Of a stretch of DNA of 64,000 bases, positions 1 to 64,000 are shown piece after piece. How positions within the stretch are numbered: position 1 is the first letter of the stretch; each line of letters begins with the position of its first letter. The translations under genes and the position numbers were made by a program. Under the pieces are notes generated by a model, which saw nothing but the letters and a program-made list of their open reading frames with translations, was not told the DNA's origin and searched no databases. The DNA comes from Escherichia phage vB_EcoM-P3322, in sequence record PV191315.1; one strand, 5' to 3'.

Positions 1-222
1 TGGTAAAAGCATGTGTTGCTCATATTCAGCAAAAGTGTTTTTGTTAATCTCAAGCAAAGCACCCATCATAACATCATACTGATAATCTTTATGACCAGGA
101 TTGTTTAAAATAACATCTTCAAAGATATTAAGAAGAATCTTAGTAACAAAAGCATTGTTTTCGGCACCTTCCATCTGACGGATTACCGTGATTACTTCTT
201 TTTCTTTAGTGTTTTGGCTCAT
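1..222 (-). CDS. hypothetical protein (3' end cut by window edge)
   Basis: ATG at rc 220-222, 74 sense codons with no stop to position 1; begins MSQNTKEKEVITVIRQ. Confidence 0.45.
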   Translation of the reverse strand, partial: MSQNTKEKEVITVIRQMEGAENNAFVTKILLNIFEDVILNNPGHKDYQYDVMMGALLEINKNTFAEYEQHMLLP

Positions 223-412
223 AGTGTTTCTCCTCTGATTCTATTTGGATATAACCTGTGGTTTTGCACGGGTTACACTCGTAAATTTGACCTACATCCG
301 CCATAACATATCCTGCACCACCACAATAGGGACAAGGCATAGGAGGACAAGGTATGGACGTAGTGATTGTTACGACATTATCAATTTCCAACATTTTCGC
401 CATTATTACCAT
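206..412 (-). CDS. hypothetical small Cys-rich protein
   Basis: 68-aa ORF; CPPMPCPYCGG and CNPC motifs suggest a zinc ribbon. Confidence 0.45.
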   Translation of the reverse strand: MVIMAKMLEIDNVVTITTSIPCPPMPCPYCGGAGYVMADVGQIYECNPCKTTGYIQIESEEKHYEPKH

Positions 413-624
413 TCCGCTATTAACGTCAAACCAAGTGCATCGTTAAAACGCTCAACATTTGAGTATAGGTATGGAGGGGTTATTTGCTCTAAAATTTGTG
501 CTGCTTCCACTTGGTGTTCTATGTTTTGAGAAGTTCGGGCATAAACTAAGACACCCATTTTATTCAAAATAAAAACAGAATCAGACCCATCCAGCTTATC
601 AACGGCTGCATACATTTTAGTCAT
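406..624 (-). CDS. hypothetical protein
   Basis: Start moved to internal ATG (rc 622-624) preceded by AGGAGA RBS; minus-strand array. Confidence 0.5.
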   Translation of the reverse strand: MTKMYAAVDKLDGSDSVFILNKMGVLVYARTSQNIEHQVEAAQILEQITPPYLYSNVERFNDALGLTLIAEW

Positions 625-637
625 ATTTTCTCCTGGA

Positions 638-853
638 TTACCACTCAGCAACAAGACTAGGATTCATAGCAAAAGCTTTGAAAGTTGTTATGTCATGACT
701 AACATTAAAACTAACACCTTTTACTTTCTCTAGTATTTGAACTTTCGTCTCTCCGTCCCACGGCAGGATGATAACACCATCTGCTGTGATCAACCACCAA
801 TGGTTCTCTCCATCTCGTGAATCTTTTGCTTTGTATAGAAAATTGGAACTCAT
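638..853 (-). CDS. hypothetical protein
   Basis: 71-aa ORF in minus-strand array; C-terminus ...VAEW resembles neighbour 406-624. Confidence 0.5.
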   Translation of the reverse strand: MSSNFLYKAKDSRDGENHWWLITADGVIILPWDGETKVQILEKVKGVSFNVSHDITTFKAFAMNPSLVAEW

Positions 854-1054
854 TCTTCCTCCTGTTCGGTATTATTCACCTGTGAGACACAATGTAACAC
901 AAGCTTTGTGAGTTTGTCAAGGATCTAATTACATTCTACAGAAGAAGAGGGTTAATAACTATAGGAATAGTCTTACTATAGGTGCAATACTAGTTAAGAG
1001 TTAGATTGATAGGTAAGATTTATCTTAAACGGATAATTGATAGGTGAGTCAGCA

Positions 1055-1112
1055 TTGACTTTTTCAAAAAAATATGGTACCCTAAACATATGTTTACGAG
1101 CGATAGCGAGTA
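1055..1112 (+). promoter_or_regulatory. conserved promoter-like element copy A (TTGACT-N17-TACCCT, short hairpin, CGAGCGATAGCGAGTA box)
   Basis: TTGACT 1055-1060, TACCCT 1078-1083, palindrome AAACATATGTTT, box 1098-1112; second copy at 36432-36489. Confidence 0.45.
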
Positions 1113-1213
1113 GTAGATTTCTATATAATAGTGTTTCATGTTACTCACGATAGTGAGGTATGAAACGTAAGTGAAGGTAGATAAACTATGATCATCTATC
1201 TACCATCTATTAA

Positions 1214-1423
1214 TCAGTATAGATCCAATGTTAGACTAACAGTTATCCAACAAACAATAACAGTCCATATAACAAGTAATGATCTACAAACTACATCCCA
1301 TTCAAATACATTGTATGTTAACCATTCTCCCATCACAACACAAGAACCTAACCAACATCCGACAATAACTATAATCCAATAAAAGAATCCTACAGTAGAG
1401 TATATAGCAAAAGCTTTTAACAT
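1214..1423 (-). CDS. small membrane protein
   Basis: 69 aa with two hydrophobic segments; GGAGGA RBS; ATG 4 nt after upstream stop. Confidence 0.5.
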   Translation of the reverse strand: MLKAFAIYSTVGFFYWIIVIVGCWLGSCVVMGEWLTYNVFEWDVVCRSLLVIWTVIVCWITVSLTLDLY

Positions 1424-1836
1424 CTTTCCTCCAGAAGTTGTTCAACAGTTTGACGAGTATGATTGTCCCAGTAAACCTTAGTGAAGTCAAGAGTTCCTTG
1501 TTCGTTTCTCTTAGTTTCGAAGAAGTATCCGCCTTCTCTTTCTACTCTGTCTCTAATGTGCTCTATGAGGTGCTTTTTACAAGATGCTGATAAACAATAG
1601 TCATACTCCCCACGAAGCAATGCTATAGCTGCAAGTCTGTTATCACCAACTTGAGATATTGTCCAAGAAAGCATACTACCTTTTATACCTAAAGGTGTTT
1701 GTTTAATTGAATATCCACCATACCGACTGATAGAAATTATGGCAAGTGGTTCTCCTGTTAGAGATCTTCCTAATGCACCTTCTGTTGGACTTCCTTCAAC
1801 AATACGTTTGAAAAAAGCTTTGATCTTACCTAACAT
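1417..1836 (-). CDS. hypothetical protein
   Basis: 139-aa ORF, minus-strand array, start/stop overlaps with neighbours. Confidence 0.55.
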   Translation of the reverse strand: MLGKIKAFFKRIVEGSPTEGALGRSLTGEPLAIISISRYGGYSIKQTPLGIKGSMLSWTISQVGDNRLAAIALLRGEYDYCLSASCKKHLIEHIRDRVEREGGYFFETKRNEQGTLDFTKVYWDNHTRQTVEQLLEERC

Positions 1837-1853
1837 AAGTCCCCCTTAAAAAT

Positions 1854-1988
1854 TTACTTGTTTAAAGTATCTCTTACTTGTTCTGCTTGACGTTTAGTAA
1901 TAAAAGTCCCAACCGAAACGTTAAACTCATTGACTACAGAGAACGATCCATCACGGTTCTCACGAATATTAAACAATTTCTTACTCAT
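1854..1988 (-). CDS. hypothetical small protein
   Basis: 44-aa ORF (MSKKLFNIREN...) with GGAGG RBS; below ORF-track size cutoff. Confidence 0.4.
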   Translation of the reverse strand: MSKKLFNIRENRDGSFSVVNEFNVSVGTFITKRQAEQVRDTLNK

Positions 1989-2184
1989 TTCTACCTCCTT
2001 CAATGCTTTGTGCCGTACCATCCCAAGCCATTAGAATGTTTTCCAATAGTTCACGAGGCTCTTTAAACCAAACTTCCATTTCATCAAGAATCTCGTCCGT
2101 GTCGTAAGTATAACCTGGAACACCAAGTTCACATTTCTTAAGATAGCTTTCTAACCAGCGGTGATAATTCTTAACCCCATTCAT
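1981..2184 (-). CDS. hypothetical protein
   Basis: 67-aa ORF in minus-strand array. Confidence 0.5.
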   Translation of the reverse strand: MNGVKNYHRWLESYLKKCELGVPGYTYDTDEILDEMEVWFKEPRELLENILMAWDGTAQSIEGGRNE

Positions 2185-2557
2185 ACTGTGCTACCTTTTC
2201 TTTTACCCAATCTACACGATCTTTATCATAATGTTGAGTGCCAAGGAAAAGACCATTGTGGAAACTTTCCTCACCGAAAGGATAAATTGGATCTAAACCA
2301 TCTTCTTCAAACAACATTTTTAATCTGTTTGATGTAGATTTCTTAGTTTCTGAATTGTAGTTTGTGGTTATAAGCCAATCTTCCAAACAACGACACAAGC
2401 CTTGACGAGAATCCCAAGGAAAAACACAATCTCCGACAGGAGCTTGTTCCGCCCATTTCAACCAACCTTTAAAAAAGTTATACAATATGTAGTCTTCAGT
2501 GTAATACATTAGCGCCTCCTTTACATATACAATAACACCCCGCAGAACGGGGTGCAA
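2171..2557 (-). CDS. hypothetical protein, paralog family A
   Basis: Shares GLC...YPF...R(V/I)xWVKxR motif set with 5 other ORFs in 2-15 kb. Confidence 0.55.
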   Translation of the reverse strand: MHPVLRGVIVYVKEALMYYTEDYILYNFFKGWLKWAEQAPVGDCVFPWDSRQGLCRCLEDWLITTNYNSETKKSTSNRLKMLFEEDGLDPIYPFGEESFHNGLFLGTQHYDKDRVDWVKEKVAQYEWG

Positions 2558-2560
2558 CTA

Positions 2561-3172
2561 TTATTTAATCTGTTTAAAAATTTCGTTTGGAACGGTACCG
2601 TTTAAAATACCTTCTACGATCTCTTGTGCAGATGTGTAAGAGAGTCCAAAAGAAGCTACGCCTAAAATTGCCTCCTTCAAAGGATCTGGCAGGGGTTCAA
2701 AATTACCTGCAACAAAGCCACCTGCACAAGCAGCGCCTTCATCATCCCAGAAAACAACTGCTACATCGTTACCATGCGAAGTTGTGCGATGTGCAATAAC
2801 TTCAACTTCGGTGCCTTCTTTAGGAATAGAATAAGAACTGTCCCAAGAATATCTTTCCAAATCAGGAACAAAGATAACCTTTACACCTACTGGCGGCAGT
2901 TCACAACGATAATACCAAGAATTTTTTTCGTTCATTGTTTTATTTTCCTCCACGTCTTCAAAAGTAACGATCCAATCGTAGCCGTAAGAAAACGGATATT
3001 TTAGATCTAAAGAATAAGTTTGACCCAGATCGTCCTCAACAAGAACCATCCTATCAAAGTTTGCGATGTTAGGATTATGTTTAATGACAGGATATGTTTC
3101 CCCTACAGTAAATTGTCCCAAATGGTAAAGTTCATCTCTCCAAGTAATTTGGATATGAGTGCATTGAATCAT
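2561..3172 (-). CDS. hypothetical protein
   Basis: 203-aa ORF, no recognised motif. Confidence 0.55.
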   Translation of the reverse strand: MIQCTHIQITWRDELYHLGQFTVGETYPVIKHNPNIANFDRMVLVEDDLGQTYSLDLKYPFSYGYDWIVTFEDVEENKTMNEKNSWYYRCELPPVGVKVIFVPDLERYSWDSSYSIPKEGTEVEVIAHRTTSHGNDVAVVFWDDEGAACAGGFVAGNFEPLPDPLKEAILGVASFGLSYTSAQEIVEGILNGTVPNEIFKQIK

Positions 3173-3176
3173 AAAA

Positions 3177-3449
3177 TCACCCCCAAGAAATATTTATATA
3201 TCTTACAATGTTTGCACTGTCTAAAGCCATGTTTGCACCACACCCACGCTCGCGCCAGTAACTAACAATACCTTCACAGATACTCTCTTGTATCTTCTTA
3301 TCACTTGGCATTTCTAGTATAAGACTTGGGTTGTGGATGTTTATGTTATAATATCCTTCCTCTGCGGCTTGAGCTACCAATTTACTTACTTTTTCAAAGT
3401 ACGGGGAATTAGTGGCATCTGCCATTGTTTTTAAGGTTTGTCTATCCAT
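3177..3449 (-). CDS. hypothetical protein
   Basis: 90-aa ORF in minus-strand array. Confidence 0.5.
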   Translation of the reverse strand: MDRQTLKTMADATNSPYFEKVSKLVAQAAEEGYYNINIHNPSLILEMPSDKKIQESICEGIVSYWRERGCGANMALDSANIVRYINISWG

Positions 3450-3814
3450 TATTCTGCCTCATCATAGAAGAAATCCAACTCTTGTTCCAGTTGTTTAACT
3501 CGATCCTTAACCCACTGTACACGTTTTTCATTAAACATGCAACGTTTTTCCTTACACTCTTGCTCAAAAGATTTTGCTGTGTTAAATGGGAAAGTTGTAT
3601 CTAAGCCAGCGTTTTCAAAACTGGCTAATTGCATACCATAAACAGAATATGCTAAAGAATGCTCGGCCCGAAATTCATCACTTATATACATACGTAGACC
3701 TCGGCATAAGCCAACATCAGCGTAACCACTTTCTCTTGGAAAGAGCCGGAGGTGTTCTAACCAATTATTATAGAAATCTAAAAGAATCCTCTTACACTTC
3801 AAATCGATTGTCAT
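3449..3814 (-). CDS. hypothetical protein, paralog family A
   Basis: Start at internal ATG (rc 3812-3814) with GAAGGAGA RBS; GLC / FPF / RVQWVKDR motifs. Confidence 0.55.
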   Translation of the reverse strand: MTIDLKCKRILLDFYNNWLEHLRLFPRESGYADVGLCRGLRMYISDEFRAEHSLAYSVYGMQLASFENAGLDTTFPFNTAKSFEQECKEKRCMFNEKRVQWVKDRVKQLEQELDFFYDEAE

Positions 3815-4214
3815 AAAAAGTTTCTCCTTCATCAAACAAGTTGGCAAGATTGTTCACGGCAATCTGGGTGGAAAGAAGACAACTGTTTGCAGACACATAA
3901 GCACGAGCTATTTTGTAAACATAGACTTTCGTATTACAATTATCTAGGATCGGAAGACTTTCGTCGATAGCATCTATAACACTAAACATCACATCTAAAA
4001 CTTTAATGGTGAGTGTTGTATTTGTATCTTCGTAACCTTTTTCAATCCGACCTGAATAGAAAGCATAGTCCTCAACAGTTCGTCGTTTAAACTGGCGCAT
4101 AAAATCGGAACCATCTGTAGCAGAATTGAACAAATTTTCAAAAAATACGTCCCATCCGGCAAAAAGGGCTGACAGCATGATTAAGTGATCTACAGATTCA
4201 TTTTCTTGTTTCAT
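3792..4214 (-). CDS. hypothetical protein
   Basis: 140-aa ORF in minus-strand array. Confidence 0.5.
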   Translation of the reverse strand: MKQENESVDHLIMLSALFAGWDVFFENLFNSATDGSDFMRQFKRRTVEDYAFYSGRIEKGYEDTNTTLTIKVLDVMFSVIDAIDESLPILDNCNTKVYVYKIARAYVSANSCLLSTQIAVNNLANLFDEGETFYDNRFEV

Positions 4215-4222
4215 ATCCTCTC

Positions 4223-4900
4223 CTATTTAATGTTCAGTCTGGCACACAAACGAGAAACAGTTTTAGCATCCCATTTACCACCACGTGCTGTTGCTATTTT
4301 CTTACTATTGAATTTTTCAGCAATAGTTTTGTAAGGGGTATTTAAATCTCTAAGGATCTCCAAGCGTTCACGGAATGTCTCTGCAAAAGCGTCTGCTTTA
4401 ACAGAATTGTATTCCATTTTTCCTTTTCTACGTGCAGCGGCAGTTTTAGGATTAGCACTGCCTAATAAAACACCTTTACTTTTTGCTACAGCAAGACCCT
4501 TTTTAATACGATCAGCAATACCTCTAACTTCTTGTTCAGCCAGAACAGACAGAAGCTGTATAACCATTTTATCTGCGTCTGGCATAATGGCTATCTTAAC
4601 ATCGATCATTTCTAGAAGAGTTGCTACGGAGGCGTTGTTACGACCCAAGCGGTCAACTTTAGCTACCAATAAAGTTGCTCCGGTAGCTTTACACATTTCA
4701 ACCGCTTTAACCAGTTCCTTACGTTGCTTCCAATCGCCCTTACCCGAATAGTATTCAGAAAATTGACCAATAACTTCCGCATCAGGCACAGAGTCTAAGA
4801 AGTAACGGATATCATTCTCTTGGCTCTCCATACCATATTGTGCCTCACCTTTTTTCTGTTTAGAAAGACGACTGTAAACAACAAACTTTTTCATAACCAC
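4223..4900 (-). CDS. small serine recombinase (resolvase/invertase family)
   Basis: N-terminal VYSRLSKQ catalytic-Ser region, LLVAKVDRLGRN signature, C-terminal basic HTH-like tail; own promoter. Confidence 0.8.
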   Translation of the reverse strand: MVMKKFVVYSRLSKQKKGEAQYGMESQENDIRYFLDSVPDAEVIGQFSEYYSGKGDWKQRKELVKAVEMCKATGATLLVAKVDRLGRNNASVATLLEMIDVKIAIMPDADKMVIQLLSVLAEQEVRGIADRIKKGLAVAKSKGVLLGSANPKTAAARRKGKMEYNSVKADAFAETFRERLEILRDLNTPYKTIAEKFNSKKIATARGGKWDAKTVSRLCARLNIK

Positions 4901-4923
4901 TCCTAAACTATTGCTGTATTCTC

Positions 4924-4952
4924 ACTTTACAAAACGAATAAACACTTGTCAA
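4924..4952 (-). promoter_or_regulatory. sigma70-like promoter of recombinase gene
   Basis: rc strand TTGACA (4947-4952), 17-nt spacer, TAAAGT (4924-4929); AGGAG RBS follows. Confidence 0.5.
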
Positions 4953-4964
4953 GGTATTTATTAT

Positions 4965-5177
4965 TTACAGCCATTCTACTCTTAAGCAGTATTCCTCGAC
5001 ATGTTGTTTACGCTTGTTTTTGTCTATGTAAGTGTATTCAACAAATGTCCCAAGATAGTCCTTGTCTACATTGTGTGGGCTATTGATTGGACATTTAGTA
5101 CGACAAACCCGTTGCCACTGACGAAGAATTACGGCTTTGTTTTTAGGATCAAAGGGATGAGGGTAATGTACCTTCAT
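4965..5177 (-). CDS. hypothetical protein
   Basis: 70-aa ORF. Confidence 0.45.
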   Translation of the reverse strand: MKVHYPHPFDPKNKAVILRQWQRVCRTKCPINSPHNVDKDYLGTFVEYTYIDKNKRKQHVEEYCLRVEWL

Positions 5178-5501
5178 TCACGCCTCCTGTTTTAGTCGAA
5201 AAATATTTTGAATAACTAGAGATGTATAGTTATCACCTAGTCCCATAAGTTCTACTTCCAAGTTTCGAATATCCTCCACCGTAGGAGGATATGTTGGTAA
5301 AAATGCTTGAGCATTACCAGATCCAACTTCATTGCTGTAAGCAGTTGTAAAATTGTAAGATACAAAACATGAAACACCTTTTTGTCGGTACCCGATTAAT
5401 CGACGAATACACCAGATAAGAGCCAAACCTATGAGAACACCTCCTAAACCAGCTAACAAGAAGGATAAGTTCATAATAGCTTCGTTAACAACTGCTTCCA
5501 T
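5178..5501 (-). CDS. membrane protein
   Basis: 107 aa; N-terminal hydrophobic helix LSFLLAGLGGVLIGLALIW. Confidence 0.5.
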   Translation of the reverse strand: MEAVVNEAIMNLSFLLAGLGGVLIGLALIWCIRRLIGYRQKGVSCFVSYNFTTAYSNEVGSGNAQAFLPTYPPTVEDIRNLEVELMGLGDNYTSLVIQNIFRLKQEA

Positions 5502-5511
5502 TCTTTTCTCC

Positions 5512-5811
5512 TTAGTTATGTAAACCCAAATGTGCTACAACTTCTCTACGATAAGACAACTGCATAGCGATTTTATAGCCAGGATGAAAACCATTTACAT
5601 CAATGTCATCAAACCAAATCTCAAACGAACCGTGCTTAAGAGTCATTAAGTTGATATACCATTCGATAATATAATGATCGTCAGCAATACCTTCGATGTA
5701 AAATTCTCGGCAACAGTGAGATAGGTCTTCACTCGTTTCACGTTTCCAGTCTTTGATAGCACCCTTCTCTTTGGCTTTATTCAGAATCTGGATCAGGTCT
5801 TCAACTTGCAT
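5512..5811 (-). CDS. hypothetical protein
   Basis: 99-aa ORF. Confidence 0.5.
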   Translation of the reverse strand: MQVEDLIQILNKAKEKGAIKDWKRETSEDLSHCCREFYIEGIADDHYIIEWYINLMTLKHGSFEIWFDDIDVNGFHPGYKIAMQLSYRREVVAHLGLHN

Positions 5812-5864
5812 TTTCTCTCCTTTTGTGGTTAATCTTTATATTTTAAATATTGCACCGTTTTCTG

Positions 5865-6278
5865 TCAAATAGCCTCTTTCTCTAAAACAACTCTTTGGAT
5901 CACAACATCTTCAATGTTTGCCAAACAATGACCCAAAGTCAATCCCGCCTTGAAAGGTGCTTGTAGCTTGGATTCGGCTTCTACGCGAACAGAATGTTCC
6001 GCTCCGCACATGGTGTAATCTACACGGTAAACGTTTAAACCTAAGAACATAGATTCTTCTTCTTCACAACAAGGATTGAGTTCAGCCCAGTCCCAAGCAT
6101 CTCCTTCTAAAGCAAATGGAGTGTTGTAATTGAAGAAAGTGCAGCGCGGATATTCCCCGTTGAAAGAATCTTTCAGCAGAATATATTTCTTACCGTTTGC
6201 ATGGAAGAGTTCTCCTTTGATAACCTTACCTACAAGGATATCACTGTTAGTGGAACGGGTGCAAATAAACTTTTTCAT
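5865..6278 (-). CDS. hypothetical protein
   Basis: 137-aa ORF. Confidence 0.55.
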   Translation of the reverse strand: MKKFICTRSTNSDILVGKVIKGELFHANGKKYILLKDSFNGEYPRCTFFNYNTPFALEGDAWDWAELNPCCEEEESMFLGLNVYRVDYTMCGAEHSVRVEAESKLQAPFKAGLTLGHCLANIEDVVIQRVVLEKEAI

Positions 6279-6332
6279 GATTTTCTCCTCTTTGTTTCGA
6301 TGAGATGATTATGACAAAGACAGATCCTTCTG

Positions 6333-6659
6333 TCAACTATTTATTTCTTCTGCTACACGTTCTTTTACCCAGTTCACACGATCCACATTCAAATGACAAC
6401 GGCTTTTTTCCGCTTCTAAGGTGTACTTTCCAAAATTACTGTTGAAAGGCAACACCATAACCAAATCTTTGTGGTAGAACTGCTCATGCATTTCATCCAG
6501 TACGGGTTCGTATCGTTCGCTTTCACCCATATCGTAAAAATCATAGAGGTTCGAGCACAAACCTGTGCAACGGGTGAACGGTTCGCCTTCAGGAGCACCA
6601 GCTTCCAACCATGCCAAATACGTGCGGTAAAATGTTAATAGTTCTTCGCTCATTTCCAC
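6333..6659 (-). CDS. hypothetical protein, paralog family A
   Basis: FYxxYLAWLEAGAP...GLC...LPF...RVNWVKER; closest to 7092-7418. Confidence 0.55.
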   Translation of the reverse strand: MEMSEELLTFYRTYLAWLEAGAPEGEPFTRCTGLCSNLYDFYDMGESERYEPVLDEMHEQFYHKDLVMVLPFNSNFGKYTLEAEKSRCHLNVDRVNWVKERVAEEINS

Positions 6660-6868
6660 TCTCCTTCATGATAGTAAACCTCAAAAGAATAGTAAGTGAA
6701 CATGCTCATTGTAACACCTGCCATTTCTGGATCAACGGAAGTGTTGTTATACATGTCAACTACTGCCTGACCCGCTGCTTTGGCATGTGCTGCCGAATCA
6801 CAAGCACAAACATCTTTCTCCCACGGAAACTTGCCATCATACTTAAGACGCACAATCCACATGATCAT
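6650..6868 (-). CDS. hypothetical protein
   Basis: 72-aa ORF. Confidence 0.45.
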   Translation of the reverse strand: MIMWIVRLKYDGKFPWEKDVCACDSAAHAKAAGQAVVDMYNNTSVDPEMAGVTMSMFTYYSFEVYYHEGEWK

Positions 6869-7092
6869 TCTTCCATCTCAAACCATTCAGGGAACACTTT
6901 GCGGAAGACCCGCGTGTTTTCTAAGAGAAATTCCAACTCTTTTTCCAAATCTGCGTTCCAACCGTTTATTTTAACACGGATTGCCAATGCACTTGCACGG
7001 CGACTCAATTCTTGACAGATTGGATCACGCAGAACTATTGAGTCATAAAACTGACAAACAGCCTCAAGTTCATACCAGTTATAATCCGACAT
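6865..7092 (-). CDS. hypothetical protein
   Basis: 75-aa ORF. Confidence 0.45.
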   Translation of the reverse strand: MSDYNWYELEAVCQFYDSIVLRDPICQELSRRASALAIRVKINGWNADLEKELEFLLENTRVFRKVFPEWFEMEE

Positions 7093-7418
7093 TATTCATC
7101 CTCCTCTGCAATACGATCTCTTACCCAATTAATCCTGTCCACATTCAGGTGACATACCTCTGCATCTGATTCTAAGACATATGCATCGTAGTTCTCATTG
7201 AAGGGTAATTCTTGACTCAACCCTTTGTGGTAAAACTGTGCGTGCATTTCATCTGCCAAGGTTGTTATAAGGGGATTGTAGCCATCCGCGTGCACATAGT
7301 CGAATAAGTTGGCACACAAACCGCAATCCCGCCGAAAAGGTTTACCATCAGGAGCACCAACATCAATCCATGCTAGATAAATTTTATAAAACTCCATCAA
7401 CCTTGCGCTTGTTTTCAT
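7092..7418 (-). CDS. hypothetical protein, paralog family A
   Basis: FYKIYLAWIDVGAP...GLC...LPF...RINWVRDR. Confidence 0.55.
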   Translation of the reverse strand: MKTSARLMEFYKIYLAWIDVGAPDGKPFRRDCGLCANLFDYVHADGYNPLITTLADEMHAQFYHKGLSQELPFNENYDAYVLESDAEVCHLNVDRINWVRDRIAEEDE

Positions 7419-7656
7419 TTAGCCACCTCGTTAGTTTTTCTTGCTCTTTGTTTGCGCGTTCTAAGCTTCTGAACTTTAAACAGAGGGAACGAGAATCCCT
7501 ACCCATGCACAAGCTTTCATCTAAGCTGTGCTCCCCAACCAACCAAAGAGAGTATGTTTGAACATCTAACCCATAGTTTCTGTCTTTCCATAATCTCACC
7601 CCAAGAACATCAAAAGGCGCTTCCGCGACTAAAGAAAGAAACCGATCTTTATTCAT
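7384..7656 (-). CDS. hypothetical protein
   Basis: 90-aa ORF; 3' end overlaps next gene start. Confidence 0.4.
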   Translation of the reverse strand: MNKDRFLSLVAEAPFDVLGVRLWKDRNYGLDVQTYSLWLVGEHSLDESLCMGRDSRSLCLKFRSLERANKEQEKLTRWLNENKRKVDGVL

Positions 7657-7714
7657 ATTACACCACCTTGCTCACGTTGATAATGTACACCATACATAAA
7701 ATAAATGTCAAGGC

Positions 7715-7933
7715 TTATCGACACAGATGGTTGTAACGATCTGCTTTATCCTCTGCTTCAGCAAAGTCAGCAATCAAGGAAGTTTTGAGTTCTTCCAACT
7801 CTTTCACCCAAGAGTCGTAATCGTTCTGTGTTTCTCCAATAGTTTGGAGAAAACAATCGTCGTAGCCAATAGACATGGCTAACTCGATAATACGTTCCAG
7901 TTTTTCTTCCATCACTTCTCTCCTTCTACACAC
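7715..7933 (-). CDS. hypothetical protein
   Basis: 72-aa acidic ORF. Confidence 0.45.
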   Translation of the reverse strand: MCRRREVMEEKLERIIELAMSIGYDDCFLQTIGETQNDYDSWVKELEELKTSLIADFAEAEDKADRYNHLCR

Positions 7934-8274
7934 TTCTGTTTAACATAGAAGTAAGCACCACGAGCAAGATACAAATCATGTTCAATATCGCTCACAGGAA
8001 AACCATCTGGATTTTTAAAGCCATCTTCTACAGCCAAAATGAGAGATCGTAAACTGATAGCTAACAACTCCATTTGATCTTGTAGTTTTCTATTTTCTGC
8101 GTAAAGGTTTTTGCATTTTTGTTCTGCATTTTTCCATTGTTCTAGTGCATGATCATAGCGGTGCATAAGAATAGCTTTTTCTTGTTCACGCTTAAAAGTT
8201 TCTTCACAAATGAAACCCGTGCCTAAACCAGTTTCTTCATCTTTAACAAATACTTCAACAAAATCTTTAGACAT
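7912..8274 (-). CDS. hypothetical protein
   Basis: Start moved to internal ATG (rc 8272-8274, MSKDFVEV...) with AGGAGA RBS. Confidence 0.5.
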   Translation of the reverse strand: MSKDFVEVFVKDEETGLGTGFICEETFKREQEKAILMHRYDHALEQWKNAEQKCKNLYAENRKLQDQMELLAISLRSLILAVEDGFKNPDGFPVSDIEHDLYLARGAYFYVKQKCVEGEK

Positions 8275-8275
8275 A

Positions 8276-8539
8276 TTATCTCCTATTTGCTTTTGGATAC
8301 TCCCAACCCTCTGGGAGATCTTCTTTACACATCCACTCAAAAGGCCAGCGACAATAACTGTGCCACTTTCCATCGAGATACAAGCAATCTTCATCTACTG
8401 GTCCACAAGGGTTGATAACTACAACACACCCTTTCGCTCGCCAATATTGAACTATTTCAGGGTAAAAACAAGAAACGTCGGTCCACTCCCAAATACGCTC
8501 ATCATTCAAACGGTATGCTGCTGGCAATGTTTCTTCCAT
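8276..8539 (-). CDS. hypothetical protein
   Basis: 87-aa Trp/Cys-rich ORF. Confidence 0.5.
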   Translation of the reverse strand: MEETLPAAYRLNDERIWEWTDVSCFYPEIVQYWRAKGCVVVINPCGPVDEDCLYLDGKWHSYCRWPFEWMCKEDLPEGWEYPKANRR

Positions 8540-8543
8540 ATTA

Positions 8544-8990
8544 TTAAACCTCTGTCAAAGAGAAACGCCAATCCTTACTACTACCTACACCAAGGAAGAT
8601 ATAGTTTCCGGTACTAACGGAATATCTCCAAGCGGGAATCCAATCAGGAATCTCTGGCTTATGGCTGTAGCCATAACGCTCGCCACTCGAATCTGTTGCA
8701 ATATAATTAACAAATTCAGGAACCTCTAAAGTTTCACCTTGATACTCTACACGCTTGAAGCCATCTTCCACTTCTTTCTCACCTTCTACCAGACAAGCAA
8801 GAAGTTTGATGTGAGGGCAAGTGAAATCTTGTCCTGGATAACGTGAACGGATATCGGTTAACAATGCGATCACAGCATCCGATAACTCTTTATAATCCTC
8901 ATATCTTACAAATGTGCCTTCTGTCGGATCATCAGGACACAAACGCCAAGCATCGTTGCAGTTTACAGCATAATGTCGCACTTTAGTCAT
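8544..8990 (-). CDS. hypothetical protein
   Basis: 148-aa ORF. Confidence 0.55.
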   Translation of the reverse strand: MTKVRHYAVNCNDAWRLCPDDPTEGTFVRYEDYKELSDAVIALLTDIRSRYPGQDFTCPHIKLLACLVEGEKEVEDGFKRVEYQGETLEVPEFVNYIATDSSGERYGYSHKPEIPDWIPAWRYSVSTGNYIFLGVGSSKDWRFSLTEV

Positions 8991-9000
8991 AAATACCCCC

Positions 9001-9399
9001 TTATCGTTGCGTACAATCAGCTTCTAGAGTAAGAACATTCGTTATTGTTTTATCATTTTTTAGAAATGCAAACCAAGCTAAAGTGTCTCGATACTCTGTG
9101 CGCATCATCACAACTTCAGTAGTGCCAATAAACTGTTGTGAACCATACATAGCACTACCATCTTTACTTTTTTCTCCTGTGTATTGCAGAATGCCACTCA
9201 TCAAAGCACCACCTGAATTTTTAAGGATAAAGGAGTTATCTTTATTAATGACAACAGAAGCCATTTTCTTAGGACCAGAAATCACTTCACCTTTCAGATT
9301 TTTAACAACCACATCTGACACACACTCATAAACTTGAGACGCATTTGCTGTTCCGAGTGATGCAATGAGTAACAATAAACCTACGATGATCTTTTTCAT
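9001..9399 (-). CDS. secreted/periplasmic protein
   Basis: N-terminal signal peptide MKKIIVGLLLLIASLGTANA. Confidence 0.6.
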   Translation of the reverse strand: MKKIIVGLLLLIASLGTANASQVYECVSDVVVKNLKGEVISGPKKMASVVINKDNSFILKNSGGALMSGILQYTGEKSKDGSAMYGSQQFIGTTEVVMMRTEYRDTLAWFAFLKNDKTITNVLTLEADCTQR

Positions 9400-9494
9400 A
9401 TAAACTCTCCTCTTTATTTACCCGACGCGCCCCTGTTGGGCGGAAAGGGTTGTACGCAAAATTTTTAGCTCCAATCGTCGGGTGTCCCGACTCC

Positions 9495-9701
9495 TTACGC
9501 TTTTAATGTTTTAACAGAATGACAAGCTTTGCAAACCATAACCGGAACAAGTTCGTCTCCACTGTCCGCATAAATCACTGTTTTCTTCATTCTGCTACCA
9601 CATGAACAATACTCTGTATGATCCGCTGGAATATTAAATATTCCGTAATCACTTTCATACTGTTTCTTACATATGGACACTGCTTTTGTAAAACGAGACA
9701 T
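9495..9701 (-). CDS. hypothetical Cys-rich protein
   Basis: 68 aa with CSCG...CKAC pairs (zinc-ribbon-like). Confidence 0.45.
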   Translation of the reverse strand: MSRFTKAVSICKKQYESDYGIFNIPADHTEYCSCGSRMKKTVIYADSGDELVPVMVCKACHSVKTLKA

Positions 9702-9703
9702 AC

Positions 9704-9925
9704 CTACTCCGCAAGAACATTCACTTCGTCAGAGAAAAATACGTAATCACAACCTTCCCAAACATCTTCTTCAAACCACTCCCATCCCTCAACTTTGGAC
9801 ATTTCTTCTATCGTAACAAAGAATGTTGTCATATCATCGCTAACAAGATGCGCTTCAACAACAAAAGGAATCTGAACATTCTCAAAACCAACATAACCCA
9901 ATACATCACAAACTCTAATTTTCAT
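9704..9925 (-). CDS. hypothetical protein, paralog family B
   Basis: Shares W(E/F)W...DYVFF motif with 13957-14187. Confidence 0.5.
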   Translation of the reverse strand: MKIRVCDVLGYVGFENVQIPFVVEAHLVSDDMTTFFVTIEEMSKVEGWEWFEEDVWEGCDYVFFSDEVNVLAE

Positions 9926-9926
9926 A

Positions 9927-10127
9927 TTATGCTCCTTTGTAGATTATGTTGGTGCGTTCACACTCTGCCACCAGCAAGCGATTAGCAATGTTGTCCATAG
10001 GAACATCAATCTCTACGCTCCAGGCATTGATATACACTTCTTCAATCTTTGCTCCAAGCATTTGTGCGATCAGAGCAACAGCCCCAGCATATTCAAGTTT
10101 AATCTCAATTACCATTTTGCACCTCAA
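9927..10127 (-). CDS. hypothetical protein
   Basis: 66-aa ORF. Confidence 0.45.
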   Translation of the reverse strand: MRCKMVIEIKLEYAGAVALIAQMLGAKIEEVYINAWSVEIDVPMDNIANRLLVAECERTNIIYKGA

Positions 10128-10129
10128 GG

Positions 10130-10330
10130 TTATTTATCTTGCTTGTATCTTACAAGGCGATCACACTCCAGGTCAAGAAATTTCTCCGCATTTCGTTCGT
10201 GTTTGAGCACAATACATTGTTCTTTCCAGTCTGTAGCTCTTTGCTGCGCTGCTCCTGGGTCAAAATCCCAAAGCCATGCCGCGAAAAGAACAACCATAAC
10301 AATTACTAAGAAACTAAACACTATTGGCAT
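10130..10330 (-). CDS. small membrane protein
   Basis: Start at internal ATG (rc 10328-10330) with AGGAGG RBS; TM helix IVFSFLVIVMVVLFAAWLW. Confidence 0.45.
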   Translation of the reverse strand: MPIVFSFLVIVMVVLFAAWLWDFDPGAAQQRATDWKEQCIVLKHERNAEKFLDLECDRLVRYKQDK

Positions 10331-10635
10331 TGCACATCCTCCTGTGTAGCATGGTCTTTTACCCATTTTATACGGGCAGCATTCAAATGCAATAGCCCGT
10401 TTCTTTGTGCAAAATCATATTTAAACCAGTCTCCGTCATCAAACGGGTATTCTTCAGACAATCCTGCCTCACGGAATTGCATTTGCATTTCATAATTTAG
10501 ATCATCATAACCTCCAGTCCAAAGGTAGAGGCAACTACATAATCCTTTATCATGCCAGAAAGGATTATTATCTGGAGCACCAGCTAATAGCCAATTATGA
10601 TATGCCTGATAAAATTCTTTAAGTTCCTCTGACAT
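10321..10635 (-). CDS. hypothetical protein, paralog family A
   Basis: FYQAYHNWLLAGAP...GLC...YPF...RIKWVKDH. Confidence 0.55.
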   Translation of the reverse strand: MSEELKEFYQAYHNWLLAGAPDNNPFWHDKGLCSCLYLWTGGYDDLNYEMQMQFREAGLSEEYPFDDGDWFKYDFAQRNGLLHLNAARIKWVKDHATQEDVQCQ

Positions 10636-10812
10636 TTAACCTCCTGTATATAGTGTTGAAAGATACACAGCAAAAGCATTCTCGGCTGTTTTCACCTCCT
10701 CTTCAAGATCTTCACGCTCTGCTGGCGTTAATGCATTCCGCACAGCAGCGTCTGCTTCTCGGATTTTTCTTACTAAACGTGAAACATCTTTCAGTTGTTG
10801 AAAAGTAGCCAT
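10636..10812 (-). CDS. hypothetical small protein
   Basis: 58-aa ORF (MATFQQLKDV...); stop overlaps next ATG (GGAGGTTAAATG). Confidence 0.4.
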   Translation of the reverse strand: MATFQQLKDVSRLVRKIREADAAVRNALTPAEREDLEEEVKTAENAFAVYLSTLYTGG

Positions 10813-10827
10813 AGTCTTTCTCCTGTT

Positions 10828-11187
10828 TTAGTGAGTGTCGCGCCATTCGGCAATCTCTTCGGCTAAACGATCACAAGAATCGAAAGCCACTTTACCTTCG
10901 CCAGGGTAGTTCCAGAAGACACCCCGTGAATCTGTAATGTTTATATGATACTTGTCCCACATCTCTTTTGCAAGTGGTCGATCAACATATCCTTCAAAAT
11001 ATACTTCAGTTTCTGCTGAATATGGAGTGTAATCGCTGGCAGCAAAAGCGTTCTGGAAGATCACCATCACATTACGTGTTGTGCTTGGATGCATCAATTG
11101 GTGAAATTTTAACAATCTTCCGTTGATCCTAACAACATCTCCTTCAAACAAGGAGATATCTTTTACTTTACGAAATTCTCCGCTCAT
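10828..11187 (-). CDS. hypothetical protein
   Basis: 119-aa ORF. Confidence 0.55.
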   Translation of the reverse strand: MSGEFRKVKDISLFEGDVVRINGRLLKFHQLMHPSTTRNVMVIFQNAFAASDYTPYSAETEVYFEGYVDRPLAKEMWDKYHINITDSRGVFWNYPGEGKVAFDSCDRLAEEIAEWRDTH

Positions 11188-11196
11188 TTTACCCCC

Positions 11197-11388
11197 TTAA
11201 TACACATCTCCTACAAACCAGATTTCTGGATCGCCATACTGATCCTTCTCGTAAGATTTATAGACACTACAGCAATATTTCAAAACACCATCGACAAGGA
11301 TTGTTGATCTTTCTTCTGGAATCTCTGTGATTTCACCTTTGCGGGTTTCGAAGATGGTATCACCCTTTTCAATCAGTCTGATTTTCAT
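11197..11388 (-). CDS. hypothetical protein
   Basis: 63-aa ORF. Confidence 0.45.
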   Translation of the reverse strand: MKIRLIEKGDTIFETRKGEITEIPEERSTILVDGVLKYCCSVYKSYEKDQYGDPEIWFVGDVY

Positions 11389-11587
11389 ATCGTACTTCCT
11401 TCAATGCGAGTAATGCATTTACCAGATTATCAACACCTTGATCATCCAGTGCGATAACATCGAAGTTAAACCCTGTGTCAGTTGGGACTTTACGTTTTAT
11501 GGTGTAATAGTCCCCTTCATGACGTTCAACATACACGTATGGGTAACTGCTGTTCGGATCATGTTTCACGCGAATAGATGTTTTCAT
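11369..11587 (-). CDS. hypothetical protein
   Basis: 72-aa ORF. Confidence 0.45.
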   Translation of the reverse strand: MKTSIRVKHDPNSSYPYVYVERHEGDYYTIKRKVPTDTGFNFDVIALDDQGVDNLVNALLALKEVRYENQTD

Positions 11588-11602
11588 GTTTTGTTCTCCT
11601 CT

Positions 11603-11854
11603 TTAGTCAAACCAGTTGTATTCAGAAGGGTAACGAGCGTAGTTTGGCTTATACCCCAGCCTTTTCATCTTGACAGACATACGAGTGAAGCCAAAAGTTG
11701 TTTTGCCCTTAGACATAAACTTCTTCCCACTCTTCATTGGCTTCTTAGGGTCTTTGATCGTCTGGTGTAACGCTCGCGCAAGCCACAAAGTGTATGCGCT
11801 CGGCACTTGATTAACTTTCATCTTGTTACCTTTCATCATTTTACCTCGGACCAA
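11603..11854 (-). CDS. small basic protein
   Basis: 83 aa, Lys/Arg-rich (possible nucleic-acid binding). Confidence 0.5.
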   Translation of the reverse strand: MVRGKMMKGNKMKVNQVPSAYTLWLARALHQTIKDPKKPMKSGKKFMSKGKTTFGFTRMSVKMKRLGYKPNYARYPSEYNWFD

Positions 11855-12135
11855 TCAATAGTGATCCACTCGTATGCCCCGTTCAGATCCATTTCTTTAT
11901 AAACAATAAGCCCACGCTCACGAAGAATTGCTACTGCTTCATCCATCCACTTCACCTGATTGTAGATCTGCTCTGGGTGGGTGGGAGAATTATTCAGACC
12001 AAAATCGGATGGCGTGAAATTTCTTGAAGAGTTTCCCGCTCGGGCTTCAGCAAAACATGTCTCGATCACTTCTTCAACAGGGAAATTGAAGGAAGCTTCT
12101 TTTGCAATACGGCGTAACTGTTCGGTCAGATTCAT
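11836..12135 (-). CDS. hypothetical protein
   Basis: 99-aa ORF. Confidence 0.5.
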   Translation of the reverse strand: MNLTEQLRRIAKEASFNFPVEEVIETCFAEARAGNSSRNFTPSDFGLNNSPTHPEQIYNQVKWMDEAVAILRERGLIVYKEMDLNGAYEWITIDWSEVK

Positions 12136-12162
12136 CTTATTCTCCTTTCGTTGTGCGAAACA

Positions 12163-12600
12163 TTATAACAGATCTAATGCTTTCAACTCTTCTTTCAATG
12201 ATTCAGGCAGGTCACATTCAATGTCAATCAGAGATAACAAGTGACCAACAATGCCTTCCAGATGTTGATACTCACTATAACTTATAAATTCAGAATTGTA
12301 AACAGAAACATCCTTAGTTTCTTTCACAACTTCCCCCGCAGACACGCACATAAAAAAGTTACGCTCTCCGCGAGCTAACAATATCTCCCAACTCCTGAAC
12401 GGATACTGTCCAGCTTCAATAATATCTCCACTGTCCAGTAAAGTCAATGAGCAAACAGACCCTGATTCACTAACATCTTCGACGCGGAAACAAGACCCTT
12501 CAATCAAAGCTGCCATTTTGAAATTTTCATCAGAGATCATAGAGAAAGCTTCACATGCAGCTTTACTTTTGAAACAATAAACAGCATTAACTTTAAACAT
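12163..12600 (-). CDS. hypothetical protein
   Basis: 145-aa ORF. Confidence 0.55.
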   Translation of the reverse strand: MFKVNAVYCFKSKAACEAFSMISDENFKMAALIEGSCFRVEDVSESGSVCSLTLLDSGDIIEAGQYPFRSWEILLARGERNFFMCVSAGEVVKETKDVSVYNSEFISYSEYQHLEGIVGHLLSLIDIECDLPESLKEELKALDLL

Positions 12601-12612
12601 AACATTCCCCTT

Positions 12613-13068
12613 TTAAACAAAAGATACGCCGATGGTAGCAACAACCAAACGTTTATAAACTTCAACCTCTTCTGTAGGATTAGCCATTTTATGCTCTGCT
12701 GCTTCTTTCAAAGCTTCTTCATAACTTTCAAATCCAGAAATACAGGTGTCATCAGTCATTACAACATACCACTCTTCTTTTGTTGTATCAACAGGTTCTT
12801 CTTGGGGTTTTCCACGACCACCGCGAATACCACCGTCAACAAAATAATCTATATGAGCAGAATTGATTATGTAACGATCCCCATCACTAGCAGTGATAAT
12901 ACCGTCTCTCCCTATCACAACAATTGACAAGATATTACCATTTGCATCAGTGCTCAACACCTCGAAAAAATTCTCTCCAATGATAGCAGCAATACTGTTA
13001 TCAAAGGTAGAATATAGTCGCATATAATCCTCATCCTGGAAACGGTAGACATGACCTTCTTTAAACAT
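12613..13068 (-). CDS. hypothetical protein
   Basis: Start moved to internal ATG (rc 13066-13068, MFKEGHVYRF) with AAGGAG RBS. Confidence 0.55.
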   Translation of the reverse strand: MFKEGHVYRFQDEDYMRLYSTFDNSIAAIIGENFFEVLSTDANGNILSIVVIGRDGIITASDGDRYIINSAHIDYFVDGGIRGGRGKPQEEPVDTTKEEWYVVMTDDTCISGFESYEEALKEAAEHKMANPTEEVEVYKRLVVATIGVSFV

Positions 13069-13246
13069 TGTATGCTCCTTCTTGTTCAAGAGTAAAAGGA
13101 ATGATCTCACCATAGCTGTATTGCATGGCATCCACTTCTGCTTCTGCACGTTGTGCTAGTTCTAATGTTGCACAGATCTTGTAAGGGACAGTGCTGCATT
13201 GGCTCCAGCCTGGGTATTCTTTGTTACTAAATATACAGTAGTTCCT

Positions 13247-13708
13247 TTATTCATAACTTTCTCCTCTTAGTTCATCATACCATTTCAAAGCGTCTTTTGG
13301 AAGCATACCAAAATCTTCTTTTAGTTCTTTTTCAATCTCTTCTTGCATTTCCATCAGCGTTTTCAGTTGACGGACTTTTTTGTGCATAGCCACATTCCTT
13401 TCATTAAGGTTTGTCACTACATTATTTGCACGACTTGGTGGAAATGACAAAGGTTTCACGGGAAGATAATCTTCGATATTATCTAGTGCGTTACGAAAAT
13501 TATGATCCAAGAAACGTACATCTACACGATTGTAATCGGCAGCTACAACAGTGAACACTTTAAACGGCACATTGGATAAAGTATGTTGCACATAGACAGT
13601 ACCCATATTGCCTTCAATTTTACTATTAACTTCCAGCAAACCTGTATGAGCACTAACATAATCGTGAACACATTGCACATAAGCTGCCAGTATAGTGAAT
13701 TGTCTCAT
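13247..13708 (-). CDS. hypothetical protein
   Basis: 153-aa ORF. Confidence 0.55.
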   Translation of the reverse strand: MRQFTILAAYVQCVHDYVSAHTGLLEVNSKIEGNMGTVYVQHTLSNVPFKVFTVVAADYNRVDVRFLDHNFRNALDNIEDYLPVKPLSFPPSRANNVVTNLNERNVAMHKKVRQLKTLMEMQEEIEKELKEDFGMLPKDALKWYDELRGESYE

Positions 13709-13953
13709 TTTCTACCTCCCCATAATGCTAACATTTTATTGAAAATGGAAACGCGTCGTGCGCGAGATGCCATATCATAATTCATTCTTTCCGTCTCTGC
13801 AAGAAATTGATCTACTGTAATCAACGCTTTTGTCTTCTCTTTCAGAGTTTGCATATTCATCCATTCACATTCAGAATACCAATTATCGAAATACAAACTA
13901 TCAAGAAGATCCATTGCTGCTTCGTTCTGCTGTGGTGTGATCATTGCACACAA
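13705..13953 (-). CDS. hypothetical protein
   Basis: 82-aa ORF. Confidence 0.45.
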   Translation of the reverse strand: MCAMITPQQNEAAMDLLDSLYFDNWYSECEWMNMQTLKEKTKALITVDQFLAETERMNYDMASRARRVSIFNKMLALWGGRK

Positions 13954-13956
13954 CCT

Positions 13957-14187
13957 TTAATAGACAATTTCATATTCGTGAGGAAAGAAAACATAATCTT
14001 CCCCTTCTCGTGCATCTATCTCGTCCCAAAACCATTCCTGCACTTCCATCATCTTCGAGAATCGCACATGAGCAAGCCCACTGTATTCCACCGTAGCTTC
14101 CAGCACAAGTGGAAATTTTGCATGTGCCAATCCTTTATAACCACCATCATTCTCAATACGAATTTTCATGCGTTTCATATTATGCAT
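13957..14187 (-). CDS. hypothetical protein, paralog family B
   Basis: EWFWDE...EDYVFF motif shared with 9704-9925. Confidence 0.5.
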   Translation of the reverse strand: MHNMKRMKIRIENDGGYKGLAHAKFPLVLEATVEYSGLAHVRFSKMMEVQEWFWDEIDAREGEDYVFFPHEYEIVY

Positions 14188-14389
14188 CCTTCAGACCCTT
14201 AATGAAATAACGACCAACCGGATTCCCTCGGAAGTATTCGTTAATGAAATCGATAACACACGTTTCACTACCTGTCACAACGGACGGTGCGAAGTTTCGG
14301 AACTGCACGAGTACACGACTTGCGTTAGCAAGGGTGTGCACACGATCAGTGTTAGCTAAATACAAGGATACAGTTTTCAAATTCTTCAT
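14180..14389 (-). CDS. hypothetical protein
   Basis: 69-aa ORF. Confidence 0.45.
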   Translation of the reverse strand: MKNLKTVSLYLANTDRVHTLANASRVLVQFRNFAPSVVTGSETCVIDFINEYFRGNPVGRYFIKGLKDA

Positions 14390-14438
14390 TTCATCTCCTC
14401 ATTGGCTATCTGTTATGTCATCCATTATACAAACATCT

Positions 14439-14813
14439 TTATTCAAAGCAAACATTATTTGCATCTTCAATTCTGTCTTTCACCCATTGAAGACGTAACG
14501 TGTTGGTATGACACGCCAAGTTTATACACTCTGAAAGGTAATCCATGCAATCTGCATTGAACGGAAGATTGTAGTCCAGCCCTGCACATGTAAACTGTTT
14601 CCTCATTTCGTATTTCAAACTATCCAACAAACGATCACGCCATCTTTTATCTTCTTCTCTGGTTGTCTCACCAACAAAATCATCTACATAATCTACCAGA
14701 CAACCACATAAGCCACTCGTTGTGCGATTCATTGCAGGATAGTTGGCAATCCATGCTTTATAGAAGCGAAGCAATGTTGCACTACTCAACGGAATATTTT
14801 TACTCTCTTGCAT
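14439..14813 (-). CDS. hypothetical protein, paralog family A
   Basis: FYKAWIANYP...GLC...LPF...RLQWVKDR. Confidence 0.55.
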   Translation of the reverse strand: MQESKNIPLSSATLLRFYKAWIANYPAMNRTTSGLCGCLVDYVDDFVGETTREEDKRWRDRLLDSLKYEMRKQFTCAGLDYNLPFNADCMDYLSECINLACHTNTLRLQWVKDRIEDANNVCFE

Positions 14814-14819
14814 GACAAT

Positions 14820-16391
14820 CTCCTCTCATCGTTAGCCATCTTTCATGGCAATCATCAATCACCAACATCATACGATCAATCTCAGGGAATTACAATCGAA
14901 TTATCATAGGGGATTCCTATCAATTATCCCATATATACCGATTATTTTTGACACCCCACTCTTGTATAAAAAGTAACCCAAAATATCTACGGGGAGAGAT
15001 TATTTCGGGACACCCTGTTTCATGGCAATCATGGCAAGAATATCTAATAGAATCAATATCATATGGCAAAAATCATGACGCATACGTAAGAAGTGCTTAA
15101 CGCGAATTTTCGGGCCGTCAGGTCCACGCAGCGACAATTCCCAAATATCATGAGAATGAGAATAATTATCATTCGTATTCAATGACTTATGCAAGGCTCA
15201 TGCCAACATAGCGACAAGGTGGGCCACTTGATTATAAATCACACAAACACTTATTTATCAATAGGTTGGCAACTTCATCATATGACGGAACATTGTCAAC
15301 TGATCCCGCTCATGACAAGCAGACTATTATTTATATGAGAATGATTATTATTTAAACGTTTATTAACATAAAAATTAAAATAAATCAAGAATTTTCTGAT
15401 TTTATTTACGTTTAAGAGAAGATGCTCAACATCCTACCGGATCGCCGTTGGCAATCCTCGGATATTTACGCCCCCATGATTAAGGTTTATCTCTTTTCTT
15501 AGTGCTCAACATTCCCGCCCGTGGCGGTAACATTTCGCCCCCAAAATTATTGCTTTTTATTCTATTATGTGCATAGTGTGCAATGTATCGGAATGATGAT
15601 AATCATCCTCCCATTGCCCCCATAATTATTGCCATGCTAATGATTTCATCTTGTAATTACCACAATGATTATTGTTATTGCGCTAATGTTATGATCTTGG
15701 TAATTACATATAATGCTAATAATAAGCCAGCGCAATAAGTGTAAGCGTCATTACGCTTGCAATTATTGCAAGCTACGCAGTAACAAGAAATAACCATCAC
15801 CGATGGTTATGATTGTTGGGGTGTAGTTGGCTTATTATTAGCTCGCTATGTGTCCGGCATAGCGTGCTAATGATGATCCTGGGAATGATTCGTTTTGTAA
15901 TGATTTCATTCAGTCACTATTATGGCAATAGTTATTATTTTAATGGTTTCGTTTGTTATTGTTCGTTAGTTGGTTGTTTTGTCGTGTTATCGTTATCTTG
16001 CTTAGTATTCATCATGGTTTGATTGTTTGTCGTTATCAATCATCTTGCTATTATTCCTTTGATTATGATTAGTTTGCTTATTGTTTTAGGTTGTTGGTTA
16101 GTTAGTTGTTGCGAACTATTATCAACATTATAGTTATGCACTTATATTGCATAGATAAACATGGATAGATGATAATGGTTATCATTGAACTAGAAAAGAG
16201 GTAAAAGGGTGTTTTTGATGGTTTGTTGTTGGTTGTTGATCGATTTTAACCGCTATAAATGGCTCTCTAACAGCCTGTTACCCTGGGAGGTATGGTTATT
16301 CGTTTAATGGTTGATTAGCTCGATACCGCGATTTATTCAATTTTGTTCTGTGTCGGTTTTTCATAGGCGAAAGCTATCAACATTGTTCGGG
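14820..16391. other. 1.6-kb non-coding AT-rich region with GATAAT/ATCATT palindromes and short repeats
   Basis: No credible ORF; palindromes GATGATAATCATC (~15596) and TGATAATGGTTATCA (~16166), AAGCGTCATTACGCTT, GCAATTATTGC; recurring GCTAATGAT and GAGAATGA motifs. Confidence 0.5.
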
Positions 16392-16428
16392 CAAAAAGAA
16401 AGGGCGCTTGGTGCGCCCCTTGTTTTGT
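16392..16428 (-). terminator. bidirectional intrinsic terminator-like hairpin
   Basis: GGGCGCTTGGTGCGCCC stem-loop flanked by A-run and T-run; just downstream of 16435-16854. Confidence 0.55.
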
Positions 16429-16434
16429 TGTCGC

Positions 16435-16854
16435 TTATAACGCTTCATAGATTGAGTAGATCCGGTTTGCCAGATCATTACGAAAGCGGAATTTTTCATC
16501 ACGTTTGATCATCAGATCCTTAAAACCGCATTCTTTCAGTGCTTCATTAACTTTATGGCGGCAAACGTTCATATTATCCTGCGCGTCACCAATAAACTTA
16601 TTGCTGTGATGCATTGCTTTGATCTCTTCCTCTAATACCAGGGCAACTACACGGATCGGATCAAGCTGATATGCGGTAACATCCATGCGGCATTGTAGAC
16701 GGCTTTTAACATCGTTTACCGGATATACTGCAACCTCTTCCCCGTCAACGTTCACAATAACCAATTTACCATCGATTTCGAAGCCTTTGGCGGCGCTACC
16801 GTGACAAAAAGCGTTATCGAAGGAGTAAGCTGGATTATTTGATTTAATGTTCAT
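16435..16854 (-). CDS. hypothetical protein
   Basis: Start at internal ATG (rc 16852-16854, MNIKSNNPAY); flanked by terminator hairpins. Confidence 0.5.
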   Translation of the reverse strand: MNIKSNNPAYSFDNAFCHGSAAKGFEIDGKLVIVNVDGEEVAVYPVNDVKSRLQCRMDVTAYQLDPIRVVALVLEEEIKAMHHSNKFIGDAQDNMNVCRHKVNEALKECGFKDLMIKRDEKFRFRNDLANRIYSIYEAL

Positions 16855-16949
16855 AGTGTTATCCTTTGTTTCGTTGTTTGCTGCCAGTGAATTAAATATA
16901 ATATAACGCCGATCCCCTGTCAATAGGGGATAGCGCATTATTTACATTT

Positions 16950-16980
16950 CTTTACGTTAAAGGGCGCTTAGTGCGCCCTT
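16950..16980 (-). terminator. terminator-like hairpin
   Basis: AAGGGCGCTTAGTGCGCCCTT inverted repeat after stop of 16989-17357; weak U-tract. Confidence 0.45.
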
Positions 16981-16988
16981 GTATAATC

Positions 16989-17357
16989 TTACTTTGTGCT
17001 GTTGTAAACGTTATCGCGTTCAACCATCACGGCAAGGCGGATCAGTTGATCAGTTGTATCGCGTAAATTGTCGGGCCATGTTTTACTGTTCCAGCTATCC
17101 AGGTTTGATTGTATATAGGTTTCAATGGCTTGATCCATATTATCAAACAAGTTTTCCTCCAGGCTCTCGGCTGTTTCACACTGGAAAGCATTAGCGACAC
17201 TATTAATCAATAAGCAAGCCAGTAAATCAGCATTACGCCAATTTTTACGGATAGTTTCATCTGTCAAATAACCAACGAGATTAACCTTTGCGCCAGTGGT
17301 TGACGTTGCGATCACTTCTTGTGCTTTTTCAAGTGCTTTAATTGCTGATTTGCTCAT
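16989..17357 (-). CDS. hypothetical protein
   Basis: 122-aa ORF. Confidence 0.5.
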   Translation of the reverse strand: MSKSAIKALEKAQEVIATSTTGAKVNLVGYLTDETIRKNWRNADLLACLLINSVANAFQCETAESLEENLFDNMDQAIETYIQSNLDSWNSKTWPDNLRDTTDQLIRLAVMVERDNVYNSTK

Positions 17358-17435
17358 CTTCTTTTCCTCTTTGTGGGCTTGCTGTATTGCTCGCCCTACG
17401 CAATAACTATAAGTTAACAGGAGAAATAAAGCAAG

Positions 17436-17669
17436 CTATTTTTTATAAAATTTTTCTGCTGTGATATTCTTCCCAGTAGGCTTAACCACTTGCAAGATCT
17501 TATCATGTGCCGAACGTCCAAAAGAGTAAGATCCGTACACGGTAAACCAATAATCCCCGTTCGGTTGAACGGTTACGGCGGCGTACGGTGTACCTCTTTC
17601 ATTATCCCCGATGAAGTGAGAAACATTACCGTTAACATTTGGTTTAGTGCTTTTAATTTGTTCGATCAT
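17436..17669 (-). CDS. hypothetical protein
   Basis: 77-aa ORF, AGGAG RBS, preceded by promoter-hairpin module. Confidence 0.5.
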   Translation of the reverse strand: MIEQIKSTKPNVNGNVSHFIGDNERGTPYAAVTVQPNGDYWFTVYGSYSFGRSAHDKILQVVKPTGKNITAEKFYKK

Positions 17670-17687
17670 GATATGACTCCTAAATCA

Positions 17688-17746
17688 GGCGGGAAACATT
17701 CCCGCCCTACGTGATAAATGATAATGTAAGCGTGATCCGGTGTCAA
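17688..17746 (-). promoter_or_regulatory. promoter + 5' GC-hairpin module
   Basis: rc: TTGACA (17741-17746), ~17-nt spacer, -10, then CACGTAGGGCGGGAATGTTTCCCGCC hairpin. Confidence 0.55.
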
Positions 17747-17880
17747 TAGGTAGGATTGTAAAGATTTGATAGTTTATCTCTTTGATGTTTTGTTGTTTGA
17801 TAGATGTTAGCTATCAATATATAGCGGGGTCGTCCGGTGATTATCTTCCCCTGCTCCCAGGTGCCGCCCGTTCAATAAGT

Positions 17881-17913
17881 ATAACAAAAAACAGGACAAA
17901 AACAAGCCCTGTT
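17881..17913 (-). terminator. terminator-like hairpin
   Basis: AACAGG...CCTGTT stem followed on minus strand by TTTTTGTTAT. Confidence 0.4.
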
Positions 17914-17921
17914 TATTTATC

Positions 17922-18056
17922 TTAAAACCAGTTGCCAACCGTTTCCAATAGGTCACTGACTACCAGGACAACATTAATCAGCACATATTCAACCAGGAAG
18001 GGAATAAGCGCCAGCGTTGCTACTACGATCCCCATTGTGATGATTACCTTTCTCAT
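17922..18056 (-). CDS. small hydrophobic peptide
   Basis: 44-aa ORF (MRKVIITMGIVVATLALIPFL...), single TM segment. Confidence 0.35.
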   Translation of the reverse strand: MRKVIITMGIVVATLALIPFLVEYVLINVVLVVSDLLETVGNWF

Positions 18057-18058
18057 GG

Positions 18059-18343
18059 TTAGCGGCTTACGTAAGCTTTACCGTTTACGGTCATCGGTAT
18101 GGCCTCAAGGTCTGGATCTTCCTTAAGGTCGCGTGCAAGCTCACCGCAGCGGATACCCTCGAATCCGTGGTATTCTGTCGCGCCGTCCTGGAAAGTTTTA
18201 GCGGCAAGGCATAGGCGATAATTAACACCGATCCGGTTTACCGCGTTGATATCGGTTAACGTGATGGATTCAGGCAAATCATTAGCCATTACAGGCGCGT
18301 TAATACCAACAACCAGGGCAACTACTGCGATCATCTTTTTCAT
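18059..18343 (-). CDS. secreted small protein
   Basis: Signal peptide MKKMIAVVALVVGINAPVMA. Confidence 0.55.
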   Translation of the reverse strand: MKKMIAVVALVVGINAPVMANDLPESITLTDINAVNRIGVNYRLCLAAKTFQDGATEYHGFEGIRCGELARDLKEDPDLEAIPMTVNGKAYVSR

Positions 18344-18398
18344 GTGTCTATCCTCTTCCTATTGCGTTTAATGGGGGCGTTACCGCCCTGCTTATGGT

Positions 18399-18635
18399 TT
18401 ATTGATTGATGTTATAATGAAAATTATTTTCTTCAATAGCTTTTAAAATAAAAGCCGTGATCGCTTTCGTGTCTACTTGTTCGAACGTATCAGAATAGCA
18501 CCAATAATAATCATCCCCTACTTTCGGCGGGTAAACCTGGACAAGGAGATCGCCACCTGGTTGATCTATAAGCTCAACATGCAAGCCGGATGATTCAGCG
18601 GTTTTAACGGCGGTTAATACTGTTGCAATACTCAT
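18399..18635 (-). CDS. hypothetical protein
   Basis: 78-aa ORF; GC hairpin 18651-18666 in 5' leader. Confidence 0.5.
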   Translation of the reverse strand: MSIATVLTAVKTAESSGLHVELIDQPGGDLLVQVYPPKVGDDYYWCYSDTFEQVDTKAITAFILKAIEENNFHYNINQ

Positions 18636-18679
18636 AATCTTTTCCTTTCTGATGTGGGGCGTTGCCGCCCCTTTGTTGA

Positions 18680-18979
18680 TTAGATCGCTGTTTCCAGTAG
18701 TTCGGCTAACGTCTTACCGCCTGATAGTTGGTCTAACGTTTGCTCTTCTGGCAAGAAATTAGCTGATATTAATCCGACTTGATTTCCTTTGTGCCAATTA
18801 GCTTGACGGATGATTCCATCCTTTAAAGATTTTACCGCCATTGTGCAACCGTCGCCAAATGATTCATTTTTATGATCCATCACTTCATAAGCGCCCAGCT
18901 TGCTACTGTTAGGCACCATTAACGCGAATACATCACCAACAACCAGTTTTTCTACGGTAATAATAGCGATAGTTTCCAT
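18680..18979 (-). CDS. hypothetical protein
   Basis: 99-aa ORF, GAGGA RBS, module upstream. Confidence 0.5.
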   Translation of the reverse strand: METIAIITVEKLVVGDVFALMVPNSSKLGAYEVMDHKNESFGDGCTMAVKSLKDGIIRQANWHKGNQVGLISANFLPEEQTLDQLSGGKTLAELLETAI

Positions 18980-19007
18980 TTTACTTTCCTCATTATCGGC
19001 GGCACCA

Positions 19008-19064
19008 TTGCCGCCCTACGTGGTAAATATTAGCACACTGGCGATCTGTGTCAATACTTTTTAT
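19008..19064 (-). promoter_or_regulatory. promoter + 5' GC-hairpin module
   Basis: rc: TTGACA, 17-nt spacer, TAATAT, CACGTAGGGCGGCAATGGTGCCGCC. Confidence 0.55.
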
Positions 19065-19447
19065 TCAATATAAATCAAATTATCTTCACCAATGTAAGCC
19101 GACACGTTCGGCATAAACTTAGCTGCATTGGTTAGGCGGTTGGCTGTGTTAGTGGTGTATATTTCAGGGCGATCCCAAAAGCCTACGCCGTGACCGTTAC
19201 GGGTAAAATGTAAATCATTCCCGATCTGGTTGGCTGTTGCGCCGTCGCTCATTGCCTCAGAGATAGCGGCAAGATTAGCATTAATAAAGGCTGTTACATC
19301 CTGGGCGATCCGTTGATCTGCGCTAGGAGAAAAATCATAATCGTCTAAGTTATCAATAAAATTACCTTCATGATCCCTTGCTGATTCAGCAAAAATAAAG
19401 GCTTCTTTATAGCCGTTGATGATTTCAATAATGATTTCTGTTTTCAT
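19061..19447 (-). CDS. hypothetical protein
   Basis: 128-aa ORF. Confidence 0.55.
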   Translation of the reverse strand: MKTEIIIEIINGYKEAFIFAESARDHEGNFIDNLDDYDFSPSADQRIAQDVTAFINANLAAISEAMSDGATANQIGNDLHFTRNGHGVGFWDRPEIYTTNTANRLTNAAKFMPNVSAYIGEDNLIYIE

Positions 19448-19668
19448 GCTGTACGCTCGACAATAATAATAGTTTGCGGGATCTCGTTTTCTACTACTAA
19501 CAAGGCTTTTTTCTGTGTGATAGATATTTTAACACGTTGTAAAGTAGCGGTAAAATCTTTCATTTCATTATGCGCGGATTTAGTACAATGCCAGATCTCA
19601 GGCTTACCAACTTGTAAGCCGCGTAAAAATTCCGTTTTGCCTGTTTTGTTCGTGATCATTTGTTTCAC
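19444..19668 (-). CDS. hypothetical protein
   Basis: 74-aa ORF. Confidence 0.5.
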   Translation of the reverse strand: MKQMITNKTGKTEFLRGLQVGKPEIWHCTKSAHNEMKDFTATLQRVKISITQKKALLVVENEIPQTIIIVERTA

Positions 19669-19669
19669 C

Positions 19670-19774
19670 TTAACCGATACCGTGGGAAGATAGGATCATA
19701 TTAGCCATAGTTGCAACTACTCCAACCGATAACGCCAGGCCAACCACTGCAACCGTGAAAATTTTCTCTAACAT
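19670..19774 (-). CDS. small hydrophobic peptide
   Basis: 34-aa ORF (MLEKIFTVAVVGLALSVGVV...) directly downstream of a module; track ORF extended through the promoter. Confidence 0.3.
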   Translation of the reverse strand: MLEKIFTVAVVGLALSVGVVATMANMILSSHGIG

Positions 19775-19793
19775 GATTCTACCCTCATTAATG

Positions 19794-19854
19794 GGCGTTG
19801 CACCATTGCCCCGCCCTACGTAATACACTTTACTAGATAACAAATTATTGTCAA
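19794..19854 (-). promoter_or_regulatory. promoter + 5' GC-hairpin module
   Basis: rc: TTGACA (19849-19854), -10, TACGTAGGGCGGGGCAATGGTGCAACGCCC. Confidence 0.5.
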
Positions 19855-19995
19855 GCTTTATTTTACTTCCCAAACGGAAAATTCGCTGCCTGTTGGGATC
19901 ATTTTTTTAATCTTGTTTGCTGCCGCTACCAGGTCAACGGCTTGTACTGTAATAATATAACCAATTGTCGAGGCTGTTGCGTTGAAAGTTTTCAT
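19816..19995 (-). CDS. hypothetical small protein
   Basis: 59-aa ORF (MKTFNATASTIGY...), AAGGG RBS; 3' end overlaps downstream module. Confidence 0.35.
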
Positions 19996-20014
19996 TATAT
20001 TGCCCTTTAATACA

Positions 20015-20037
20015 GGCGGGATTAATCCCGCCTTTTT
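20015..20037 (+). terminator. terminator-like hairpin (plus-strand orientation)
   Basis: GGCGGGATTAATCCCGCC followed by TTTTTG on plus strand, inside minus-strand block. Confidence 0.4.
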
Positions 20038-20039
20038 GA

Positions 20040-20210
20040 TTACTCTTCATTATCGCCGTTATAGTATTCAATGCCGTTTTCATCGGTTACGGTGATGTTA
20101 ACGCCACCGATAGCAACACGATCACGGGCAAACGTCATAGCTTCATTTAAATCTTCAGACCAAAAAATATTGTGACCTTTGCGCGATACATAAAACATAG
20201 TCGGGATCAT
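20040..20210 (-). CDS. hypothetical small protein
   Basis: Start at internal ATG (rc 20208-20210, MIPTMFYVSRKG); longer track ORF would run through the upstream module. Confidence 0.45.
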   Translation of the reverse strand: MIPTMFYVSRKGHNIFWSEDLNEAMTFARDRVAIGGVNITVTDENGIEYYNGDNEE

Positions 20211-20232
20211 GATTTGTTTCTCTTCTGTTATG

Positions 20233-20293
20233 AGCGGTGGACCATTCCGCCGCCCTATGTGGTAAACTTTACTACGTTGTTTGCCTGCTGTCA
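20233..20293 (-). promoter_or_regulatory. promoter + 5' GC-hairpin module
   Basis: rc: TTGACA (20288-20293), -10, CACATAGGGCGGCGGAATGGTCCACCGC. Confidence 0.5.
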
Positions 20294-20295
20294 AA

Positions 20296-20580
20296 CTATT
20301 TTTTAATGTTTTGCCCTACAAAATCGATCACTTCCTTAAGCTGTCTCTCTGTCATGATCGTACCTGGTAACTCTTCTTTAATTTCTTCCGGTAAATAGAT
20401 ATTACCGCGCCAGGTTAACAAACAACCGTTTTGATCTTCGCAGATAGAATAAGAAAACATCCACTCGCAATCATTTTCAAGCTCCCAAAAACACAAAAAG
20501 TCTTCTTTCCCTAAGTTTTCAACGGTTAAACATAATCCGCGACGTGCTGCATAATTAGTTAGGCTTTTTGTGATTTTCAT
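20296..20580 (-). CDS. hypothetical protein
   Basis: Start at internal ATG (rc 20578-20580, MKITKSLTNY). Confidence 0.5.
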   Translation of the reverse strand: MKITKSLTNYAARRGLCLTVENLGKEDFLCFWELENDCEWMFSYSICEDQNGCLLTWRGNIYLPEEIKEELPGTIMTERQLKEVIDFVGQNIKK

Positions 20581-20599
20581 GATTTTTCTCTCTTCTTGT

Positions 20600-20657
20600 G
20601 AGCGGCACCATTGCCGCCCTACAAGATACATATTACCAGATTAAGCGGACTTGTCAA
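20600..20657 (-). promoter_or_regulatory. promoter + 5' GC-hairpin module
   Basis: rc: TTGACA (20652-20657), TAATAT, TTGTAGGGCGGCAATGGTGCCGCTC. Confidence 0.55.
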
Positions 20658-20658
20658 A

Positions 20659-20769
20659 CTATTTTTTCTTTTTCTTTGCTTTCAATCGTCTAAGGTTACG
20701 GCTGGACTTATTGCGCAAGGCGCTTAGATCGTCGTACCCTTTCCATGCTTGCATATCTTTCGGATTCAT
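20659..20769 (-). CDS. small basic protein
   Basis: 36-aa ORF (MNPKDMQAWKGY...KAKKKKK) with AAGGGGA RBS. Confidence 0.35.
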   Translation of the reverse strand: MNPKDMQAWKGYDDLSALRNKSSRNLRRLKAKKKKK

Positions 20770-20778
20770 GTTATCCCC

Positions 20779-20940
20779 TTACTTGTTAGCCGGATCATAT
20801 ACCAGGACCGCGCCGCTTGCTTTCACGCTTTCCGCTTCATAGTTGCGCAGATCGTTTTCTGTAAGATTGAGCGCGATCACTTCCTCGATCTCAACGCCAG
20901 CGGCAAGGGCGATCTCTTTGATAATATCTGTTGTTTTCAT
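20779..20940 (-). CDS. hypothetical small protein
   Basis: Start at internal ATG (rc 20938-20940, MKTTDIIKEI). Confidence 0.4.
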   Translation of the reverse strand: MKTTDIIKEIALAAGVEIEEVIALNLTENDLRNYEAESVKASGAVLVYDPANK

Positions 20941-20950
20941 GGTGTGCACC

Positions 20951-21070
20951 TTATAAGATGATTGATAAGATAGTGACAACGAAAGCGATTATACTGATGG
21001 CAAATGTCATCTTTTTACCTTCGGATACTGCCGGATTTTCTACCGTGTATTCTACTGTGTACTTGCTCAT
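20951..21070 (-). CDS. small membrane peptide
   Basis: 39-aa ORF with C-terminal TM segment FAISIIAFVVTILSIIL. Confidence 0.35.
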   Translation of the reverse strand: MSKYTVEYTVENPAVSEGKKMTFAISIIAFVVTILSIIL

Positions 21071-21093
21071 CGTGTAATCCTCTCGTTTGCTTT

Positions 21094-21150
21094 GGGAACT
21101 ATTCCCGCCGCCCTATGAATTAAATATACACTATCTCAAAATGATTGCAA
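21094..21150 (-). promoter_or_regulatory. promoter + 5' GC-hairpin module (TTGCAA -35 variant)
   Basis: rc: TTGCAA, -10, TTCATAGGGCGGCGGGAATAGTTCCC. Confidence 0.5.
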
Positions 21151-21168
21151 GCCTTTTTCTAAATTATT

Positions 21169-21453
21169 TTATTCAGTAAACAAACCATCATTTACAACGG
21201 CGGCGATGATCTCCCGTGCCATTGATTCAGGGAAAGGGGCGCTATAGTCCTGGCTTGTCTCATCGGTATCGGTGATCCAATGATAAGCTAACGAGTAAAA
21301 GCCTTTACTAACTGTTTTCAGTGAGATGATGATCACTCGGTCAAGCTTATTGGTGAATGTTGCCGTTAATGTGTTACCCTCCTGCGTCATGTTGGACAAG
21401 TAAGCGAGATCATTAATCAGGGAAAACATTAGCACGGTGTTAGCTTTACTCAT
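21169..21453 (-). CDS. hypothetical protein
   Basis: Start at internal ATG (rc 21451-21453, MSKANTVLMF) with GAGGA RBS. Confidence 0.5.
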   Translation of the reverse strand: MSKANTVLMFSLINDLAYLSNMTQEGNTLTATFTNKLDRVIIISLKTVSKGFYSLAYHWITDTDETSQDYSAPFPESMAREIIAAVVNDGLFTE

Positions 21454-21471
21454 GATTGCATCCTCAAAGGG

Positions 21472-21530
21472 GCGCGGCACCATTGCCGCCCTACACGATA
21501 ACTATAACACAATGTAAAACAGGGTCAACC
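21472..21530 (-). promoter_or_regulatory. promoter + 5' GC-hairpin module
   Basis: rc: TTGACC, TATAGT, TATCGTGTAGGGCGGCAATGGTGCCGCGCC. Confidence 0.5.
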
Positions 21531-21731
21531 TTTATTTTTCCACGGTGTCAGCTTGTTAATCATTGGTGATAAATAGCGTTTACCAACGTAAAACAGTACG
21601 CCAACTGATGCAACGGCGGCGACCTCATGCATAGCCGACGGGAAACGGGTATCATAATAAGATCCAATAATAGCAATAGCGGCAACGGCTGCAACGTCGA
21701 TAATGATTTTCTCTTGTTTTGCGGTGATCAT
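21525..21731 (-). CDS. small membrane protein
   Basis: 68 aa with two hydrophobic segments. Confidence 0.5.
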   Translation of the reverse strand: MITAKQEKIIIDVAAVAAIAIIGSYYDTRFPSAMHEVAAVASVGVLFYVGKRYLSPMINKLTPWKNKG

Positions 21732-21752
21732 AGTATTTACCTTTTTGTATGG

Positions 21753-21810
21753 TGGGGAACTATTCCCCGCCTGATGTAATACAGTTTAACAGGTCCGGTT
21801 ATGGTGTCAA
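21753..21810 (-). promoter_or_regulatory. promoter + 5' GC-hairpin module
   Basis: rc: TTGACA (21805-21810), -10, ACATCAGGCGGGGAATAGTTCCCCACC. Confidence 0.5.
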
Positions 21811-21816
21811 CCACTT

Positions 21817-22002
21817 TTAAAGATATTTTATGCTAATGACGTTTTCAGGTTTTACCTTGTTATAATGTGCATCAACATAGATCAAACCATCGTCAGAAAA
21901 GCCCAGGATCACGCCCTGCGCGATAAAACCGTACTCGTCACGGTAACGCACGGCTATTTTTAATGTTGCGTTGTAGGCTGTTTTAAGCTCGTTTAAAGTC
22001 AT
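21817..22002 (-). CDS. hypothetical protein
   Basis: 61-aa ORF. Confidence 0.45.
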   Translation of the reverse strand: MTLNELKTAYNATLKIAVRYRDEYGFIAQGVILGFSDDGLIYVDAHYNKVKPENVISIKYL

Positions 22003-22021
22003 TTTTGTTTATCCTCTACAT

Positions 22022-22051
22022 GTAAAAAGAAAGGGCGCTTGATGCGCCCTT
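22022..22051 (-). terminator. intrinsic terminator
   Basis: AAGGGCGCATCAAGCGCCCTT hairpin followed on minus strand by TTCTTTTTAC. Confidence 0.6.
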
Positions 22052-22057
22052 GTTATG

Positions 22058-22204
22058 TTAATCCTCTAAATCCATCCAATTATATTTGTCACTCTTCCCG
22101 CGCTTTGTTTTATTACGCTTGTCACCTTTGCGGATCACTTCCTCGTTCCAGGCCTTGCGGATCTTGGAAGATTGAATTTTTTCTGCGCGATTAGATGTAT
22201 TCAT
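22058..22204 (-). CDS. small basic protein
   Basis: 48-aa ORF (MNTSNRAEKIQSSKIRK...) between module and terminator. Confidence 0.4.
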   Translation of the reverse strand: MNTSNRAEKIQSSKIRKAWNEEVIRKGDKRNKTKRGKSDKYNWMDLED

Positions 22205-22221
22205 TTTGTTTCCTCTTTATA

Positions 22222-22277
22222 TGAGCGGCACCATTGCCGCTATATTGTTAATTTAAACTGTTTTGTAAAATTGTCAA
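22222..22277 (-). promoter_or_regulatory. promoter + 5' GC-hairpin module
   Basis: rc: TTGACA (22272-22277), spacer, -10, TAGCGGCAATGGTGCCGCTC. Confidence 0.5.
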
Positions 22278-22283
22278 GGTTTA

Positions 22284-22637
22284 TCATTCATAAGAGCAAG
22301 CAAGGATCACGCCTGCAATATAAAGCCAATAATTTTCCCTTTCTCGTTGGATTTTATCATCGCTGCTATTCTCTTTAATGTATCCCCAGGATGTTAACAA
22401 GCGATCAATTTCCCAATATTCGAAAGCTATATTAATATCTGATGGCAAACCTTGTAACCATGATGCAAGTGCTTTAACAATACTATAATTAAAACGTGAT
22501 TGATTATCAGGGTACCAGTACTCGGAATTAAAACGGCGCATCAATTCCGCGATCTTCTCTTTTTCGGTTGTAATACCGTAATCATTAAAATCGATAGCGG
22601 CAAGGATGTACTCTTTAATTGCATTTTGTGCTTTCAT
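22284..22637 (-). CDS. hypothetical protein
   Basis: 117-aa ORF. Confidence 0.5.
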   Translation of the reverse strand: MKAQNAIKEYILAAIDFNDYGITTEKEKIAELMRRFNSEYWYPDNQSRFNYSIVKALASWLQGLPSDINIAFEYWEIDRLLTSWGYIKENSSDDKIQRERENYWLYIAGVILACSYE

Positions 22638-22654
22638 GGTCTTTCTCTCTTTTT

Positions 22655-22712
22655 AGCGGGAACTATTCCCGCCCTACGTGTAACAGTTTACTGAAAATTA
22701 AATCCGTGTCAA
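22655..22712 (-). promoter_or_regulatory. promoter + 5' GC-hairpin module
   Basis: rc: TTGACA (22707-22712), -10, CACGTAGGGCGGGAATAGTTCCCGCT. Confidence 0.55.
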
Positions 22713-22715
22713 GCT

Positions 22716-22937
22716 TTATTTTGTTACTACCATTTGGTACCCTGTTTCAATGTTAGTAAATACTGTTATCCCGTCCTGGCGTTCACTCATTAGCATACAA
22801 GGCGCTAACATCCTTTCTACTGCCTTGCACTCATTGTAAACGGCGGTTATGTCTCCTGCGGCCTTGTCTTCTGTGGTGAATGTATCGTTTATGTAAACTT
22901 GACTAGCGACAACGGCGACAATAGCGAAAGTGATCAT
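22716..22937 (-). CDS. hypothetical protein with hydrophobic N-terminus
   Basis: 73 aa; MITFAIVAVVASQVY signal/anchor-like start. Confidence 0.5.
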   Translation of the reverse strand: MITFAIVAVVASQVYINDTFTTEDKAAGDITAVYNECKAVERMLAPCMLMSERQDGITVFTNIETGYQMVVTK

Positions 22938-23010
22938 GATATTTTTCTCTTTATGTGTTTCTATTAGTTGATATTACAGCAATTCGCAGATTATTTTTTA
23001 GCAATTCGTG

Positions 23011-23229
23011 CTATTTACTCATAACAGTATCGAAAACAAATTTTTCTTTGTTGTCAAAGCTCACGTATCCGATTCTACCACGCAAGCCGCAAGTAGTGCC
23101 GTATTCGTAACCGTCAAGACCTTTAACCTTCCAATCCACGCCCATTAAAACCGCATTATATTTCTGACCAACTACAAACGCGCCACCAGTTGATTCAATG
23201 CAAACAACTTTAATTTTACGGATTGCCAT
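23011..23229 (-). CDS. hypothetical protein
   Basis: 72-aa ORF. Confidence 0.5.
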   Translation of the reverse strand: MAIRKIKVVCIESTGGAFVVGQKYNAVLMGVDWKVKGLDGYEYGTTCGLRGRIGYVSFDNKEKFVFDTVMSK

Positions 23230-23265
23230 TTTCTTTCTCTCTTTCTGGTGATTGGTTTCTCTTCT

Positions 23266-23305
23266 CTATAGCGCCCATTGTAAGGCGCTATAACGAAAAG
23301 TCAAC
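23266..23305 (-). promoter_or_regulatory. promoter with palindrome spanning the -10
   Basis: rc: GTTGAC -35, 16-nt spacer, TACAAT; 9-bp arms TATAGCGCC...GGCGCTATA (23266-23291) flank the -10. Confidence 0.45.
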
Positions 23306-23307
23306 GA

Positions 23308-23475
23308 TTATTTTTTAAGGCTTAAAGTACCTAACTTGTCAGCATGACGCAGACCAGGGAATATCCATTTGCCTGACTCATCTTTCACCGGGGCTTTAAG
23401 CGTAGCGCCCAGGTTGGCGGCGTTAACTTTACGTGCAACGTTGCGAGCGGCTTCACGGGTAGCGAAAGTGATCAT
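23308..23475 (-). CDS. hypothetical small protein
   Basis: 55-aa ORF (MITFATREAARNVARKV...). Confidence 0.4.
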   Translation of the reverse strand: MITFATREAARNVARKVNAANLGATLKAPVKDESGKWIFPGLRHADKLGTLSLKK

Positions 23476-23499
23476 GGTGTTTTCCTCTTCTCTTTGTTA

Positions 23500-23561
23500 G
23501 GCGGTGGACCATTCCGCCGCCTTGATGTAATACAGTTTACTTTATTTTATTAAGATTGCAA
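23500..23561 (-). promoter_or_regulatory. promoter + 5' GC-hairpin module (TTGCAA variant)
   Basis: rc: TTGCAA, -10, CATCAAGGCGGCGGAATGGTCCACCGCC. Confidence 0.5.
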
Positions 23562-23567
23562 GCGGTT

Positions 23568-23783
23568 TTATGAAATAATTGTCAAAGTAAAATCATAAGA
23601 CTGATTTAATTTATATTGTACTTTATTGCCGTAGTAGTCACCTTTACGTAAAGATCCGCGAATACCTATCACATCCTTTACATCTTTAAGATTTTTTACG
23701 CCTGTAATGTCTTTATTGAAATACTCGTCATCTGAAAATAAAACTTGACTTGCATTTTTTAACAGTGTACGGATATTAGCCAT
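23568..23783 (-). CDS. hypothetical protein
   Basis: 71-aa ORF. Confidence 0.45.
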   Translation of the reverse strand: MANIRTLLKNASQVLFSDDEYFNKDITGVKNLKDVKDVIGIRGSLRKGDYYGNKVQYKLNQSYDFTLTIIS

Positions 23784-23806
23784 CGTGATAATCTCTCTTC
23801 TGTTGT

Positions 23807-23864
23807 GAGCGGCACTATTGCCGCCCTACGTAATACAGTTTACTCTTTTTCTTTCCGGTGTCAA
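23807..23864 (-). promoter_or_regulatory. promoter + 5' GC-hairpin module
   Basis: rc: TTGACA (23859-23864), -10, TACGTAGGGCGGCAATAGTGCCGCTC. Confidence 0.55.
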
Positions 23865-23873
23865 CAATCTTTT

Positions 23874-24101
23874 TCAGATTAATTCATCCAGGCATAACAG
23901 GCGATCAACGTTGAGATCGGTTAGGCTGATGGTTGGCACCTGGTAGGATTCGATGTACTCGACGCTTGCATATTCCCCAAAATTAGCAACAGCCCACTTA
24001 TTCAAGATCTCACATACATCATTAATCTTTTTGTTTGTTACAACTGCAATGACCTGGGAAGTGCCAACGGTGCCGGATACGCGAACAATATTGATAGCCA
24101 T
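23874..24101 (-). CDS. hypothetical protein
   Basis: 75-aa ORF. Confidence 0.45.
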   Translation of the reverse strand: MAINIVRVSGTVGTSQVIAVVTNKKINDVCEILNKWAVANFGEYASVEYIESYQVPTISLTDLNVDRLLCLDELI

Positions 24102-24122
24102 AATCTTTAATCTCTCTGTTTT

Positions 24123-24182
24123 GGCGGGAAACCACTTCCCGCCCTATGTGATACATCTTACACTAATTTTAAACGTTGTCAA
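24123..24182 (-). promoter_or_regulatory. promoter + 5' GC-hairpin module
   Basis: rc: TTGACA (24177-24182), TAAGAT-type -10, CACATAGGGCGGGAAGTGGTTTCCCGCC. Confidence 0.55.
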
Positions 24183-24191
24183 CTGTTTTTA

Positions 24192-24431
24192 TTACATTCC
24201 AACCATCGCGGCACGGATCGCAGTAGTGCTATATTTGAAACCGTCTGGCGTTTTATCTTGTCCAGTTTGTTCCAGAAAAAGCATCATATCCCGCGCCGCA
24301 TCATTACGATTAGCATTAGCGTTAATAAAATCTTGGGCCAACCGGTATAACGATTCATCGTTATTAATCCAAAGGCTTACATTCCAATGAGTTTTGTTTT
24401 TGTGACCGTTGTACATTTTAGATTTAGCCAT
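24192..24431 (-). CDS. hypothetical protein
   Basis: 79-aa ORF. Confidence 0.45.
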   Translation of the reverse strand: MAKSKMYNGHKNKTHWNVSLWINNDESLYRLAQDFINANANRNDAARDMMLFLEQTGQDKTPDGFKYSTTAIRAAMVGM

Positions 24432-24465
24432 GATTTTTCTCTCTTTTTCAGTGAGGCGGGAAGTG

Positions 24466-24514
24466 TTCCCGCTCTCTATGTAATACAGTTTACTCTTTTT
24501 ATTCGTGCTGTCAA
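24466..24514 (-). promoter_or_regulatory. promoter + 5' GC-hairpin module
   Basis: rc: TTGACA (24509-24514), -10, CATAGAGAGCGGGAACACTTCCCGCC. Confidence 0.5.
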
Positions 24515-24520
24515 TGCTTT

Positions 24521-24886
24521 TTATAAATCTTTTTTACGTTTTACATCGCTCGCATGACTGTATACAGTGATCCCATTGTCACGGCAAAAACGGGAAAGAT
24601 ACGCGCCGCGTGAAAACTCTTTACCTTCCATATTAATAACCTTGCTAAATTCTTCTAGGGCAACGGTATCAAAATGATCCCCATAGCCATATTGAAACGG
24701 AACGTTAACTACTTCGATCAGTTTACCGCCGATCTCAACATCAACCATCAAAGAGAAATAAGTATTACCATAAGACTTTTGAAACCAGCGACGGGCGCTA
24801 ATATGTACCGCTTCAATGCTGGATAGTTCAATTTTAGCAGTGTTAGCCAGGGTAGCATAAGCAGAAACATTGATATTTTTAGCCAT
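24521..24886 (-). CDS. hypothetical protein
   Basis: 121-aa ORF; degenerate module upstream (24890-24975). Confidence 0.5.
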   Translation of the reverse strand: MAKNINVSAYATLANTAKIELSSIEAVHISARRWFQKSYGNTYFSLMVDVEIGGKLIEVVNVPFQYGYGDHFDTVALEEFSKVINMEGKEFSRGAYLSRFCRDNGITVYSHASDVKRKKDL

Positions 24887-24981
24887 AGTCTTTAATCTCT
24901 TTTGATTAGTTAGGAGTATTCCCGATAAAAGTTATTATGCTTATACTATCACTCATTGTCAATAGTATAAGACTAAAACTT

Positions 24982-25161
24982 TTAACGATAATCGTTATAG
25001 GCTTTATTGACCTGGCGAATGTAACATTCGAAAGCAAGATCAATGTATTCGTATTCACGCACATAATCACCATAGGTCACTACATACATTTTTAAAGTTT
25101 CCTCATAAGCCAGGAGGATCGAATCTAAACCTATAATCTCAGTTTTTGCAATGATAGCCAT
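24982..25161 (-). CDS. hypothetical small protein
   Basis: 59-aa ORF (MAIIAKTEIIGLD...). Confidence 0.4.
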   Translation of the reverse strand: MAIIAKTEIIGLDSILLAYEETLKMYVVTYGDYVREYEYIDLAFECYIRQVNKAYNDYR

Positions 25162-25181
25162 GATGTTAACCTTTTATTGTT

Positions 25182-25238
25182 GGCGGCACCATTGCCGCCC
25201 TACGTGATAAACTATACCAGAATTTTAAACAGTGTCAA
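25182..25238 (-). promoter_or_regulatory. promoter + 5' GC-hairpin module
   Basis: rc: TTGACA (25233-25238), 16-nt spacer, TATAGT, CACGTAGGGCGGCAATGGTGCCGCC. Confidence 0.6.
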
Positions 25239-25244
25239 CCGTTT

Positions 25245-25607
25245 TTATTCGTAAATTTTACCGCTTTCGGCCCATACCATAACGCGGCGCATACTATCCC
25301 AAGTGTTTTGATCCAAGTTTAAGCCGTGCAACTCTTCGGTACTTCCCAGACCAGGTACCGCTTTGTTGTAAGTTGCATATAAGCGCCCTTGATACTCATA
25401 CGCCAGAGTAAGATCCGTTTGAATCATCTTTTTAAGCATAGCATTAAGCATCATATTAGCGGCATGTTGATCACGTTTTAGCGGTAACATATCAATAAGG
25501 GCGCGATAAGCTGAAACATGAATATCAACCGTTTCACGTGGTAAATTTTTCATATCATCACGGAAAGATACCAGATTAAACATGATAGTATTGATTTGCT
25601 TGCTCAT
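25245..25607 (-). CDS. hypothetical protein
   Basis: 120-aa ORF. Confidence 0.5.
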   Translation of the reverse strand: MSKQINTIMFNLVSFRDDMKNLPRETVDIHVSAYRALIDMLPLKRDQHAANMMLNAMLKKMIQTDLTLAYEYQGRLYATYNKAVPGLGSTEELHGLNLDQNTWDSMRRVMVWAESGKIYE

Positions 25608-25628
25608 TGTGTTACCCTTTTTTGTTTT

Positions 25629-25689
25629 GGCGGGGAAGTATTCCGCCGCCCTATGTGATACATCTTACCAGATTAAAAAACGTTGTCAA
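25629..25689 (-). promoter_or_regulatory. promoter + 5' GC-hairpin module
   Basis: rc: TTGACA (25684-25689), 16-nt spacer, TAAGAT (25662-25667), CACATAGGGCGGCGGAATACTTCCCCGCC. Confidence 0.6.
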
Positions 25690-25698
25690 GAATATTTT

Positions 25699-25794
25699 TT
25701 AGAAAATAATAACCGCTACTACAACCCAAAATGGAACGGCTAGAATGATAGCGTTAATCGTTCCAACCGTCAAGCTATTTTCTTTATTAATCAT
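25699..25794 (-). CDS. small membrane peptide
   Basis: 31-aa ORF (MINKENSLTVGTINAIILAVPFWVVVAVIIF). Confidence 0.3.
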   Translation of the reverse strand: MINKENSLTVGTINAIILAVPFWVVVAVIIF

Positions 25795-25822
25795 TGTAAG
25801 CCTCTTGCATAATTTCACTATT

Positions 25823-25880
25823 AGCGGCACCATTGCCGCCCTACGTGGTAAATATTATGCCAGTGGCGGCGATATGTCAA
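25823..25880 (-). promoter_or_regulatory. promoter + 5' GC-hairpin module
   Basis: rc: TTGACA (25875-25880), 17-nt spacer, TAATAT, CACGTAGGGCGGCAATGGTGCCGC. Confidence 0.6.
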
Positions 25881-26443
25881 AGACTATTTTCAAAGTTTTC
25901 TAGTGCGATCCTTTTTTCTTCCTCTGTTGGCTGATAATCAGGAAAAGCATCAACACACAACAACGGCGGGATCTCTTCGTACTCTTCCTCTTCCGTTGTC
26001 TCCTCGTCTTCCTCCTGGGCTATGGCTGCAATTTTGGCTAATTTTCTTTCAGCTTGAATCAATTTACCATCAAGTACGTTTTTTGCCATGTTGTAAGCGG
26101 TCCAGGTGATGCGCTTACTTTCCAATGCTTCATCAAGCGCCGCTATCTTGCTGGGGTATTCATCCAGGACACGAAAAGCCGGATCAATTTTGTACAAAGG
26201 ATTATCTTTCGCGCCGTCGCTCGCATCTTCCGCACTGGATAAATCAGCGTTACCATTTGCCAGCCAGCCAGGGCGCACATAACGCGCTTTTACGTTGCCG
26301 TTACTACGTGCTAATCTGTTACCTATTTGCTCACCGCTATATCCCGTGGATTCATCGATAAGATGATCGGGAATGATGCGCGGATCATCTGCTTCATGTT
26401 TTACCCAAGACTGGATCACATATTCGCGGCCCATATTAACCAC
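25877..26443 (-). CDS. hypothetical protein with acidic C-terminal stretch
   Basis: 188 aa; EEDEETTEEEEYEE acidic segment. Confidence 0.55.
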   Translation of the reverse strand: MVNMGREYVIQSWVKHEADDPRIIPDHLIDESTGYSGEQIGNRLARSNGNVKARYVRPGWLANGNADLSSAEDASDGAKDNPLYKIDPAFRVLDEYPSKIAALDEALESKRITWTAYNMAKNVLDGKLIQAERKLAKIAAIAQEEDEETTEEEEYEEIPPLLCVDAFPDYQPTEEEKRIALENFENSL

Positions 26444-26693
26444 CTTTTTTCAACAATTGGCATACTTTAAAAAGACTTGCTGAATCCTTGCAAGGGTAGA
26501 AAGATGTACGATAATCACGTACGCCAACCTTGCGGATCTCGATGTTTTCGCATGTTGTTTGATCAAAGATATTTATTTCATCACGCCCCCTTATATAAAC
26601 ATAGTGGGGATGTATTAACGCATATTTTGCTAATCTGTAAAAAGCGTTATCTTTGAACGCGATCACGTGACCTTTTAATTTGATGTAAAACAT
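26436..26693 (-). CDS. hypothetical protein
   Basis: 85-aa ORF. Confidence 0.45.
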   Translation of the reverse strand: MFYIKLKGHVIAFKDNAFYRLAKYALIHPHYVYIRGRDEINIFDQTTCENIEIRKVGVRDYRTSFYPCKDSASLFKVCQLLKKGG

Positions 26694-26710
26694 TCTACCA
26701 CCTTACAAAT

Positions 26711-26766
26711 AGCGGGAACTATTCCCGCTTTATGTAACATATTAACAAATTATTCGTTAATGTCAA
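26711..26766 (-). promoter_or_regulatory. promoter + 5' GC-hairpin module
   Basis: rc: TTGACA (26761-26766), -10, CATAAAGCGGGAATAGTTCCCGCT. Confidence 0.55.
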
Positions 26767-26769
26767 GCC

Positions 26770-27042
26770 TTAAAGCAAAAACGCTACATCTTGCGCTTTT
26801 AGTGTAGTATCAACCATTTTCGGGCTTTTATAATCAACAAAGCGCGCGGTTTTTTCAATAGCGAAACCGAGATAATCTTGCTTGTTGAAATTACATTCTT
26901 TCTTAAATGTTTCCCGTGCAATGGCAATCGCTGCGTCCAGGGATAAACGCCCGTCAATATTGATATTAGCGAAAGATCCGCCACCGCTCATAGGTTTACC
27001 AGTGGTGCCAGCTACGATCATTGTTGCGCTATATGATGCCAT
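26770..27042 (-). CDS. hypothetical protein
   Basis: 90-aa ORF. Confidence 0.5.
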   Translation of the reverse strand: MASYSATMIVAGTTGKPMSGGGSFANINIDGRLSLDAAIAIARETFKKECNFNKQDYLGFAIEKTARFVDYKSPKMVDTTLKAQDVAFLL

Positions 27043-27067
27043 GATGATAATCTCTCTTCTGTTACGA

Positions 27068-27126
27068 GCGGGAAACCACTTCCCGCCCTATGTGATACAT
27101 CTTATCAGGTTGTTGTTTGTTGTCAA
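27068..27126 (-). promoter_or_regulatory. promoter + 5' GC-hairpin module
   Basis: rc: TTGACA (27121-27126), TAAGAT-type -10, CACATAGGGCGGGAAGTGGTTTCCCGC. Confidence 0.55.
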
Positions 27127-27132
27127 TACTTT

Positions 27133-27330
27133 TTATTCTATCCCTGCAATTTGATTAACGCGCTTGCATTTTGTAGCGTGCTGGTCTTCTGTAATGACTC
27201 CCATTTCTAACAGGGAATCAATGAAAGATAAAACCGTTTCATGATCATCCTGGGGATGACTGAACTCAGTAAAACCGTTTACTATTACGTTGATTTGTCC
27301 AGCTTTCGCCACAATATGCAATGTTGCCAT
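27133..27330 (-). CDS. hypothetical protein
   Basis: 65-aa ORF; unusually long GC-rich 5' leader. Confidence 0.45.
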   Translation of the reverse strand: MATLHIVAKAGQINVIVNGFTEFSHPQDDHETVLSFIDSLLEMGVITEDQHATKCKRVNQIAGIE

Positions 27331-27603
27331 GATCTTAACTCCAGGTGATGAATGATGTTTTTTGTTGGTGGACGGTGGATTATGGAGATCCTCACCTTTG
27401 CCCGTCCTGCATTGCGCCCTCCTGTTGTTTATTGTCGTTGTGCCGCGCCCCCCTCGACAAGATGAATACTACGCTACCAGGCGAGGAACGTCAACCACTT
27501 TTTCAATCTTTTTTATTTTCTTTTTGCTTGCTATATATAAAGGAAAGGGCTATCATCTTTCTACCGCGCCAACCAGGGCGCACAACAAAGAAAGGGCGAC
27601 ACC

Positions 27604-27870
27604 ATGACAAATACTACATTACACCTTATGCACTCATTGGGCTGGCAAGGCGGCACGGTGCACCAGGTAGCAAGCGCAACGGGCTTAAAGGTTGAAACAG
27701 TTCTCAACCTGGGCGATCATAAGGTGGAAGAGATAGACCATTTTGATCCGTTCGCTGATGGTTATTTATGGGCTTGCAGTGGCGGCGGGGAAAGCAAGAT
27801 CCCACCAGGGGCGCGGGGCGATATGCATTTTTGGTTAGGTGTCCTTTCCTGGCAAGAAAACAAAAAATAA
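27604..27870 (+). CDS. hypothetical protein in GC-rich island (uncertain)
   Basis: 88-aa plus-strand ORF with AAGGG RBS and upstream TTGCTA-N17-TATCAT; GC content clearly above surroundings. Confidence 0.3.
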   Translation: MTNTTLHLMHSLGWQGGTVHQVASATGLKVETVLNLGDHKVEEIDHFDPFADGYLWACSGGGESKIPPGARGDMHFWLGVLSWQENKK

Positions 27871-27872
27871 TC

Positions 27873-27901
27873 TTGACAAGCCCAGGGATCGGGCTTATAC
27901 T
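27873..27901 (+). promoter_or_regulatory. strong sigma70-like promoter with operator-like palindrome in spacer
   Basis: TTGACA (27873-27878), 17-nt spacer AGCCCAGGGATCGGGCT, TATACT (27896-27901); GC-rich structured sequence follows, no convincing ORF. Confidence 0.5.
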
Positions 27902-28130
27902 GTTTTACATACAGAAGAGGAAGCGCCACCCCACGGCGTAAAGGCGGGGCTAACATACCAGGGCGCTGGTTGGAAGGTTGATCGCCGGTAGGCTGGGCGC
28001 TATATATTTGTAAAGAAATGTAAAGATAAAATAATCGCTTGCTTTCCTGGCTGGATCTGTTATTCTTATTACATGGCGAGGGGACACGGGAGCGCGAGAC
28101 AAACACCGCCCCTGCGCGTCATTCTCTAAA

Positions 28131-28202
28131 TGAGAATGATTATCATTTACCTTATCAAATAAGAATCAATCTCATTTATAAACCTAAATGCGAATCATTA
28201 TC
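28131..28202. promoter_or_regulatory. pair of Fur-box-like sites
   Basis: GAGAATGATTATCATTTAC and GCGAATCATTATCATTTGC match about 14-15 of 19 positions of GATAATGATAATCATTATC. Confidence 0.35.
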
Positions 28203-28253
28203 ATTTGCATTTCCATATGAGAACTCTTCTCATTCCCATCTGCATAAATTTTT

Positions 28254-28434
28254 GTAAACTTTAAATTTTGCTTTTGTACTTTCATTTTTGTAAAAGCAAA
28301 AAAACTTTAAATACTGTGGGCGCGCAAAATTTTTAAAATTTTCCTTGACTTTTGAGTTTTGTTTTGTATCTAACATTTTAAGATAATTTTCCTAAACTTT
28401 AAATTTTGGTTTTCAACTTTCACTTTTGTAAATT
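28254..28434. repeat. degenerate tandem direct repeat (~138-bp period), iteron-like
   Basis: TAAACTTTAAATTTTGCTTTTGTACTTTCATTTTTGTAAAAGC (28254-28296) vs TAAACTTTAAATTTTGGTTTTCAACTTTCACTTTTGTAAATTC (28392-28434); ATTTGAGATAAC repeated twice nearby. Confidence 0.6.
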
Positions 28435-28674
28435 CTTAAAAAGTTTAAATAATTTGAGGAATTTTTGAGATAACAAGTAGGGGTAATTTGAGATAACCTT
28501 TAATCTTATTGGCAGACCTTCAGGAACCCACCTAGATCGAATCCTAATGATGCAAACTGAAAAAGATAAGTGTTTGTATAGGACAAAATAATAGGCTCTC
28601 TACAGTGTTGTAGGAGCCTTATTTCTGTGCTACAAAGTGACACCTTTGTTCTAAAAATGAAAAAAGTTAAAATA

Positions 28675-29217
28675 TCACAAATATCGTCTTTGCGGTATTT
28701 TGTCTGGGAAAAGTATTTCGATCAGTTTGTTATGATATTTGCCTAAAAGATTCTGCCCTTTCCAGGTGGCAGGGTTTAGCACCCCTGGTTCATACATCCC
28801 CATTCCAATTCCGTAAACCTTATCGTAGGGGCTTGCTTCAACAAACGTTTTGTATTGGTAAAGGTGTAAGTCTGCATACAAATCTGGATTCTGTACATAT
28901 TTCAAGCATAAACCTCGCATAACAATACGCTCACGGTTCTCTTCCCATACGTTGTTATCAAAATCCGACACTGCCCTACCCATACGTTTGTAATAAGCTT
29001 GGATCTTCTCATCTTTCCGTATCAAACTATGAGTCAGAATAGCCTGTGCAGTGTTGTGGTCATTAAAAAGCAAAGCTTTACGCCACATCATGTATTGTTC
29101 GACACAATTAAATGTCTGATTGTAACCTGGTTCGGTTTCTGTAAAGGGTGCAATATACCAATTACTAAAAACATCTTTATGTGAAAAGAAGAATACATAT
29201 TCGTCAGTTATTCTCAT
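28675..29217 (-). CDS. NADAR-domain protein (YbiA-like, DUF1768)
   Basis: FSNWY...P, EQYMMWRKALLF, ILTHS, MGRAV, NVWEENRERIVMRGLCLKYVQNPDL, GIGMG...GQNLLGKYHNKLIE follow the NADAR motif order. Confidence 0.75.
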   Translation of the reverse strand: MRITDEYVFFFSHKDVFSNWYIAPFTETEPGYNQTFNCVEQYMMWRKALLFNDHNTAQAILTHSLIRKDEKIQAYYKRMGRAVSDFDNNVWEENRERIVMRGLCLKYVQNPDLYADLHLYQYKTFVEASPYDKVYGIGMGMYEPGVLNPATWKGQNLLGKYHNKLIEILFPDKIPQRRYL

Positions 29218-29429
29218 TTTTTCATACCTTCTAAGACTTTAGCTTGCCCGTCTTGAAAAGCTTTCATCAGAACTATCTTAAGATTGACTTCCAAGCGTTC
29301 TTCATCCTCTTTATAACAATCCAACACTGCTTTAAGTTCATCATAGTGGTTCAGAATAGGTTTAAAGATTTCATGATCTGCTAAACGTGCCATAGTTTCT
29401 CCTTTGTTAATCCATCCACCAGTAGCCAT
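29214..29429 (-). CDS. hypothetical protein
   Basis: 71-aa ORF, start/stop overlap with neighbours. Confidence 0.45.
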   Translation of the reverse strand: MATGGWINKGETMARLADHEIFKPILNHYDELKAVLDCYKEDEERLEVNLKIVLMKAFQDGQAKVLEGMKK

Positions 29430-29772
29430 AAACTGCGTCTGCGTCGATTAGTTTGTGTTTGTTGTTCCGCATGTAGTCTAAGATAAGTAGGCGTTTATTG
29501 TATCTGGAGAGATTATGACCCTCTTTTCCGCCATAGTCAAAATATTTTGCAAGATCTTTGCACTCAAACAAAATTAGTTCGGGAGTTTCTTCACACTGGT
29601 CTGTCTGGTACACTTGACGAATGATCATGTATACATCGTCGTCTTCCGCTAAATGCTCTACTGGTCCACATCCAGCAGGAACAAATTCATAGTCCCATCT
29701 GATCAGATGTTTCTCTACTGCTTCAAAGAAGTCCATTCTTTCGTTGCGCATAATTTGAACGTCAACTAACAT
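29407..29772 (-). CDS. hypothetical protein
   Basis: 121-aa ORF. Confidence 0.5.
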   Translation of the reverse strand: MLVDVQIMRNERMDFFEAVEKHLIRWDYEFVPAGCGPVEHLAEDDDVYMIIRQVYQTDQCEETPELILFECKDLAKYFDYGGKEGHNLSRYNKRLLILDYMRNNKHKLIDADAVYGYWWMD

Positions 29773-30764
29773 GTTTCCTCCTGTAATGTTCCACCATAAA
29801 GTTTATAAATGTTTTGTATTGAGGCCATGCAAGATAACTCTACTGTTTCTGTGTAGCCATCTGGCATAGAATATTTGCTCACTGCTTCCGTGTGAAGGAC
29901 ACGCTTACAACGCTTTTCTGCATCTTTGCATTGCTTCACAGTAGGGAAGTGCCACACTTGGCTCTGTTTCATAGTAAACACATTATGACTATTTTGTTCT
30001 TTGATACGGCGATCACTACTATTGGCAATACCAAACTTCAAAGCACAGAGAAGATTTTGTTCATCGTAGATATAGTTGATGTATGCCTGTTGTTGTGTAT
30101 GCCCTTTACACTTCGGACAACCACGCCCCTTATGTAATAAGTGGTCAGCATTCCCTATTTGCTCCCCGTGATCCTTACATCCATATTTAAACTCTCCTGT
30201 TGAGGAAGGTTTACTAATCCACTCTATCCAGATATATCCTTTACTTTCTAAACCTTTTCTCACCTTGTAAGTGATCTGATCTTTTGTATAACGGTAAACT
30301 CTAGTACAACGACAAGGGATAATCCCTTTTTTAAGATCGTTCCCTGCAATGTAAAATTTACCATCACACACTCCTGCTTGTACGTATTCATCATGAGAAC
30401 AAACAGGACATTCAACCATCCAGAGAATATGACTCCCTTTACGTTTGCCTGTATTGGTGAAAATGGTACCAGGTTTAAACTTTCCTGTGTTAATGAAATC
30501 TTTTATGTGCTGATCGTCTGTCTTACCTCCTTTCCCAAATCCTTTCCCAATTGCACAGACAGGACAACCAGCACGACCAGTTTTAAAGTTTTTAAATGTT
30601 GTAGTGTTCCATTCATGAGCATACTGACAACGATTGATCATTTTCGTGTGTTGTCCTGTAAACGGCTCAACAATTCCAATAATCTCAATCCCTTTAGCAG
30701 CAGCAATAGGTTGACACTCTTCAATATATTGTTCAATACTCTTCTTTACTGGCATATCTAACAA
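29766..30764 (-). CDS. Cys-rich protein with repeated zinc-ribbon/HNH-like modules
   Basis: Three repeats of C-x2-H ... G-x-G-C-P-x-C (CQYAHEW...GCPVCA; CPVCSHD...PCRC; CKDHGEQIGNADHLLHKGRGCPKCKG). Confidence 0.6.
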   Translation of the reverse strand: MLDMPVKKSIEQYIEECQPIAAAKGIEIIGIVEPFTGQHTKMINRCQYAHEWNTTTFKNFKTGRAGCPVCAIGKGFGKGGKTDDQHIKDFINTGKFKPGTIFTNTGKRKGSHILWMVECPVCSHDEYVQAGVCDGKFYIAGNDLKKGIIPCRCTRVYRYTKDQITYKVRKGLESKGYIWIEWISKPSSTGEFKYGCKDHGEQIGNADHLLHKGRGCPKCKGHTQQQAYINYIYDEQNLLCALKFGIANSSDRRIKEQNSHNVFTMKQSQVWHFPTVKQCKDAEKRCKRVLHTEAVSKYSMPDGYTETVELSCMASIQNIYKLYGGTLQEETC

Positions 30765-30792
30765 TTATCTCCCTGTTAAACTGAAATCAATA

Positions 30793-30817
30793 TAACAAAA
30801 CCCGCCGAAGCGGGTTT
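30793..30817 (-). terminator. bidirectional intrinsic terminator
   Basis: AAACCCGCCGAAGCGGGTTT hairpin; on minus strand followed by TTTTGTTATA; 17 nt after ATPase stop. Confidence 0.6.
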
Positions 30818-30833
30818 AGCTATTTGTGCTGTA

Positions 30834-31973
30834 TCAGAATACGCTACCCAGGGTAGTGGAACGTTGTGTTACAGGCTCCAGCACCACTCGCAGAGTGTTT
30901 CCTGGTGTAGTGCTCATAACCAGAATCTTACCACCTTCAATCAGATCACAAGTTAGACCATCAGCCGTTGCACATAGATCAATATGTGGATCACCATCTT
31001 CATCCAGGATAACATAACTGTTGGTTTCCATTGCTTCCACTTCATCATCTTTCAAACTTTGTAGATAGATGTTCAGGGAACAAGCACCCGACAAAAACTT
31101 AGTAGGGGTGAAGTCGTGCCAGTTATTGATCCAATTCACCTTCAGCGTTTTGCCATTAGCTACGATAGAAGCCACATTCCATTTAGCATCGTTGCCTAAA
31201 GAAATACCCATCATTTCAAGACATTCTTTAAAAGTCATTTTTGGATAGAAATTCAATTCTTCTACAATACCTTGAATAACATCGAAAGACAACTCTGTGC
31301 TAACATCCCATAAACGTTGGAAGTTATCTACGTGTTTTTTATTTACCAAGTTCTTATCCAAGTAATCTAACATAGTTTCACTAGACAGTTTATCGTAATT
31401 GAAACTGTAATAGATACGACTAGGACGGTTTACAAAATATTCCGAGATATAACCACTATTTTTAGTTAGGATGTAAAGTTTATTCCCACTTCCTGTTCCA
31501 TCCAACAAGGTCAACAGTGCTTCCTGATCTTCTTTCTTAGCGTACACTTTATCAAATTCGTCAAATAAAACAACAGCACGATCTGTAATTTTACTCATAA
31601 ATTCTAAGAAGCCAGCATCTGTGTAAGGCTGTGTAACCAAAATGGTTGGAATACCTAAACCTTCTGTGGACATTAGGGACATGCTAATTAGTTTAGCTAA
31701 CATCGTCTTACCACTGCCTTTTGTGCCTGTCAGTAACACCCCAGTATTTTTACCTTCTTTACTACGACGAGCAAATGTTTTAATAACATGTGCGGCGCGG
31801 TCTTTAGTTTCCCCATAAAGAGTGTTCGGAAGAGAGAAACTTTCGCCACGCACTAAAGAGTAGTTACCGTGCGGATCGCAGTTGACAACCCAAACTCCAG
31901 CAGGAAGTTTATTAGCTTCAACACCATATTCCTTATTTACAACAGCCACATCTCCAAAAATAGTGTATTTCAT
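30834..31973 (-). CDS. AAA-family ATPase
   Basis: Walker A LLTGTKGSGKT, Walker B VVLFDEFDK, sensor-1 LYILTKN, arginine-finger-like FVNRPSRIYYSF. Confidence 0.75.
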   Translation of the reverse strand: MKYTIFGDVAVVNKEYGVEANKLPAGVWVVNCDPHGNYSLVRGESFSLPNTLYGETKDRAAHVIKTFARRSKEGKNTGVLLTGTKGSGKTMLAKLISMSLMSTEGLGIPTILVTQPYTDAGFLEFMSKITDRAVVLFDEFDKVYAKKEDQEALLTLLDGTGSGNKLYILTKNSGYISEYFVNRPSRIYYSFNYDKLSSETMLDYLDKNLVNKKHVDNFQRLWDVSTELSFDVIQGIVEELNFYPKMTFKECLEMMGISLGNDAKWNVASIVANGKTLKVNWINNWHDFTPTKFLSGACSLNIYLQSLKDDEVEAMETNSYVILDEDGDPHIDLCATADGLTCDLIEGGKILVMSTTPGNTLRVVLEPVTQRSTTLGSVF

Positions 31974-32329
31974 TAGAACGTTTCTCCTTTTAAAATAATT
32001 ACTGTAAACTTTGCAGTTTTTTCACTCTTAATATTCTTGACTAATAAGTATTCTCCTCCAGGGGCATCTTTATACTGTTTAATAGCTACTATTTCATTTT
32101 TGCAAGTGGCTATAATCGAATAAAAAGGACGTTCCGTGTTATCTTCTTTTCCTGTATATGCCTCAACATCTTTACACTCTTCTAGAACACCATTTCCAGG
32201 TGTATAGTAAAACTTGTTGCCTGTGATCACAACATCTTTACCAATATCTGTTTTAACTGCTACAAATTTTTGAGCGTAAGTGGTGAAGCTTACGGTAGCC
32301 AGCAATGTGGCTAAGATTAATTTTTTCAT
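31973..32329 (-). CDS. secreted protein
   Basis: Start at internal ATG (rc 32327-32329) with GAGGGA RBS; signal peptide MKKLILATLLATVSFTTYA. Confidence 0.55.
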   Translation of the reverse strand: MKKLILATLLATVSFTTYAQKFVAVKTDIGKDVVITGNKFYYTPGNGVLEECKDVEAYTGKEDNTERPFYSIIATCKNEIVAIKQYKDAPGGEYLLVKNIKSEKTAKFTVIILKGETF

Positions 32330-32340
32330 AAACTTCCCTC

Positions 32341-32505
32341 CTATTCCCACAACATACAAATCGCAGCGACAAACATATTAGCAATAGCCGCACCAAGAAC
32401 TATAAACATCGCCAGTTCAGAACAATATTCACCAACCAGAGGGGATACTATTGCACAAAGTAGTCCCAATGTCAAACACAAGTTGATGATGAAGTTTAAA
32501 ATCAT
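32341..32505 (-). CDS. small membrane peptide
   Basis: 54-aa hydrophobic ORF with AAGGAGAG RBS. Confidence 0.35.
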   Translation of the reverse strand: MILNFIINLCLTLGLLCAIVSPLVGEYCSELAMFIVLGAAIANMFVAAICMLWE

Positions 32506-32514
32506 ATTCTCTCC

Positions 32515-32706
32515 TTACAACCAACCCTTTGCCTGGTAGCCTTTAGAAAATCCATCTTCCCATTCTTCGAATTCCTTTTTGTGTGTCTTTGGACAATATG
32601 GATTTACTTTATTAAACATACCAAACTTGAACCCTGCGGTATACCCCTTCTTAAAAGCTATTGATTCTAAAGAGATCATATTCTTTCTCCTCTTAGAATT
32701 CGACAA
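32515..32706 (-). CDS. hypothetical protein
   Basis: 63-aa ORF. Confidence 0.45.
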   Translation of the reverse strand: MSNSKRRKNMISLESIAFKKGYTAGFKFGMFNKVNPYCPKTHKKEFEEWEDGFSKGYQAKGWL

Positions 32707-32944
32707 TGATTTTGTCTAAGTGTTCTGCTTCAACTTGGGATAATGTTAACACCTGCACCAAACCTCTGTCAATGCCTAATTTGATCACTTGCAAATAATC
32801 ACCGAAAAGATCAGAGATTTCAATCTGGTGTTCAGTAACCACCACGACCTCGTTACCCTTGGTATACTCTCTCCAGATTCGTCCACACTTGTAAATGAAA
32901 TCTTTCTGGTCTTCACTGATCATCTTAGGCTTAACGCTTAACAT
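32693..32944 (-). CDS. hypothetical protein
   Basis: 83-aa ORF. Confidence 0.45.
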   Translation of the reverse strand: MLSVKPKMISEDQKDFIYKCGRIWREYTKGNEVVVVTEHQIEISDLFGDYLQVIKLGIDRGLVQVLTLSQVEAEHLDKIIVEF

Positions 32945-33300
32945 TACATACTCCCGTATTCTGGTTCAATATTATGTTTACGACAAATGGTATCCCAACG
33001 TTCATTACCAAAACTTCTTCCATGTAGAGCGTTAAATGCGAAATGCTCTGCCAACCACAATACTACATCATCAGGATCTGTGTCAAGAGGAATTCTAAAC
33101 TCTCGATCATAACGCATACGCAGAATAAAATCCTTATCATCTTCAAGGAGATACATGTGACTTTTAGCCCGTGATGCCAAATCAAAGAAAGGAGACTCAT
33201 CTTTCCAAACGTGACGCTCAACTTCAACACCATGATCAACTACCAGAGTAGCGATTACCTCTCTCATTTCTTTACTAAACATATTACCTCCATTAACCAA
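32944..33300 (-). CDS. hypothetical protein
   Basis: 118-aa ORF. Confidence 0.5.
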   Translation of the reverse strand: MVNGGNMFSKEMREVIATLVVDHGVEVERHVWKDESPFFDLASRAKSHMYLLEDDKDFILRMRYDREFRIPLDTDPDDVVLWLAEHFAFNALHGRSFGNERWDTICRKHNIEPEYGSM

Positions 33301-33481
33301 TTAGTTCAACCGATTTGCAAATGTAAATCCAAACTGGAGTGAGCATAAGAGCTGTACCGAATACACAATTCCACTTAATTCCCATTTCCTCTATTAGAGA
33401 CATGATTAAGCCAACAGCACTAATAATCAGATAGATCCCTAAGAAAGCCATTGTGAAGAATTCAGACATATTTAGCTCCAA
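33293..33481 (-). CDS. small membrane protein
   Basis: 62 aa, two hydrophobic segments. Confidence 0.45.
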   Translation of the reverse strand: MELNMSEFFTMAFLGIYLIISAVGLIMSLIEEMGIKWNCVFGTALMLTPVWIYICKSVELIG

Positions 33482-33828
33482 AGATTATCAAAATAACTAG
33501 CGAATAAAAGACGGCCCTCTAATCGTGCCTTCCTTTGATCTTCAGCATACACGATTTCTGGATTACCACTATCAATAAAAGCATTCTCCATCTTTTCTAA
33601 AATATTTAACCACTCTCTTCTACCTGTCTCCTCTTCTTCATCTGTATACGGCGCACTTCTATTTGGATACAAAACACGCATCAGTTTAGTGGGGATCATG
33701 ACAAACGTGCTATTGTTTGCCTTCTCACGGAAGGCTTTAATTCCTGCATAGATTACCTTCCCCAAAGCTGCATCCAAATCCATCAGGTCACTTTCTTCTA
33801 TTTGAATTTCATCGTGTACAATTTTCAT
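33472..33828 (-). CDS. hypothetical protein
   Basis: 118-aa ORF. Confidence 0.5.
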   Translation of the reverse strand: MKIVHDEIQIEESDLMDLDAALGKVIYAGIKAFREKANNSTFVMIPTKLMRVLYPNRSAPYTDEEEETGRREWLNILEKMENAFIDSGNPEIVYAEDQRKARLEGRLLFASYFDNLWS

Positions 33829-34112
33829 CGTGCCTTCTCCCGATCTGCATCTAATTTCAACAAGAAAGCTGTATACTCTTCCGAACCTTGGTGTAAAAAC
33901 ATGTGATAAGAGCTTACCAGTTTCTTCGTTGTCGTATAACGTTCCATTTCCCCAACAACACCTCCACCTAGTGTGTAGAGCACAATACCTTCAACTCCAA
34001 CATAGGTTACTACTTCAACCAAATCTGTGTTATCCCAATAGTAGTTAGGTGACACAATAAGATCGCCCACTGCCAGTTTAATGTTTGCTACTTCATCTTG
34101 TGAATAATACAT
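33825..34112 (-). CDS. hypothetical protein
   Basis: Start at internal ATG (rc 34110-34112) with GAGAGGAGAA RBS. Confidence 0.45.
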   Translation of the reverse strand: MYYSQDEVANIKLAVGDLIVSPNYYWDNTDLVEVVTYVGVEGIVLYTLGGGVVGEMERYTTTKKLVSSYHMFLHQGSEEYTAFLLKLDADREKAR

Positions 34113-34149
34113 TTGGTTCTCCTCTCTTAATTGATGGAAATAGTATACC

Positions 34150-34641
34150 TTACCACATAATCTCGCGCAACTCTTTTTCTTCTTTAAAATTACGCAAGTT
34201 TTCCAGTGCACGGTTTAGGTCTTCTTCCGTCTCTGCTTTCTGGACTTTTTCCATCATTTTCGCAACAATATTTTTCTTAACTTGCAAATCTGGAACAGGC
34301 ATACGTTTTTCCATTTCATAAACTTCTCGTTTATGACGTTCCTCCATCTCTGCTTTTTCTTTTACCCAATCCGCCTCGTCCATTGCACCTTTGCAGACAC
34401 AAGTGTAACCTTTAATAGTATAATCACCATGTTCAATACCAGGTTGAAGAGCTAAGGCTTCATTACCACAATACGCGCACAACGGACGACCCGGCATTTT
34501 CAAAGTTTTGGTAGCCTTAGCGCCACATTGACTATCCCAGCTTGTTTTATAACTGGAACCATCATCTCCGTGAGAACGACCGACTAAGAAGTTACGGAAG
34601 AAGCCAGTAGCACGTTCGTCGATGTAGTCAGGGTAAGCCAT
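34150..34641 (-). CDS. hypothetical Cys-containing protein
   Basis: 163 aa; CAYCGN...CVCKG cysteine pairs. Confidence 0.55.
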   Translation of the reverse strand: MAYPDYIDERATGFFRNFLVGRSHGDDGSSYKTSWDSQCGAKATKTLKMPGRPLCAYCGNEALALQPGIEHGDYTIKGYTCVCKGAMDEADWVKEKAEMEERHKREVYEMEKRMPVPDLQVKKNIVAKMMEKVQKAETEEDLNRALENLRNFKEEKELREIMW

Positions 34642-34654
34642 TGTATTTCTCCTT

Positions 34655-34948
34655 TCACATTAAGACACGTTTTGTGTCGATGGGTGCATTATCAAACATG
34701 TTAAGAACATTGTCAAGCAGTTTTACTAATTCGTTTGTAATTTGTTCCTTTGAACGGGAGGAAGTGAGCACTTTGCTTTCACCAACAATATGCATAACTT
34801 TTATAGGAGCGTCTAAAATGATGTTGTGCTGACGATCCTCTTCAAAAGAAGCCAACCATTTCTCATTGTTACCGTGCAAGGCTACAATCACACCAAAACC
34901 GTTAATTGTTTCAGAAATATTCTTAGTTGCTAAAGTAATGTTCATCAT
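34655..34948 (-). CDS. hypothetical protein (first gene of minus-strand arm)
   Basis: 97-aa ORF next to divergent promoter region. Confidence 0.5.
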   Translation of the reverse strand: MMNITLATKNISETINGFGVIVALHGNNEKWLASFEEDRQHNIILDAPIKVMHIVGESKVLTSSRSKEQITNELVKLLDNVLNMFDNAPIDTKRVLM

Positions 34949-34980
34949 CTACCTCTCTTGTTAATGTTCATACATGATAC

Positions 34981-34996
34981 CTGAAAATAATTTCAG
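34981..34996. promoter_or_regulatory. perfect palindrome (operator-like) in divergent promoter region
   Basis: CTGAAA-ATAA-TTTCAG, 6-bp arms, between the minus- and plus-arm promoters. Confidence 0.4.
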
Positions 34997-35004
34997 ATCA
35001 AGTA

Positions 35005-35032
35005 TTGACATACTTTTTAATCTTGTTAAGAT
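35005..35032 (+). promoter_or_regulatory. sigma70-like promoter of plus-strand arm
   Basis: TTGACA (35005-35010), 16-nt spacer, TAAGAT (35027-35032); RBS AAAAGGAGAAAA and ATG 35063 follow. Confidence 0.6.
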
Positions 35033-35062
35033 CAACTCCTACCAAACAAAAGGAGAAAACAA

Positions 35063-35506
35063 ATGCAAAACATCCAAAACATCAAACTGACTTGGCCCGA
35101 AGCTAAAGAAGCAATGAAGGAAGGTAGACGTGTTGAGCACCGCCATTTTTGTGGTGGCGAATGGTTTGAGATGCGAGATGGTGTTATTCTCGACGAACAA
35201 GGTTATAACATGGAAACTTGGTTCAGAGGGGAAGCTTGGCAGGAAGAGGGTTGGTCTGTAATTGAAAAAGAAGACAGTAAGGAAGAAGGCGTGTTGTCTA
35301 ATGTAGAACGCGAGATGAGGGAAACAAAGATACCTGCTTTGGATTTTGTATACCTGGAAGAACTTGTGGCAGCATCTTTTGTAGCAGGAAACCTTTGGAA
35401 TACACCTGTTAGCCGACTGGAGAACCTAAATAACCCGTCTGCTCGTAATCACAAGCTTTATAAGGGTAAAGGTCACAACAAATTAAAGAAAGGAAAGAAG
35501 AAATGA
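35063..35506 (+). CDS. hypothetical protein, possible DUF2829-like N-terminus
   Basis: 147 aa; N-terminal LTWPEAKEAMKEGRRVEHRHF...W pattern; Lys-rich C-terminal tail. Confidence 0.5.
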   Translation: MQNIQNIKLTWPEAKEAMKEGRRVEHRHFCGGEWFEMRDGVILDEQGYNMETWFRGEAWQEEGWSVIEKEDSKEEGVLSNVEREMRETKIPALDFVYLEELVAASFVAGNLWNTPVSRLENLNNPSARNHKLYKGKGHNKLKKGKKK

Positions 35507-35652
35507 TCTACAAAAACAAGTTCACTGGTTGTCTCCGTAAATTTATCAATAAGAAAGGGTATGTTTCTCTTGACAAGGGTGTTACGTGGGTGCAAAATGG
35601 CACTTCAGAACAACTGATCAAGGCTTTACCTTACTATGAGGAGGTTTTATGA
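35503..35652 (+). CDS. hypothetical small protein
   Basis: 49-aa ORF; ATGA start/stop overlap on both sides. Confidence 0.35.
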   Translation: MIYKNKFTGCLRKFINKKGYVSLDKGVTWVQNGTSEQLIKALPYYEEVL

Positions 35653-35909
35653 CACTTTATCACGTAACTACAGAAGGCGACTGTGAAGGCCGCACTACAA
35701 AAGATTTGGGGTATGTTGAAGCAGATTCACCTGAACATGCTATCAAATACCTGCATTCCATCGGGAAGTATGCGGGTTATGAGTATACTATCTACGAGGT
35801 TGAAATTATTAACCTTATACAAGTGGCAACTCCTATGGCAGAGTTGAAACATCTTAAGGCAAAAGTAAGACCTGGTATAGTGTCCGATTACAAAGGGGAA
35901 GTAAAGTGA
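35649..35909 (+). CDS. hypothetical protein
   Basis: 86-aa ORF with GAGGAGG RBS. Confidence 0.5.
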   Translation: MTLYHVTTEGDCEGRTTKDLGYVEADSPEHAIKYLHSIGKYAGYEYTIYEVEIINLIQVATPMAELKHLKAKVRPGIVSDYKGEVK

Positions 35910-36118
35910 GTGGATGGATTAAAGTATCTGGTACCGAGGATGTTCCTATCGGAGAGTGGCTTGTAATCATGGCAAACGGCAAGAAGGGATTCTGTGAAGT
36001 TAACAAAACACGCAATGGCACGATAGCTGTTATCAATGGTCATTTTTATTTTGACTTGGCACCTGTGATCGCATACCATGCACTACCAACATATGAAGAG
36101 GAGATTAACAATGGCTAA
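35906..36118 (+). CDS. hypothetical protein
   Basis: 70-aa ORF. Confidence 0.45.
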   Translation: MSGWIKVSGTEDVPIGEWLVIMANGKKGFCEVNKTRNGTIAVINGHFYFDLAPVIAYHALPTYEEEINNG

Positions 36119-36428
36119 CAAAGAACCACATGTATATACTGCACTGGTAAAGCACTTGAACAAAGAACGTAACAGGATCATTGCAGATTATCGTAAATTT
36201 AAACGTAATAGTCTAAATCGTAAATACATGCCACATGCAGCTTTTGACGCTACACGTGCAGTATTTCGTGCAAAGATTGCGGAAATGGATAATCTGCTTA
36301 AGCTTGCACGATTATCTATTCATGCATCCAAAGTAACAGGAGTCACTCACTTCTTTGACTTCGATACTAAAGCACTATATGCACCAGAAGCAGGTGAACA
36401 ATTGATTTATCTACTTACCAAAAAATAA
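36111..36428 (+). CDS. hypothetical protein
   Basis: Start at ATG 36111 (MANKEPHVY) after GAGGAG RBS. Confidence 0.5.
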   Translation: MANKEPHVYTALVKHLNKERNRIIADYRKFKRNSLNRKYMPHAAFDATRAVFRAKIAEMDNLLKLARLSIHASKVTGVTHFFDFDTKALYAPEAGEQLIYLLTKK

Positions 36429-36431
36429 GTG

Positions 36432-36489
36432 TTGACTTTTTTCAAAAAATATGCTACCCTAACCCCGAAGGGTCGAGCGATAGCGAGTA
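36432..36489 (+). promoter_or_regulatory. conserved promoter-like element copy B
   Basis: TTGACT (36432-36437), 17-nt spacer, TACCCT (36455-36460), hairpin ACCCCGAAGGGT, box CGAGCGATAGCGAGTA. Confidence 0.5.
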
Positions 36490-36604
36490 TAGATTATGTA
36501 ATAGATTAATCTCTATCGTTAGATGTTCGAAGAACAGAGATTTAAGTACTTGTTCTTATCGGTAGATGATCGTAAGATCAAGAACAATAATAGGAGAGTG
36601 TGTT

Positions 36605-36802
36605 ATGTTAGTCAGTGAAATACTACCTGACTCTAATGGTAATCAGATCACTGTTGATTGGTTTCCTGGTACTGGTACACTAGATCTAACTGCTGAATGG
36701 TCTGGTGATATTTATGGAGAAGGTGTATTATCATTGTCTACAGAACAAATGATCATCCTTCGTGACTTCTTAATTAGTTTAGATCTAGGAGAAAACAAAT
36801 GA
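36605..36802 (+). CDS. hypothetical protein
   Basis: Start at ATG 36605 (MLVSEILPDS) after AGGAGA RBS. Confidence 0.45.
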   Translation: MLVSEILPDSNGNQITVDWFPGTGTLDLTAEWSGDIYGEGVLSLSTEQMIILRDFLISLDLGENK

Positions 36803-37068
36803 GTAAAACTTCTGTTGAGTTTATCGAGAAATCCCCTGTTCCAAAGTTATACCGTTTATCTGAAATTGAACCTATGTCTGTTTTCTACTACTACGATTCA
36901 GAAGTAAGTGAACAAGAACGGGACTACTACTTAGCTACAGATACAGGTGCAGTGTGCTTAACAGGTTCTCGTGCAGGAGAATACATTGTGACTAGTCGTT
37001 TTAATGAAGCAGATTACTGTTGGGCTAAGGTTGAAACTAAGATTGTCATCAACATCACTAATCATTAA
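36799..37068 (+). CDS. hypothetical protein
   Basis: 89-aa ORF. Confidence 0.5.
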   Translation: MSKTSVEFIEKSPVPKLYRLSEIEPMSVFYYYDSEVSEQERDYYLATDTGAVCLTGSRAGEYIVTSRFNEADYCWAKVETKIVINITNH

Positions 37069-37090
37069 GACTAATCTGACAAAGAGTTAC

Positions 37091-37120
37091 TTGACATGTG
37101 CAAAGCTCTTTGTGTAGAAT
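37091..37120 (+). promoter_or_regulatory. sigma70-like promoter
   Basis: TTGACA (37091-37096), 18-nt spacer, TAGAAT (37115-37120). Confidence 0.5.
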
Positions 37121-37150
37121 AAAGATTCACTTACTAAGGAGATTTTATAA

Positions 37151-37348
37151 ATGGCTACAAAGAAACAGAAAATGAAATGTCTTACTCTCACTGAACTGGG
37201 TCAAGCTTCCAACTGCGTTACTGTTGGTAAGATTTATTCTACAGTTCTTGATAAAGACAACAACAGTTTTACTTTCAAAGATGATAACGGAAACCCTCAA
37301 GTTGGAATCTACCCTTCCTGTGCTTTTGGTACTTGGGAAAAAGTGTAA
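37151..37348 (+). CDS. hypothetical protein
   Basis: 65-aa ORF with AAGGAG RBS. Confidence 0.45.
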   Translation: MATKKQKMKCLTLTELGQASNCVTVGKIYSTVLDKDNNSFTFKDDNGNPQVGIYPSCAFGTWEKV

Positions 37349-37391
37349 CTAATTAGAGGGTATACTTGTAAACAAGATTAAGGAGGCATTT

Positions 37392-37565
37392 ATGGGAGAT
37401 AAACAAAGTAACATCCGTTACGCGCTTTATGGAAGAATGGGTGCAGATTGTGAATGGATGCTTCTGTCGCAACGTATACCCTCTTACAAAGAGGCTCTTG
37501 AAAAAAGAGACTATTACAAACAAACATGGCGTTTTGTCATTTGTAAACACTATTTGGAGGCGTGA
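37392..37565 (+). CDS. hypothetical small protein
   Basis: 57-aa ORF (MGDKQSNIRYALYGRMG...) with AAGGAGG RBS. Confidence 0.35.
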   Translation: MGDKQSNIRYALYGRMGADCEWMLLSQRIPSYKEALEKRDYYKQTWRFVICKHYLEA

Positions 37566-37873
37566 TGAGTACATTATCATTAGCAGTTACGGTGCACCAG
37601 TATTACGAAGAAGCTGTAAAAGATTCAGAAAATCCATCTACATTAGTATTTGAAGATCGGACTGGTCTTAAGTGGGTAGAATCTTGTGGTGAACTTTACT
37701 TTTGGTATCCACAAGGTTGCACAAGTAATTCTAATTTGTATAGTTATGAATTGGAGTATCGTGCGCCTGTAGACGAAGATGATAATTACATCATGTATTA
37801 TGTTAATAATGGTTGCGGTGAAACGTTTAATGTAGTATTCTCTAAAGCCTTGAAGTCCGACGAGGAAATGTAA
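37565..37873 (+). CDS. hypothetical protein, tandem paralog 1
   Basis: TLSLAVTVHQYYEEAVKD...YRAPVDEDDNYIMYYVNNG; paralog of next gene. Confidence 0.5.
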   Translation: MSTLSLAVTVHQYYEEAVKDSENPSTLVFEDRTGLKWVESCGELYFWYPQGCTSNSNLYSYELEYRAPVDEDDNYIMYYVNNGCGETFNVVFSKALKSDEEM

Positions 37874-38178
37874 TGCGGCACAATACGACTTTAAGTTTGG
37901 CAGTTGCAGCCCACATGCTGTACAATGATTCTGTGAAGGATGAGTTGTCGCCTGTGAGTTTAGCTTTCCATCTGATAGACAGGGATTGGATGTTCTCTGG
38001 TGAGGATGAAATCTACTACGTAAATTCACGCGGTTTTATTGAAAGTTTTGAACTTGAACATCGCGCACCAACAGCAGAAGATGATCGTTTTATTATGTTC
38101 TGTGTAAATGATGGTTACGGAGAGGTATATGACGTAGTATTCTTCAAAAACCGACAGAAGACTGAAGAGGAATTCTAA
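37873..38178 (+). CDS. hypothetical protein, tandem paralog 2
   Basis: TLSLAVAAHMLYNDSVKD...HRAPTAEDDRFIMFCVNDG. Confidence 0.5.
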   Translation: MRHNTTLSLAVAAHMLYNDSVKDELSPVSLAFHLIDRDWMFSGEDEIYYVNSRGFIESFELEHRAPTAEDDRFIMFCVNDGYGEVYDVVFFKNRQKTEEEF

Positions 38179-38541
38179 ATGAAAAGGCTACTTTGTGTCC
38201 TGATGTTGATGATTGCCACCAATGCTACAGCCGCCCGTGATGGTTTCAAGATTGGGGTGGAAGGTAGCCAATTCTTCACTTGGTATGGTGGTGAAGCTGT
38301 CTACCAGGTGGATGATAAAAAGTATAACTGTAAGTTTGATCGTATAGATCGTGGAGTGGATAATTGGGGTGACGCTTACAAAGCCACAGGTTTCTATTGC
38401 ACAAAAGATTTATATATTACAGTCAAAGAACCACAAGACAACAGAAAGGTGTTGTTCATTGTGGTAAACCCTGCTAAATTTGAAGAACGTAAAGCTTACT
38501 ATGCAGATATGTTCATTGAATACAAAAAGGAGGAAAAATGA
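38179..38541 (+). CDS. secreted protein
   Basis: Signal peptide MKRLLCVLMLMIATNATAA. Confidence 0.55.
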   Translation: MKRLLCVLMLMIATNATAARDGFKIGVEGSQFFTWYGGEAVYQVDDKKYNCKFDRIDRGVDNWGDAYKATGFYCTKDLYITVKEPQDNRKVLFIVVNPAKFEERKAYYADMFIEYKKEEK

Positions 38542-38900
38542 GAGAAACAATCGTAGATGTTGTTATTAATGGTCAACGTTATGTGCCTGTTGTAGAGAAA
38601 GCTGAACCAGATGCTTTAGATGTTGTTTTTGAAGACGATGATCTTGGCACTGTTACTGTGCGTGAATATTTCAGACGACTGCTCTCTACGCTTTGGGAAG
38701 AAGAAGATAGTTTCAGTGGAAAACGCCCTTTCGGTAACTCTTGCTGGCAGTTCGATTTGATTATTGGTTTGATCGATGCTGGGTACCTGGAAGGTAAAGT
38801 TTATCGTGACGAAGATGGTGGTATAGAAGATACCGACTATGATCGGGAAGAAGCAGATAAACTCATCCAGGGTCTGATCGCACGTATGTGTTTAGGTTAA
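38538..38900 (+). CDS. hypothetical protein
   Basis: 120-aa acidic ORF. Confidence 0.5.
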   Translation: MRETIVDVVINGQRYVPVVEKAEPDALDVVFEDDDLGTVTVREYFRRLLSTLWEEEDSFSGKRPFGNSCWQFDLIIGLIDAGYLEGKVYRDEDGGIEDTDYDREEADKLIQGLIARMCLG

Positions 38901-38901
38901 T

Positions 38902-39270
38902 ATGAAGGTATTAAACTTTTACCATTTAGGCAAAACAATCCCAGAGGGTGCTGTTTATATTGGTAGAGCAATGCCACATATGGGACTAAAAGCCTCTAAG
39001 TTTGCAAATCCTTTTAAGTTAAAAGATGATGAACCACGAGGATCAACCATACAAAGGTATAAAGAGTGGTTGTGGGAGCAAATTCGTTGTGGTAAGATCA
39101 CTCTTGAAGATTTATTAGAGTTAGAAGCGAAAGATTTAGTTTGCTTCTGCTCACCTCAACCTTGTCATGGAGATGTATTGGTAGCAGCCGTAGCTTGGGC
39201 TAGAAAAGAGTGGGACAAAAGGCATCCTACTTATGTAGACAATTATTGGATTTGGGAGGAGAATTTTTGA
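38902..39270 (+). CDS. hypothetical protein, possible DUF4326-like
   Basis: GRAMPHMGL...FANPF...YKEWLW...CFCSPQPCHGDVL pattern. Confidence 0.45.
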   Translation: MKVLNFYHLGKTIPEGAVYIGRAMPHMGLKASKFANPFKLKDDEPRGSTIQRYKEWLWEQIRCGKITLEDLLELEAKDLVCFCSPQPCHGDVLVAAVAWARKEWDKRHPTYVDNYWIWEENF

Positions 39271-39620
39271 AAAATATTATTGATGTAGATGTGTTTGGTA
39301 TCACAACACTACAAGACAAACAAGCAACACTGTATTATCATAAAAAAGAGGACCAAGCTTACATCTACATCGGGGCAGAAAAGTTTGGTGTTGGAGATAT
39401 GGTTTTAAATGTTGAAGGAGATCTTCCTTTAGAACAAAAGTTGAAAGTTTTTCGTTTCACAGGAGATGTTAAACTAGACGGCGTTATCGCAATCCTACAA
39501 GAAGACCATTATTACATGGTAACTTTCGTTACTCCTGCTTTCTCTGGCCTTAATGGAGAAGAAGCTCTTAATGATGTTATTATCTTAAAGATTGGTAATG
39601 CTCTAAACGATGTAAACTAA
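39267..39620 (+). CDS. hypothetical protein
   Basis: Probable TTG start at 39267 after GGAGGAGAA RBS. Confidence 0.45.
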   Translation: MKNIIDVDVFGITTLQDKQATLYYHKKEDQAYIYIGAEKFGVGDMVLNVEGDLPLEQKLKVFRFTGDVKLDGVIAILQEDHYYMVTFVTPAFSGLNGEEALNDVIILKIGNALNDVN

Positions 39621-39633
39621 AGGAGGAGTGAGT

Positions 39634-40143
39634 ATGTTCTTTGATGCAAATTCTCTTTTTGTATCTACAGCAGGGCAATCTGCTGTTAATGCAGAATTTG
39701 AGGAAAGAGAAGAATGGATTGATAATCACAACTACGATCCAAGTAATTTAAACTGGTGCAGTTTGGATGTTGGTAATCTTAGTAGAGATAATGCACTTAG
39801 AGCATACTACTCTGTATATACTGTTGACAATCTTTATCAATACTACGTGTTTCGTAGTCTTATTGTTAATCTTAATTTAGCTGGACGTTTAAAGAACAAT
39901 AAGGCATTCACATTGGGACATTATATTCCCTTCCGTAAAGGTGGTGTGCATTTTCCATGCAATTGGATTATTCAAACACGAAAAGAAAACAGTTTAGCAG
40001 GAGACACCATGCCAAGATTTAAAGATAAGTGGACATGGGAAAAACAAATGGGGTACATTAATGCACATTTGCCACCTAATCTAAAAGAACCTTACGCCAG
40101 CAGAGCTAAGGAAATGATGAGGATTGTCAAGAGTTTTTATTAA
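39634..40143 (+). CDS. putative HNH-type nuclease
   Basis: GHYIPFRKGGVHFPCNWIIQTRKENSLAG resembles the His-Me finger H-x-IP...GG...N...N motif. Confidence 0.45.
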   Translation: MFFDANSLFVSTAGQSAVNAEFEEREEWIDNHNYDPSNLNWCSLDVGNLSRDNALRAYYSVYTVDNLYQYYVFRSLIVNLNLAGRLKNNKAFTLGHYIPFRKGGVHFPCNWIIQTRKENSLAGDTMPRFKDKWTWEKQMGYINAHLPPNLKEPYASRAKEMMRIVKSFY

Positions 40144-40157
40144 GAGAGGAGAAATAC

Positions 40158-41750
40158 GTGTCTACACAATTGAGTTTTACACCTACTGATGAACAATACG
40201 CTATTGAAAGCGGGTATAAAGAAAATCGTTTCGTTACAATTCAAGCTAAATCTGGATCAGGTAAAACGTCAACACTGTATATGTTGGCTAATGGCACAAA
40301 TGATAGTATTCTATATTTGGCATTTAACAAAAGTATGGCAGAGGAAGCTCGACGTAAAATGCCGCCCAATGTTATGTGCCGAACGCTACATTCTATTTGT
40401 TACCAGCGTCTTCCACAAAACCTTCGACACAAATTATCTCGTCCAGAAGGTCAATATGTTAACGTAGCTGGAACTGGTAGTGAGATTGCCAAGAAATTCA
40501 AGATTCAGAACTTGATCGATAAGAATGGTAAAGTGCTACTGACTCGTGCAATGATCGGGTTAATGGTAAAACAAACTTTAGCTAAATATGAGTTTTCTGA
40601 CGATGAACATATCGGACATAAACATTTTCCTAAAGTGCACATGTCAGACCTAAAACGTAAAAACATCAACGAACAAAAACTTATTAACGAAGTTGTTAAA
40701 TATGCGAAGCAACTTTGGCGTGAGCGTATTGATCCTAAATCAGAAACCATTATGACTCATGACACCTATGTGAAACTCTTTGAATTGAGCAAAGAAGATT
40801 TAGGATACGATATTATTTTTGGAGATGAATTCCAGGATGTTAACCCTGCATTCCTGTCTATCCTTCGTAATGCTAAATCGGCTAAACGTATTGTTGTTGT
40901 GGGTGATGAATTTCAGAGTATTTATCAGTTCCGTGGAAGCCAGAACATGATGAAGCAAACGGCTACATATGGGGTTGAGTTGCCTCTGACAGCTTGTTTT
41001 CGCTTTGGTTCTAAAGTTGCGGACATTGCTAATGCGATCCTTTCTGATCGTTCACCTCTGAAGCATCCGCTGGTAGGCAAAGGTTATGATACTGTCACTG
41101 GAAGTTTTCATTCTGATGTGGTAGATTATAGTAAACCTTACACCATTATTTTCCGTAAGAATTTGACTCTGTTGCTCGAAGCTATGGACCGAATCGCTAA
41201 CGGAGAAGAGATTATTATTAACGTAGATACCAAAGATTTCATTTCTATGGTTGATAGTGTTAATGCTTTACGTAGAGGTGATTTGGACAAAGTTAAACAT
41301 GAGACAGTTCTCCCTTACACTTCTTGGGAAGAATTTGTAGAGTGTGCAGAATCAGATCCTGATGCAAAACGACTTTTAAACATTGTTGTTTCTGGTAAAG
41401 CTAATAATATTGCATATACTTTACGTATGCACCGTAACTCTCCAACGGCTAAAGTTACTTTAACTACAGCCCACAAATCAAAAGGTTTGGAGTGGGATCA
41501 GGTTATTGTTGCAAATGACTTCCCTTCCAATTATGATAAGAAGGGTGAGTGGGTAGGTCTTGAAGAATCAGAACGAAATCTTCTGTATGTTGCACATACA
41601 CGTTGTATTAAATGTCTGCAATGGAACCGAACTGTTCAAGAGATTTTAGACATGCATCGTTTAGGTAAGAGCACGGCTCCTGTATCTGAAGAAGATAAGC
41701 TTATAGCTGCCCTTGCTCGTAAGATTAATCAAATCAGAGAGGATCGTTAA
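40158..41750 (+). CDS. UvrD/PcrA-like SF1 DNA helicase
   Basis: GTG start; Walker A AKSGSGKT, Ia LAFNKSMAEEAR, II FGDEFQDVNP, III VVVGDEFQSIYQFRGS, C-terminal TAHKSKGLEWDQVIV. Confidence 0.85.
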   Translation: MSTQLSFTPTDEQYAIESGYKENRFVTIQAKSGSGKTSTLYMLANGTNDSILYLAFNKSMAEEARRKMPPNVMCRTLHSICYQRLPQNLRHKLSRPEGQYVNVAGTGSEIAKKFKIQNLIDKNGKVLLTRAMIGLMVKQTLAKYEFSDDEHIGHKHFPKVHMSDLKRKNINEQKLINEVVKYAKQLWRERIDPKSETIMTHDTYVKLFELSKEDLGYDIIFGDEFQDVNPAFLSILRNAKSAKRIVVVGDEFQSIYQFRGSQNMMKQTATYGVELPLTACFRFGSKVADIANAILSDRSPLKHPLVGKGYDTVTGSFHSDVVDYSKPYTIIFRKNLTLLLEAMDRIANGEEIIINVDTKDFISMVDSVNALRRGDLDKVKHETVLPYTSWEEFVECAESDPDAKRLLNIVVSGKANNIAYTLRMHRNSPTAKVTLTTAHKSKGLEWDQVIVANDFPSNYDKKGEWVGLEESERNLLYVAHTRCIKCLQWNRTVQEILDMHRLGKSTAPVSEEDKLIAALARKINQIREDR

Positions 41751-42002
41751 ATGGCAGGGTATCACATAACAGACATTAAGAAACAATCTTACGGAAGCAT
41801 AGAAAAGATTAAAGAGGAAGTGGAAGAACTTTTCGATGCTGTTGAACAGGATTGCAAAATAATGCAACTTGTTGAACTATCTGATATTATAGGTGCTGTC
41901 GAGGGAGTGTTAGAACAACAGTTCCCAGGTACGACTTTACAAGATTTGATCATTATGTCAAACATTACTAAACGTGCGTTTCGCACAGGAGGAAGGTCAT
42001 GA
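41751..42002 (+). CDS. hypothetical protein, possible MazG-like pyrophosphatase
   Basis: 83 aa; IEKIKEEVEELFDAV...LVELSDIIGAVEGV helical EExxE/D pattern. Confidence 0.4.
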   Translation: MAGYHITDIKKQSYGSIEKIKEEVEELFDAVEQDCKIMQLVELSDIIGAVEGVLEQQFPGTTLQDLIIMSNITKRAFRTGGRS

Positions 42003-42556
42003 ACACAGGTGTGATTGCCGAAGCCATCCAGAGTTATGGACGCTTTGCTGAAATGTTAGATGTTCCTTATTTAGTAGATGCAGATATTTTGGCATTCACA
42101 CTGCCACCTGGCAAAGAAGATGCTCCTTTGGGGCATCCTAATGGGAAGTTTTATGTTGCCAGTGCCGAGCAATCATTCTTGCAAATGGAAAAGGATGGCT
42201 ACGAGTTTATCGCTGGTCATCCCTACATGGCCCTGACACCATGTTACCGCACAGAGGAAGTGTTGGATGATTCTCACTTCAACATCTTCTTGAAGCTGGA
42301 GTTGATTGAGTTCTATCCCAGCTTTGGTGAAGTGAAAGAGTATGCCGAAGAAATGCGATACTTCTTCTGGACCTACTACAAAGTCCAAACAAGAATTGTA
42401 GAAACAGAAATAGGGCTTGACGTGGAAGACATGAATGGTTTAGAATTAGGGTCATTCGGAACAAGATTGTCCCCACAAGGTCATCCATATATTTATGCAA
42501 CAGCCATAGCCGAACCTCGTGCATCTATGGCAATTAACAGGAGGAATCATGATTAA
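41999..42556 (+). CDS. hypothetical protein
   Basis: 185-aa ORF. Confidence 0.5.
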   Translation: MNTGVIAEAIQSYGRFAEMLDVPYLVDADILAFTLPPGKEDAPLGHPNGKFYVASAEQSFLQMEKDGYEFIAGHPYMALTPCYRTEEVLDDSHFNIFLKLELIEFYPSFGEVKEYAEEMRYFFWTYYKVQTRIVETEIGLDVEDMNGLELGSFGTRLSPQGHPYIYATAIAEPRASMAINRRNHD

Positions 42557-43937
42557 TAAATTTGCCCGTAAACAGGAAGTTGCTGAAGCAGCACGTCGCG
42601 CTGGTGTGTATGACAAATTGTGTGAAGGTATTGTGAAGGTGTATGGCTGGGAGGGAGAAGATGATCCAACCTGTTCAGGTGATTTTGCAATGAACGATAT
42701 GACCTTCCCATATATTTCCTACAATGCCTCCACTGGTGAAATAAACGGTGTAACCAGCACCAGTGTTGATCGTTATCCAGACGCAGAACAAACCACAGGA
42801 GGTTACATGTTAGATCTGATTCTTAAGAAATCAGGGTTATTGGGAATCGAAGACGTTTTCGTAGATGCAGATAGTTTATCATTAAGAGATGTTGTTAAAC
42901 TACTGGTAGACTTTAGATTTGCAACAGGTAAAAGCTTCTGGAAGCCAGAAGATGCTGAACGTTTGAAGACAATCGACCCAAGTATGTATGAACTGCCACA
43001 ATATAAAGATAAACAATTCCGCAAGGTTATCTTCTTTGATCGTCAAGCAGGCTTAGATGCAATGCATATTGAAGTTGGGGATTTACCACGCCCACACTCT
43101 GCTGCTACTGGTGATCGCGGCCTTGTAGAAGTCACGGCCCAAGAATTTAAAAATATGTTTGCTGCGAAATACGATGAAGCTGCGCCTGTGCCAAGTATTG
43201 AGGAGCAAGAGGAAGAACAGTTTGTAGCGGAAGATACTGCATTTGAATATCTGCCGAACACAGGTGTTATGCCTTCAGAAGATTTCGTGCAGGTTCGCTT
43301 CAACAATGGTCAAACAGATGTTGCTAAGGGAACAGTATTCACTTGGAATATCGACAATCTGGAAGAGTGGGCGATTAAAGAATACTTCATTCTCCCGCGC
43401 ACGGCAAAATACAACTATAATAATGGTGGACACCGCCCTTGTGGTGGTCACGTAGAAGTTCTCTTTCGTGACGGAACTACGGATAGTGGATCGGCTACGC
43501 ATTTCACTTGGGGTCATGTTGGATATGATCGGGATATTGTTGGTTGGCTTCCAACTAACAACCCTAAACCACGTTACCGTAAGCCTCGTAAGAAGCCGCC
43601 AGTAGGTAAGAAGAGTGTCGTTCGTGTCCTTTACACTACACAGCAGACATACACATTTAAAAATGTGGTAGACGTGCAAGTGACCGAGGAGCGAGTTTAT
43701 ATCCAATATGATCGTGAAGTTACAGAGGGTATTAAAGAATCGGTTACTACCGAAATTGAAAATAAGCTTGTTATGGCAATCATTGTTGAAGAAAGTAAAG
43801 TAGAGAACGGTAAAGCCTACACTGTTCGTGATAGCTTCTTGCGTAACATTGATGGAACTTGGGATTATAATGGACACGATGGGACCGCTGTAAAGAACGG
43901 TAAGATCATGGGAAGACAATTCCTCTCCAAACGATAA
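42549..43937 (+). CDS. hypothetical protein with internal repeats
   Basis: Start at ATG 42549 after AGGAGG RBS; repeated ...G(Q/T)TD...(T/S)xFTW... segments. Confidence 0.55.
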   Translation: MINKFARKQEVAEAARRAGVYDKLCEGIVKVYGWEGEDDPTCSGDFAMNDMTFPYISYNASTGEINGVTSTSVDRYPDAEQTTGGYMLDLILKKSGLLGIEDVFVDADSLSLRDVVKLLVDFRFATGKSFWKPEDAERLKTIDPSMYELPQYKDKQFRKVIFFDRQAGLDAMHIEVGDLPRPHSAATGDRGLVEVTAQEFKNMFAAKYDEAAPVPSIEEQEEEQFVAEDTAFEYLPNTGVMPSEDFVQVRFNNGQTDVAKGTVFTWNIDNLEEWAIKEYFILPRTAKYNYNNGGHRPCGGHVEVLFRDGTTDSGSATHFTWGHVGYDRDIVGWLPTNNPKPRYRKPRKKPPVGKKSVVRVLYTTQQTYTFKNVVDVQVTEERVYIQYDREVTEGIKESVTTEIENKLVMAIIVEESKVENGKAYTVRDSFLRNIDGTWDYNGHDGTAVKNGKIMGRQFLSKR

Positions 43938-43943
43938 AACTTA

Positions 43944-43967
43944 AAGGCGCACTTTGCGCCTTTTTTG
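43944..43967 (+). terminator. intrinsic terminator
   Basis: AAGGCGCACTTTGCGCCTT hairpin followed by TTTTTTG. Confidence 0.7.
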
Positions 43968-44037
43968 ATTTTCCTCAAAGCTTTTTTCGGTTGGAAGAGG
44001 TAGAATAATAGTTCTACTCACAAAATAAGGATTAATA

Positions 44038-45864
44038 ATGAAAGATTTGTACCAAGATGTTTTTTCTTTTTTAGATCGCACTTCAGAAACATACACTAGA
44101 GAGAATGCAAACAAACCTTCCCACCTCGTTAACACGCATAGGGATCTCTTGGCGGGGATTTTAAGCAAACATATGGCAATGACACAGATACTGCCAAAAA
44201 ACTTGTCAGAATGGCATACAGAAGGTTTTGGACATATTCACGACTTGGATTATCTGCTCTCTCCTCTTACAAACTGTTGTCTTGTTAATTATCAAGATAT
44301 GTTAGAAAATGGTTTTAAGATCGGTGCTGCACAGATAGAAAAACCAAAATCTATTGGAGTAGCTACCACAGTGCTAACTCAAATCATCCAAGCTGTAGCA
44401 TCGAGCCAGTATGGTGGACAGACTTGTGCGCATATTGACGAGGGATTAAAACAATACGTAGAAAAAAGCTACAACAAAATCTTTAATAATCTCAGCAAAA
44501 ATTATCGTGGTCCTAATACAGAGGACTTAGAGAAAAGGGCGATGGAAGTGGTGGACAGTCTTGTTTATGACGCAATGCAAACACTTCTGTATCAAGTTAA
44601 TACCTTGATGAGTGTGAATGGTCAATCACCATTCATCACTATCAGCCTCGGCTTGGACACCTCTGTTTTTGGACGAATGATCACTAAGAACTATTTAAAG
44701 GTTCATACAGGAGGTCTTGGGAAGGATCGCGTGACCCCAGTATTCCCGAAAGTCGTGTTCTTCCTGAAAGACGGGGTGAATATGAAACCGGGTGACCCGA
44801 ATTACGATCTCAAGCAACTGGCAATGGAATGTTGTGCAGAAAGGATTTACCCTGATTTCATCTCTGTTCCACTGAACATGGAAGTCACAGGATCTTCAGA
44901 TGGCAAGGTTACAAGCATGGGTTGCAGAAGCTTCCTTTCTCACTATGCCACCGAACAAGGAGAAAAATACGATGGACGATTCAACCTTGGAGTAGTTTCT
45001 ATCAACTTACCTCTGATCGCTGCGGAAGCGAGAAGTAAAGGAGAATCTTTCACCGATCTTCTTAATAAACATATGGAGATAGCCTACGATGCTCACATGC
45101 TACGTGTAAACCGTATCAGACATACCAAAGCATCTGAAAACCCTATTCTTTTCATGGAAGGGGCTTTAGCTCGTTTAAATGCCAACGATGAAATTGGTGT
45201 TTTGTTTGAAGGTGGTTATGCTTCTATTAGTATTGGTTATGTAGGTCTTGCCGAAGCTTTGGAAATCCTTTATCCAGAAGAAAAAGATAAAAAGGAACTT
45301 GGTAAAAACATTCTGCAACATATGAAAGATGTGTGTGCTGTGTTTAAAGAACGATCTAATTTGGCGTTTAGTCTCTATGGAACTCCAGCAGAATCTTTGT
45401 GCTATAAGTTTGCAACAGCTTTAAATGAAAAATACCCAGGTTTGGTAGAAAGAGACTATCTTACTAACTCTTTTCATCAACCTGTGTGGTTGGTAACAAA
45501 CCCTTTTGAAAAATGGGATTATGAAGCAGGTTTTGCACAGATTAGTAATGGTGGTAACATAAGTTATGTCGAAACACCAAACTTAAAGAATAACTTAGAA
45601 GCTTTGGAAACTTTAGTAGACTACGCTTATGAACATATTCACTATTTTGGTATTAATCAGCCCGTGGATCAATGCTTTAAGTGTGGTTTTCATGGGGAAT
45701 TTAAGGCAACGGCTAAAGGGTTTGAGTGTCCTGATTGTGGCAACCATGAAGAAGAAACTATTTCTGTAGTTAGACGTGTATCAGGGTATCTTTCTGCCCC
45801 TAATTCACGGCCTTATAACAAAGGTAAAATGCAGGAAGTTTTGCAAAGGGAGAAACATTTTTGA
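44038..45864 (+). CDS. nrdD: anaerobic ribonucleoside-triphosphate reductase (class III)
   Basis: 608 aa; C-terminal glycyl-radical RVSGYL and Zn site CFKCG...CPDCG; followed by activase gene; no intron. Confidence 0.9.
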   Translation: MKDLYQDVFSFLDRTSETYTRENANKPSHLVNTHRDLLAGILSKHMAMTQILPKNLSEWHTEGFGHIHDLDYLLSPLTNCCLVNYQDMLENGFKIGAAQIEKPKSIGVATTVLTQIIQAVASSQYGGQTCAHIDEGLKQYVEKSYNKIFNNLSKNYRGPNTEDLEKRAMEVVDSLVYDAMQTLLYQVNTLMSVNGQSPFITISLGLDTSVFGRMITKNYLKVHTGGLGKDRVTPVFPKVVFFLKDGVNMKPGDPNYDLKQLAMECCAERIYPDFISVPLNMEVTGSSDGKVTSMGCRSFLSHYATEQGEKYDGRFNLGVVSINLPLIAAEARSKGESFTDLLNKHMEIAYDAHMLRVNRIRHTKASENPILFMEGALARLNANDEIGVLFEGGYASISIGYVGLAEALEILYPEEKDKKELGKNILQHMKDVCAVFKERSNLAFSLYGTPAESLCYKFATALNEKYPGLVERDYLTNSFHQPVWLVTNPFEKWDYEAGFAQISNGGNISYVETPNLKNNLEALETLVDYAYEHIHYFGINQPVDQCFKCGFHGEFKATAKGFECPDCGNHEEETISVVRRVSGYLSAPNSRPYNKGKMQEVLQREKHF

Positions 45865-46331
45865 ATTTTGCAGGATACGAACCTGTAGATCTTATTAATG
45901 GTGAGGGAGTTAGGTGCTCCCTCTGGGTTAGTGGTTGTAGCCACGGTTGTCGTGGCTGTTTTAACCAAAAAGCCTGGTCTTATTCTTATGGGAAACCGTT
46001 TACTCACGAAAATGTAGAGCAAGTTTTAAAAGATTTGTCAAGACCGTTTGTAAAAGGTTTAACAATTTTAGGAGGAGAGCCATTAGATCCACAGAATATT
46101 TACAATGTTAAAAACCTTATAGAAAAGGTTAGAGACGTTTATGGGTCAAGCAAAGATATAATGGTGTATACAGGGTATACTTTTGAGGAAGTGCCTTTGT
46201 ATATTAAAAATCTTGTTGACATTATTGTAGACGGAAAGTATGAAATAAACAATCCAACTGCAAAACCTTTCAGAGGGTCAGATAATCAAAGATTATGGAC
46301 CAAAACGGCAAGTGGTTGGCAATCAGATTAA
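45861..46331 (+). CDS. nrdG: anaerobic RNR activating protein (radical SAM)
   Basis: TTG start overlapping nrdD stop; CSHGCRGCFN radical-SAM cluster motif; GLTILGGEPL. Confidence 0.85.
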   Translation: MNFAGYEPVDLINGEGVRCSLWVSGCSHGCRGCFNQKAWSYSYGKPFTHENVEQVLKDLSRPFVKGLTILGGEPLDPQNIYNVKNLIEKVRDVYGSSKDIMVYTGYTFEEVPLYIKNLVDIIVDGKYEINNPTAKPFRGSDNQRLWTKTASGWQSD

Positions 46332-46344
46332 CTTAGGAGGTTTC

Positions 46345-46536
46345 ATGGTTACATATTTTGCTGTAGGAGATAGAGTAGGGACGGCGGGAGAACTTTTGAA
46401 GAACAGTGATCGGGACGTTAAGGACATTCTTGCAACCCTTGTGGATATTTTACAAAGAAAAGAGTTGCTTTCTGATCGAGATGTTGCTAAATTACTTGAT
46501 ATCGGAGGAGATGAACTTCAAAGACTTCCATTTTAA
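46345..46536 (+). CDS. hypothetical small protein
   Basis: Start at ATG 46345 after AGGAGG RBS. Confidence 0.4.
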   Translation: MVTYFAVGDRVGTAGELLKNSDRDVKDILATLVDILQRKELLSDRDVAKLLDIGGDELQRLPF

Positions 46537-46551
46537 GTGAGGAGATAAGTA

Positions 46552-47157
46552 ATGCAACATAGTGTAGTAGTCAACATGCCGAATAGTGGGGATAAATCTT
46601 TTGGTGTCCCTGCTAAAAAAGTGTGGAAAGCCCATTTTCATCTTACTTTATCTAATGTTAGTTCTGAAGAGTTGATGAAAGCAGCTAAGATTATTGGTGC
46701 CAAATGCACAACAATTGATTTACATCGGGATACAAAGTCTCAACGTGATCGTATGTTAACAAAGTATCAAAGCGATCTCGACACTACTTTAATGTTGCAG
46801 TGTGTAGAAAAACTTGAGAATGCAGGTTTCAATGTTGTTCGTTACAAACTGGAACGAATGTTTAAACATGTTGCCTGTGTTCTTTTCATGGATCTAAGTA
46901 AAGAAAATTACGGAGAAGTTCACATTAAGACTTCAGCAAGTGATCCCGAAGTAGAAACAAACTTCTTCCGTATTTCTTCTAATGCTGAAGAAGTTGATTA
47001 CCGATTTTATAATGCTCGCTTATATTCCGCAGAAGATAAGTTGCGTTTCAATGAAGCGTATGATATGCTCTTGAACAGTGGGATACAGATAAAAGGCTAC
47101 CACATAGAACAAGTGGTAGTGGACAGTAATCTTAACTTAGACGCATGGTGGGCTTAA
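46552..47157 (+). CDS. hypothetical protein
   Basis: 201 aa; single HxTx-like HFHLTL motif only. Confidence 0.5.
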   Translation: MQHSVVVNMPNSGDKSFGVPAKKVWKAHFHLTLSNVSSEELMKAAKIIGAKCTTIDLHRDTKSQRDRMLTKYQSDLDTTLMLQCVEKLENAGFNVVRYKLERMFKHVACVLFMDLSKENYGEVHIKTSASDPEVETNFFRISSNAEEVDYRFYNARLYSAEDKLRFNEAYDMLLNSGIQIKGYHIEQVVVDSNLNLDAWWA

Positions 47158-47158
47158 T

Positions 47159-47815
47159 ATGACTATTAAACATATCTCTTTTGATGTATGGAACACACTG
47201 ATCACAGCAAACTCCAATTACGCAGACATGCGAGCCTGGACTATCGCAAAATATGGAGATATTACGGAAGTGGAAGCAAGAGCAGCTTATAAAAAGATCA
47301 AAAAGGAACTGGATAATGCAGCACTTCAAGGCAAAGCCGAGTGTGCAGCATATGCTTGGGAAAGACTTGGTTCTGAACTTGGGATAACGCCTTGGAAGTC
47401 TGCAAAGCTTCGTTTCGAGTGTGAACAGTGGTTCCTTAAGTTTCCACCACACGTAGCCGTGGATCTGCCGATGTACTTGCTGTATCTTTCGGGGCGTTAT
47501 GATTTGAGTATTAAGAGCAATACCAACTTCATATCAGGGGATATCCTGCGTCGTGCTTGTAAGTTTGATAGTTGGAATTGTTTTGAGTTCACCCATTTCT
47601 CGGATGAAGCTTTACTTTGTAAACCAGATCCGCGATTCTTTGCTCGCACGCTCACGTATTCTCCGATCCCTCTGTTAGGGCACGAAGTGTTGCACGTAGG
47701 CGATAGTGAAGAATATGATGGAAAATGTGTTGACTTAGGATTTAACTTCTGTCATATTAAGAACCCTAACGACTTACTAGAGAAACTTAAAAGAGGAGAA
47801 ATTGTAAATGCGTAA
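47159..47815 (+). CDS. HAD-like hydrolase
   Basis: Motif I FDVWNTL, II LSIKSNTN, III KPDPRFF, IV VGDSEEYD. Confidence 0.7.
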   Translation: MTIKHISFDVWNTLITANSNYADMRAWTIAKYGDITEVEARAAYKKIKKELDNAALQGKAECAAYAWERLGSELGITPWKSAKLRFECEQWFLKFPPHVAVDLPMYLLYLSGRYDLSIKSNTNFISGDILRRACKFDSWNCFEFTHFSDEALLCKPDPRFFARTLTYSPIPLLGHEVLHVGDSEEYDGKCVDLGFNFCHIKNPNDLLEKLKRGEIVNA

Positions 47816-48635
47816 TCAAACTCAAATTTTTGCAAATAAATTTGATGACCTGGAAACTGCTACTTTTGATATCCAAGATTATTCAAAATTGAAATTTGGT
47901 AGTAACCAAGCTGCGCGTCGTATGGGTAAAGAATTGGCACTTCAGTTTTTTGCTCAAGTGGCAATGAAACATATTGGGGAACAATTTGTTATCATTCCTT
48001 CTCCTTATAACCATGTGCATAATGCTGCAACAATGATGACAGATCATTTTATTAATTACTTTAATATGTTGCAATCACAATATGATCAAGGTCGTTCAGC
48101 AGAACTGGACATTATTCATCGTAAAGTTAGCTATATCAACGATTATGGTTTCTTGGATAAAGCTAGTCGTAAGAAACTTATTGATGGGGATACATTCTAC
48201 TGCAACAAAGAATTCTGGGGTGATAAGAAGCTTGTATTCATTGATGATGTAAATATCACTGGAACGCATGAAGACAAACTGATTGAGATCCTTGATGAAA
48301 ATCAAGTTAAAAATGATGTTTACTTCCTGTATTTTGCAAAATACGAAGGTAATCAAGCAGATACCGAAGCTAAACTGAATTTTAACTACATTAATACACC
48401 AGAAGCGTTTGTTAAAATGATTAATGAAGAACGTGATGCACAGTGTCTTGTTCGTCCTATTAAGTATCTTATGGGCCAAAATCATGAAGACTTCAAAATC
48501 ATTCTTAGCCAATTGCCACATTACTATGTAGAGCAACTTTTCTTTGGATGCTTGGGAGAAGGTTACAACCGAATTTCAAAGTATGCTGAAAACTTTGAAT
48601 TCTTGGATCGTTACACAAAACAACACATTCTGTAA
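47808..48635 (+). CDS. phosphoribosyltransferase (type I PRTase)-like protein
   Basis: PRPP-binding-loop-like KKLVFIDDVNITGTHE; 8-nt overlap with HAD gene. Confidence 0.55.
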   Translation: MRNQTQIFANKFDDLETATFDIQDYSKLKFGSNQAARRMGKELALQFFAQVAMKHIGEQFVIIPSPYNHVHNAATMMTDHFINYFNMLQSQYDQGRSAELDIIHRKVSYINDYGFLDKASRKKLIDGDTFYCNKEFWGDKKLVFIDDVNITGTHEDKLIEILDENQVKNDVYFLYFAKYEGNQADTEAKLNFNYINTPEAFVKMINEERDAQCLVRPIKYLMGQNHEDFKIILSQLPHYYVEQLFFGCLGEGYNRISKYAENFEFLDRYTKQHIL

Positions 48636-48648
48636 TAAGGAGCTAAAA

Positions 48649-49122
48649 ATGCTTAAAATTAAAACAGGTAATCTTATTGATGCCGCTAAAGCAGGTGAAG
48701 TAACTGTTATTGCTCATTGTTGCAACTGTATGTGTAATATGGGGGCAGGTATTGCCCCACAAATCAAACGAGCATTTCCTTACGCATATGCAGCAGACTT
48801 AGACACAATGGCTGGTGATCAAAGTAAACTAGGTTGTTTTAGTTTAGGGGTGCCAGACGAACAATCCGACCCTTTGGTATATAATCTATACGGGCAATAC
48901 CGTTACGGATACAATGCTAAAGGTCGTCAGTTGGACTATGATGCACTTTACGATGCACTAATAGCTATGGCTAACGATTTGCTTCTCCGTGACCAAAAAT
49001 GTAAGATCGGCTTACCTATGATTGGCGCTGGATATGCTGGAGGTAATTGGGCTATCATCCAAGTGATGATTGAAGAAACTTTAGTAAAAACAGGTCACGA
49101 TGTGACTATTTATAAACTTTAA
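48649..49122 (+). CDS. macro-domain-like protein
   Basis: Start at ATG 48649 after AAGGAG; GNLIDAAKAGEVTVIAHCCNCMCNMGAGIAPQIKRAFP and GLPMIGAGYAGGNWAII resemble macro-domain loops. Confidence 0.55.
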   Translation: MLKIKTGNLIDAAKAGEVTVIAHCCNCMCNMGAGIAPQIKRAFPYAYAADLDTMAGDQSKLGCFSLGVPDEQSDPLVYNLYGQYRYGYNAKGRQLDYDALYDALIAMANDLLLRDQKCKIGLPMIGAGYAGGNWAIIQVMIEETLVKTGHDVTIYKL

Positions 49123-49134
49123 GAGGAGATTAGT

Positions 49135-49356
49135 ATGGGTGTTTTTGCAGGTATTGTTGCAGTGGTAAGCTTTTTTGTTATTGCTTTTATGCTTAGTTTG
49201 ATTCCAGCTTGGTTACTGTTGCTGGCTTACAACTATGTTGCTGAAGTTATGGGTCATGCAGATATCACTGTCCCAGTAACCTTCTGGACCGTGGTTTGTG
49301 TTTCGTTTATTCTGGCTGTATTACGAGGAATCTTTTCCTCTCATTCAACAAAATAA
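49135..49356 (+). CDS. small membrane protein
   Basis: 73 aa, two TM helices. Confidence 0.5.
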   Translation: MGVFAGIVAVVSFFVIAFMLSLIPAWLLLLAYNYVAEVMGHADITVPVTFWTVVCVSFILAVLRGIFSSHSTK

Positions 49357-49359
49357 GTG

Positions 49360-49418
49360 TTGACATAGTTCTTAAAAAGAGTAAGATGTATCACATGAAG
49401 CGGGGAATAGTTCCCCGC
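49360..49418 (+). promoter_or_regulatory. promoter + 5' GC-hairpin module upstream of terC
   Basis: TTGACA (49360-49365), 16-nt spacer, TAAGAT (49382-49387), GTATCACAT, hairpin GCGGGGAATAGTTCCCCGC; same class as the minus-strand modules. Confidence 0.6.
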
Positions 49419-49435
49419 AAAGAGAGGAGAAAAGA

Positions 49436-50410
49436 ATGCAACTTGGTTTCCCAATTATTGATGTAGTTGTTTTAGTTGGTATTTTAGCATTGTCTATTGG
49501 TATTGATTTCTTTGGTCACAAAGAAAATAAAGAAATTTCATTCAAATCCGCAGTTGGTTGGTCGATCTTTTGGATTGGTGTATCATTAGCTTATTATGGT
49601 TTTGTATACTTCCAACATGGTGCCGATTTTGCTAACTTGTTTTTAAGTGGATATGTGTTGGAAAAATCTTTGTCGGTAGATAACTTGGTAGTATTTGTAG
49701 CAGTATTCGCAAGTTTTGGTATTAAAAGCACACACTTGCAGCACAAGATTCTACTTTGGGGTATTGCAGGTGCGATTGTCTTCCGAGGTGTGTTTGTAGC
49801 AGTAGGCACTTACTTGTTAAGTTTGGGCTGGTATGTTAATATCTTCTTCGGTGCGGTCATCCTTTTCTGTGCAGCTAAAATGGTATTTGCTGGAGATAAT
49901 GACGCAGAAGTTGATTACTCTAAACACTGGGCTACCCGTATTGTTCGTAAACTGTTCCCTGTATCTAATAAAATGGATGGGGAGAAGTTCTTCACAATCG
50001 AAAATGGTGTTCGTGTAGCAACTCCAGCTTTGGTTTGCGTATTCGTGATGGAAATGGTGGATGTAATCTTTGCAGTAGATTCGGTTCCAGCGGTGATCGC
50101 AGTGACACAAGAACCCCTGCTTGTATTCTCTTCGATGTTATGTGCAATCTTAGGTCTACGTGCTCTGTTCTTTGTTCTTAGTGTCGCACTGAAGTATCTG
50201 GTTCACTTGGAGAAAGCAGTTATTGTGGTTCTGGTGTTTGTAGGCGTTAAACTGATGTATCACCCGTTTGCAGAAACATTGCATGAGAAAATGAGTTTCC
50301 TGCCAGCACATATTGATCCAACTATTAGTATGTATATCGTGCTTGGTACTTTGGCCCTTGGTGTTATTGCAAGCTTTATCTTCCCTGAAAAAGAAGAAGC
50401 TACTGTTTAA
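49436..50410 (+). CDS. terC: TerC/Alx-family integral membrane protein
   Basis: Multi-pass membrane protein with YVLEKSLSVDN and FAVDSVPAV...ILGLRALFF signatures. Confidence 0.85.
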   Translation: MQLGFPIIDVVVLVGILALSIGIDFFGHKENKEISFKSAVGWSIFWIGVSLAYYGFVYFQHGADFANLFLSGYVLEKSLSVDNLVVFVAVFASFGIKSTHLQHKILLWGIAGAIVFRGVFVAVGTYLLSLGWYVNIFFGAVILFCAAKMVFAGDNDAEVDYSKHWATRIVRKLFPVSNKMDGEKFFTIENGVRVATPALVCVFVMEMVDVIFAVDSVPAVIAVTQEPLLVFSSMLCAILGLRALFFVLSVALKYLVHLEKAVIVVLVFVGVKLMYHPFAETLHEKMSFLPAHIDPTISMYIVLGTLALGVIASFIFPEKEEATV

Positions 50411-50416
50411 TAAATG

Positions 50417-50440
50417 AGCCTCCTTCGGGAGGCTATTTTA
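50417..50440 (+). terminator. intrinsic terminator
   Basis: AGCCTCCTTCGGGAGGCT hairpin followed by ATTTTAT. Confidence 0.65.
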
Positions 50441-50452
50441 TAGGAGAGACTT

Positions 50453-50803
50453 ATGAGTAATTTTGATGAAATTCAAGAACTTGTTTGGGATTTATCTGGT
50501 GATGTGGATTACATTTCAGATTATCTTTCAAAAGTTTACCCTGGGGTAAGCGTTATGATTGTGACCAAAGATCCAATTAATTTGCCTCCTAACGTGGTAG
50601 CTTGTTGTGGAAGTGGTTCAGGAGAAGTAGAGCCTGTATCTCGTTGGGAATTAACTAAAGCTGTTTCAAAACGAAATGGTGAAGTTTTGAATATTGATAT
50701 CGAACAAATATGGACTTCTCCAGCAGCCAAATGGAATGATCCTAATGGTTGGGATTTGTTCTTCTGGGATAATGAAACTGATGATGAGGTATTTTTAAAA
50801 TGA
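50453..50803 (+). CDS. hypothetical protein
   Basis: 116-aa acidic ORF. Confidence 0.5.
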   Translation: MSNFDEIQELVWDLSGDVDYISDYLSKVYPGVSVMIVTKDPINLPPNVVACCGSGSGEVEPVSRWELTKAVSKRNGEVLNIDIEQIWTSPAAKWNDPNGWDLFFWDNETDDEVFLK

Positions 50804-51045
50804 AATACTTGTTGGTTGTGTTTGAAAATATTTGTTTTGCAATAGGGTTGTTTGTTGTAATTTTTGTATTGACAAGCGTAATCAACGGCAGTAAAGTGAG
50901 TTTATACCGAGATGGAGAGCAACTCTATTGCTTCTCTGGAGATTTCAAACACAGATGTATTAATAGTCAAAATGAGGAAAGCAAATATGAAAAAACTAGC
51001 CCTGATTTTAATTGGTTGTATCTTTTTAACAGCTTGCGAGGATGA
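50800..51045 (+). CDS. hypothetical membrane protein (uncertain)
   Basis: ATGA overlap with upstream stop; N-terminal TM helix; 3' end overlaps lipoprotein gene. Confidence 0.35.
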   Translation: MKYLLVVFENICFAIGLFVVIFVLTSVINGSKVSLYRDGEQLYCFSGDFKHRCINSQNEESKYEKTSPDFNWLYLFNSLRG

Positions 51046-51424
51046 AACAAATCCTGCACAATACCAACAACCTCCTCAACAATACACTCAACAAGGATCT
51101 GACGGAGATACAACTATTATCAACAATGGTGGCGGTTCTAGTAGTAGTGGTGTTGGTGAGTTTGCTACAGGTATGTTGTTAGGGCATATGATGAGTGGCA
51201 GTAGTAATCGTAGCAGTGGTGATTATAACGATAACAGAACGATTATTAATAAGCATTATAATACACCTAAACCGAAAACTAATTTTTATGGTAAGCCTAA
51301 ACAAGAGATAAAAACTTATGAAAAGCCGAGACAAACTTTTAAAACAAATAGTAGCTATACAACTCGTAAATCTTACAATAGCCCTTTAAGTAAAAAGAGT
51401 TCATCTCGTAGCAAGCGACGTTAA
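50987..51424 (+). CDS. putative lipoprotein
   Basis: Start at ATG 50987; lipobox MKKLALILIGCIFLTAC; Gly/Ser/Asn-rich middle, basic C-terminus. Confidence 0.5.
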   Translation: MKKLALILIGCIFLTACEDETNPAQYQQPPQQYTQQGSDGDTTIINNGGGSSSSGVGEFATGMLLGHMMSGSSNRSSGDYNDNRTIINKHYNTPKPKTNFYGKPKQEIKTYEKPRQTFKTNSSYTTRKSYNSPLSKKSSSRSKRR

Positions 51425-51438
51425 TAAGGAGAAAAACA

Positions 51439-52032
51439 ATGACAATTTCTATTCGTACTTCCATCGTAGGTGTTAAAAGGTTGCCTAATGCTTTGCAAAT
51501 CACACGCGCTTTGAGGGATACATTCTCTGCTGTGGACGAGCATAAGATGCTTGATAATCTTTCAAATTGGCCCTATTTCCATTATTTTAAAAATGAAGAT
51601 GACGAGTTTATAGACGCTGTTTCTTATGGTTATGATTTCGGTAAGGAGGTTTCTGCTGAAGAATTTGTAGCTATGGTGTTCCCAAACGGTTTGCCTACTC
51701 GCAGTAAACGTAAAAAAGGACCAAAAAACAAGAAACGTGCTACTAATAAAGCTACCATTTTCTTTACTGATGGCACACAATATACGATTAAAGATTTTGA
51801 AGAGGTATCTTATACAGCAGGTGGGAATCTTTCTTTCTACACCATCAAAAAACAAAACTCTACGTTCAGCCATGTTTCTAACATGATTGAAATGTTAGTA
51901 GAAGATATTGAAAGCGTGGCTGTGTTAGGTATGCATAAAAGCTTTTTAATTACAAATATTTCAGATTTCAGTGCAAGTTTATCTGGCCCTGATTTTGAAG
52001 CCACGACCACGCATTTCGCTTTTAAGGTGTAA
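51439..52032 (+). CDS. hypothetical protein
   Basis: 197-aa ORF. Confidence 0.5.
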   Translation: MTISIRTSIVGVKRLPNALQITRALRDTFSAVDEHKMLDNLSNWPYFHYFKNEDDEFIDAVSYGYDFGKEVSAEEFVAMVFPNGLPTRSKRKKGPKNKKRATNKATIFFTDGTQYTIKDFEEVSYTAGGNLSFYTIKKQNSTFSHVSNMIEMLVEDIESVAVLGMHKSFLITNISDFSASLSGPDFEATTTHFAFKV

Positions 52033-52035
52033 GTT

Positions 52036-52626
52036 ATGCATACCGAGAGAGACTTGCAACTCTTGTGGTGGGAAGTGATGCAGGAAATAAAAGAAGATTT
52101 TCCTGCTTACTACAACATGTTACGTGAAGCAGGATATAAAGCTTGTGTTAGAAACAAAGTGAATAACTCTTTCGGTTGGTGCAACTACCGAGATAAAATT
52201 GTTGTTGTAAATTGGCACTTGCATAAGAACTCCACAAGAGATATGATCGTGGATACAATGAAGCACGAAATTGCTCATGCTATTGATGGTTGTATGGGTA
52301 AGTTTAGTAGGCACGGTGCTCATTGGCAAAAACTGGCAGCAGAATTAGGGGCTAATCCTAAAGCCACTTCCAAAGAGCCGTTGAACCACGAATATAAATA
52401 TGTTCTTGTTCTGGTAGATAGGTTTGCGACAAGATGTGTTAGAGGTTATAATCGTAAACCTAATCGCATGTACCCAGGTAAGCAACCTAATATGTGGTTG
52501 AAATCAGATAAAGAAGGGACCGAAGGAAAATTATGGTTGTATAAATGGGACGATTGGGTTAAAGTAGCTAAAGAGTACGGTGTTTCACCATATATAAGAG
52601 ATGCAGAAGAGGAGAATGAAGAATGA
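52036..52626 (+). CDS. SprT-like zinc metalloprotease-domain protein
   Basis: HEIAHAIDG (HExxH) followed by HGAHWQ. Confidence 0.6.
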   Translation: MHTERDLQLLWWEVMQEIKEDFPAYYNMLREAGYKACVRNKVNNSFGWCNYRDKIVVVNWHLHKNSTRDMIVDTMKHEIAHAIDGCMGKFSRHGAHWQKLAAELGANPKATSKEPLNHEYKYVLVLVDRFATRCVRGYNRKPNRMYPGKQPNMWLKSDKEGTEGKLWLYKWDDWVKVAKEYGVSPYIRDAEEENEE

Positions 52627-53735
52627 CAAGTCCATTTTTAAAAGCAGCTACTGGTGGTCAGAAGAAGCCTGAAATGAGCGTATTTGCTGCAACAACAGAT
52701 GCAAGTAAATCTGTATTCGCTCCAAGCGTGTTAGATGCCAGTCCTGTTTATGCACCAGCGGCACCGCAAGAAGTTCCAGTTTTGCCTTCTATGACCCGAC
52801 AAGAGATCGAAGAGATTGGGGCAGAGGCAGGAACAACCTTGCGTTCCTTGAATGCCGAGGTATTAAAACATCAACGTAGTAATCAAGGCGATCAGATGAG
52901 TGAACGACTCACAGCTTTGATTAAACAGGCAAAACAACTTGATCCAAACTCTATTAAACAAAGCAAGGGTATTACTAAACTCATTAAAAAAGTTATGGGT
53001 ATGAAAGAAGATCTGTTTGGGGAGTTTGATAATGTTAATAACCGTATTGAAGAGTTGGTAAAGAACCTTCAAATGGATATTCGCAAAGAAGAAGATTCCT
53101 TGGTATATCTTGAAAAGCTACATCAAGCTATTGGACAATATGCTGCAAGTTTGAACCGAGATATGCAGCTTCTAACAGCAACCTATGAAAAAGAAGAACA
53201 AGCTTTGGCTGCTCTTCCAGAAGATGCAGTAGAACAGCGACAAGTGATCCGAGATACTTTGGATCTTCTGGAGATTCGTATTGCAGATTTAAAAGCATTG
53301 CGCCTACTGTGTGTCCAAATGGGACCGCGTGTACAAGGTATGCAAAAAGTTTCTGCAAGCTTAATGCGATCTGCGCGTAACATAGTAAATAATGTTATTC
53401 CTGCTTACTCTGCTAACTTCTCAATGTATATCGAGAGCTTACGTCAAATGAAAGCAGCAGAGACGCAGAATAACGTTCTTGATGAATTTAACCTGGCAAT
53501 TAAACTGGGTAGCGATCTTGCCACACAGAATCAGATCGAAGCAGCAGCACTGGCTAACCGTCAAGTGTTGGATATTGAAACTCTGCGTCACGATCAGGAA
53601 AACTTGGTTAAGATGTTGGAAGAAACTAACCGCATCAATACGGAAGCCCGTGCTGCTCGTGTTGATTATATTAATGAAGTTCAATCTCTGGAAGACGGGA
53701 TGGTAGCTGCTGTGAAACGAGGGCTTGGTAAATGA
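52623..53735 (+). CDS. hypothetical helical protein, possibly TelA-like
   Basis: 370 aa, Gln/Glu/Leu-rich helical composition; size and Ter context fit TelA; no motif verified. Confidence 0.5.
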   Translation: MTSPFLKAATGGQKKPEMSVFAATTDASKSVFAPSVLDASPVYAPAAPQEVPVLPSMTRQEIEEIGAEAGTTLRSLNAEVLKHQRSNQGDQMSERLTALIKQAKQLDPNSIKQSKGITKLIKKVMGMKEDLFGEFDNVNNRIEELVKNLQMDIRKEEDSLVYLEKLHQAIGQYAASLNRDMQLLTATYEKEEQALAALPEDAVEQRQVIRDTLDLLEIRIADLKALRLLCVQMGPRVQGMQKVSASLMRSARNIVNNVIPAYSANFSMYIESLRQMKAAETQNNVLDEFNLAIKLGSDLATQNQIEAAALANRQVLDIETLRHDQENLVKMLEETNRINTEARAARVDYINEVQSLEDGMVAAVKRGLGK

Positions 53736-53929
53736 GAATCCGTATCTATATAATTGATGAAGACATTGGTGTCCGTTATGATGACGAAAAACGATTCGCA
53801 CCGATGGGAGGTATATATCCCCCAAGTGTTCTAGCAGTTTGTCGTGATTGTTATATTTATGAAGGTTGTCGTAACTTCCGTAAATTCGAACTCCTTGCAG
53901 ATATTGACTTCAATGAGGAGGAGGAGTAA
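53732..53929 (+). CDS. hypothetical protein
   Basis: 65-aa ORF. Confidence 0.45.
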   Translation: MRIRIYIIDEDIGVRYDDEKRFAPMGGIYPPSVLAVCRDCYIYEGCRNFRKFELLADIDFNEEEE

Positions 53930-54102
53930 TGAAAATATTACGAGTGAATATTGAAACTGCTTGGTGTGGATGCAATGAGGTTGTGGATATCGAAATTGAA
54001 GATGATATGTCTCAAGAGGATATAGAAGATCTTGCGCACGAAACCTTTCAGGATTATTGTAATTACGGGTTCCATATTTTAGAGGAGGAAGAAGATGTTT
54101 AA
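53929..54102 (+). CDS. hypothetical small acidic protein
   Basis: 57-aa ORF with GAGGAGGAGG RBS. Confidence 0.35.
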   Translation: MKILRVNIETAWCGCNEVVDIEIEDDMSQEDIEDLAHETFQDYCNYGFHILEEEEDV

Positions 54103-54298
54103 CTACGATAACGATCCTAATATTATCCAGTTAACCCGACAAGAACTGATCACAATCATTGAAGATGCTTTTATTGATGGCTGGAATACACAAGATAATG
54201 ACTGGGGTGGACCCGAAGCTTTTCTGGAACATCATAAAACTTATGGAGACTCTTGTGAAACCACTGTAGCTCTTGATAATCTGAAGGAGGGTTTGTAA
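54095..54298 (+). CDS. hypothetical protein
   Basis: 67-aa ORF. Confidence 0.45.
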   Translation: MFNYDNDPNIIQLTRQELITIIEDAFIDGWNTQDNDWGGPEAFLEHHKTYGDSCETTVALDNLKEGL

Positions 54299-54861
54299 TG
54301 GGTTGTTTTAGCTTTTTGTGCAAAGAATCGGGCAAAGCTGCCCTTTCTACTTCTTTCGACGGATCACCTTGCTACCTCTTTCTTTTGAAGGACGGTGTTG
54401 TTATTGAAGAGATGTATGGCAACTATGATAGTTATGGTTGTGTTTTCTCTGGAAAGGAGGATGAAAACGGCGTTCGTGAACGGTTCGAATGGGCTATGGA
54501 TTGGGGTAAGGTTTGTGATTTGATGCATTCCTCAAATCCAAGGGACGGTATCGCTATGGTGCTGGAAGAGTACTTTACAGGTGAAATCCCTACAGAACAA
54601 TCTGACGGAGATCCTAACCAAGGTTGGGGTGATGGTGAAGAAGATCCAGATTGTTTTTTCAGCACAGAAAAGAATAAGTTTAAACGTGTTGACAACCCTT
54701 ATCACAAAGTGCATAATACTCTCATTGAAACAGAAGATGACAAGATGGAAATTGAAGAAGATGATCCTCTTGTAACACTTCCTATAAGTGAGTTACAAAA
54801 GATCACTAAGGAAGCTTACGATTTGGGCTTCAAAATTGGTAGAGGAGGTATGCGTGTTTAG
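54298..54861 (+). CDS. hypothetical acidic protein
   Basis: 187-aa ORF. Confidence 0.5.
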   Translation: MGCFSFLCKESGKAALSTSFDGSPCYLFLLKDGVVIEEMYGNYDSYGCVFSGKEDENGVRERFEWAMDWGKVCDLMHSSNPRDGIAMVLEEYFTGEIPTEQSDGDPNQGWGDGEEDPDCFFSTEKNKFKRVDNPYHKVHNTLIETEDDKMEIEEDDPLVTLPISELQKITKEAYDLGFKIGRGGMRV

Positions 54862-55132
54862 ATTCAATATTCAAGAAGAAAAAAGTCAGGATTTACCTAT
54901 TGCTTTCGAAGATCTTGACGTAGGGGCCACATTCATGTATTATGATGCCTATGAAGACGCAGGGTTGGATACCTACCGTAACTTGGTGTTCATTAAAAAT
55001 TCCACAAACAGTGCGATTTGTATTAATGGATCACTAGCACAACGAGGCTATACTCATTGCATCCCACCAGATACAAATATGGTGGAAGTAGATTTAGAAG
55101 TTACCAATATTACACTTAAGAAGGAGAAATAA
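54854..55132 (+). CDS. hypothetical protein, Ter-associated small paralog 1
   Basis: GTG start after AGAGGAGG; (D/E)DLDVGATFMYYDAYEDAGLD...VTNITLKK parallels 56154-56423. Confidence 0.45.
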   Translation: MFRFNIQEEKSQDLPIAFEDLDVGATFMYYDAYEDAGLDTYRNLVFIKNSTNSAICINGSLAQRGYTHCIPPDTNMVEVDLEVTNITLKKEK

Positions 55133-55133
55133 T

Positions 55134-55928
55134 ATGTCCGAGAAAATCAGCCTGAAAAAACGTCAAGAAAACCTTGCTTTCTCTCTGAAAAAGAATAAGA
55201 ACCTGAACGAAGGTAAGATTGTTCTTCGTGTAGCATGTGCTCTAGATATTTCTGGTAGTATGCATGGTCTATATTCTAGTGGGGTAGTGAGTGATTTTGT
55301 AGGTAAACTGCTTCCTTTTGGTATGCTGTTCGACGATAATCAACAAATTGATATGTGGGCCTTCAATACGAGTTCCCAAGAGCTTACTCCAGCAACAGCA
55401 GATGTTTACGATGACTATGTTGGTAAATGTATGCGTAATGTTCGTATCGGAGGTGGAACAAATTACGCCCCTGTAATGGCGGATATCTACGATGAGTATT
55501 TTGGCACTGTTACTAAATATATTACCACTAAACAAGTGGTACAAGAGGAGGCTCCAAAGAAAGGTTTCTTTAATCGTCTACTTGGTAAAACTGAAACAGT
55601 ATCTGTAGAGCGTGAAAAGGTCGTAGCTGTATCTGAACCAGGTGCTGACGTTACCCCTGGTGTTGTATTCTTCCAAACGGATGGTGAGAATGGTGATCCT
55701 AGTGCTGTTCGTCGTCTTATCGAAGAGAATAAGAATAAACCTATTTATTGGTTCATGGTTGGCGTTGGTAATGAGAAGTTTGGCTTCCTGAAAGAACTGG
55801 CAAATGCTTATGATAATGTTGGTTTTATTGGTATTAAAGATTTAGACTTGACAGATTCAGAGCTTTATGACAAACTCTTATCTGAAGAGTTCGGAGAGTG
55901 GGTTGTTAAAGTAGGTGCTAAAAAATGA
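55134..55928 (+). CDS. von Willebrand factor A domain protein (TerY-like)
   Basis: MIDAS DISGSM...GGGTNY...FQTDGENGD; N-terminal MSEKISLKK like TerD N-terminus. Confidence 0.75.
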   Translation: MSEKISLKKRQENLAFSLKKNKNLNEGKIVLRVACALDISGSMHGLYSSGVVSDFVGKLLPFGMLFDDNQQIDMWAFNTSSQELTPATADVYDDYVGKCMRNVRIGGGTNYAPVMADIYDEYFGTVTKYITTKQVVQEEAPKKGFFNRLLGKTETVSVEREKVVAVSEPGADVTPGVVFFQTDGENGDPSAVRRLIEENKNKPIYWFMVGVGNEKFGFLKELANAYDNVGFIGIKDLDLTDSELYDKLLSEEFGEWVVKVGAKK

Positions 55929-56173
55929 TCGACGAGCTTGCCTCTCAAGTCATAGAAAATTATTGGCGCGAGAGAGAAGCTTTCATTATGCGCAGTCTCA
56001 AAGAGTATTTCATTGGGACTGTGCGAATGGAAGATATTGTAAGTAGAGTAGAGATTCATGTATGGCCTGATTATGAAGAATGGGTTGACAAAGAAAATGA
56101 AAATGCTATAATTCTTCGTATATACAAACCGGAGATAACATTAGGAGGAAGAAGTGTTAAACTTCGAAATTGA
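55925..56173 (+). CDS. hypothetical protein
   Basis: 82-aa ORF. Confidence 0.45.
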   Translation: MIDELASQVIENYWREREAFIMRSLKEYFIGTVRMEDIVSRVEIHVWPDYEEWVDKENENAIILRIYKPEITLGGRSVKLRN

Positions 56174-56423
56174 TGAGCAAAAAGTAAATAAACGATGCCT
56201 TACCATTAAAGATTTGGATGTAGGAGATACTTTCGTCTATGAAAATGCATTTGACGAAAATGGTTTAGACCTTAGTGAAATCATTGTTTATTTAAAAGTA
56301 GATGATGGGGAAAACGATTATTCTGCTGTAGAACTAAACCATCATGCACAATTAGTATCAATCCAAAACACATCTAAGCTTTTGGAAGTAGAATTGACTG
56401 TAACTGGTATTACACTTAAATAA
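56154..56423 (+). CDS. hypothetical protein, Ter-associated small paralog 2
   Basis: GTG start after GGAGGAAG; KDLDVGDTFVYENAFDENGLD...VTGITLK. Confidence 0.45.
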   Translation: MLNFEIDEQKVNKRCLTIKDLDVGDTFVYENAFDENGLDLSEIIVYLKVDDGENDYSAVELNHHAQLVSIQNTSKLLEVELTVTGITLK

Positions 56424-56438
56424 TAGAGGAGACAAAAG

Positions 56439-57041
56439 ATGACTGATAAAATTTCCCTGAAAAAAGGCTCTAGCGAAAAAATTTCCCTGAAGAAAGTTGC
56501 TCCGGCTCTGAAAGAACTGCGCCTGGAATTCTCTTGGAAATCTGATTCTAAACTGGATCTGGATGTAAGTGCACTGGTTTGTCGTCATAATGCCGCTGGC
56601 AATCCTGAAATGTTGTCTGCACGTCATCTGGTTTGCTATGCTAACAAGTTTGATCCTGAACGTTCTACCTTCGCTGGTGACGATGTTCGTGATGGAACTG
56701 GTAGCATGGAGCAGATTGATATTACTCTGGCTAAAATCTCTCCTGATGCACAAGAGATTGCCTTTGTTCTGACCATTGATGATGATACAGGTCTGAAACG
56801 TTTTGGTCATGCTTCTGAAGGTATGCTTAAAATCTTCGACTCCGAGCGCAATGTGGAAATTCTGGATTTTGACTTCCTGGCTCCTGAAGTAGCTGGCAAC
56901 ACAATCTGCCACGTGGCTTCCTTGGTTCGTGAAGATGGGGAATGGAAGCTGAAAGCATATGGTGTAGGTAAAGCTGGTCTGGATATTTGTGATGTGGTGA
57001 TGGCCTTCGGTGGTAAAAAAGAATGGTATGAATGTCCATAA
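56439..57041 (+). CDS. terD: TerD-family protein
   Basis: KISLKKG...LEFSWKS...DLDVSALV...GDDVRDGTG...EQIDITLAKI...IAFVLTIDD...GEWKLKAYGVG follows TerD strand pattern. Confidence 0.85.
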   Translation: MTDKISLKKGSSEKISLKKVAPALKELRLEFSWKSDSKLDLDVSALVCRHNAAGNPEMLSARHLVCYANKFDPERSTFAGDDVRDGTGSMEQIDITLAKISPDAQEIAFVLTIDDDTGLKRFGHASEGMLKIFDSERNVEILDFDFLAPEVAGNTICHVASLVREDGEWKLKAYGVGKAGLDICDVVMAFGGKKEWYECP

Positions 57042-57059
57042 TAATTAACAAATGATTTT

Positions 57060-57081
57060 GAGGGGGAGAAATCCCCCTCTT
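57060..57081 (+). terminator. terminator-like hairpin
   Basis: GAGGGGGAGAAATCCCCCTC followed by TTG (weak U-tract). Confidence 0.4.
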
Positions 57082-57140
57082 GCAATAAAGCCTCTATCGT
57101 GTTATACTAGAAATTCGTTAACTTAAAAAGGAGGCAAAAT

Positions 57141-57662
57141 TTGCTGATAAAAAACTTTGTAACAGTTGCGTTACTATCCTTAACTGCTTTTACATTTACA
57201 CCTGTTGTGGCGAAAGCCGAAGCTGCAAACGTAAAAACCGCTAAAGTAGTTCACAAATGTACAAAGCAATATAATGATAAAATTCTATTAGCTTGTGCAA
57301 TTTACGCAGAAGGTCGCGGTCTGGGTAAAAAAGGAATGAATGCCGTTGGGAATGTGGTAATCAACAGAAGAAATGATACATACTTCCCTAACACAGTCAG
57401 AGGAGTCTTGTTCCAGAAAGGGCAATTCTCATATGCGAAAACTTTTAACGTAACAGAGAAAGATAAGTGGCAGGAAGCAAAAGCAATAGCGGAGCGTTTA
57501 CTTTATTTAGAGAAACATTTTCCTGAATTGCGGTCTGTTTTAGATGTTACTAAAGGTGCTCTATACTTCAAGAAACGGAATATAAGAACACACTGGGAAC
57601 GTGATATGCGTCTTGTTTATCGAGATAAAGTGCATGGTTTCTATCTACCAAAGGGGAGTTAA
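57141..57662 (+). CDS. SleB/CwlJ-like cell-wall hydrolase with signal peptide
   Basis: TTG start after AAAGGAGG; signal LLSLTAFTFTPVVAKA; LLACAIYAEGRG...AVGNVVINRRN...FPNTVRGVLFQKGQFS. Confidence 0.7.
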   Translation: MLIKNFVTVALLSLTAFTFTPVVAKAEAANVKTAKVVHKCTKQYNDKILLACAIYAEGRGLGKKGMNAVGNVVINRRNDTYFPNTVRGVLFQKGQFSYAKTFNVTEKDKWQEAKAIAERLLYLEKHFPELRSVLDVTKGALYFKKRNIRTHWERDMRLVYRDKVHGFYLPKGS

Positions 57663-57663
57663 A

Positions 57664-57948
57664 ATGCAAGAAGATAATACTGTTGTTGTAGCAAGTTACC
57701 TGGTTGTCGGTCTTACTGAAGAGGATGTATACTACACCCGTAAGCATTTAGAAGCATACGCTACTTTGTTTATGGAAGATGAAAAGGATGTAGATAAATA
57801 TAGCATTGACATGATCAACGACAGTATTTATCCTTGTATGGTTCTTAAAGTAGATGCTGTGTTGTGGGAGCGTTTTGCAAGGACTCATGATGCTGTAGAA
57901 TGCTCCGCAGTAATGTCTCAAAACAACATTTTAGGGGAGATTCATTGA
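57664..57948 (+). CDS. hypothetical protein
   Basis: Start at ATG 57664 after AGGGGAG. Confidence 0.45.
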   Translation: MQEDNTVVVASYLVVGLTEEDVYYTRKHLEAYATLFMEDEKDVDKYSIDMINDSIYPCMVLKVDAVLWERFARTHDAVECSAVMSQNNILGEIH

Positions 57949-58178
57949 TGGGAGAAGTCATTGAAGTCAATTTTCGCACTAAACAGAAAGTGCAAAAATA
58001 TGTCGTTATTAAAAACATTTGCGTTGTCTGCTTCAATACGGTAATATACGACTCACGACGCGGAGAAAACGAAAATGAACCTTACATTGAAATTTCTAAG
58101 AACAAAGGTCAATGTATTTGTAAGAACTGTGCAGTAGCTATTAAGGAGGTTGTAAATGAAAACGCTTGGGACCAATGA
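57948..58178 (+). CDS. hypothetical zinc-ribbon protein
   Basis: Start at ATG 57948 (TGATG overlap); CVVC...CICKNC. Confidence 0.45.
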   Translation: MGEVIEVNFRTKQKVQKYVVIKNICVVCFNTVIYDSRRGENENEPYIEISKNKGQCICKNCAVAIKEVVNENAWDQ

Positions 58179-58347
58179 AACTGGCGAGATCTCTCTTCAA
58201 GAAGTGACAAACGACAAACTGATTAAACTACGGGACGTAGCCCGTGACCATCTCCAAGAATCTTTTAAAGAATATATGGAAGCACGAGATCGTGTGATCC
58301 AAATCCAACAAGAAATGATTAAACGTGGGATTGTAGCTGACAGTTAA
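58156..58347 (+). CDS. hypothetical protein
   Basis: 63-aa ORF. Confidence 0.4.
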   Translation: MKTLGTNETGEISLQEVTNDKLIKLRDVARDHLQESFKEYMEARDRVIQIQQEMIKRGIVADS

Positions 58348-58363
58348 TATAACGGAGGGGAGA

Positions 58364-58927
58364 ATGATTTATTATATTACTCCCTATCTGACAGGAAATA
58401 TCGGCAAGGCTATCAATGAAGCCATTGCCGTTCTTCCAGATGATAGTTGGGTGTGTTTAAGAGATACCGATACAATGTTCCTCCTACCTGATCAACCGTC
58501 TATGCTTGAAGAGCTTGTTATGTCAAACCCGCCTTTTGATGTAATAGGTGCAACTTGTAACAGGTTAGGCAGTGGTTATCAACTTTTCTCTAACCAAATT
58601 AACGATGATCCAGATATTCTAAACCATATAGAATATGCTAAGATTGCAAGAGAATATCATAAAGTGAGTGTTGAAGAAGTTCCTTTCGGAACACCTCTGG
58701 CAGGTTTCTTTTTGCTTTTTAGAAAATCATTGTGGAATGAAATTCCTTTCGAAGAAAAATCTATCCAATTCGACTTAATTTTCTCTCGCACTTTACATGA
58801 AAAAGGAAAGAGGTTAGGATTGATGCGGGGAATGTATCTGTTTCACATTTACAGATTAGGTCAAACAAATCCTCAACGGTCTATACATCATTTATTACAC
58901 TGTCATGATCACAGTAAAACTATTTAG
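58364..58927 (+). CDS. putative glycosyltransferase (GT-A-like)
   Basis: N-terminal IYYITPY...GNIGKAINEAIAVLPDDSWVCLRDTDTMF (DxD-like DTD). Confidence 0.4.
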   Translation: MIYYITPYLTGNIGKAINEAIAVLPDDSWVCLRDTDTMFLLPDQPSMLEELVMSNPPFDVIGATCNRLGSGYQLFSNQINDDPDILNHIEYAKIAREYHKVSVEEVPFGTPLAGFFLLFRKSLWNEIPFEEKSIQFDLIFSRTLHEKGKRLGLMRGMYLFHIYRLGQTNPQRSIHHLLHCHDHSKTI

Positions 58928-58935
58928 GAGAGAAA

Positions 58936-59619
58936 ATGGAAAATATTAAAATCGGAGTGGGTGTTATCACTGTAGGTGTCCGTCCACTTAAAGACTACCT
59001 TGTAACAGATCCACGTGCAGATTTTCGAGTATTCAACGATCCAGATCGTAAAGGTGTAGCTTATGCCAGGAATGAACTTATGCACCAGTTTTATGAAGAA
59101 GGTTATGATTATTGGTTTATTTTTGACGATGATTGCTACCCAGTCATGGAGGGATGGGAAACATACTTTGTAGATCAAGCTGTCTCTGGAGGATGGGATT
59201 TCTTTGGTATGCCGGAGTATTTCAAAGATAAAGTTGTTGGAAGCAAAGGAGAAGTTATTCTCTGGGAACTTGCAATGTGTCAATTTGCAATGTATTCTCG
59301 TGCCGTTGTTGAGAAGATGGGTTATTTCCGTCCTTACACTCACGGTTATGGTTTTGAAGATGCTGAATGGGGACACCGTTTGCAAGCTGCTGGTTTGAAT
59401 CATGGTATTCAGGCAACACCTTGTCCACTTCGTATCATGGCTTATATCCACCCAGACGATGTTTTTGGAAACAATCCTATGCCTTTTGCTAACCTGACAA
59501 AAGAAGAGAAAGAGGCTGCTATTGGGATTAACTGGGAAGAATATAAAGCATCTTTAGAGGATATTAAAAATGGGAAAATCCGAATTTCCTATGAGGAGGC
59601 ACTAGCACATGTCAAATAA
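58936..59619 (+). CDS. glycosyltransferase family 2-like protein
   Basis: GVGVITVGVRP...KGVAYARNE...YWFIFDDDCYP (DxD)...GYGFEDAEWGHRL. Confidence 0.6.
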   Translation: MENIKIGVGVITVGVRPLKDYLVTDPRADFRVFNDPDRKGVAYARNELMHQFYEEGYDYWFIFDDDCYPVMEGWETYFVDQAVSGGWDFFGMPEYFKDKVVGSKGEVILWELAMCQFAMYSRAVVEKMGYFRPYTHGYGFEDAEWGHRLQAAGLNHGIQATPCPLRIMAYIHPDDVFGNNPMPFANLTKEEKEAAIGINWEEYKASLEDIKNGKIRISYEEALAHVK

Positions 59620-60559
59620 AAAATGGTCTAAACTAAAAATTGATGCAAAACCTCACAGCGGTTGTGACTATCATCGTATTGTTATACCATTTAACAACAA
59701 CAATAATATTCAACCTAAGAAAGATGTTGTTGTGTTTAACCGTATCCACTCTAAAGGTGCAGAATACGTTTTATCTTTGAAACGTCAAGGTGTTAAGGTT
59801 GTTGTAGACTTAGATGATTTTTACCAACTTAATCCAGAACATTATTTAGCAAGTCTATACGAGTCAAACACTCATGCTATTGTAGCTATGGTTAAGCTTG
59901 CTGATGTGGTTATTGTGACTACGGAATATTTGGCATATAAGATCCGTCACTTAAATAGGAATGTTGTTGTGATCCGAAATGCACTTCCTTTTGATAGCGG
60001 ACAATTCACTTTGTCAAATGATCGTTCATCCGGTACCCCTGTTGTATGGGCTGGCGGTGCTAGTCACGAACCAGACTTACGACTAGTCTCTAATACTTTC
60101 GATGATGAACTTCTTACTATTGCGGGATATGAAGCATCACAAAGCATCACGGGACAAGAGTGGATTAAGATTCGCAGAAATTTACCAAATGCCAAATATA
60201 AAGCCGCTGTAAAAGATTTAGATAATTACATGAGTGTTTACGAAAGTCATGCTATTGCTATAGCTCCTTTGGTAGATAATGATTTTAATAATTGTAAAAG
60301 TAATCTCAAAATCCTGGAAGCTGGAGCAAAAGGTATTCCAATTGTTTGTTCTAAGGTATTACCTTATTTTAACCCTGTAGATGCTCGCGCTGTTGCTTAC
60401 GCAGAGAATAAAGCAGAATGGCATTACGAAATTGTTAAGCTTCTTCGCAATCCAAACTATCGGGAAGATCGTGGCTTGTTCTTGGCTGAACATGTTCGAA
60501 CACATTATAATCTGGCAGATGCAAACGAGTTGCGACGCCAGGTTATTGAAAGTTTGTAG
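59609..60559 (+). CDS. putative glycosyltransferase-like protein, tandem paralog 1
   Basis: 316 aa; VVVFNRIHSKG...VVDLDDF...ADVVIVTTEYLAYKI...NVVVIRNALPFD; paralog of 60567-61511. Confidence 0.45.
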   Translation: MSNKKWSKLKIDAKPHSGCDYHRIVIPFNNNNNIQPKKDVVVFNRIHSKGAEYVLSLKRQGVKVVVDLDDFYQLNPEHYLASLYESNTHAIVAMVKLADVVIVTTEYLAYKIRHLNRNVVVIRNALPFDSGQFTLSNDRSSGTPVVWAGGASHEPDLRLVSNTFDDELLTIAGYEASQSITGQEWIKIRRNLPNAKYKAAVKDLDNYMSVYESHAIAIAPLVDNDFNNCKSNLKILEAGAKGIPIVCSKVLPYFNPVDARAVAYAENKAEWHYEIVKLLRNPNYREDRGLFLAEHVRTHYNLADANELRRQVIESL

Positions 60560-60566
60560 GTGAAGT

Positions 60567-61511
60567 ATGGGACAAATAATTCTTGACAATCGTAACGGAA
60601 TCAATTATAGTGTCTGCGATTTCCATAGGGTAGTGCTGCCTTACTCAAGGCAGTTCTCTTCACAACCTAAACACAACGTTTTCGTTTTTAACGGGGTGCC
60701 AACAAAAGGTAAAGAGGGCTTTTTAGCCCTTAAAAACCTAGGCTTTAAAATGGTTATGGATTTGGATGACTCTTTAGTTATTCCAAAAGGACACATGTTA
60801 GAAGGTATTTTTGAATCAGGTATTCGTGAACATTTAAAATGGTTTTTAGAGCACAGCGATCTCGTTACAACTACGACACCTGCTTTGCAAGTTGAACTTT
60901 CACAATACAATGATAATGTGCACATAATCCCTAATGGACTTCCTTACGATGAAGGTCAATTTGTGTTGACCCGTGATCGCTACTCCAAAACTCCATTAGT
61001 CTGGGCTGGAAGTGAAACACATAAACAAGACTTGGCTATCTTGCCCGATTTTGGTAAAGATCTTACAATATGTGGTTTTCGTAGGGATTCTGAAGTTTTA
61101 AGTAGTCGTGAATGGTCTGTGATCAGAGAAAATGTAGCACCAACTTGTGTTTATGAAGGTGTAAGACCATATGCCAACTACATGGAATCTTACGATGGTC
61201 ATCAAATCAGTCTTGCGCCATTGATTGATAACGTGTTTAATAATGCAAAAAGCAATCTTAAAATTCTTGAGGCAGGTGCTAAGGGTTTACCTTTGATCTG
61301 TTCTCCTCGTGAGAATTATCATACACAAGAGTTTAAAGATTTGTTATTCTTTGCTGAAACACCTTCCGAGTGGAAAGATATTACGGAATACTTATTAAGT
61401 GCTCCCGATGTTTGCATGGAGAAAGGATTAGCATTAGCTAAGTATGTCAGGACTCATTATCACATTGATGTGTTGAATGAGCGTCGTAGACTTTTATTTG
61501 AGGAGCTATAA
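60567..61511 (+). CDS. putative glycosyltransferase-like protein, tandem paralog 2
   Basis: 314 aa; VFVFNGVPTKG...VMDLDDS...SDLVTTTTPALQVEL...NVHIIPNGLPYD. Confidence 0.45.
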   Translation: MGQIILDNRNGINYSVCDFHRVVLPYSRQFSSQPKHNVFVFNGVPTKGKEGFLALKNLGFKMVMDLDDSLVIPKGHMLEGIFESGIREHLKWFLEHSDLVTTTTPALQVELSQYNDNVHIIPNGLPYDEGQFVLTRDRYSKTPLVWAGSETHKQDLAILPDFGKDLTICGFRRDSEVLSSREWSVIRENVAPTCVYEGVRPYANYMESYDGHQISLAPLIDNVFNNAKSNLKILEAGAKGLPLICSPRENYHTQEFKDLLFFAETPSEWKDITEYLLSAPDVCMEKGLALAKYVRTHYHIDVLNERRRLLFEEL

Positions 61512-61789
61512 TGATTAACACTTTTGATTTTGAATACACCACTCGTAACGGGAAAGCTTTAGTCGTGGAGGTGGATTACTATTATGAAGAGCCTAACCCG
61601 CTTTCTCGTGAAAGTGATTGGGATTACCACGGAGGGCTTTTAATTGACGGTATTCGTTTTTATGAAGGCTCTACAGAAGTTTTTGAAAAAGATTTAAATG
61701 TAACTGTAGCAGAAATTGCTTTCCAATTTAGAAAGCATATGGAAGAACTAGAAGCAGAATATATGATGGAGACTAACGAACCATTTTAA
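61511..61789 (+). CDS. hypothetical protein
   Basis: 92-aa ORF, ATGA overlap. Confidence 0.45.
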   Translation: MINTFDFEYTTRNGKALVVEVDYYYEEPNPLSRESDWDYHGGLLIDGIRFYEGSTEVFEKDLNVTVAEIAFQFRKHMEELEAEYMMETNEPF

Positions 61790-61801
61790 CAGGAGAACAA
61801 A

Positions 61802-63580
61802 GTGTCGCACATTATAACTAAATATGGATTTGATGTTGATCTTAGCAAGGAAGGACATACAGGTTGTCCGCGCTGCATGAAAAATGGCAAGGATCGCTCT
61901 CGTAATAACCTGATGGTTTATGGATTAGATTCTAATGGAGAGCATAAAGGTGCTAAGTGCTTTGCGTGTGAATACACTATTCCTAGCGTAGAATGGTTAC
62001 GAGAAAATGGTGAAGTTTTAGAAGAAGAGGAGGAGATTGTGGGTTCGGAATTTAATAAACAGATTCATCGTAAAATTGTTCAAGAAACATCAACCAACCC
62101 ACGTGGTTATCGAGGCATTAAAGAAAAAGTTTCATCTTTCTATGGTGTTCGTTATGAATACCGCCAGGAAGGGGATCAGATGGTAGTAGAAAGTTGTTTA
62201 TATCCAACTACTATCGGTAAAGAATTAGTTGGTTTTAAGCGTCGTATTCATCCTAAAGATTTCAGTAAACCTATTGGTCAAGTAGGTAAAGATGTAGATC
62301 TTTTTGGACAAATTCGTTTTGCAGACCGTTCTCATACTGTGGTAATTACAGGTGGTGAACACGATGCTCTGGCAGCTTATCAAATGCTGTCTGAAAACTT
62401 GGACAACAAATATGAACTTCCAGCAGTAGTTAGTGGCACAACTGGTGAAACCAGTATGTATAAACAAGTTCAGGCACAATATCCTTTCTTTGAAAAATTT
62501 AAGAAGATTATTGTTTGCATGGATAATGACAAAGCAGGTAATGAGGCATTTGAAAATATTGTTAAGGTGTTGCCTCGTAACAAAGTCTACCGTATGCAGA
62601 TGGATCTTAAGGATGCCAATCAGTATCTGGAAGAAGGTCGTGCAAAAGATTTCGTAAAAGCTTTTTGGAGTGCTCGTCTATACACCCCAGCAGGTGTTTA
62701 TGCTTCTAATGTCTTGTATGAAGCTGCATTAGAATGCTTGGAATCCAAGATGATTACCTTGCCTCCTTTTATGCGTGTTGCTGCAAATATGCTGGGTGGT
62801 GGTTTAGTAGAGGAAGAGATTACAGTTATCCTGGCGAAGACCAGTATCGGTAAAACTTTGATGGTGAACGAGATCACCAAACATATTATTGTTGCGCACC
62901 CAGAACATACCCTAGGTATTCTGTCCTTGGAAGCAACTTATAAGAAATATTCTCGTAACCTGTTGTCCTCGTTCCTGCATATTCCTCTACACAGGAAAAC
63001 ACCGGAAGAGAAATTTCAAATCTTGGAAGAGAATAAAGAAAAAATCCTAGATTTTTACGAAAGAGAAGATGGATCACCACGTTTTTATGTGTGTGATGAT
63101 CGTGGAGCAGATGTGGAGTCTATCAAAGAAAAAGTTTTGGAGATGATCATCTATTTTGGAGTAACAATTCTTGTTATCGACCCTTATTCTGATTTGCTTT
63201 CTGGTATGGATGTTCAAGCCCAGGAAGAGTTAGCAACATGGTTGAAGCGCATCATGAAAGAGTATGCTATAACTATTATTGTCATCTCACACGTTAAGAA
63301 ATCGGCTAATGGTGGCAATGAACACTTAACAGAGGACGATGCAATGGGTAGTAGTTTCTTGGCTAAAGGTGCTGGTATTACCTTGGCTTTGGAACGAGAT
63401 AAAGCCGCTGAAGACCCTGTAGAACGCAATACGACTCATTGCTTTATCCTAAAAAACCGTGAGTTCTCAGAAACTGGTCCGGCAGGGCAGTTTTACTATG
63501 ACATTAGAACTGCAACTCTGCATGACAAAGAGCAGTATTTCAACAATCCTGCTAATTTGCCTACGGATAGCAACTATTAA
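61802..63580 (+). CDS. bifunctional DNA primase/helicase (T7 gp4-like)
   Basis: GTG start; Zn ribbon CPRC...CFAC; TOPRIM VVITGGEHDALAAY and IVCMDNDKAGNEA; DnaB-like Walker A AKTSIGKT, Walker B ILVIDPYSDL. Confidence 0.85.
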   Translation: MSHIITKYGFDVDLSKEGHTGCPRCMKNGKDRSRNNLMVYGLDSNGEHKGAKCFACEYTIPSVEWLRENGEVLEEEEEIVGSEFNKQIHRKIVQETSTNPRGYRGIKEKVSSFYGVRYEYRQEGDQMVVESCLYPTTIGKELVGFKRRIHPKDFSKPIGQVGKDVDLFGQIRFADRSHTVVITGGEHDALAAYQMLSENLDNKYELPAVVSGTTGETSMYKQVQAQYPFFEKFKKIIVCMDNDKAGNEAFENIVKVLPRNKVYRMQMDLKDANQYLEEGRAKDFVKAFWSARLYTPAGVYASNVLYEAALECLESKMITLPPFMRVAANMLGGGLVEEEITVILAKTSIGKTLMVNEITKHIIVAHPEHTLGILSLEATYKKYSRNLLSSFLHIPLHRKTPEEKFQILEENKEKILDFYEREDGSPRFYVCDDRGADVESIKEKVLEMIIYFGVTILVIDPYSDLLSGMDVQAQEELATWLKRIMKEYAITIIVISHVKKSANGGNEHLTEDDAMGSSFLAKGAGITLALERDKAAEDPVERNTTHCFILKNREFSETGPAGQFYYDIRTATLHDKEQYFNNPANLPTDSNY

Positions 63581-63598
63581 GGGCTTCGGCCCTTTTAT
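63581..63598 (+). terminator. intrinsic terminator
   Basis: GGGCTTCGGCCC hairpin followed by TTTTATT. Confidence 0.65.
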
Positions 63599-63610
63599 TA
63601 AAAATACCTG

Positions 63611-63639
63611 TTGACAACTTTACGGAAGAGACTTATACT
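63611..63639 (+). promoter_or_regulatory. sigma70-like promoter
   Basis: TTGACA (63611-63616), 17-nt spacer, TATACT (63634-63639); RBS AAGAGGAGAAG and ATG 63673 follow. Confidence 0.6.
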
Positions 63640-63672
63640 TGTCTCATCAACCAAACAAGAGGAGAAGTAAAA

Positions 63673-64000
63673 ATGCGTATGACAATCGATCTGAATGCAA
63701 AAGTTAAAGCTGCTGGTGCTCTGGGTGCTGGTGTTATTAAACACAAACAAGCGTTGGCATTTGCCATCCCACATATGATTGTTGAGGATCATCCTGAAGA
63801 GTTTGCTGTAAAAGTTGTTGAGAACAATGTCTCTGTTATTGAACATCTTCCAACTGGACGTTCTTACCGTGTTGTTTCTTCTAAAGGTTTCCGTTTCGAT
63901 GTAAGCCCTTCTTTCACAAAAGGTGCTGGTCGTAGTAAAGTGGGTATTCTTTCTTACAAATATTATATCGATAAAGTTGCAGATGGTGTCGCATTCTGTC
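63673..64000 (+). CDS. hypothetical protein, 3' end cut by window edge
   Basis: Strong RBS; MRMTIDLNAKVKAAGALGAG...; open to window end. Confidence 0.5.
   Translation, partial: MRMTIDLNAKVKAAGALGAGVIKHKQALAFAIPHMIVEDHPEEFAVKVVENNVSVIEHLPTGRSYRVVSSKGFRFDVSPSFTKGAGRSKVGILSYKYYIDKVADGVAFC

Follow-up and report, generated by a model that had tools for sequence, protein, structure and literature searches.

What does a short, GC-rich stretch at the upstream edge of a leftward early-gene cluster do, when its strongest promoter points away from every gene around it? The stretch (positions 27345 to 28110) belongs to a phAPEC8-like phage of the genus Phapecoctavirus, of which 64,000 nucleotides, hereafter the window, were analyzed; in GenBank records, the locus is either blank or covered by conflicting "hypothetical protein" calls on both strands. 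We find that it is a conserved control region, and from comparisons among related phages, we tentatively favor the explanation that its main promoter, P1, drives a new early phage small-RNA gene, whose structured product (RNA1) would act in trans on a shared partner.

Composition, synteny, and distribution of the island

The original prediction had described this island as richer in G+C than the surrounding DNA, and quantification bears this out: its GC content is 0.492, compared with a mean of 0.393 (standard deviation of 0.023) for all 766-nt segments across the 64 kb, which places it third among 6,324 segments, the two ranked above it being overlapping neighbors. The enrichment is uneven, with GC contents of 0.475 at 27345 to 27603, 0.494 in an 88-aa gene (ORF88), 0.615 in RNA1, 0.275 around a second promoter (P2), and 0.714 in a second putative RNA (RNA2). 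The island immediately adjoins the GC-poorest 300 nt of the window (28121 to 28450; GC content of 0.243, about 4.4 standard deviations below the mean).

The region occupies the same syntenic position in two phage subfamilies. Its sole conserved part across the Stephanstirmvirinae and most of the Vequintavirinae (35 distinct loci) is the series P1, RNA1, P2, RNA2, and an array of palindromes, and distant genera can be aligned only from about 27904 to between 28150 and 28236. In 123 phage records, coverage of the island reaches 80% or more; the leftmost 100 to 130 bp (27345 to 27470) occur in only some Phapecoctavirus genomes, and the remainder is not patchy. Searches of 5,426 Escherichia coli genomes returned no match to the region, nor did the 83-nt core of RNA1 match E. 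coli, even at an E value of ≤10. Among 185,579 species genomes, the core motif occurs in one, on a 4-kb contig of a metagenome-assembled genome, and it is otherwise confined to phage genomes of about 121 to 153 kb or their fragments, including 16 IMG/VR contigs and 10 metagenome contigs. Looser DNA patterns applied to IMG/VR yielded mostly chance matches in GC-rich phages; from these, our covariance model retained a single new true variant (the Seunavirus locus L086), and a model match in another locus, L090, falls inside a coding region and was taken as chance. The rV5-type phages lack RNA1 and keep the remainder of the region, and therefore, RNA1 is dispensable for the region's overall role.

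Genes and promoters of the left half

Toward its left end, the island contains a leftward early promoter (TTGACG-17-TAGTAT, 27466 to 27494, minus strand; 9 of 12 consensus positions), one of a series of such promoters in the window and one whose homologue is annotated in the phAPEC8 record. Its GC-rich 5' untranslated region (UTR) extends to the start of a 65-aa gene at 27330. On the opposite strand lies ORF88 (27604 to 27870), which the original prediction had placed just upstream of the main promoter and which proves to be a genuine gene: it has 21 homologues (identities down to 48%; lengths of 72 to 120 aa, most of them 86 to 93), it matches phrog_19316 (E value of 4.5e-59), and its AlphaFold2 model is all-helical with a pLDDT of 93.7, although a search with this predicted structure returned no significant match. 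A candidate promoter for ORF88 (TTGCTA-17-TATCAT, 27528 to 27556, plus strand; 9 of 12 positions) is proposed from its hexamers. The earlier view that no convincing open reading frame follows the promoter is accurate, none being conserved downstream of P1, but one third of the island is the genuine gene ORF88.

P1 (TTGACA-17-TATACT, 27873 to 27901, plus strand), the near-consensus promoter that had drawn attention to the island, matches the sigma-70 consensus at 11 of 12 positions and is the best promoter match in a consensus scan of 26500 to 29500. A recognizable −35 hexamer is present in all 35 loci (TTGACA in 17, TTGCAA in 12, and TTGACG in 6), and the −10 hexamer is mostly TATACT, TATATT, or CATAAT. 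The layout of P1, an A-tract followed by TTGACA, is common to 13 leftward early promoters in the window. The second promoter, P2 (TTGCTT-16-TATTCT, 28039 to 28066, plus strand), has hexamers conserved across the loci and reads TTGCAA-17-TATATT in relatives; these hexamers were read by eye, P2 not being listed by the consensus scan, so that its boundaries are our own reading. Just upstream of P2, nearly all loci carry the direct repeat TGTAAAGA-NN-TGTAAAGA (28009 to 28026, plus strand), perhaps an UP element or an activator site. At both promoters, the hexamers and their spacing are conserved in the 35 loci and the spacer sequences vary; both are directed away from all neighboring genes and have no open reading frame downstream.

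Within the P1 spacer lies a palindrome, AAGCCC-AGGGATC-GGGCTT (27878 to 27896, plus strand), with arms of 6 bp, which was originally noted as operator-like and which our analysis flagged as terminator-like. It folds at −8.0 kcal/mol, compared with −2.9 kcal/mol for shuffled sequences (2 of 200 shuffles equal it), and about 10 of 20 distinct sequences pair better than their shuffles. Where the hairpin is clean, its loop is often a GNRA tetraloop and G-T wobbles occur on the plus strand only, but the arms themselves differ from one relative to the next (AAGCCC.., GCCCGGC.., ACCCAGC.., GGCCCC..), and in Seunavirus and Mydovirus, the spacer has neither a clean hairpin nor a clean palindrome. Conservation of pairing without sequence marks the element as a hairpin more than as a site for a sequence-specific protein and speaks against a repressor operator. 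Its stem begins 8 nt past the ORF88 TAA codon and is followed by a tail (AUACUGUUUU) that is only moderately U-rich; the hairpin is probably the intrinsic terminator of ORF88, encoded in DNA shared with P1.

The predicted RNA1 is highly conserved, noncoding, and unlike described RNA families

The core of RNA1 (27907 to 27991, plus strand) was delineated from a 32-sequence alignment, pair counts, and a covariance model. Its predicted layout comprises a purine-rich leader, three hairpin or helix elements, and GGUAG at the end. One helix (27924 to 27927 with 27935 to 27938) closes the invariant C-rich loop ACCCCAC; another (27943 to 27947 with 27982 to 27986) belongs with a variable hairpin (27955 to 27971) to a long irregular hairpin with invariant internal loops and a covarying tip of variable length. 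In addition, the CCCC of the first loop could form an H-type pseudoknot with GGGG 4 nt farther on, both sides of which are invariant.

Across the 32 distinct sequences of this alignment (A4), 48 columns are invariant. Compensatory substitutions are found in helix 3 only: pair 50:72 is A-U in 18 sequences and G-C in 14 and is broken in none, and ABPH49 and L086 show flips at pairs 53:70 and 55:68, all of which amounts to few events among sequences related to each other. Helices 1 and 2 do not vary in the alignment and so argue neither for nor against structure; in a diverged second copy of RNA1 in one relative (L027), helix 2 is preserved through one-sided C-to-U and G-to-A changes. Of the cells, 95.5% are paired, compared with 17 to 44% when the partners are slid, and an invariant G-U pair (42:83) would read C-A, a mismatch, on the opposite strand. 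Folding energy is unremarkable, with z scores of −1.27 for the plus strand and −0.83 for the minus strand, and 21 of 200 shuffles fold equally well on the plus strand.

That the segment does not encode a protein follows from its indels: a run of G residues in the hairpin loop or tip of RNA1 varies by 1 to 6 nt among close relatives, and because these indels put every reading frame out of register, the stop-free stretches differ between such relatives. Distant conservation, noncoding status, and one compensating helix together make a structured noncoding transcript, as first proposed, the best reading of the sequence downstream of P1.

A covariance-model scan had been suggested with the original prediction as a check. 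Our own model, R1, recovers RNA1 (100.7 bits) as a single copy in the window. Rfam 15 (4,227 models, gathering thresholds) has no match anywhere in the window; relaxing the E value to ≤10 over 27850 to 28260 produced only chance matches, all of them within the AT-rich palindromes and away from RNA1 and RNA2. ARAGORN detected no tRNA or tmRNA in either the window or 10 related loci. The record of Klebsiella phage K23PH08C2 has tRNAs annotated in a cluster around the element, but ARAGORN finds no tRNA in that DNA, and the annotation is therefore misregistered. Part of the sequence, CCAGGUCGGAAGG, has what we take to be a resemblance to domain IV of 4.5S RNA; this likeness is unsupported by Rfam, and with no match in E. 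coli, we rejected host mimicry at the sequence level. A literature search returned nothing relevant on noncoding RNAs, small RNAs, or transcriptomes for phAPEC8, Phapecoctavirus, or Vequintavirinae, and did not recover the core sequence. Judged by these alignments and searches, RNA1 is an unannotated, very highly conserved candidate small RNA with no counterpart among described RNA families.

No hairpin is conserved in the P2 spacer, and in most sequences, its folding gives no advantage over shuffles; we therefore dropped it as a terminator of RNA1. RNA1 thus has no terminator of its own, and P1 transcripts may continue through RNA2 into the A+T-rich zone.

RNA2, palindromes, and the A+T-rich zone

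RNA2 is a predicted GC-rich hairpin (28071 to 28124, plus strand) that contains a conserved GAGACAAACACC segment and whose closing stem (28073 to 28078 with 28117 to 28122) covaries: pair 5:51 is G-C in 7 sequences, A-U in 5, G-U in 2, and A-C in 4; pair 6:50 is G-U in 12 and G-C in 6; and pair 8:48 is G-C in 12, G-U in 5, and A-U in 1. This second promoter-RNA unit lies inside the island and was missed in the original prediction, and operator-like palindromes lie just beyond the island's right end.

These are four 21-bp palindromes with the core TGAGAAT-N-ATTCTCA, spaced 29 bp apart (28126 to 28234). The window contains 16 matches to the palindrome, compared with 5.8 expected, and it recurs in a second noncoding gap at 15.1 to 16.2 kb. 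Because their sequence is conserved, the palindromes are probably protein-binding sites. Their possible role as RNA hairpins was rejected, since it is the sequence and not the pairing that is kept and mismatches go uncompensated; the first copy can additionally pair with the tail of RNA2 as a hairpin (28118 to 28140).

Beyond the array, the most A+T-rich stretch of the window (28235 to 28500) contains two 72-nt direct repeats (28247 to 28318 and 28385 to 28456) as well as TTTGAGATAAC repeats; it may serve for DNA unwinding or as an iteron zone. L086 and the rV5-type phage FFH2 likewise have AT regions full of repeats at this position. Farther on, at 28594 to 28626, a GC hairpin with A-rich and T-rich runs on its flanks, whose homologue is annotated as a terminator in phAPEC8, terminates the convergent NADAR operon, which is transcribed leftward, and rightward transcripts from P1 and P2 would stop there as well.

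A proposed small-RNA gene and its alternatives

Our comparisons show the composition of the region, the conservation of its promoters, its noncoding status, its restriction to phages, its pattern of conservation, and one covarying helix each in RNA1 and RNA2; transcription, the RNA ends, action in trans, and the existence of a partner are inferences, and the sequence of events would be as follows. Host RNA polymerase would transcribe P1 straight after DNA entry; RNA1 would fold and work as a free structured RNA; and it would bind a protein or RNA partner common to these phages or to their enterobacterial hosts. P2 transcripts would start with the shorter hairpin of RNA2 and lead into the palindrome array and the A+T-rich repeats, where RNA2 more probably acts in cis. 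RNA1 shares with known phage small RNAs (lambda OOP, P22 sar, P1/P7 c4, P4 CI, T4 species 1 and 2, and the PhiTE pseudo-ToxI) its short, noncoding nature and its own sigma-70 promoter among protein genes, but it matches none of them in sequence or structure (Rfam, in which C4 and others are represented, being silent even at an E value of ≤10), and it is not antisense to any recognized gene. Identity with pseudo-ToxI was rejected: in PhiTE itself, the escape locus lies at 106,714 to 106,772 and the RNA1 element at about 39.7 kb, and pseudo-ToxI has tandem 36-nt repeats that the RNA1 element lacks. A further proposal, which we regard as rather unlikely, is that RNA1 represents a novel kind of tertiary-structured RNA (a catalytic RNA, or an aptamer for a protein or ligand) that is made within minutes of infection and captures or mimics an enterobacterial component that is itself conserved, as a decoy for a defense or RNA-processing protein would do; if this were true, the near-invariance of RNA1 across two subfamilies would reflect an invariant host target.

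The strongest competitor, a close one although on balance doubtful, is a replication origin primed or activated by transcription, in which G-rich transcripts from P1 and P2 would enter the palindromes and A+T-rich repeats and either form a persistent hybrid or open the duplex; the structure of RNA1 and RNA2 would then help the hybrid to form or the primer to be processed, and an initiator or gatekeeper protein would bind the palindromes. There are precedents: the primary origin of T7 consists of the tandem promoters phi1.1A and phi1.1B and an AT-rich stretch, oriF and oriG of T4 combine a promoter with a DNA-unwinding element, and RNA II of ColE1 forms a persistent RNA-DNA hybrid. As at the T7 and T4 origins, the promoters here, a tandem pair as in T7, are aimed at an A+T-rich region, the lowest-GC 300 nt, which they immediately adjoin; both oppose all flanking genes with no open reading frame beyond, and no terminator separates RNA1 from what follows. 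Four evenly spaced palindromes precede the 72-nt direct repeats, and the order of promoter(s), structured RNA, palindromes, and AT-rich repeats is retained in L086 and in FFH2, the latter lacking RNA1 but having the unit duplicated, with two RNA2-like units. Tandem promoters facing AT-rich repeats suit an origin at least as naturally as they suit a small-RNA gene. Positive GC skew of the transcribed strand favors RNA-DNA hybrids, and skew is positive over the transcribed segment (+0.21 at 27700 to 27999); across the window, however, skew tracks gene orientation and singles out no site, and we discarded it as an uninformative origin marker. Other features fit an origin poorly. The locus differs from the T7 and T4 origins in its host sigma-70 promoters, its long conserved structured 5' segments, and the palindrome array between promoters and AT-rich zone; some 50 invariant nucleotides, many in predicted loops, together with a covarying tip, exceed the constraint on known origin transcripts; no DnaA or IHF boxes were found; and the recurrence of the palindrome in the gap at 15.1 to 16.2 kb resembles the site set of a regulator more than it does the iterons of an origin.

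It is quite improbable that RNA1 is instead a leader that works in cis, by sensing in the manner of a riboswitch or by put/EAR-type antitermination, to modify the polymerase making it and control read-through into RNA2, the palindromes, and what lies beyond. Its invariant loops and junctions, variable compensating peripheral hairpin, and possible H-type pseudoknot are typical of aptamers, and as with HK022 put and Bacillus EAR, a structured RNA begins right at a strong early promoter and is followed by hairpins and, potentially, protein roadblocks; moreover, in L027, an inserted open reading frame directly follows an undamaged RNA1 core, which thereby becomes its 5' leader. Such a leader needs a gene to control, however, and neither the window nor most relatives have a plus-strand gene downstream. 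No expression platform is recognizable, no Rfam riboswitch or leader matches even weakly, and P2 would supply downstream transcripts anyway. Unlike put and EAR, RNA1 serves no operon that requires read-through, rightward transcription being antisense to the convergent NADAR operon past a two-way terminator.

Very improbable, in our judgment, is a role of the conserved block as DNA, whether as a single-strand initiation or primosome site, a packaging signal, or a target for mobile open reading frames, with the promoters being incidental. The block is indeed invariant rather than richly covarying, its hairpins could form in single-stranded DNA, and the mobile-looking insertion in L027 lies exactly at its edge, but promoters with conserved hexamers and spacing precede both blocks in every genus, and G-U pairs (42:83 in RNA1 and 6:50 in RNA2) occur on the plus strand only; many GenBank records start or end in a different gap, at 14.9 to 16.4 kb.

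The horizontally acquired island with a repressor bound to the spacer palindrome, the origin first proposed, is scarcely credible: although composition is deviant, the palindrome is real, and the left end varies among Phapecoctavirus genomes, there is no E. coli match, synteny holds across two subfamilies, the palindrome's sequence is unconserved (with no clean hairpin in Seunavirus and Mydovirus), and the GC content is high because the island combines two structured RNAs, a gene, and a 5' UTR. By its synteny and makeup, the island is a composite, ancestral control region and not imported DNA. Least credible of all is that the segment is coding, as a 113- to 114-aa minus-strand frame like phAPEC8_00257 (27762 to 28106) or a 50-aa plus-strand frame (27839 to 27991), since the long minus-strand stop-free stretches of many relatives, annotated as a coding sequence in one GenBank record, are expected of a GC-rich insert in an AT-rich genome, range from 30 to 104 codons, are broken by frame-shifting indels between near-identical genomes, have no Pfam match, and are annotated differently from record to record.

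Implications for phages of this group

The small-RNA reading, which we tentatively prefer, concerns phages (Phapecoctavirus, Justusliebigvirus, Seunavirus, Certrevirus, and Mydovirus) that are isolated widely and have uses in therapy and biocontrol work. Behind one of their strongest host-type promoters stand the roughly 50 invariant nucleotides of RNA1, more conserved than the surrounding protein genes and indicative of a product in which the phages can tolerate no change. Should RNA1 act in trans, the few known riboregulators or decoys of phages would gain a new RNA family; should it be part of an origin, the replication start would be located for the whole phage group; and either way, the annotation of the locus should change. 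RNA1 also offers a compact 85-nt target with clear helix-breaking and helix-restoring mutations.

Resemblance of the palindromes to Fur boxes

The E. coli Fur box is GATAATGATAATCATTATC, with the 7-1-7 form TGATAAT-N-ATTATCA. The four palindromes adjacent to RNA2, as distinct from the palindrome in P1, have the same 7-1-7 architecture and AAATG...CATTT flanks. The phage consensus, TGAGAAT-N-ATTCTCA, differs from Fur boxes at a symmetric position, having G/C where these have T/A. Against the Fur consensus, the first copy (TGAGAAT-G-ATTATCA) agrees with the 7-1-7 form at 13 of 14 positions, and the 19-mer is matched at 14 to 15 of 19 positions at three places, compared with 0.05 expected in shuffles of the AT-rich region.

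Genomic setting, composition, and ancestry

A 65-aa gene (27133-27330) and the gene of a NADAR-domain protein (28675-29217, minus strand; Pfam E value of 8e-36) bound a gap of 1.34 kb, and the neighboring genes are all encoded on the minus strand. We regard it as solid that this gap holds a conserved early noncoding cassette with two host-type promoters and that the predicted first product of the cassette is a new, conserved RNA in which at least one helix is supported. The GC-rich island of the original prediction is real: its 766 bp (27345-28110) have a GC content of 0.492, third among all windows of the same size in the 64 kb (0.393 ± 0.023) and surpassed only by overlapping neighbors. GC content is uneven within it, at 0.475 in 27345-27603, 0.494 in an 88-aa open reading frame (ORF88), 0.615 in the noncoding segment (RNA1) after the first promoter (P1), 0.275 in the region of the second promoter (P2), and 0.714 in the noncoding segment that follows (RNA2), and next to the island is the 300-nt GC minimum of the window (28121-28450; GC 0.243).

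Among the matches listed, 25 records share the surrounding 1.7 kb at 90 to 98% identity over at least 93% of its length; all are Escherichia or Klebsiella myoviruses of about 150 kb, mostly Phapecoctavirus (Stephanstirmvirinae), phAPEC8 included. Annotations of the gap conflict across GenBank, with a 113-aa minus-strand CDS in phAPEC8, the 88-aa plus-strand ORF in anhysbys, two other ORFs in ZCKP1, and nothing in several further records. The label "GTP cyclohydrolase II" under the matched stretch in several records probably denotes the NADAR-domain gene.

A sensitive BLASTN comparison with 50,697 phage records matched distant genera at 72 to 84% identity, and solely in the segment immediately after P1. 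These matches include Seunavirus (PVP-SE1 and 4MG), Certrevirus (CR3, CR9, PhiTE, and POP15), Mydovirus (Mydo and KNP2), and unclassified relatives (ABPH49, FBKp34, and UPEC06 among others), and most of the records leave the segment unannotated. Alignments of 12 and then 35 distinct loci retain the order P1, RNA1, a TGTAAAGA repeat, P2, RNA2, GTCATTC, and palindromes; the flanks of this cassette are not conserved. The core motif is restricted to phages, occurring in 16 IMG/VR contigs and in 10 contigs from metagenomes (almost all of them fragments or complete genomes of 137 to 153 kb); a search of 185,579 species genomes returned one 4-kb MAG contig, and neither region nor core matched any of 5,426 complete E. 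coli genomes. Because the order is conserved across genera, the core is phage restricted, and E. coli offers no match, these comparisons indicate an element ancestral to this phage group and not a recent import, contrary to the horizontal acquisition initially proposed. At the related locus of Klebsiella phage K23PH08C2 (OY757067, 3841-6964), the record shows densely clustered tRNAs along with pseudo "HNH endonuclease" CDSs, and ARAGORN found no tRNA in the locus DNA; annotation and sequence appear to be out of register.

Promoters and the upstream gene

ORF88 (27604-27870, plus strand), the reading frame predicted upstream of the promoter, is a real gene, as shown by 21 homologues with identities as low as 48% (72 to 120 aa, most 86 to 93 aa), membership in PHROG family phrog_19316, and a confident, all-helical AlphaFold model (pLDDT of 93.7). 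It has no Pfam match and no significant structural relative. An initially suspected helix-turn-helix found no confirmation.

P1 (27873-27901, plus strand), the promoter first noted, is TTGACA-17-TATACT, with 11 of 12 consensus positions and the palindromic spacer AAGCCC-AGGGATC-GGGCTT, and P2 (28039-28066, plus strand; TTGCTT-16-TATTCT) lies beyond a conserved direct repeat, TGTAAAGA-NN-TGTAAAGA (28009-28026). Across the 35 loci, the -35 element of P1 is TTGACA (17 loci), TTGCAA (12 loci), or TTGACG (6 loci), 17 bp from a -10 element that is mostly TATACT, TATATT, or CATAAT; P2 is similarly kept (CTTGCA/CTTGCT/CTTGAT, then TATATT/TATTCT/TATTAT). Both spacers vary among loci and the hexamers are kept, a pattern that indicates purifying selection on promoter function.

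In relatives that have the P1 spacer hairpin, its arms change in sequence and retain their pairing (PhiTE, GCCCGGC-GAAA-GCTGGGC; ABPH49, ACCCAGC-GCAA-GCTGGGT; UPEC06, GGCCCC-GCCA-GGGGCC; FBKp34, GCCTGGC-AAAA-GCTGGGC). GNRA tetraloops make up some of the loops, and some arms contain G-T wobbles, which on the opposite strand would become A-C mismatches. Of 20 distinct spacers, about 10 fold far better than their shuffled versions. Seunavirus and Mydovirus have no clean hairpin, and by eye a GC stem encloses their -35 element instead. We conclude that the palindrome would act as an RNA-level hairpin and not as the sequence-specific repressor operator first suggested, given the kept pairing, the changed arms, and the two genera without a clean hairpin. 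It starts 8 nt past the ORF88 stop codon and appears terminator-like in a scan; its most probable role is that of a terminator for this small upstream gene, in DNA shared with P1, an assignment that stays putative in view of the weak U-tract. A terminator in the P2 spacer was rejected, as no conserved hairpin exists there.

RNA1, a probable new structured RNA

RNA1 (plus strand, predicted start near 27907) has 48 invariant columns in an alignment of 32 distinct sequences, including CCACGGCG, AAAGGCGGGGCTAAC, AAGGT, and ATCGC. RNAalifold and manual reading give the same fold, a small hairpin (CGCC-ACCCCAC-GGCG) and a long, irregular one that GGCGG/UCGCC closes, whose internal loops are invariant and whose tip varies in length. 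Paired cells amount to 95.5%, versus 17 to 44% when partners are slid by 1 to 3 columns. Alignment columns 50:72 hold A-U 18 times and G-C 14 times, with none broken and both states in more than one lineage, and pairs 53:70 and 55:68 are flipped in ABPH49 and in a variant at another related locus (L086); these covariation events are few and come from related sequences. The other two helices never vary, so pair counts neither support nor refute them. A structured noncoding transcript, as first suggested, is the best reading: frame-shifting indels mark RNA1 as noncoding and one helix covaries. Its fold energy is ordinary (z = -1.27). A CCCC loop and a GGGG four nt past the hairpin, both invariant, could form an H-type pseudoknot. 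The 5' leader of RNA1 (ACAUACAGAAGAGGAAG) resembles the ribosome-binding leaders of early mRNAs of the phage, and no AUG, GUG, or UUG is visible in the roughly 20 nt after it.

A covariance model built from the alignment finds a single copy in the window (100.7 bits). The scan against Rfam 15 matched no family, even at E ≤ 10, and in the literature searched the core sequence is absent and no noncoding RNA is described in these phages; the pseudo-ToxI RNA of PhiTE lies at a different locus. We rate RNA1 as a new family of the "phage-encoded small RNA from host-type early promoter" kind, of putative function.

Two relatives are informative about the cassette's makeup. In a Mydovirus-like locus (L027; IMG/VR contig 2974574029), a 197-aa ORF with its own ribosome site and no Pfam match is inserted directly after the RNA1 core (...GATCGCTGGTA), which is intact and now forms its 5' leader. 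Beyond it come a further TTGACA promoter, whose spacer is a hairpin, and a second, diverged copy of RNA1 (23 bits; E value of 3e-7, a rough value from a home-made model), where C>U and G>A changes leave helix 2 intact; the inserted stretch (6291-7130 of L027) looks like a mobile cassette targeting the conserved RNA1 gene. The rV5-type phage FFH2 (Vequintavirus) lacks RNA1 (best score, 6 bits) and carries in tandem two sets of a promoter, an RNA2-like hairpin, and a palindrome (1790-2100 of its locus, L091), followed by an A+T-rich zone with iteron-like repeats (..AAAACGAAAAA.GATCGAGTAC..). This arrangement indicates that the region's core throughout the group consists of RNA2, the palindromes, and the AT-rich repeats and that RNA1 is an added gene, separately conserved in most genera.

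RNA2 and the palindrome array

RNA2 (28071-28124, plus strand, approximate ends) follows P2 and has a closing stem of AU(G/A)GCG with C(G/C)(C/U)G(U/C)(C/U)AU, in which alignment columns 5:51 are GC (7), AU (5), GU (2), or A-C (4), columns 6:50 are GU (12) or GC (6), and columns 8:48 are GC (12), GU (5), or AU (1). Its segment GAGACAAACACC is conserved, and the pentamer just after CACC is hypervariable (GCCCC, GGGGG, or GGACC). The RNA2 tail forms a 9-bp hairpin (28118-28140) with the left arm of the first of four 21-bp palindromes, spaced at 29 bp (28126-28234; core TGAGAAT-N-ATTCTCA) and conserved across two phage subfamilies. The palindromes look like candidate binding sites for a dimeric protein, since their sequence, and not just their pairing, is kept among the copies of one phage and from phage to phage (consensus AAATGAGAAT-N-ATTCTCATTT) and their mismatches are uncompensated. 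Compared with the E. coli Fur-box consensus, they agree at 14 or 15 of 19 positions (copy 1, at 13 of 14 of the 7-1-7 form) but differ at one symmetric position; as a lead, they could be sites for host Fur or a phage regulator. Past them lie an A+T-rich, repeat-bearing zone, in which two direct repeats are 72 nt long, and a two-way terminator (about 28594-28626) that ends the convergent NADAR operon.

Weaker palindrome copies cluster at 15.1 to 16.2 kb (15152-16184), in a second 1.5-kb gap without ORFs (14900-16430), which contains GTTGTT and GCTAATGAT-type repeats and a rise of GC skew to about 0. Inside this gap lie the starts or stops of many GenBank records for related phages, and it may therefore hold physical genome ends or a packaging site.

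Possible functions of the cassette

With modest confidence, we propose that RNA1 would act in trans as a tertiary-structured RNA, binding a conserved partner, because invariant loops together with a covarying, length-variable peripheral hairpin are the pattern of tertiary- or protein-contact RNAs and because RNA1 behaves as an independent module, absent from rV5-type phages and duplicated in L027. A close rival reading takes the entire cassette for an origin of the T7 and T4 type, at which transcription primes or activates replication; two tandem promoters without an ORF, G-rich transcripts, no terminator after RNA1, and a palindrome array with the window's most A+T-rich repeat zone speak for it. 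A trans-acting RNA1 and an origin are not mutually exclusive, and RNA2 and the palindromes probably act in cis regardless of the role of RNA1.

Other readings are less likely: a cis-acting leader (riboswitch or antiterminator), a signal at the DNA level, the originally predicted island with an operator, and a protein-coding sequence. The invariant G-U pair of RNA1 at columns 42:83 is compatible with the plus strand only, which speaks against a DNA-level signal. Against coding, the G-run of the RNA1 tip differs by 1 to 6 nt between near-identical genomes, which shifts every reading frame and makes the CDS annotated across RNA1 spurious. This run, in the tip at 27955-27971 and in its homologues, spans G3 to G7 in genomes otherwise nearly identical in the alignment and appears to be a hypermutable homopolymer inside an RNA gene.

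Leftward early promoters

On the minus strand, an early promoter at 27494-27466, followed by a GC-rich 5' untranslated region and the 65-aa gene, extends a series of 13 leftward promoters at 17.7 to 27.1 kb. Each of these thirteen early units (17709-27090, minus strand) consists of an A-tract, TTGACA-N17-TAnnnT, a few bases, a TAGGGCGGC-loop-GCCGC hairpin, and a ACAGAAGAG-type ribosome site. The phAPEC8 record labels the TAGGGCGGC...GCCGC hairpin a phage-specific "PHIRE promoter"; since it lies just downstream of a host-type promoter, it looks more like a conserved 5' leader hairpin of early mRNAs. The left 100 to 130 bp of the island (27345-27470), the 5' untranslated region of the leftward operon, is absent or replaced in many Phapecoctavirus genomes, in which matches begin at query positions 103 to 128, and phAPEC8 has the standard TAGGGCGGC leader hairpin there instead. 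A stretch of 82 nt that spans the leftward early promoter (27447-27528) is 92.7% identical to Enterococcus phage heks (MT119359; 39.7 kb) at positions 935-1016, labeled cytidine deaminase in that record, probably through a chimeric or contaminated assembly.

Follow-up and report, generated by a model that had tools for sequence, protein, structure and literature searches.

General features of the locus

The window, that is, the whole 64-kb stretch of DNA analysed here, comes from a virulent E. coli phage, a phAPEC8-like myovirus (Phapecoctavirus) with a genome of about 150 kb. The features discussed below lie in two large non-coding regions and are compiled in table 1. The region near 28 kb can be read as a control module in which a leftward early promoter is followed by two rightward promoters (P1 and P2), an array of Fur-type boxes, lineage-specific AT-rich iterons and a terminator. 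This architecture is conserved in six genera.

P1 and the putative P2 are tandem promoters of the host type (sigma-70). They are directed rightward, opposite to all flanking genes, into DNA devoid of open reading frames (ORFs). The spacer of P1 contains a GC-rich palindrome. P2 is weak in this phage, where it stays below the threshold of the promoter scan, and is nearer to the consensus in CR3 and Ro1; it has the start context ACAT(A/G)G in common with the annotated early promoters. The GC-rich leader downstream of P2 ends in CATTCTC, a sequence repeated in inverted orientation in the left half of the first box, and a terminator-like hairpin is listed at 28118-28140.

The only local plus-strand ORF, ORF88, has no match in Pfam or PDB. 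An impression by eye of a helix-turn-helix is unsupported, the single-sequence AlphaFold model having a pLDDT of 40 and being uninterpretable. A minus-strand ORF (27762-28106) in the phAPEC8 annotation is argued against by indels of 1-2 nt among relatives. The segment immediately downstream of P1 is classed as non-coding and without a supported RNA fold because it shows no covariation and carries indels of 1-2 nt. The P1 transcript showed no covariation indicative of RNA structure; for the P2 transcript 4 of 16 pairs covary, a weak signal, and the folding energy is poor, so that a structured RNA is not claimed. Rfam gave nothing credible, for the window at the gathering threshold or for 27300-28700 at the E-value threshold, and the tRNA scan found none. 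The terminator is that of the phAPEC8 annotation, its coordinates having been carried over to the window.

Table 1. Features of the two large non-coding regions of the window. Bits are scores of the phage-box matrix described in the text.
Feature	Position	Strand	Remarks
Direct terminal repeat (DTR), physical genome ends	15098..15426		homology to the 329-bp DTR of Schickermooser
Fur-type box AATGAGAATAATTATCATT within the DTR	15155..15173		29.5 bits; 1 mismatch; about 57 bp from one DTR edge
Fur-type box TATGAGAATGATTATTATT within the DTR	15334..15352		27.9 bits; 3 mismatches; about 75 bp from the other DTR edge
Weaker Fur-type box GATGATAATGGTTATCATT	16168..16186		19.9 bits; 15/19 against the classical consensus
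Leftward early promoter TTGACG-17-TAGTAT	27466..27494	-	left edge of module, start of early-gene block
ORF88 (88 aa, PHROG 19316)	27604..27870	+	ends at the -35 element of P1
Promoter P1, TTGACA-17-TATACT	27873..27901	+	11/12 consensus; conserved in six genera
Conserved GC-rich non-coding segment	27907..27995	+	downstream of P1
TGTAAAGA, two copies 10 bp apart	28009..28026	+	just 5' of P2; conserved in 5/6 genera
Putative promoter P2, TTGCTT-16-TATTCT	28039..28066	+	position conserved; followed by ACAT start context
GC-rich leader, P2 to box 1	28070..28124	+	3' end CATTCTC
Fur-type box 1, AATGAGAATGATTATCATT, 7-1-7 palindrome	28129..28147		35.4 bits; 16/19 against the classical Fur 19-mer
Fur-type box 2, AATAAGAATCAATCTCATT	28158..28176		28.4 bits; start 29 bp past box 1
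Fur-type box 3, AATGCGAATCATTATCATT	28187..28205		32.7 bits; start 29 bp past box 2
Site overlapping box 3, shifted by 6 bp	28193		18.4 bits
Fur-type box 4, TATGAGAACTCTTCTCATT, weakest of the four	28216..28234		20.7 bits; start 29 bp past box 3
AT-rich repeat block	28247..28456	+	138-bp duplication holding AAACTTTAAAT iterons
Duplicated 11-mer TTTGAGATAAC, two exact copies	28464..28497	+	copies at 28464 and 28487
Intrinsic, possibly bidirectional terminator of the upstream minus-strand operon	28594..28620	-	right edge of module

A phased array of palindromes

Four 19-bp palindromes with the consensus AATGAGAATnATTCTCATT occupy positions 28129-28234, at a start-to-start spacing of exactly 29 bp. 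The preliminary description of this DNA had recognized two Fur-box-like sites here (28131-28202); the sites are real, but their number is four, and they are exactly phased. It had also tied them to motifs near 15.15 and 15.33 kb, correctly: the same palindrome occurs at both places, with a weaker third copy further on in the same non-coding region (table 1).

The pattern AATGAGAATNATTCTCATT, with up to three mismatches, has six matches in the 64 kb against 0.06 expected, and none of 100 shuffled sequences reached six. With the same tolerance the classical 19-mer GATAATGATAATCATTATC matches at 15152 and 28132 only within the window (0.05 expected). Matrix matches of at least 12 bits across the 64 kb are confined to the two large non-coding regions.

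A functionless product of chance in AT-rich DNA of low complexity could be imagined, given that the region is AT-rich and that short two-copy repeats such as the 11-mer TTTGAGATAAC are insignificant on their own within the window. The excess of the motif and its exact phasing stand against this, as does its survival of sequence turnover in many genera. Together with the specificity of the matrix described below, the excess and the cross-genus conservation effectively refute such an origin of the palindromes.

Boxes at the genome ends

The region near 15 kb contains the physical ends of the genome. The Schickermooser record carries an exact repeat of 329 bp at both ends, of which the window has a counterpart 96 per cent identical; the repeat length is given as 328 bp elsewhere (PMC6563267). 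Two of the boxes lie within this repeat, and the one at 15334..15352 adjoins the 100-bp stretch of lowest stability in the window. Being the direct terminal repeat, this region is not a second replication origin, a point that counts against the origin reading discussed below. The records of ETEC-TG and phi1_175008 begin near the array and were tried as end markers; they are uninformative on genome ends because they are circular records with arbitrary starts. The array itself is situated about 13 kb (about 8.6% of the genome) from the right end, outside the 329-bp repeat.

Relationship to the Fur operators of Escherichia coli

In bacteria, the Fur box is the textbook operator of iron genes. A matrix trained on 22 phage boxes only was run against 200 kb of the E. 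coli K-12 sequence, where the highest-scoring matches are fecI, fecA, fhuA, fepA-fes, fepB-entC, cirA and fepD-entS. Of the 10 best non-overlapping matches, seven lie in Fur operators, which together make up 1,460 bp. For 300 column-shuffled palindromic matrices, used as a control, the operator count was mostly 0-1 and never exceeded 4. The phage boxes agree with the 19-bp consensus at 14-16 of 19 positions, as compared with 12-16 of 19 for seven E. coli operators; judged by this consensus or by the 7-1-7 motif TGATAATnATTATCA, they are within the range of proven operators. By sequence, the palindromes are Fur boxes, of the same class as those of fecI, fhuA, fepA-fes, entC-fepB and cirA (iucA-type 19-bp box or 7-1-7).

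It counts against Fur that the half-site consensus of the phage boxes is TGAGAAT or TGCGAAT instead of the canonical TGATAAT, but variants of this kind are present among the genuine operators (fecI, fhuA and entC). Secondary sites displaced by 6 bp were found at 15161 and 28193, the majority of the relatives have them as well, and 6 bp is the commonest box spacing among the IMG/VR loci. Overlapping sites shifted by 6 bp are known in Fur site clusters (PMC2189734) and occur in the E. coli operators as they do in the phage.

The arrangement differs. An E. coli operator is one cluster over a promoter, whereas the array has four boxes here, and between 2 and 10 in relatives, that keep a regular 29-bp register. 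The phage is virulent, and its boxes are found where ORFs are lacking and within its terminal repeat. Unlike in the usual geometry of Fur repression, the boxes lie off the -35 and -10 elements of every conserved promoter and overlap none of them as an operator would; the array begins about 60 bp downstream of the -10 element of P2.

The two non-coding regions had been suggested to be bound by the same factor, and the presence of one palindrome in both upholds this at the level of sequence. Because the phage-box matrix retrieves E. coli Fur operators, the factor can be named, host Fur being the most probable one. A protein encoded by the phage or carried in its virion, with the likeness to Fur boxes arising by coincidence or mimicry, appears to us an improbable binder. 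The consensus TGAGAAT/TGCGAAT with its AAA/TTT flanks is more uniform than the host operators, terminase or end-binding proteins could make use of boxes near the physical ends, and the search for a phage binder covered 64 kb of the genome of about 150 kb. However, the matrix is highly specific in retrieving host Fur operators, the overlap of sites at a 6-bp shift is a hallmark of Fur, and the same box is found in unrelated metagenomic contigs and in families without detectable common early proteins (as judged in the window).

Equivalent arrays in other phages

Equivalent arrays, mostly with 29-bp spacing, are present in Justusliebigvirus, Vequintavirus, Certrevirus, Mydovirus and T5-like Demerecviridae. 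Across these groups and Phapecoctavirus the copy number varies from 2 to 10 and individual boxes diverge; the palindrome and the register (29 or 29 +/- 6 bp) are kept. Similar arrays were found in unrelated IMG/VR contigs. This use of one motif by many other phage lineages had escaped the preliminary description. No phased arrays were found in plasmids or in E. coli genomes, and the arrays are regarded as phage-specific because of this absence.

In T5 the same matrix gives 18-35 bits at 9473-9634, with spacings of 29, 23, 46 and 29 bp. These boxes coincide with the DRC/palE-I repeats at the injection-stop signal, for which even publications of 2020-2026 offer no description beyond that of repeats, palindromes and DnaA boxes. 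Boxes and 29/23-bp spacing in this Repeat Region 3 (direct repeat C/DRE, palindromes E-I) are as in the present phage. Both arrays occupy a large conserved non-coding region about 8-9 per cent from a genome end, past a host-transcribed early-gene block, and in both the array is followed by lineage-specific direct repeats. The T5 array differs in being inside a 10-kb terminal repeat, beside paired DnaA boxes (IRD'/IRC') and a nick site; the present phage has no DnaA boxes at the locus, a repeat of 329 bp, and two promoters upstream of the array. Homologues of T5 A1, A2 and dmp were not found within the 64-kb window, and a shared host factor is the simplest binder since these pre-early proteins have no counterpart there.

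The literature searched contains no mention of Fur sites in T5-like, Vequintavirinae or phAPEC8-like phages. No published description of such arrays was found in it either. In one resistance screen, fur was absent from the T5 host factors (PMC7553319). Given this single screen, the array is probably not essential.

The AT-rich repeat block and a possible origin

Beyond the array lies the AT-rich repeat block. The degenerate tandem duplication of about 138 bp proposed for 28254-28434 was recovered as 28247-28318 against 28385-28456, which are 82 per cent identical over 72 nt. Self-identity at lag 138 is 0.593, above all of 500 shuffled sequences (maximum 0.55). Tandem Repeats Finder reported no repeat, because only some 1.5 degenerate copies are present. 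The 11-mer AAACTTTAAAT occurs four times inside the duplication, at 28256, 28302, 28394 and 28440 (spacings of 46, 92 and 46 bp); iteron origins have at least three direct repeats beside an AT-rich unwinding segment, and these four copies provide such an arrangement. It is invariant in phiWec190 and PD06 and within Stephanstirmvirinae. A scan of IMG/VR for it gave only 10 loci, a number too small for conservation to be assessed. The second 11-mer said to be duplicated at 28462-28496 is indeed present in two exact copies; GAGATAA is kept in relatives and also occurs near the CR3 iterons. The AT-rich setting noted earlier is borne out as well, positions 28256-28455 being the AT-richest 200 bp of the window (79%). 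A promoter-like TTGACT, also part of the earlier description, exists at 28345 but is not conserved in phiWec190 or in the Justusliebigvirus PD06.

From iterons in AT-rich DNA, a replication origin had been proposed. In the version considered here, transcription from P1/P2 would open the AT-rich iteron block, a phage protein would bind AAACTTTAAAT, and Fur would have an accessory architectural or regulatory part. We regard this as possible and hold it tentatively. The conserved iterons and the AT-richest DNA of the 64 kb speak for the proposal, but DnaA boxes and a nearby initiator gene are lacking: TTWTNCACA is absent from 27.3-28.7 kb and depleted in the window, and the neighbouring genes code for a NADAR protein, an endonuclease, an AAA ATPase and small proteins, none with Rep- or initiator-like domains. 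It is also consistent with an origin that the tandem promoters are aimed, counter to the direction of the genes, at ORF-less DNA, that the iterons are conserved in the subfamily and exchanged for different ones in CR3 and T5, and that skew analysis placed no origin in the rV5 paper (PMC3606486). Against it, the iteron spacing is 46 bp rather than about 22 bp, no helical phasing of A-tracts or curvature was found, GC skew merely tracks the direction of transcription, and the homologous T5 array is at the injection-stop region, the T5 origins having been mapped near the genome centre (Davison, bioRxiv 10.1101/866236).

The closest models are of two kinds. Iteron origins (lambda ori; plasmids P1, F and pSC101) have, like this phage, lineage-specific direct repeats beside an AT-rich segment; here, however, the iterons are 46 bp apart, with no adjacent initiator gene identified and no DnaA boxes. 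The primary origin of T7 consists of the tandem promoters 1.1A and 1.1B followed by an AT-rich segment, and T4 has R-loop origins. The present phage likewise directs two tandem promoters at its most AT-rich, ORF-less DNA, but the promoters are of the host sigma-70 type, a Fur array is interposed, and the origin is a candidate only.

Possible role of the array

The explanation we favour, with somewhat better than even confidence, is that the palindromes form a cis-acting array that would recruit host Fur within a conserved non-coding control module, which may itself be an origin; the origin reading is compatible with this explanation and does not exclude it. We infer from the boxes that Fur would actually bind the array and that its binding would have an effect. 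The four palindromes would be operator-grade sites for the iron-sensing repressor, tiled every 29 bp. When the cell is replete with iron, dimers of Fur-Fe2+ would cover about 110 bp in a single continuous nucleoprotein block. Boxes of the same type mark both ends of the 329-bp terminal repeat. Acting in cis, the array may be an iron-dependent roadblock or landmark. In this capacity it would determine if transcription from P1/P2, or DNA traffic of another kind, can leave the terminal early-gene block and enter the AT-rich iteron region, which is the best candidate for a transcription-activated origin.

A role in trans, as a Fur decoy, seems unlikely. Replicating phage DNA with at least seven strong boxes per genome would titrate Fur, and the de-repression of host iron uptake would feed iron-dependent enzymes such as ribonucleotide reductase. 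The boxes appear equal to or better than host operators, multicopy Fur boxes do titrate Fur (the basis of the Fur titration assay, cited in PMC2189734), and the arrays are phage-specific, with none in plasmids or E. coli genomes. Known titration loci (Fur titration assay constructs, and datA for DnaA) are, as the phage array would be, clusters of high-affinity sites for one host regulator without a regulated gene; unlike them, the phage array is strictly phased and fixed in the module and at the genome ends. Titration needs neither strict 29-bp phasing nor a fixed site by promoters, iterons and genome ends, and it is on account of this phasing and position that we argue for a role in cis. Moreover T5, which has the same array, degrades host DNA and stops host expression within minutes by means of its pre-early genes; de-repression of host genes would be pointless in T5 for this reason.

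Another reading, which we consider doubtful, likens the array to the T5 injection stop and makes it a boundary or checkpoint for entering DNA. The array would then mark where the terminal block, the first to enter and to be expressed, has its inner edge. Proteins already present in the host (Fur, and DnaA in T5) would act there before phage proteins exist. The T5 boxes have the DnaA boxes on one side and the 7.9% nick on the other, with a calculated shear point at 9618. T5 and the present phage have the order of genome end, early genes, Fur array and lineage-specific repeats in common, the array being here about 13 kb from the right end, and the hairpin motif of the early promoters is found only from the right end to the array. 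A weak hint comes from the daunorubicin sensitivity common to Demerecviridae and Vequintavirinae, the compound stopping the T5-like Bas33 (Tequintavirus) after first-step transfer (PMC13250531). On the other hand, A1, A2 and dmp homologues were not found in the window, the array is outside a terminal repeat that measures 329 bp rather than 10 kb, stepwise injection is unreported for rV5-like or phAPEC8-like phages, and a mechanism by which a cytoplasmic protein would halt DNA entry is not apparent.

Implications for phage biology

Fur boxes are known in Shiga-toxin genes of temperate phages. The sit operon (PMC6969025) is a further example of temperate-phage cargo that has them. With a regularly phased, operator-grade array in the ORF-less control region and terminal repeat, virulent phages would be putting this host regulator to a different use. 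The array recurs in several unrelated phage families, and it suggests that these phages read the iron state of the host or borrow Fur as an architectural protein.

As a more speculative generalization, to which we attach little weight, a host factor may read phased Fur-box arrays as a landmark common to unrelated large virulent enterobacterial phages, which would place them in their terminal repeats and at the inner border of the segment that is first to enter and to be expressed. T5-like siphoviruses and rV5, phAPEC8 and phi92-like myoviruses would be among these phages. If it were true, pre-existing Fur, and hence the iron status of the cell, would take part in the T5 injection stop or in the transition from the early to the next stage, and an analogous staged entry or staged expression would exist in phAPEC8-like phages. 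The array provides, in Fur, a cheaply testable candidate for the conserved repeats of the T5 injection stop. Phages of the phAPEC8, rV5 and T5-like groups are common candidates for phage therapy, and a dependence on iron or Fur could alter their efficacy in iron-limited tissues.

Four Fur-type boxes in a conserved non-coding gap

The region 27300–28700 has 94–98% identity to many Phapecoctavirus genomes (phAPEC8-like myoviruses, Stephanstirmvirinae), without any consistent annotation among the depositors' records. Its two Fur-box-like sites reported in the preliminary description are real, but their number is four: the array is composed of four 19-bp palindromes, with a spacing of exactly 29 bp (see the table). 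The palindrome AATGAGAATnATTCTCATT, allowing up to three mismatches, has six matches in the window versus 0.06 expected. The two of these that lie outside the array are at 15155 and 15334, as expected from the link previously proposed to motifs near 15.15 and 15.33 kb, and there is a seventh, weaker box at 16168. The classical Fur 19-mer, at the same tolerance, is matched in the window at 15152 and 28132 only.

The array lies within a gene-poor gap of 1.3 kb. The flanking genes on both sides, like the genes throughout 1–35 kb, are on the minus strand. The neighbours encode a NADAR-domain protein, an endonuclease and an AAA ATPase, besides small proteins of unknown function. The NADAR-domain protein (28675–29217, minus strand; Pfam E = 8e-36) is labelled GTP cyclohydrolase II in some records.

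Features of the gap around the Fur-type box array
Feature	Position	Strand	Remarks
Leftward early promoter	27494–27466	-	Left limit of the gap
ORF of 88 aa, PHROG 19316	27604–27870	+	Sole plus-strand ORF in the neighbourhood
P1, strong sigma-70-type promoter	27873–27901	+	11/12 consensus matches
Conserved GC-rich stretch			Between P1 and the TGTAAAGA words
Two TGTAAAGA words			Between the GC-rich stretch and P2
P2, second promoter position (putative)		+	After the TGTAAAGA words; weak here, near consensus in CR3 and Ro1
GC-rich leader			Between P2 and the box array
Box array	28129–28234		Boxes at 28129, 28158, 28187 and 28216
Terminator of the upstream minus-strand operon	about 28594–28620	-	Annotated in phAPEC8; right limit of the gap

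The 88-aa ORF is retained in Phapecoctavirus and Justusliebigvirus and missing from Certrevirus CR3, and it co-occurs with the AAACTTTAAAT iterons. Pfam and PDB gave no match and nothing informative for this ORF, and its AlphaFold single-sequence model is poor (pLDDT 40). The hypothetical ORF gp257 of phAPEC8 (27762–28106, minus strand) overlaps the conserved GC-rich non-coding stretch; it is probably spurious, because relatives carry indels of 1–2 nt there.

Membership of the Fur operator class by sequence

A 23-nt matrix was trained exclusively on 22 phage boxes (this window, two T5-like phages and CR3) and used to scan four 50-kb pieces of E. coli K-12 picked for known Fur-regulated genes. 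The best matches are in the promoter regions of fecI, fecA, fhuA, fepA-fes, fepB-entC, cirA and fepD-entS; seven of the 10 best non-overlapping matches fall within the 1,460 bp of these seven intergenic regions. With 300 column-shuffled palindromic matrices this count was 0–1 in 265 cases and 4 at most, a control that speaks to specificity within the chosen K-12 regions and not to genome-wide performance. Scores against the classical consensus are 14–16/19 for the phage boxes and 12–16/19 for the seven host operators. The main boxes are accompanied by secondary sites shifted by 6 bp, in agreement with the description of Fur site clusters (PMC2189734). The usual phage half-site is TGAGAAT or TGCGAAT, not TGATAAT, and these variants are also present in fecI, fhuA and entC. 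By sequence, the phage boxes are members of the Fur operator class, and Fur binding to them is predicted.

Two high-scoring matrix matches lie outside the Fur operators named above: K-12 position 189579 in the map-rpsB intergenic region (position 39580 of the K-12 piece L011; 17.3 bits) and 2233859 at yeiS-preT (13860 of the piece L013; 13.6 bits).

Promoters, leader and iterons

The 300 nt located 5' of the first box were aligned for six genera, represented by this phage, phiWec190, Justusliebigvirus PD06, CR3, Vequintavirus naswa and Mydovirus Ro1. The order P1, GC-rich stretch, two TGTAAAGA words, P2, GC-rich leader and box array is kept across them. Both promoters point rightward, opposing all flanking genes, into DNA without a conserved ORF, and share the start context ACAT(A/G)G with the annotated early promoters. 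Small indels exclude coding DNA for the module stretch; there is no support for a structured RNA at the module and no match in Rfam.

Between its -35 and -10 elements, P1 carries a GC-rich inverted repeat, AAGCCCagggatcGGGCTT (spacer, 27878–27896). In the equivalents from other genera (loci L005, L015 and L016) the sequence varies and a GC-rich palindrome is retained, which could be the operator of a lineage-specific regulator. Just 5' of box 1, the word CATTCTC pairs with the box's left half in a 9-bp inverted repeat (28118–28140), and ATTCT is kept at this position in all six genera. CATTCTC may be an additional half-site, or part of a hairpin ending a short P2 transcript.

The AT-rich repeats come 3' of the array. 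Here the preliminary description was largely accurate: the 138-bp duplication has 82% identity over 72 nt, with a lag-138 self-identity exceeding 500 of 500 shuffles, TTTGAGATAAC occurs in two copies, and 28256–28455 is the AT-richest 200 bp of the 64 kb. The TTGACT promoter-like site is in the sequence, but is not conserved among relatives. The 11-mer AAACTTTAAAT occurs four times inside the duplication. Both phiWec190 and PD06 carry the AAAAACTTTAAATA iteron unchanged, and quite different direct repeats are found at the equivalent place in CR3 and T5.

Position relative to the genome ends

The record of the related phage Schickermooser begins and ends with an identical 329-bp repeat (328 bp according to the corresponding paper, PMC6563267), which maps to 15098–15426 with 96% identity. 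By transfer from this one record, the 15-kb region is the predicted physical genome end; given this homology to a direct terminal repeat, the ends would fall inside the window. The repeat encloses both distal boxes, one about 57 bp from one edge and the other about 75 bp from the opposite edge. DNA stability in the window is lowest over the 100 bp at 15323–15422, at one edge of the repeat and beside one of these boxes. Because the repeat maps there, the right physical end would be about 13 kb away from the four-box array, a distance of about 8.6% of the genome. All five copies of the conserved hairpin motif ACGTAGGGCGGCAATGGTGCCGC in the 64 kb (minus strand, 18996–25846) lie in the block that separates this end from the array. 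The motif is a 5' element of early promoters just after the -10 and is annotated in phAPEC8 as a PHIRE promoter.

The non-coding DNA beside the repeat (15500–16200) is dense in ATGAT, ATCAT and ATTAT words and may contain further low-affinity Fur-like sites; AATGATGATAATCATCCTC at 15592 matches the Fur consensus at 15/19.

Arrays in other phages and the function of the module

In a sensitive BLAST search with 28100–28520, many virulent enterobacterial phages proved to have look-alikes in their non-coding DNA, with little shared besides the box array. In the matrix scan of the fetched loci, arrays have 2–10 boxes, mostly spaced by 29 or 29±6; copy number varies even within this phage's genus (4, 6 or 7). 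Spacers are poorly conserved and box positions carry about 1.5 bits each, a figure that is partly circular as the boxes were matrix-selected. A perfect-box scan of IMG/VR revealed arrays also in contigs unrelated to the reference loci, with three boxes at 30–37 bp spacing (L089 1810–1888, L050 2688–2780, L135 2118–2222, L027 and L073). In L089 three identical boxes in 30-bp units immediately precede a consensus TTGACA-17-TATAAT promoter. No comparable arrays were found in plasmid or E. coli genome collections, and no early proteins common to these phage families were detectable in the window.

Host Fur would be the most economical binder, because families without detectable common early proteins in the window use the palindrome of host Fur operators. 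A single Fur site has a footprint of roughly 30 bp, so that with boxes every 29 bp Fur would be able to cover the DNA gap-free, in a block of about 110 bp.

Such an array might titrate Fur as a decoy and de-repress host genes. However, its position is fixed: rightward promoters precede it, lineage-specific iterons follow it, and it borders the terminal early block; boxes are also present in the terminal repeat. This placement argues for a role in cis rather than as a pure decoy; moreover, T5 degrades host DNA early and would gain nothing from host gene de-repression.

The module may be a replication origin. Tandem promoters followed by AT-rich iterons resemble the primary origin of T7, where tandem promoters precede AT-rich DNA; against this, no initiator supports such a reading, there are no DnaA boxes at the locus, and the T5 counterpart array is away from the mapped T5 origins (Davison, bioRxiv 10.1101/866236). 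Over the whole window, the DnaA-box consensus TTWTNCACA is rarer than expected (4 versus 10.9; 4 or more in 99 of 100 shuffles).

The layout of this module is strikingly parallel to that of the T5 injection-stop region. In T5 (AY587007), boxes at 9473, 9508, 9531, 9577 and 9612 (9473–9634; 18–35 bits, spacing 29/23/46/29) correspond to the annotated copies 1–4 of direct repeat C and palindromes E–I of Repeat Region 3. They have the DnaA boxes on one side and the 7.9% nick on the other, with the shear point of first-step transfer calculated at 9618 (Davison, bioRxiv 10.1101/866236). The role of these repeats was deemed impossible to guess in that preprint, and a 2026 paper lists just repeats, palindromes and DnaA boxes for the region (PMC13250531); we found no mention of Fur at Repeat Region 3 in open-access papers or bioRxiv. 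Unlike T5, this phage has no DnaA boxes at the locus, no long terminal repeat and no A1/A2 genes in the window. By analogy, the array might be functionally parallel to the T5 injection-stop region, a reading of low probability that would be of high value if true.

Follow-up and report, generated by a model that had tools for sequence, protein, structure and literature searches.

A compact pair of predicted divergent host-type promoters in a phAPEC8-like phage, with a palindrome that is probably promoter DNA and not a dedicated operator

In phage lambda the operator OR lies between the promoters PR and PRM, and in phi29 the p4 sites lie between A2b/A2c and A3. For rV5-like phages, bidirectional sigma-70 promoters have been predicted at the divergence points of four transcription blocks, as between rV5 genes 10 and 11 (Kropinski et al. 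2013, PMC3606486). Two further systems concern the DNA around a promoter. One is the UP element, which has the consensus AAAWWTWTTTTNNNAAA (PMC2412878). The other is the PeSL of T4-type phages, where a sigma-70-like early promoter, preceded by an A/T-rich tract, is combined with a stem-loop that may cover the -10, lie between the two boxes or follow the -10 (PMC2839356); such cassettes have been linked to gene shuffling in these phages (Arbiol et al. 2010, PMC2839356; Comeau et al. 2014, PMC4122927).

Here we describe a divergent junction within a stretch of 64,000 nucleotides of phage DNA, called the window below. Judged by its sequence, the window is from a Phapecoctavirus, i.e. a phAPEC8-like phage: the region around the junction is 98.6% identical to Escherichia phage phAPEC8 (2.5 kb compared), and 126 related phage records match it. 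The relatives belong to Phapecoctavirus and, at a greater distance, to Justusliebigvirus (phi92-type), both of the Stephanstirmvirinae. The nearest relative that we compared, ECO340P1, is 99.3% identical at the junction and 100% identical at a second site discussed below (23267-23292). Its genome layout has two divergent and two convergent junctions.

Conservation was assessed in an alignment of 20 relatives, consisting of 17 GenBank relatives picked across 99% to 73% identity (over 400 bp) and three IMG/VR contigs. The IMG/VR search, made with the plus-arm protein, returned these three loci only, and GenBank phage records were added. It should be kept in mind that the 20 aligned relatives correspond to 11 distinct intergenic sequences from four or five lineages. 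Recurrence of motifs was scanned in the 64-kb window and in the 89 kb of the near-identical ECO340P1 that the window does not cover, which together represent a genome of about 153 kb. In the searchable literature we found no promoter mapping, start-site, expression or transcriptome data for Phapecoctavirus or Justusliebigvirus.

At the junction the coding strand changes from minus to plus, in agreement with the switch of transcription stated in the original prediction, and the annotation of phAPEC8 and ASO2A is identical in this respect. The first gene of the minus arm is an open reading frame of 97 aa (34655-34948, minus strand, with the start codon end at 34948) that matches DUF7325 in Pfam and phrog_9016. 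The first gene of the plus arm encodes 147 aa (35063-35506, plus strand) and matches phrog_22208. Both genes are annotated in relatives, and the gap between them is 114 bp. On the minus side the Shine-Dalgarno region is AGAGAGGT (34951-34958, minus strand), whose ACCTCT core is invariant in the alignment and which the records of ESCO13 and phi92 already label as a ribosome binding site. On the plus side it is GGAG (35052-35055), within an equally invariant AGGAGA.

A promoter scan of the gap finds both of the promoters that had been proposed. The plus-strand promoter, P(+), is TTGACA-N16-TAAGAT at 35005-35032. Its -35 occupies 35005-35010, and a TG at 35024-35025 turns its -10 into an extended one (TGT-TAAGAT, 35024-35032). 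The minus-strand candidate, P(-), is TTGATC-N16-TATCAT and runs from 35001 to 34974 on the minus strand, with the -35 at 34996-35001 and the -10 at 34974-34979. Against the consensus P(+) scores 10/12, in addition to its TG extension, and P(-) scores 9/12. P(+) already carries a "promoter" annotation in one relative, ASO2A; what is new is the minus-strand promoter, which is unannotated.

The conservation pattern is clear for both promoters. None of the six positions of the P(+) -35 varies in the 20 relatives, the TG is invariant, and the -10 hexamer occurs as TAAGAT, TATGAT or TAATCT. For P(-) the -35 is found as TTGATC, TTGACC or TTGATT, so that TTGA is invariant, and the -10 as TATCAT, TACAAT or TACTCT. 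In both -10 hexamers the T, A and T at positions 1, 2 and 6 are thus fixed and the three middle positions are variable, which is the pattern expected from selection for sigma-70 recognition. The layout of the gap, and the conservation of the key -10 and -35 positions across four diverged lineages, support the divergent promoter pair. We consider it well supported that the gap consists of a back-to-back pair of predicted host sigma-70 promoters, ordinary in kind, which would be recognized by the host RNA polymerase.

If start sites are placed 7 nt past each -10, transcription would begin at about 34967 on the minus strand and about 35039 on the plus strand. The resulting 5' UTRs would be about 19 nt (minus) and 24 nt (plus) long, each with a conserved Shine-Dalgarno sequence. 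At these points P(+) and P(-) would start transcription of the two divergent early units of the phAPEC8-like phage.

A few small repeats are also present in the region. The perfect 10-nt direct repeat TAATGTTCAT occurs at 34,936-34,945 and 34,962-34,971, that is, the first codons of the minus gene are duplicated in its leader, and the leader copy creates an upstream ATGAACATTAA on the minus strand. A 9-nt perfect direct repeat, TCTTGTTAA, is located at 34,956-34,964 and 35,021-35,029. Neither of the two is kept in the phiWec or phi92 lineages. Further, GATC (Dam) sites overlap the -35 of P(-) (34,996-34,999) and the -10 of P(+) (35,030-35,033), within the repeat TTCAGATCAA / TTAAGATCAA. Control by Dam methylation is unsupported: neither GATC site persists in the phiWec or the phi92 lineage, and both are probably incidental.

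P(+) fits a stereotyped class of early promoters that the promoter scan detects in the window. In this class an A-rich tract, either AAAAATAA or AATAAAAAGTA, is followed by TTGACA, a 16-nt spacer and (TG)TAAGAT, TAAACT or TAATAT. The architecture of P(+), together with the spacer motif TTTTTAATCT, is common to it and a promoter at 25689 on the minus strand, which is one of the cassette promoters described below. Members of the class have an AAAATAA-type tract at -46 to -38, where the frequency of A reaches 0.84-0.89 at several positions. In P(+) the positions from -46 to -38 are taken by the -35 of P(-), and a tract AAAATAAT is found one helical turn further upstream.

The two -35 hexamers are only 3 bp apart, and therefore the upstream zone of each promoter, where the alpha-CTD would bind, lies inside the spacer of the other. 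Counted from the predicted start of P(+), the segment 34981-35002 covers -59 to -38, and it matches the UP consensus at 10 of the 14 specified positions. A score this high is reached by 0.84% of the positions in the window, the background being 5.2 +/- 1.8 and the mean of the promoter class 7.2; in DNA of 30% GC we regard the match as suggestive. The arrangement is reciprocal: the T5 run in the spacer of P(+) is, seen from P(-), an A5 run at about -48 to -52.

It is in this segment that the palindrome is located. The perfect palindrome CTGAAA-ATAA-TTTCAG, with 6-bp arms, is seen at 34981-34996 both in the sequence itself and with a repeat finder. Its reported position in the minus promoter spacer is also correct: it fills the spacer of P(-) (34980-34995) and also reaches one base into the -35. 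Relative to P(+) it extends from -59 to -44.

The window contains 274 perfect inverted repeats with 6-bp arms and loops of 0-8 (about 4.3 per kb), compared with 195 +/- 19 in shuffled sequences. At least one is found in 27% of the phage's segments of 114 nt and in 31% of the shuffles of the region itself, and two are found in about 11%. The presence of the palindrome is within chance expectation (P ~0.3 per 114 nt). The region does contain two: a second palindrome with 6-bp arms, AAGTAT-TGAC-ATACTT (6-N4-6, 35000-35015), which the original prediction did not mention, was detected by the repeat finder and overlaps the -35 of P(+). As a functional dyad this second palindrome was rejected, and it appears incidental: the relatives keep four or five of eight pairs, with uncompensated changes, and in tuntematon two substitutions break two different pairs.

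All eight phAPEC8-type relatives in the sample have the first palindrome in identical form, some of them being just 87-88% identical over the surrounding 400 bp. All six arm pairs are present in this clade only. In the other lineages three to five of the six pairs remain: three in the phiWec190/181 lineage (ACTAAAAATATTTCAG), four in the VEcB/PHB05 lineage (CAGAAACTAATTTCAA), and five both in BME3 (CAGAAACTAATTTCAG) and in the phi92 lineage (CAGAAATTAATTTCAG). The variation is distributed unevenly, with three of six positions variable in the left arm, three of four in the loop and one of six in the right arm. No compensatory changes between the arms were found among the 20 aligned relatives. 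What is invariant is AAA (34984-34986) and ATTTCA (34990-34995), i.e. an A-tract and a T-tract.

There is nevertheless some symmetry left in the alignment. The 16-mer starting at 34981 has the highest mean dyad symmetry of all positions, 5.8 of 8 pairs compared with 1.9 +/- 1.0, and the phi92 lineage has a perfect 12-bp palindrome of its own, GAAATTAATTTC, with the same centre. Shared ancestry and the self-complementarity of A-tract/T-tract DNA can explain this residual symmetry, although some selection for symmetry is possible. Most likely, the outer CTG and CAG bases that make the palindrome perfect are a clade-specific accident, and the palindrome is a by-product of A/T-rich promoter DNA.

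Taken together, we think it probable that the junction is a compact pair of host sigma-70 promoters in which the palindrome is no dedicated operator. It would instead be an A/T-tract that forms the spacer of P(-) and probably acts as a distal UP-like element of P(+). On sequence grounds, the conserved A-tract and T-tract (AAA...ATTTCA) would serve one promoter as spacer and the other as upstream element at the same time. An RNA hairpin formed by the palindrome was considered and rejected: the fold reaches only -5.7 or -7.5 kcal/mol, and the palindrome lies upstream of both of the start sites placed above.

The original prediction had instead explained the palindrome as an operator for a regulator controlling both arms. 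In this explanation a dimeric regulator, from the phage or from the host, would bind between the promoters and shut off or coordinate both early arms. Several observations speak for it: the perfect 6+6 dyad is placed strategically, covering both the spacer of P(-) and the alpha-CTD zone of P(+); it is identical in the eight phAPEC8-type phages; mean dyad symmetry in the alignment peaks at its centre; and the phi92-type phages have GAAATTAATTTC at this same centre. However, the arms are not conserved together: three lineages retain three to five of the six pairs, with a variable left arm, a nearly fixed right arm and no compensation. By chance, about 30% of comparable regions would contain a palindrome this large.

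Nor is there more than one copy of the site. When CTGAAANNNNTTTCAG was searched for with at most two mismatches, the window gave three matches, against 6.0 +/- 2.5 expected from shuffles, and one perfect copy. No further good copy of the motif was found in the other 89 kb of ECO340P1, by scans with a variable loop and with two mismatches, which leaves a single copy in about 153 kb. A candidate for the regulator is also absent from the neighbourhood. Among the nine flanking proteins, four from the minus arm and five from the plus arm, neither Pfam nor PHROG detects a DNA-binding domain, helix-turn-helix or other; the matches obtained are DUF7325, a phage tudor domain (Pfam) and unnamed PHROGs, all of unknown function.

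The claim of an operator for both arms therefore did not hold up against the conservation of the arms, the single copy, the flanking genes and the chance level of the palindrome, and we now consider it unlikely. The residual dyad symmetry and the palindrome of phi92 are the reasons why we give it a low probability and not zero. A more specific version would be that CTGAAA-N4-TTTCAG in the phAPEC8-type phages is a single-copy operator, recognized by a small phage early protein or by a dimeric host factor that occludes the spacer of P(-) together with the alpha-CTD zone of P(+); this we regard as very unlikely. If it were true, the single-copy operator would be a one-site switch turning off both early arms, and GAAATTAATTTC in phi92 would represent a different specificity that has co-evolved.

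The second alternative concerns the promoter of the minus arm and not the palindrome itself. An overlapping TTAACA-17-AATACT, running from 35029 to 35001, could drive the minus arm, alone or together with TTGATC-16-TATCAT. In that case the two promoters of the junction would face each other in interleaved positions, with the use of one excluding the other, and the minus transcript would carry the palindrome at its extreme 5' end. This promoter scores 9/12, as much as P(-), and there is hardly any variation in its -10 region (AGTATT on the plus strand). The invariance is, however, confounded by the overlap with the flank of the P(+) -35. Further, the TTAACA becomes TTAGCA in the phi92 lineage, and the AATACT has no T at position 1. 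TTGATC-16-TATCAT, on the other hand, has positions 1, 2 and 6 fixed and a variable middle in DNA that is common to no other element. We find it quite unlikely that the minus arm depends on the overlapping promoter.

A third possibility is that the conserved block ATTTCAGATCAAGTATTGACA, with the A-tract upstream of it, is a site where a nucleoid protein such as IHF binds or bends the DNA and thereby balances the two promoters. IHF has the consensus WATCAANNNNTTR, with an A/T-rich tract before it. The stretch 34990-35010 is the most conserved part of the intergenic region, with only 3 of 21 positions variable, and inspection by eye shows that GATCAAGTATTGA agrees with this consensus at seven of the nine positions specified, with an A/T tract starting about 8 bp before it. 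The agreement is imperfect, though, as it fails at the W and at the second T, and the block contains both -35 hexamers, which is enough to explain its conservation. A role as an IHF-type site thus seems improbable to a high degree.

Finally, the palindrome could be a weak host LexA (SOS) box that damps both early promoters until SOS induction. The core of the E. coli LexA site is CTG-N10-CAG with an A/T spacer, and among known boxes that of ssb starts with ACCTGAA and that of uvrA ends with TTCAGGT. We scored the sequence with a position weight matrix built from 26 E. coli boxes, using leave-one-out scores for the boxes themselves. Although ACCTGAAAATAATTTCAGAT is a CTG-N10-CAG with 10 of 10 A/T in the spacer, and the sole such site in the window, the LexA reading is extremely unlikely and was rejected: with this matrix the site scores 6.4 bits, under the range of the left-out boxes (at least 7.4 bits, median 18.9), it ranks 10th in the window, and it is unconserved in relatives, the left CTG being lost in the phi92, BME3, VEcB and phiWec lineages with scores of -2 to -15 bits.

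A similar arrangement had been proposed at 23266-23291, with 9-bp arms flanking a -10. The arms and the enclosed -10 are indeed there. The coordinates are really 23267-23292, the site lies between two minus-strand genes and not at a divergent junction, and it is a GC-rich stem-loop of another kind. The inverted repeat is TATAGCGCC-N8-GGCGCTATA, on the minus strand, and the promoter that it encloses is TTGACT-16-TACAAT, with the -10 at 23282-23277. Folded as RNA the element reaches -21.4 kcal/mol (z = -6.8). The core of its arms is invariant in six relatives and the outermost pair shows a compensatory change (T..A to A..T). The hairpin is kept in phiWec190 and PsgM04F despite a destroyed -35 and -10, and ASO2A annotates it as a terminator predicted by WebGeSTer.

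The second site belongs to an array of similar cassettes. Eighteen minus-strand copies lie between 17.7 and 27.2 kb (17,650-27,130) and one plus-strand copy at 49360 (49,360-49,440), about 19-20 in total, all before small genes. The order of elements in a cassette is an A-rich tract, TTGACA, a spacer of 16 or 17 nt, TAAGAT, TAAACT or TAATAT, the sequence GTATCACRTA, a hairpin and a Shine-Dalgarno sequence. The hairpin has a stem of 7-9 bp (GGGCGG.../...CCGCC), starts 10-12 nt past the -10, and folds with about -13 to -21 kcal/mol when flanks are included. These values are from single-sequence folds, as RNAalifold on the 18 cassette hairpins was uninformative owing to misalignment of the stems by MAFFT. 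No U-tract was seen 3' of the hairpins in the copies examined, and an Rfam scan of the whole window gave no family.

The position of the hairpin varies: it is downstream of the -10 in 18 copies, over the -10 at 23304(-), and around the -35 and spacer at 24962(-). In the last case a perfect inverted repeat with 10-bp arms, CTTATACTAT-N12-ATAGTATAAG (24,940-24,971), encloses the -35 and spacer of TTGACA-17-CATAAT (24962, minus strand). Inside the array there is also a perfect 20-bp palindrome, AGGCGGGATTAATCCCGCCT, at 20,014-20,033.

At the one cassette examined for this, many relatives cease to be similar to the window at about 23253, immediately after the hairpin and a conserved GAGAAGAGAAACCA, and have a different gene in place of 23011-23229. 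Position ~23,253 appears to be a mosaic breakpoint, and rV5-type phages match only the replaced gene. By its sequence features, the second site is a PeSL-like stem-loop in a repeated promoter-hairpin cassette, and no operator of divergent promoters.

We also compared the junction with the other divergent junction of ECO340P1 (93960-94444). It does not have the same architecture and was rejected as an equivalent, being an unrelated, A/T-rich repeat region of 480 bp. This region (93,961-94,443, outside the window) is non-coding, extremely A/T-rich, contains GTAC-rich repeats (GTACAGAGTACAGTACTTGAGTACAGAGTACT) and adjoins a tRNA cluster; it could be an origin or another regulatory region.

The value of the main result is mainly for annotation: it gives the most likely start points of two early units in phAPEC8- and phi92-type phages, which are widely isolated for therapy. 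A conserved and compact bidirectional promoter could also be reused in phage engineering. For similar predictions there is a more general lesson: a short palindrome in an A/T-rich promoter is no evidence for an operator unless it is conserved or recurs. A more useful by-product than the palindrome is the cassette array, which may explain the shuffling of small early genes.

How do these elements compare with known systems? The cassettes look like PeSLs as far as the sequence definition goes: they have a sigma-70-like promoter, an A/T-rich tract and a GC-rich stem-loop, and they are repeated before small genes of unknown function. All three placements of the stem-loop that define the PeSL subclasses occur in the window, and at about 23253 a putative mosaic breakpoint adjoins the one cassette examined in this respect. 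Termination and recombination would be candidate roles. The differences are that the phage belongs to the Stephanstirmvirinae and is not of the T4 type, and that its stems are GGGCGG.../...CCGCC and not the polyG/polyC of PeSLs. The PeSL papers in the searchable literature deal with T4-type phages only, and none describes such an array for Stephanstirmvirinae.

With lambda OR and the p4 sites of phi29 the junction has in common that dyad-symmetric DNA lies between or over two divergent promoters. However, the operators of lambda and phi29 are repeated, conserved as dyads and adjoin the genes of their regulators, and at the junction no such feature was found.

The E. coli UP element, which has subsites near -52 and -42 that are bound by the alpha C-terminal domain, is resembled in position (-59 to -38) and composition, and both the A-tract and the T-tract are invariant. 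In contrast to the E. coli element only the distal half fits well at P(+), since the -35 of P(-) takes up the place of the proximal subsite. In our view, the palindrome is probably best described as an A/T-tract, distal UP-like upstream element of P(+) that doubles as the spacer of P(-).

The promoter pair as a whole resembles that of rV5, also a large virulent E. coli myovirus, in the four transcription blocks and in the back-to-back promoters that are close to consensus, some with an extended -10. The two phages are placed in different subfamilies and no sequence homology was shown. In both phages the sites are predicted, but here their conservation in two genera adds support.
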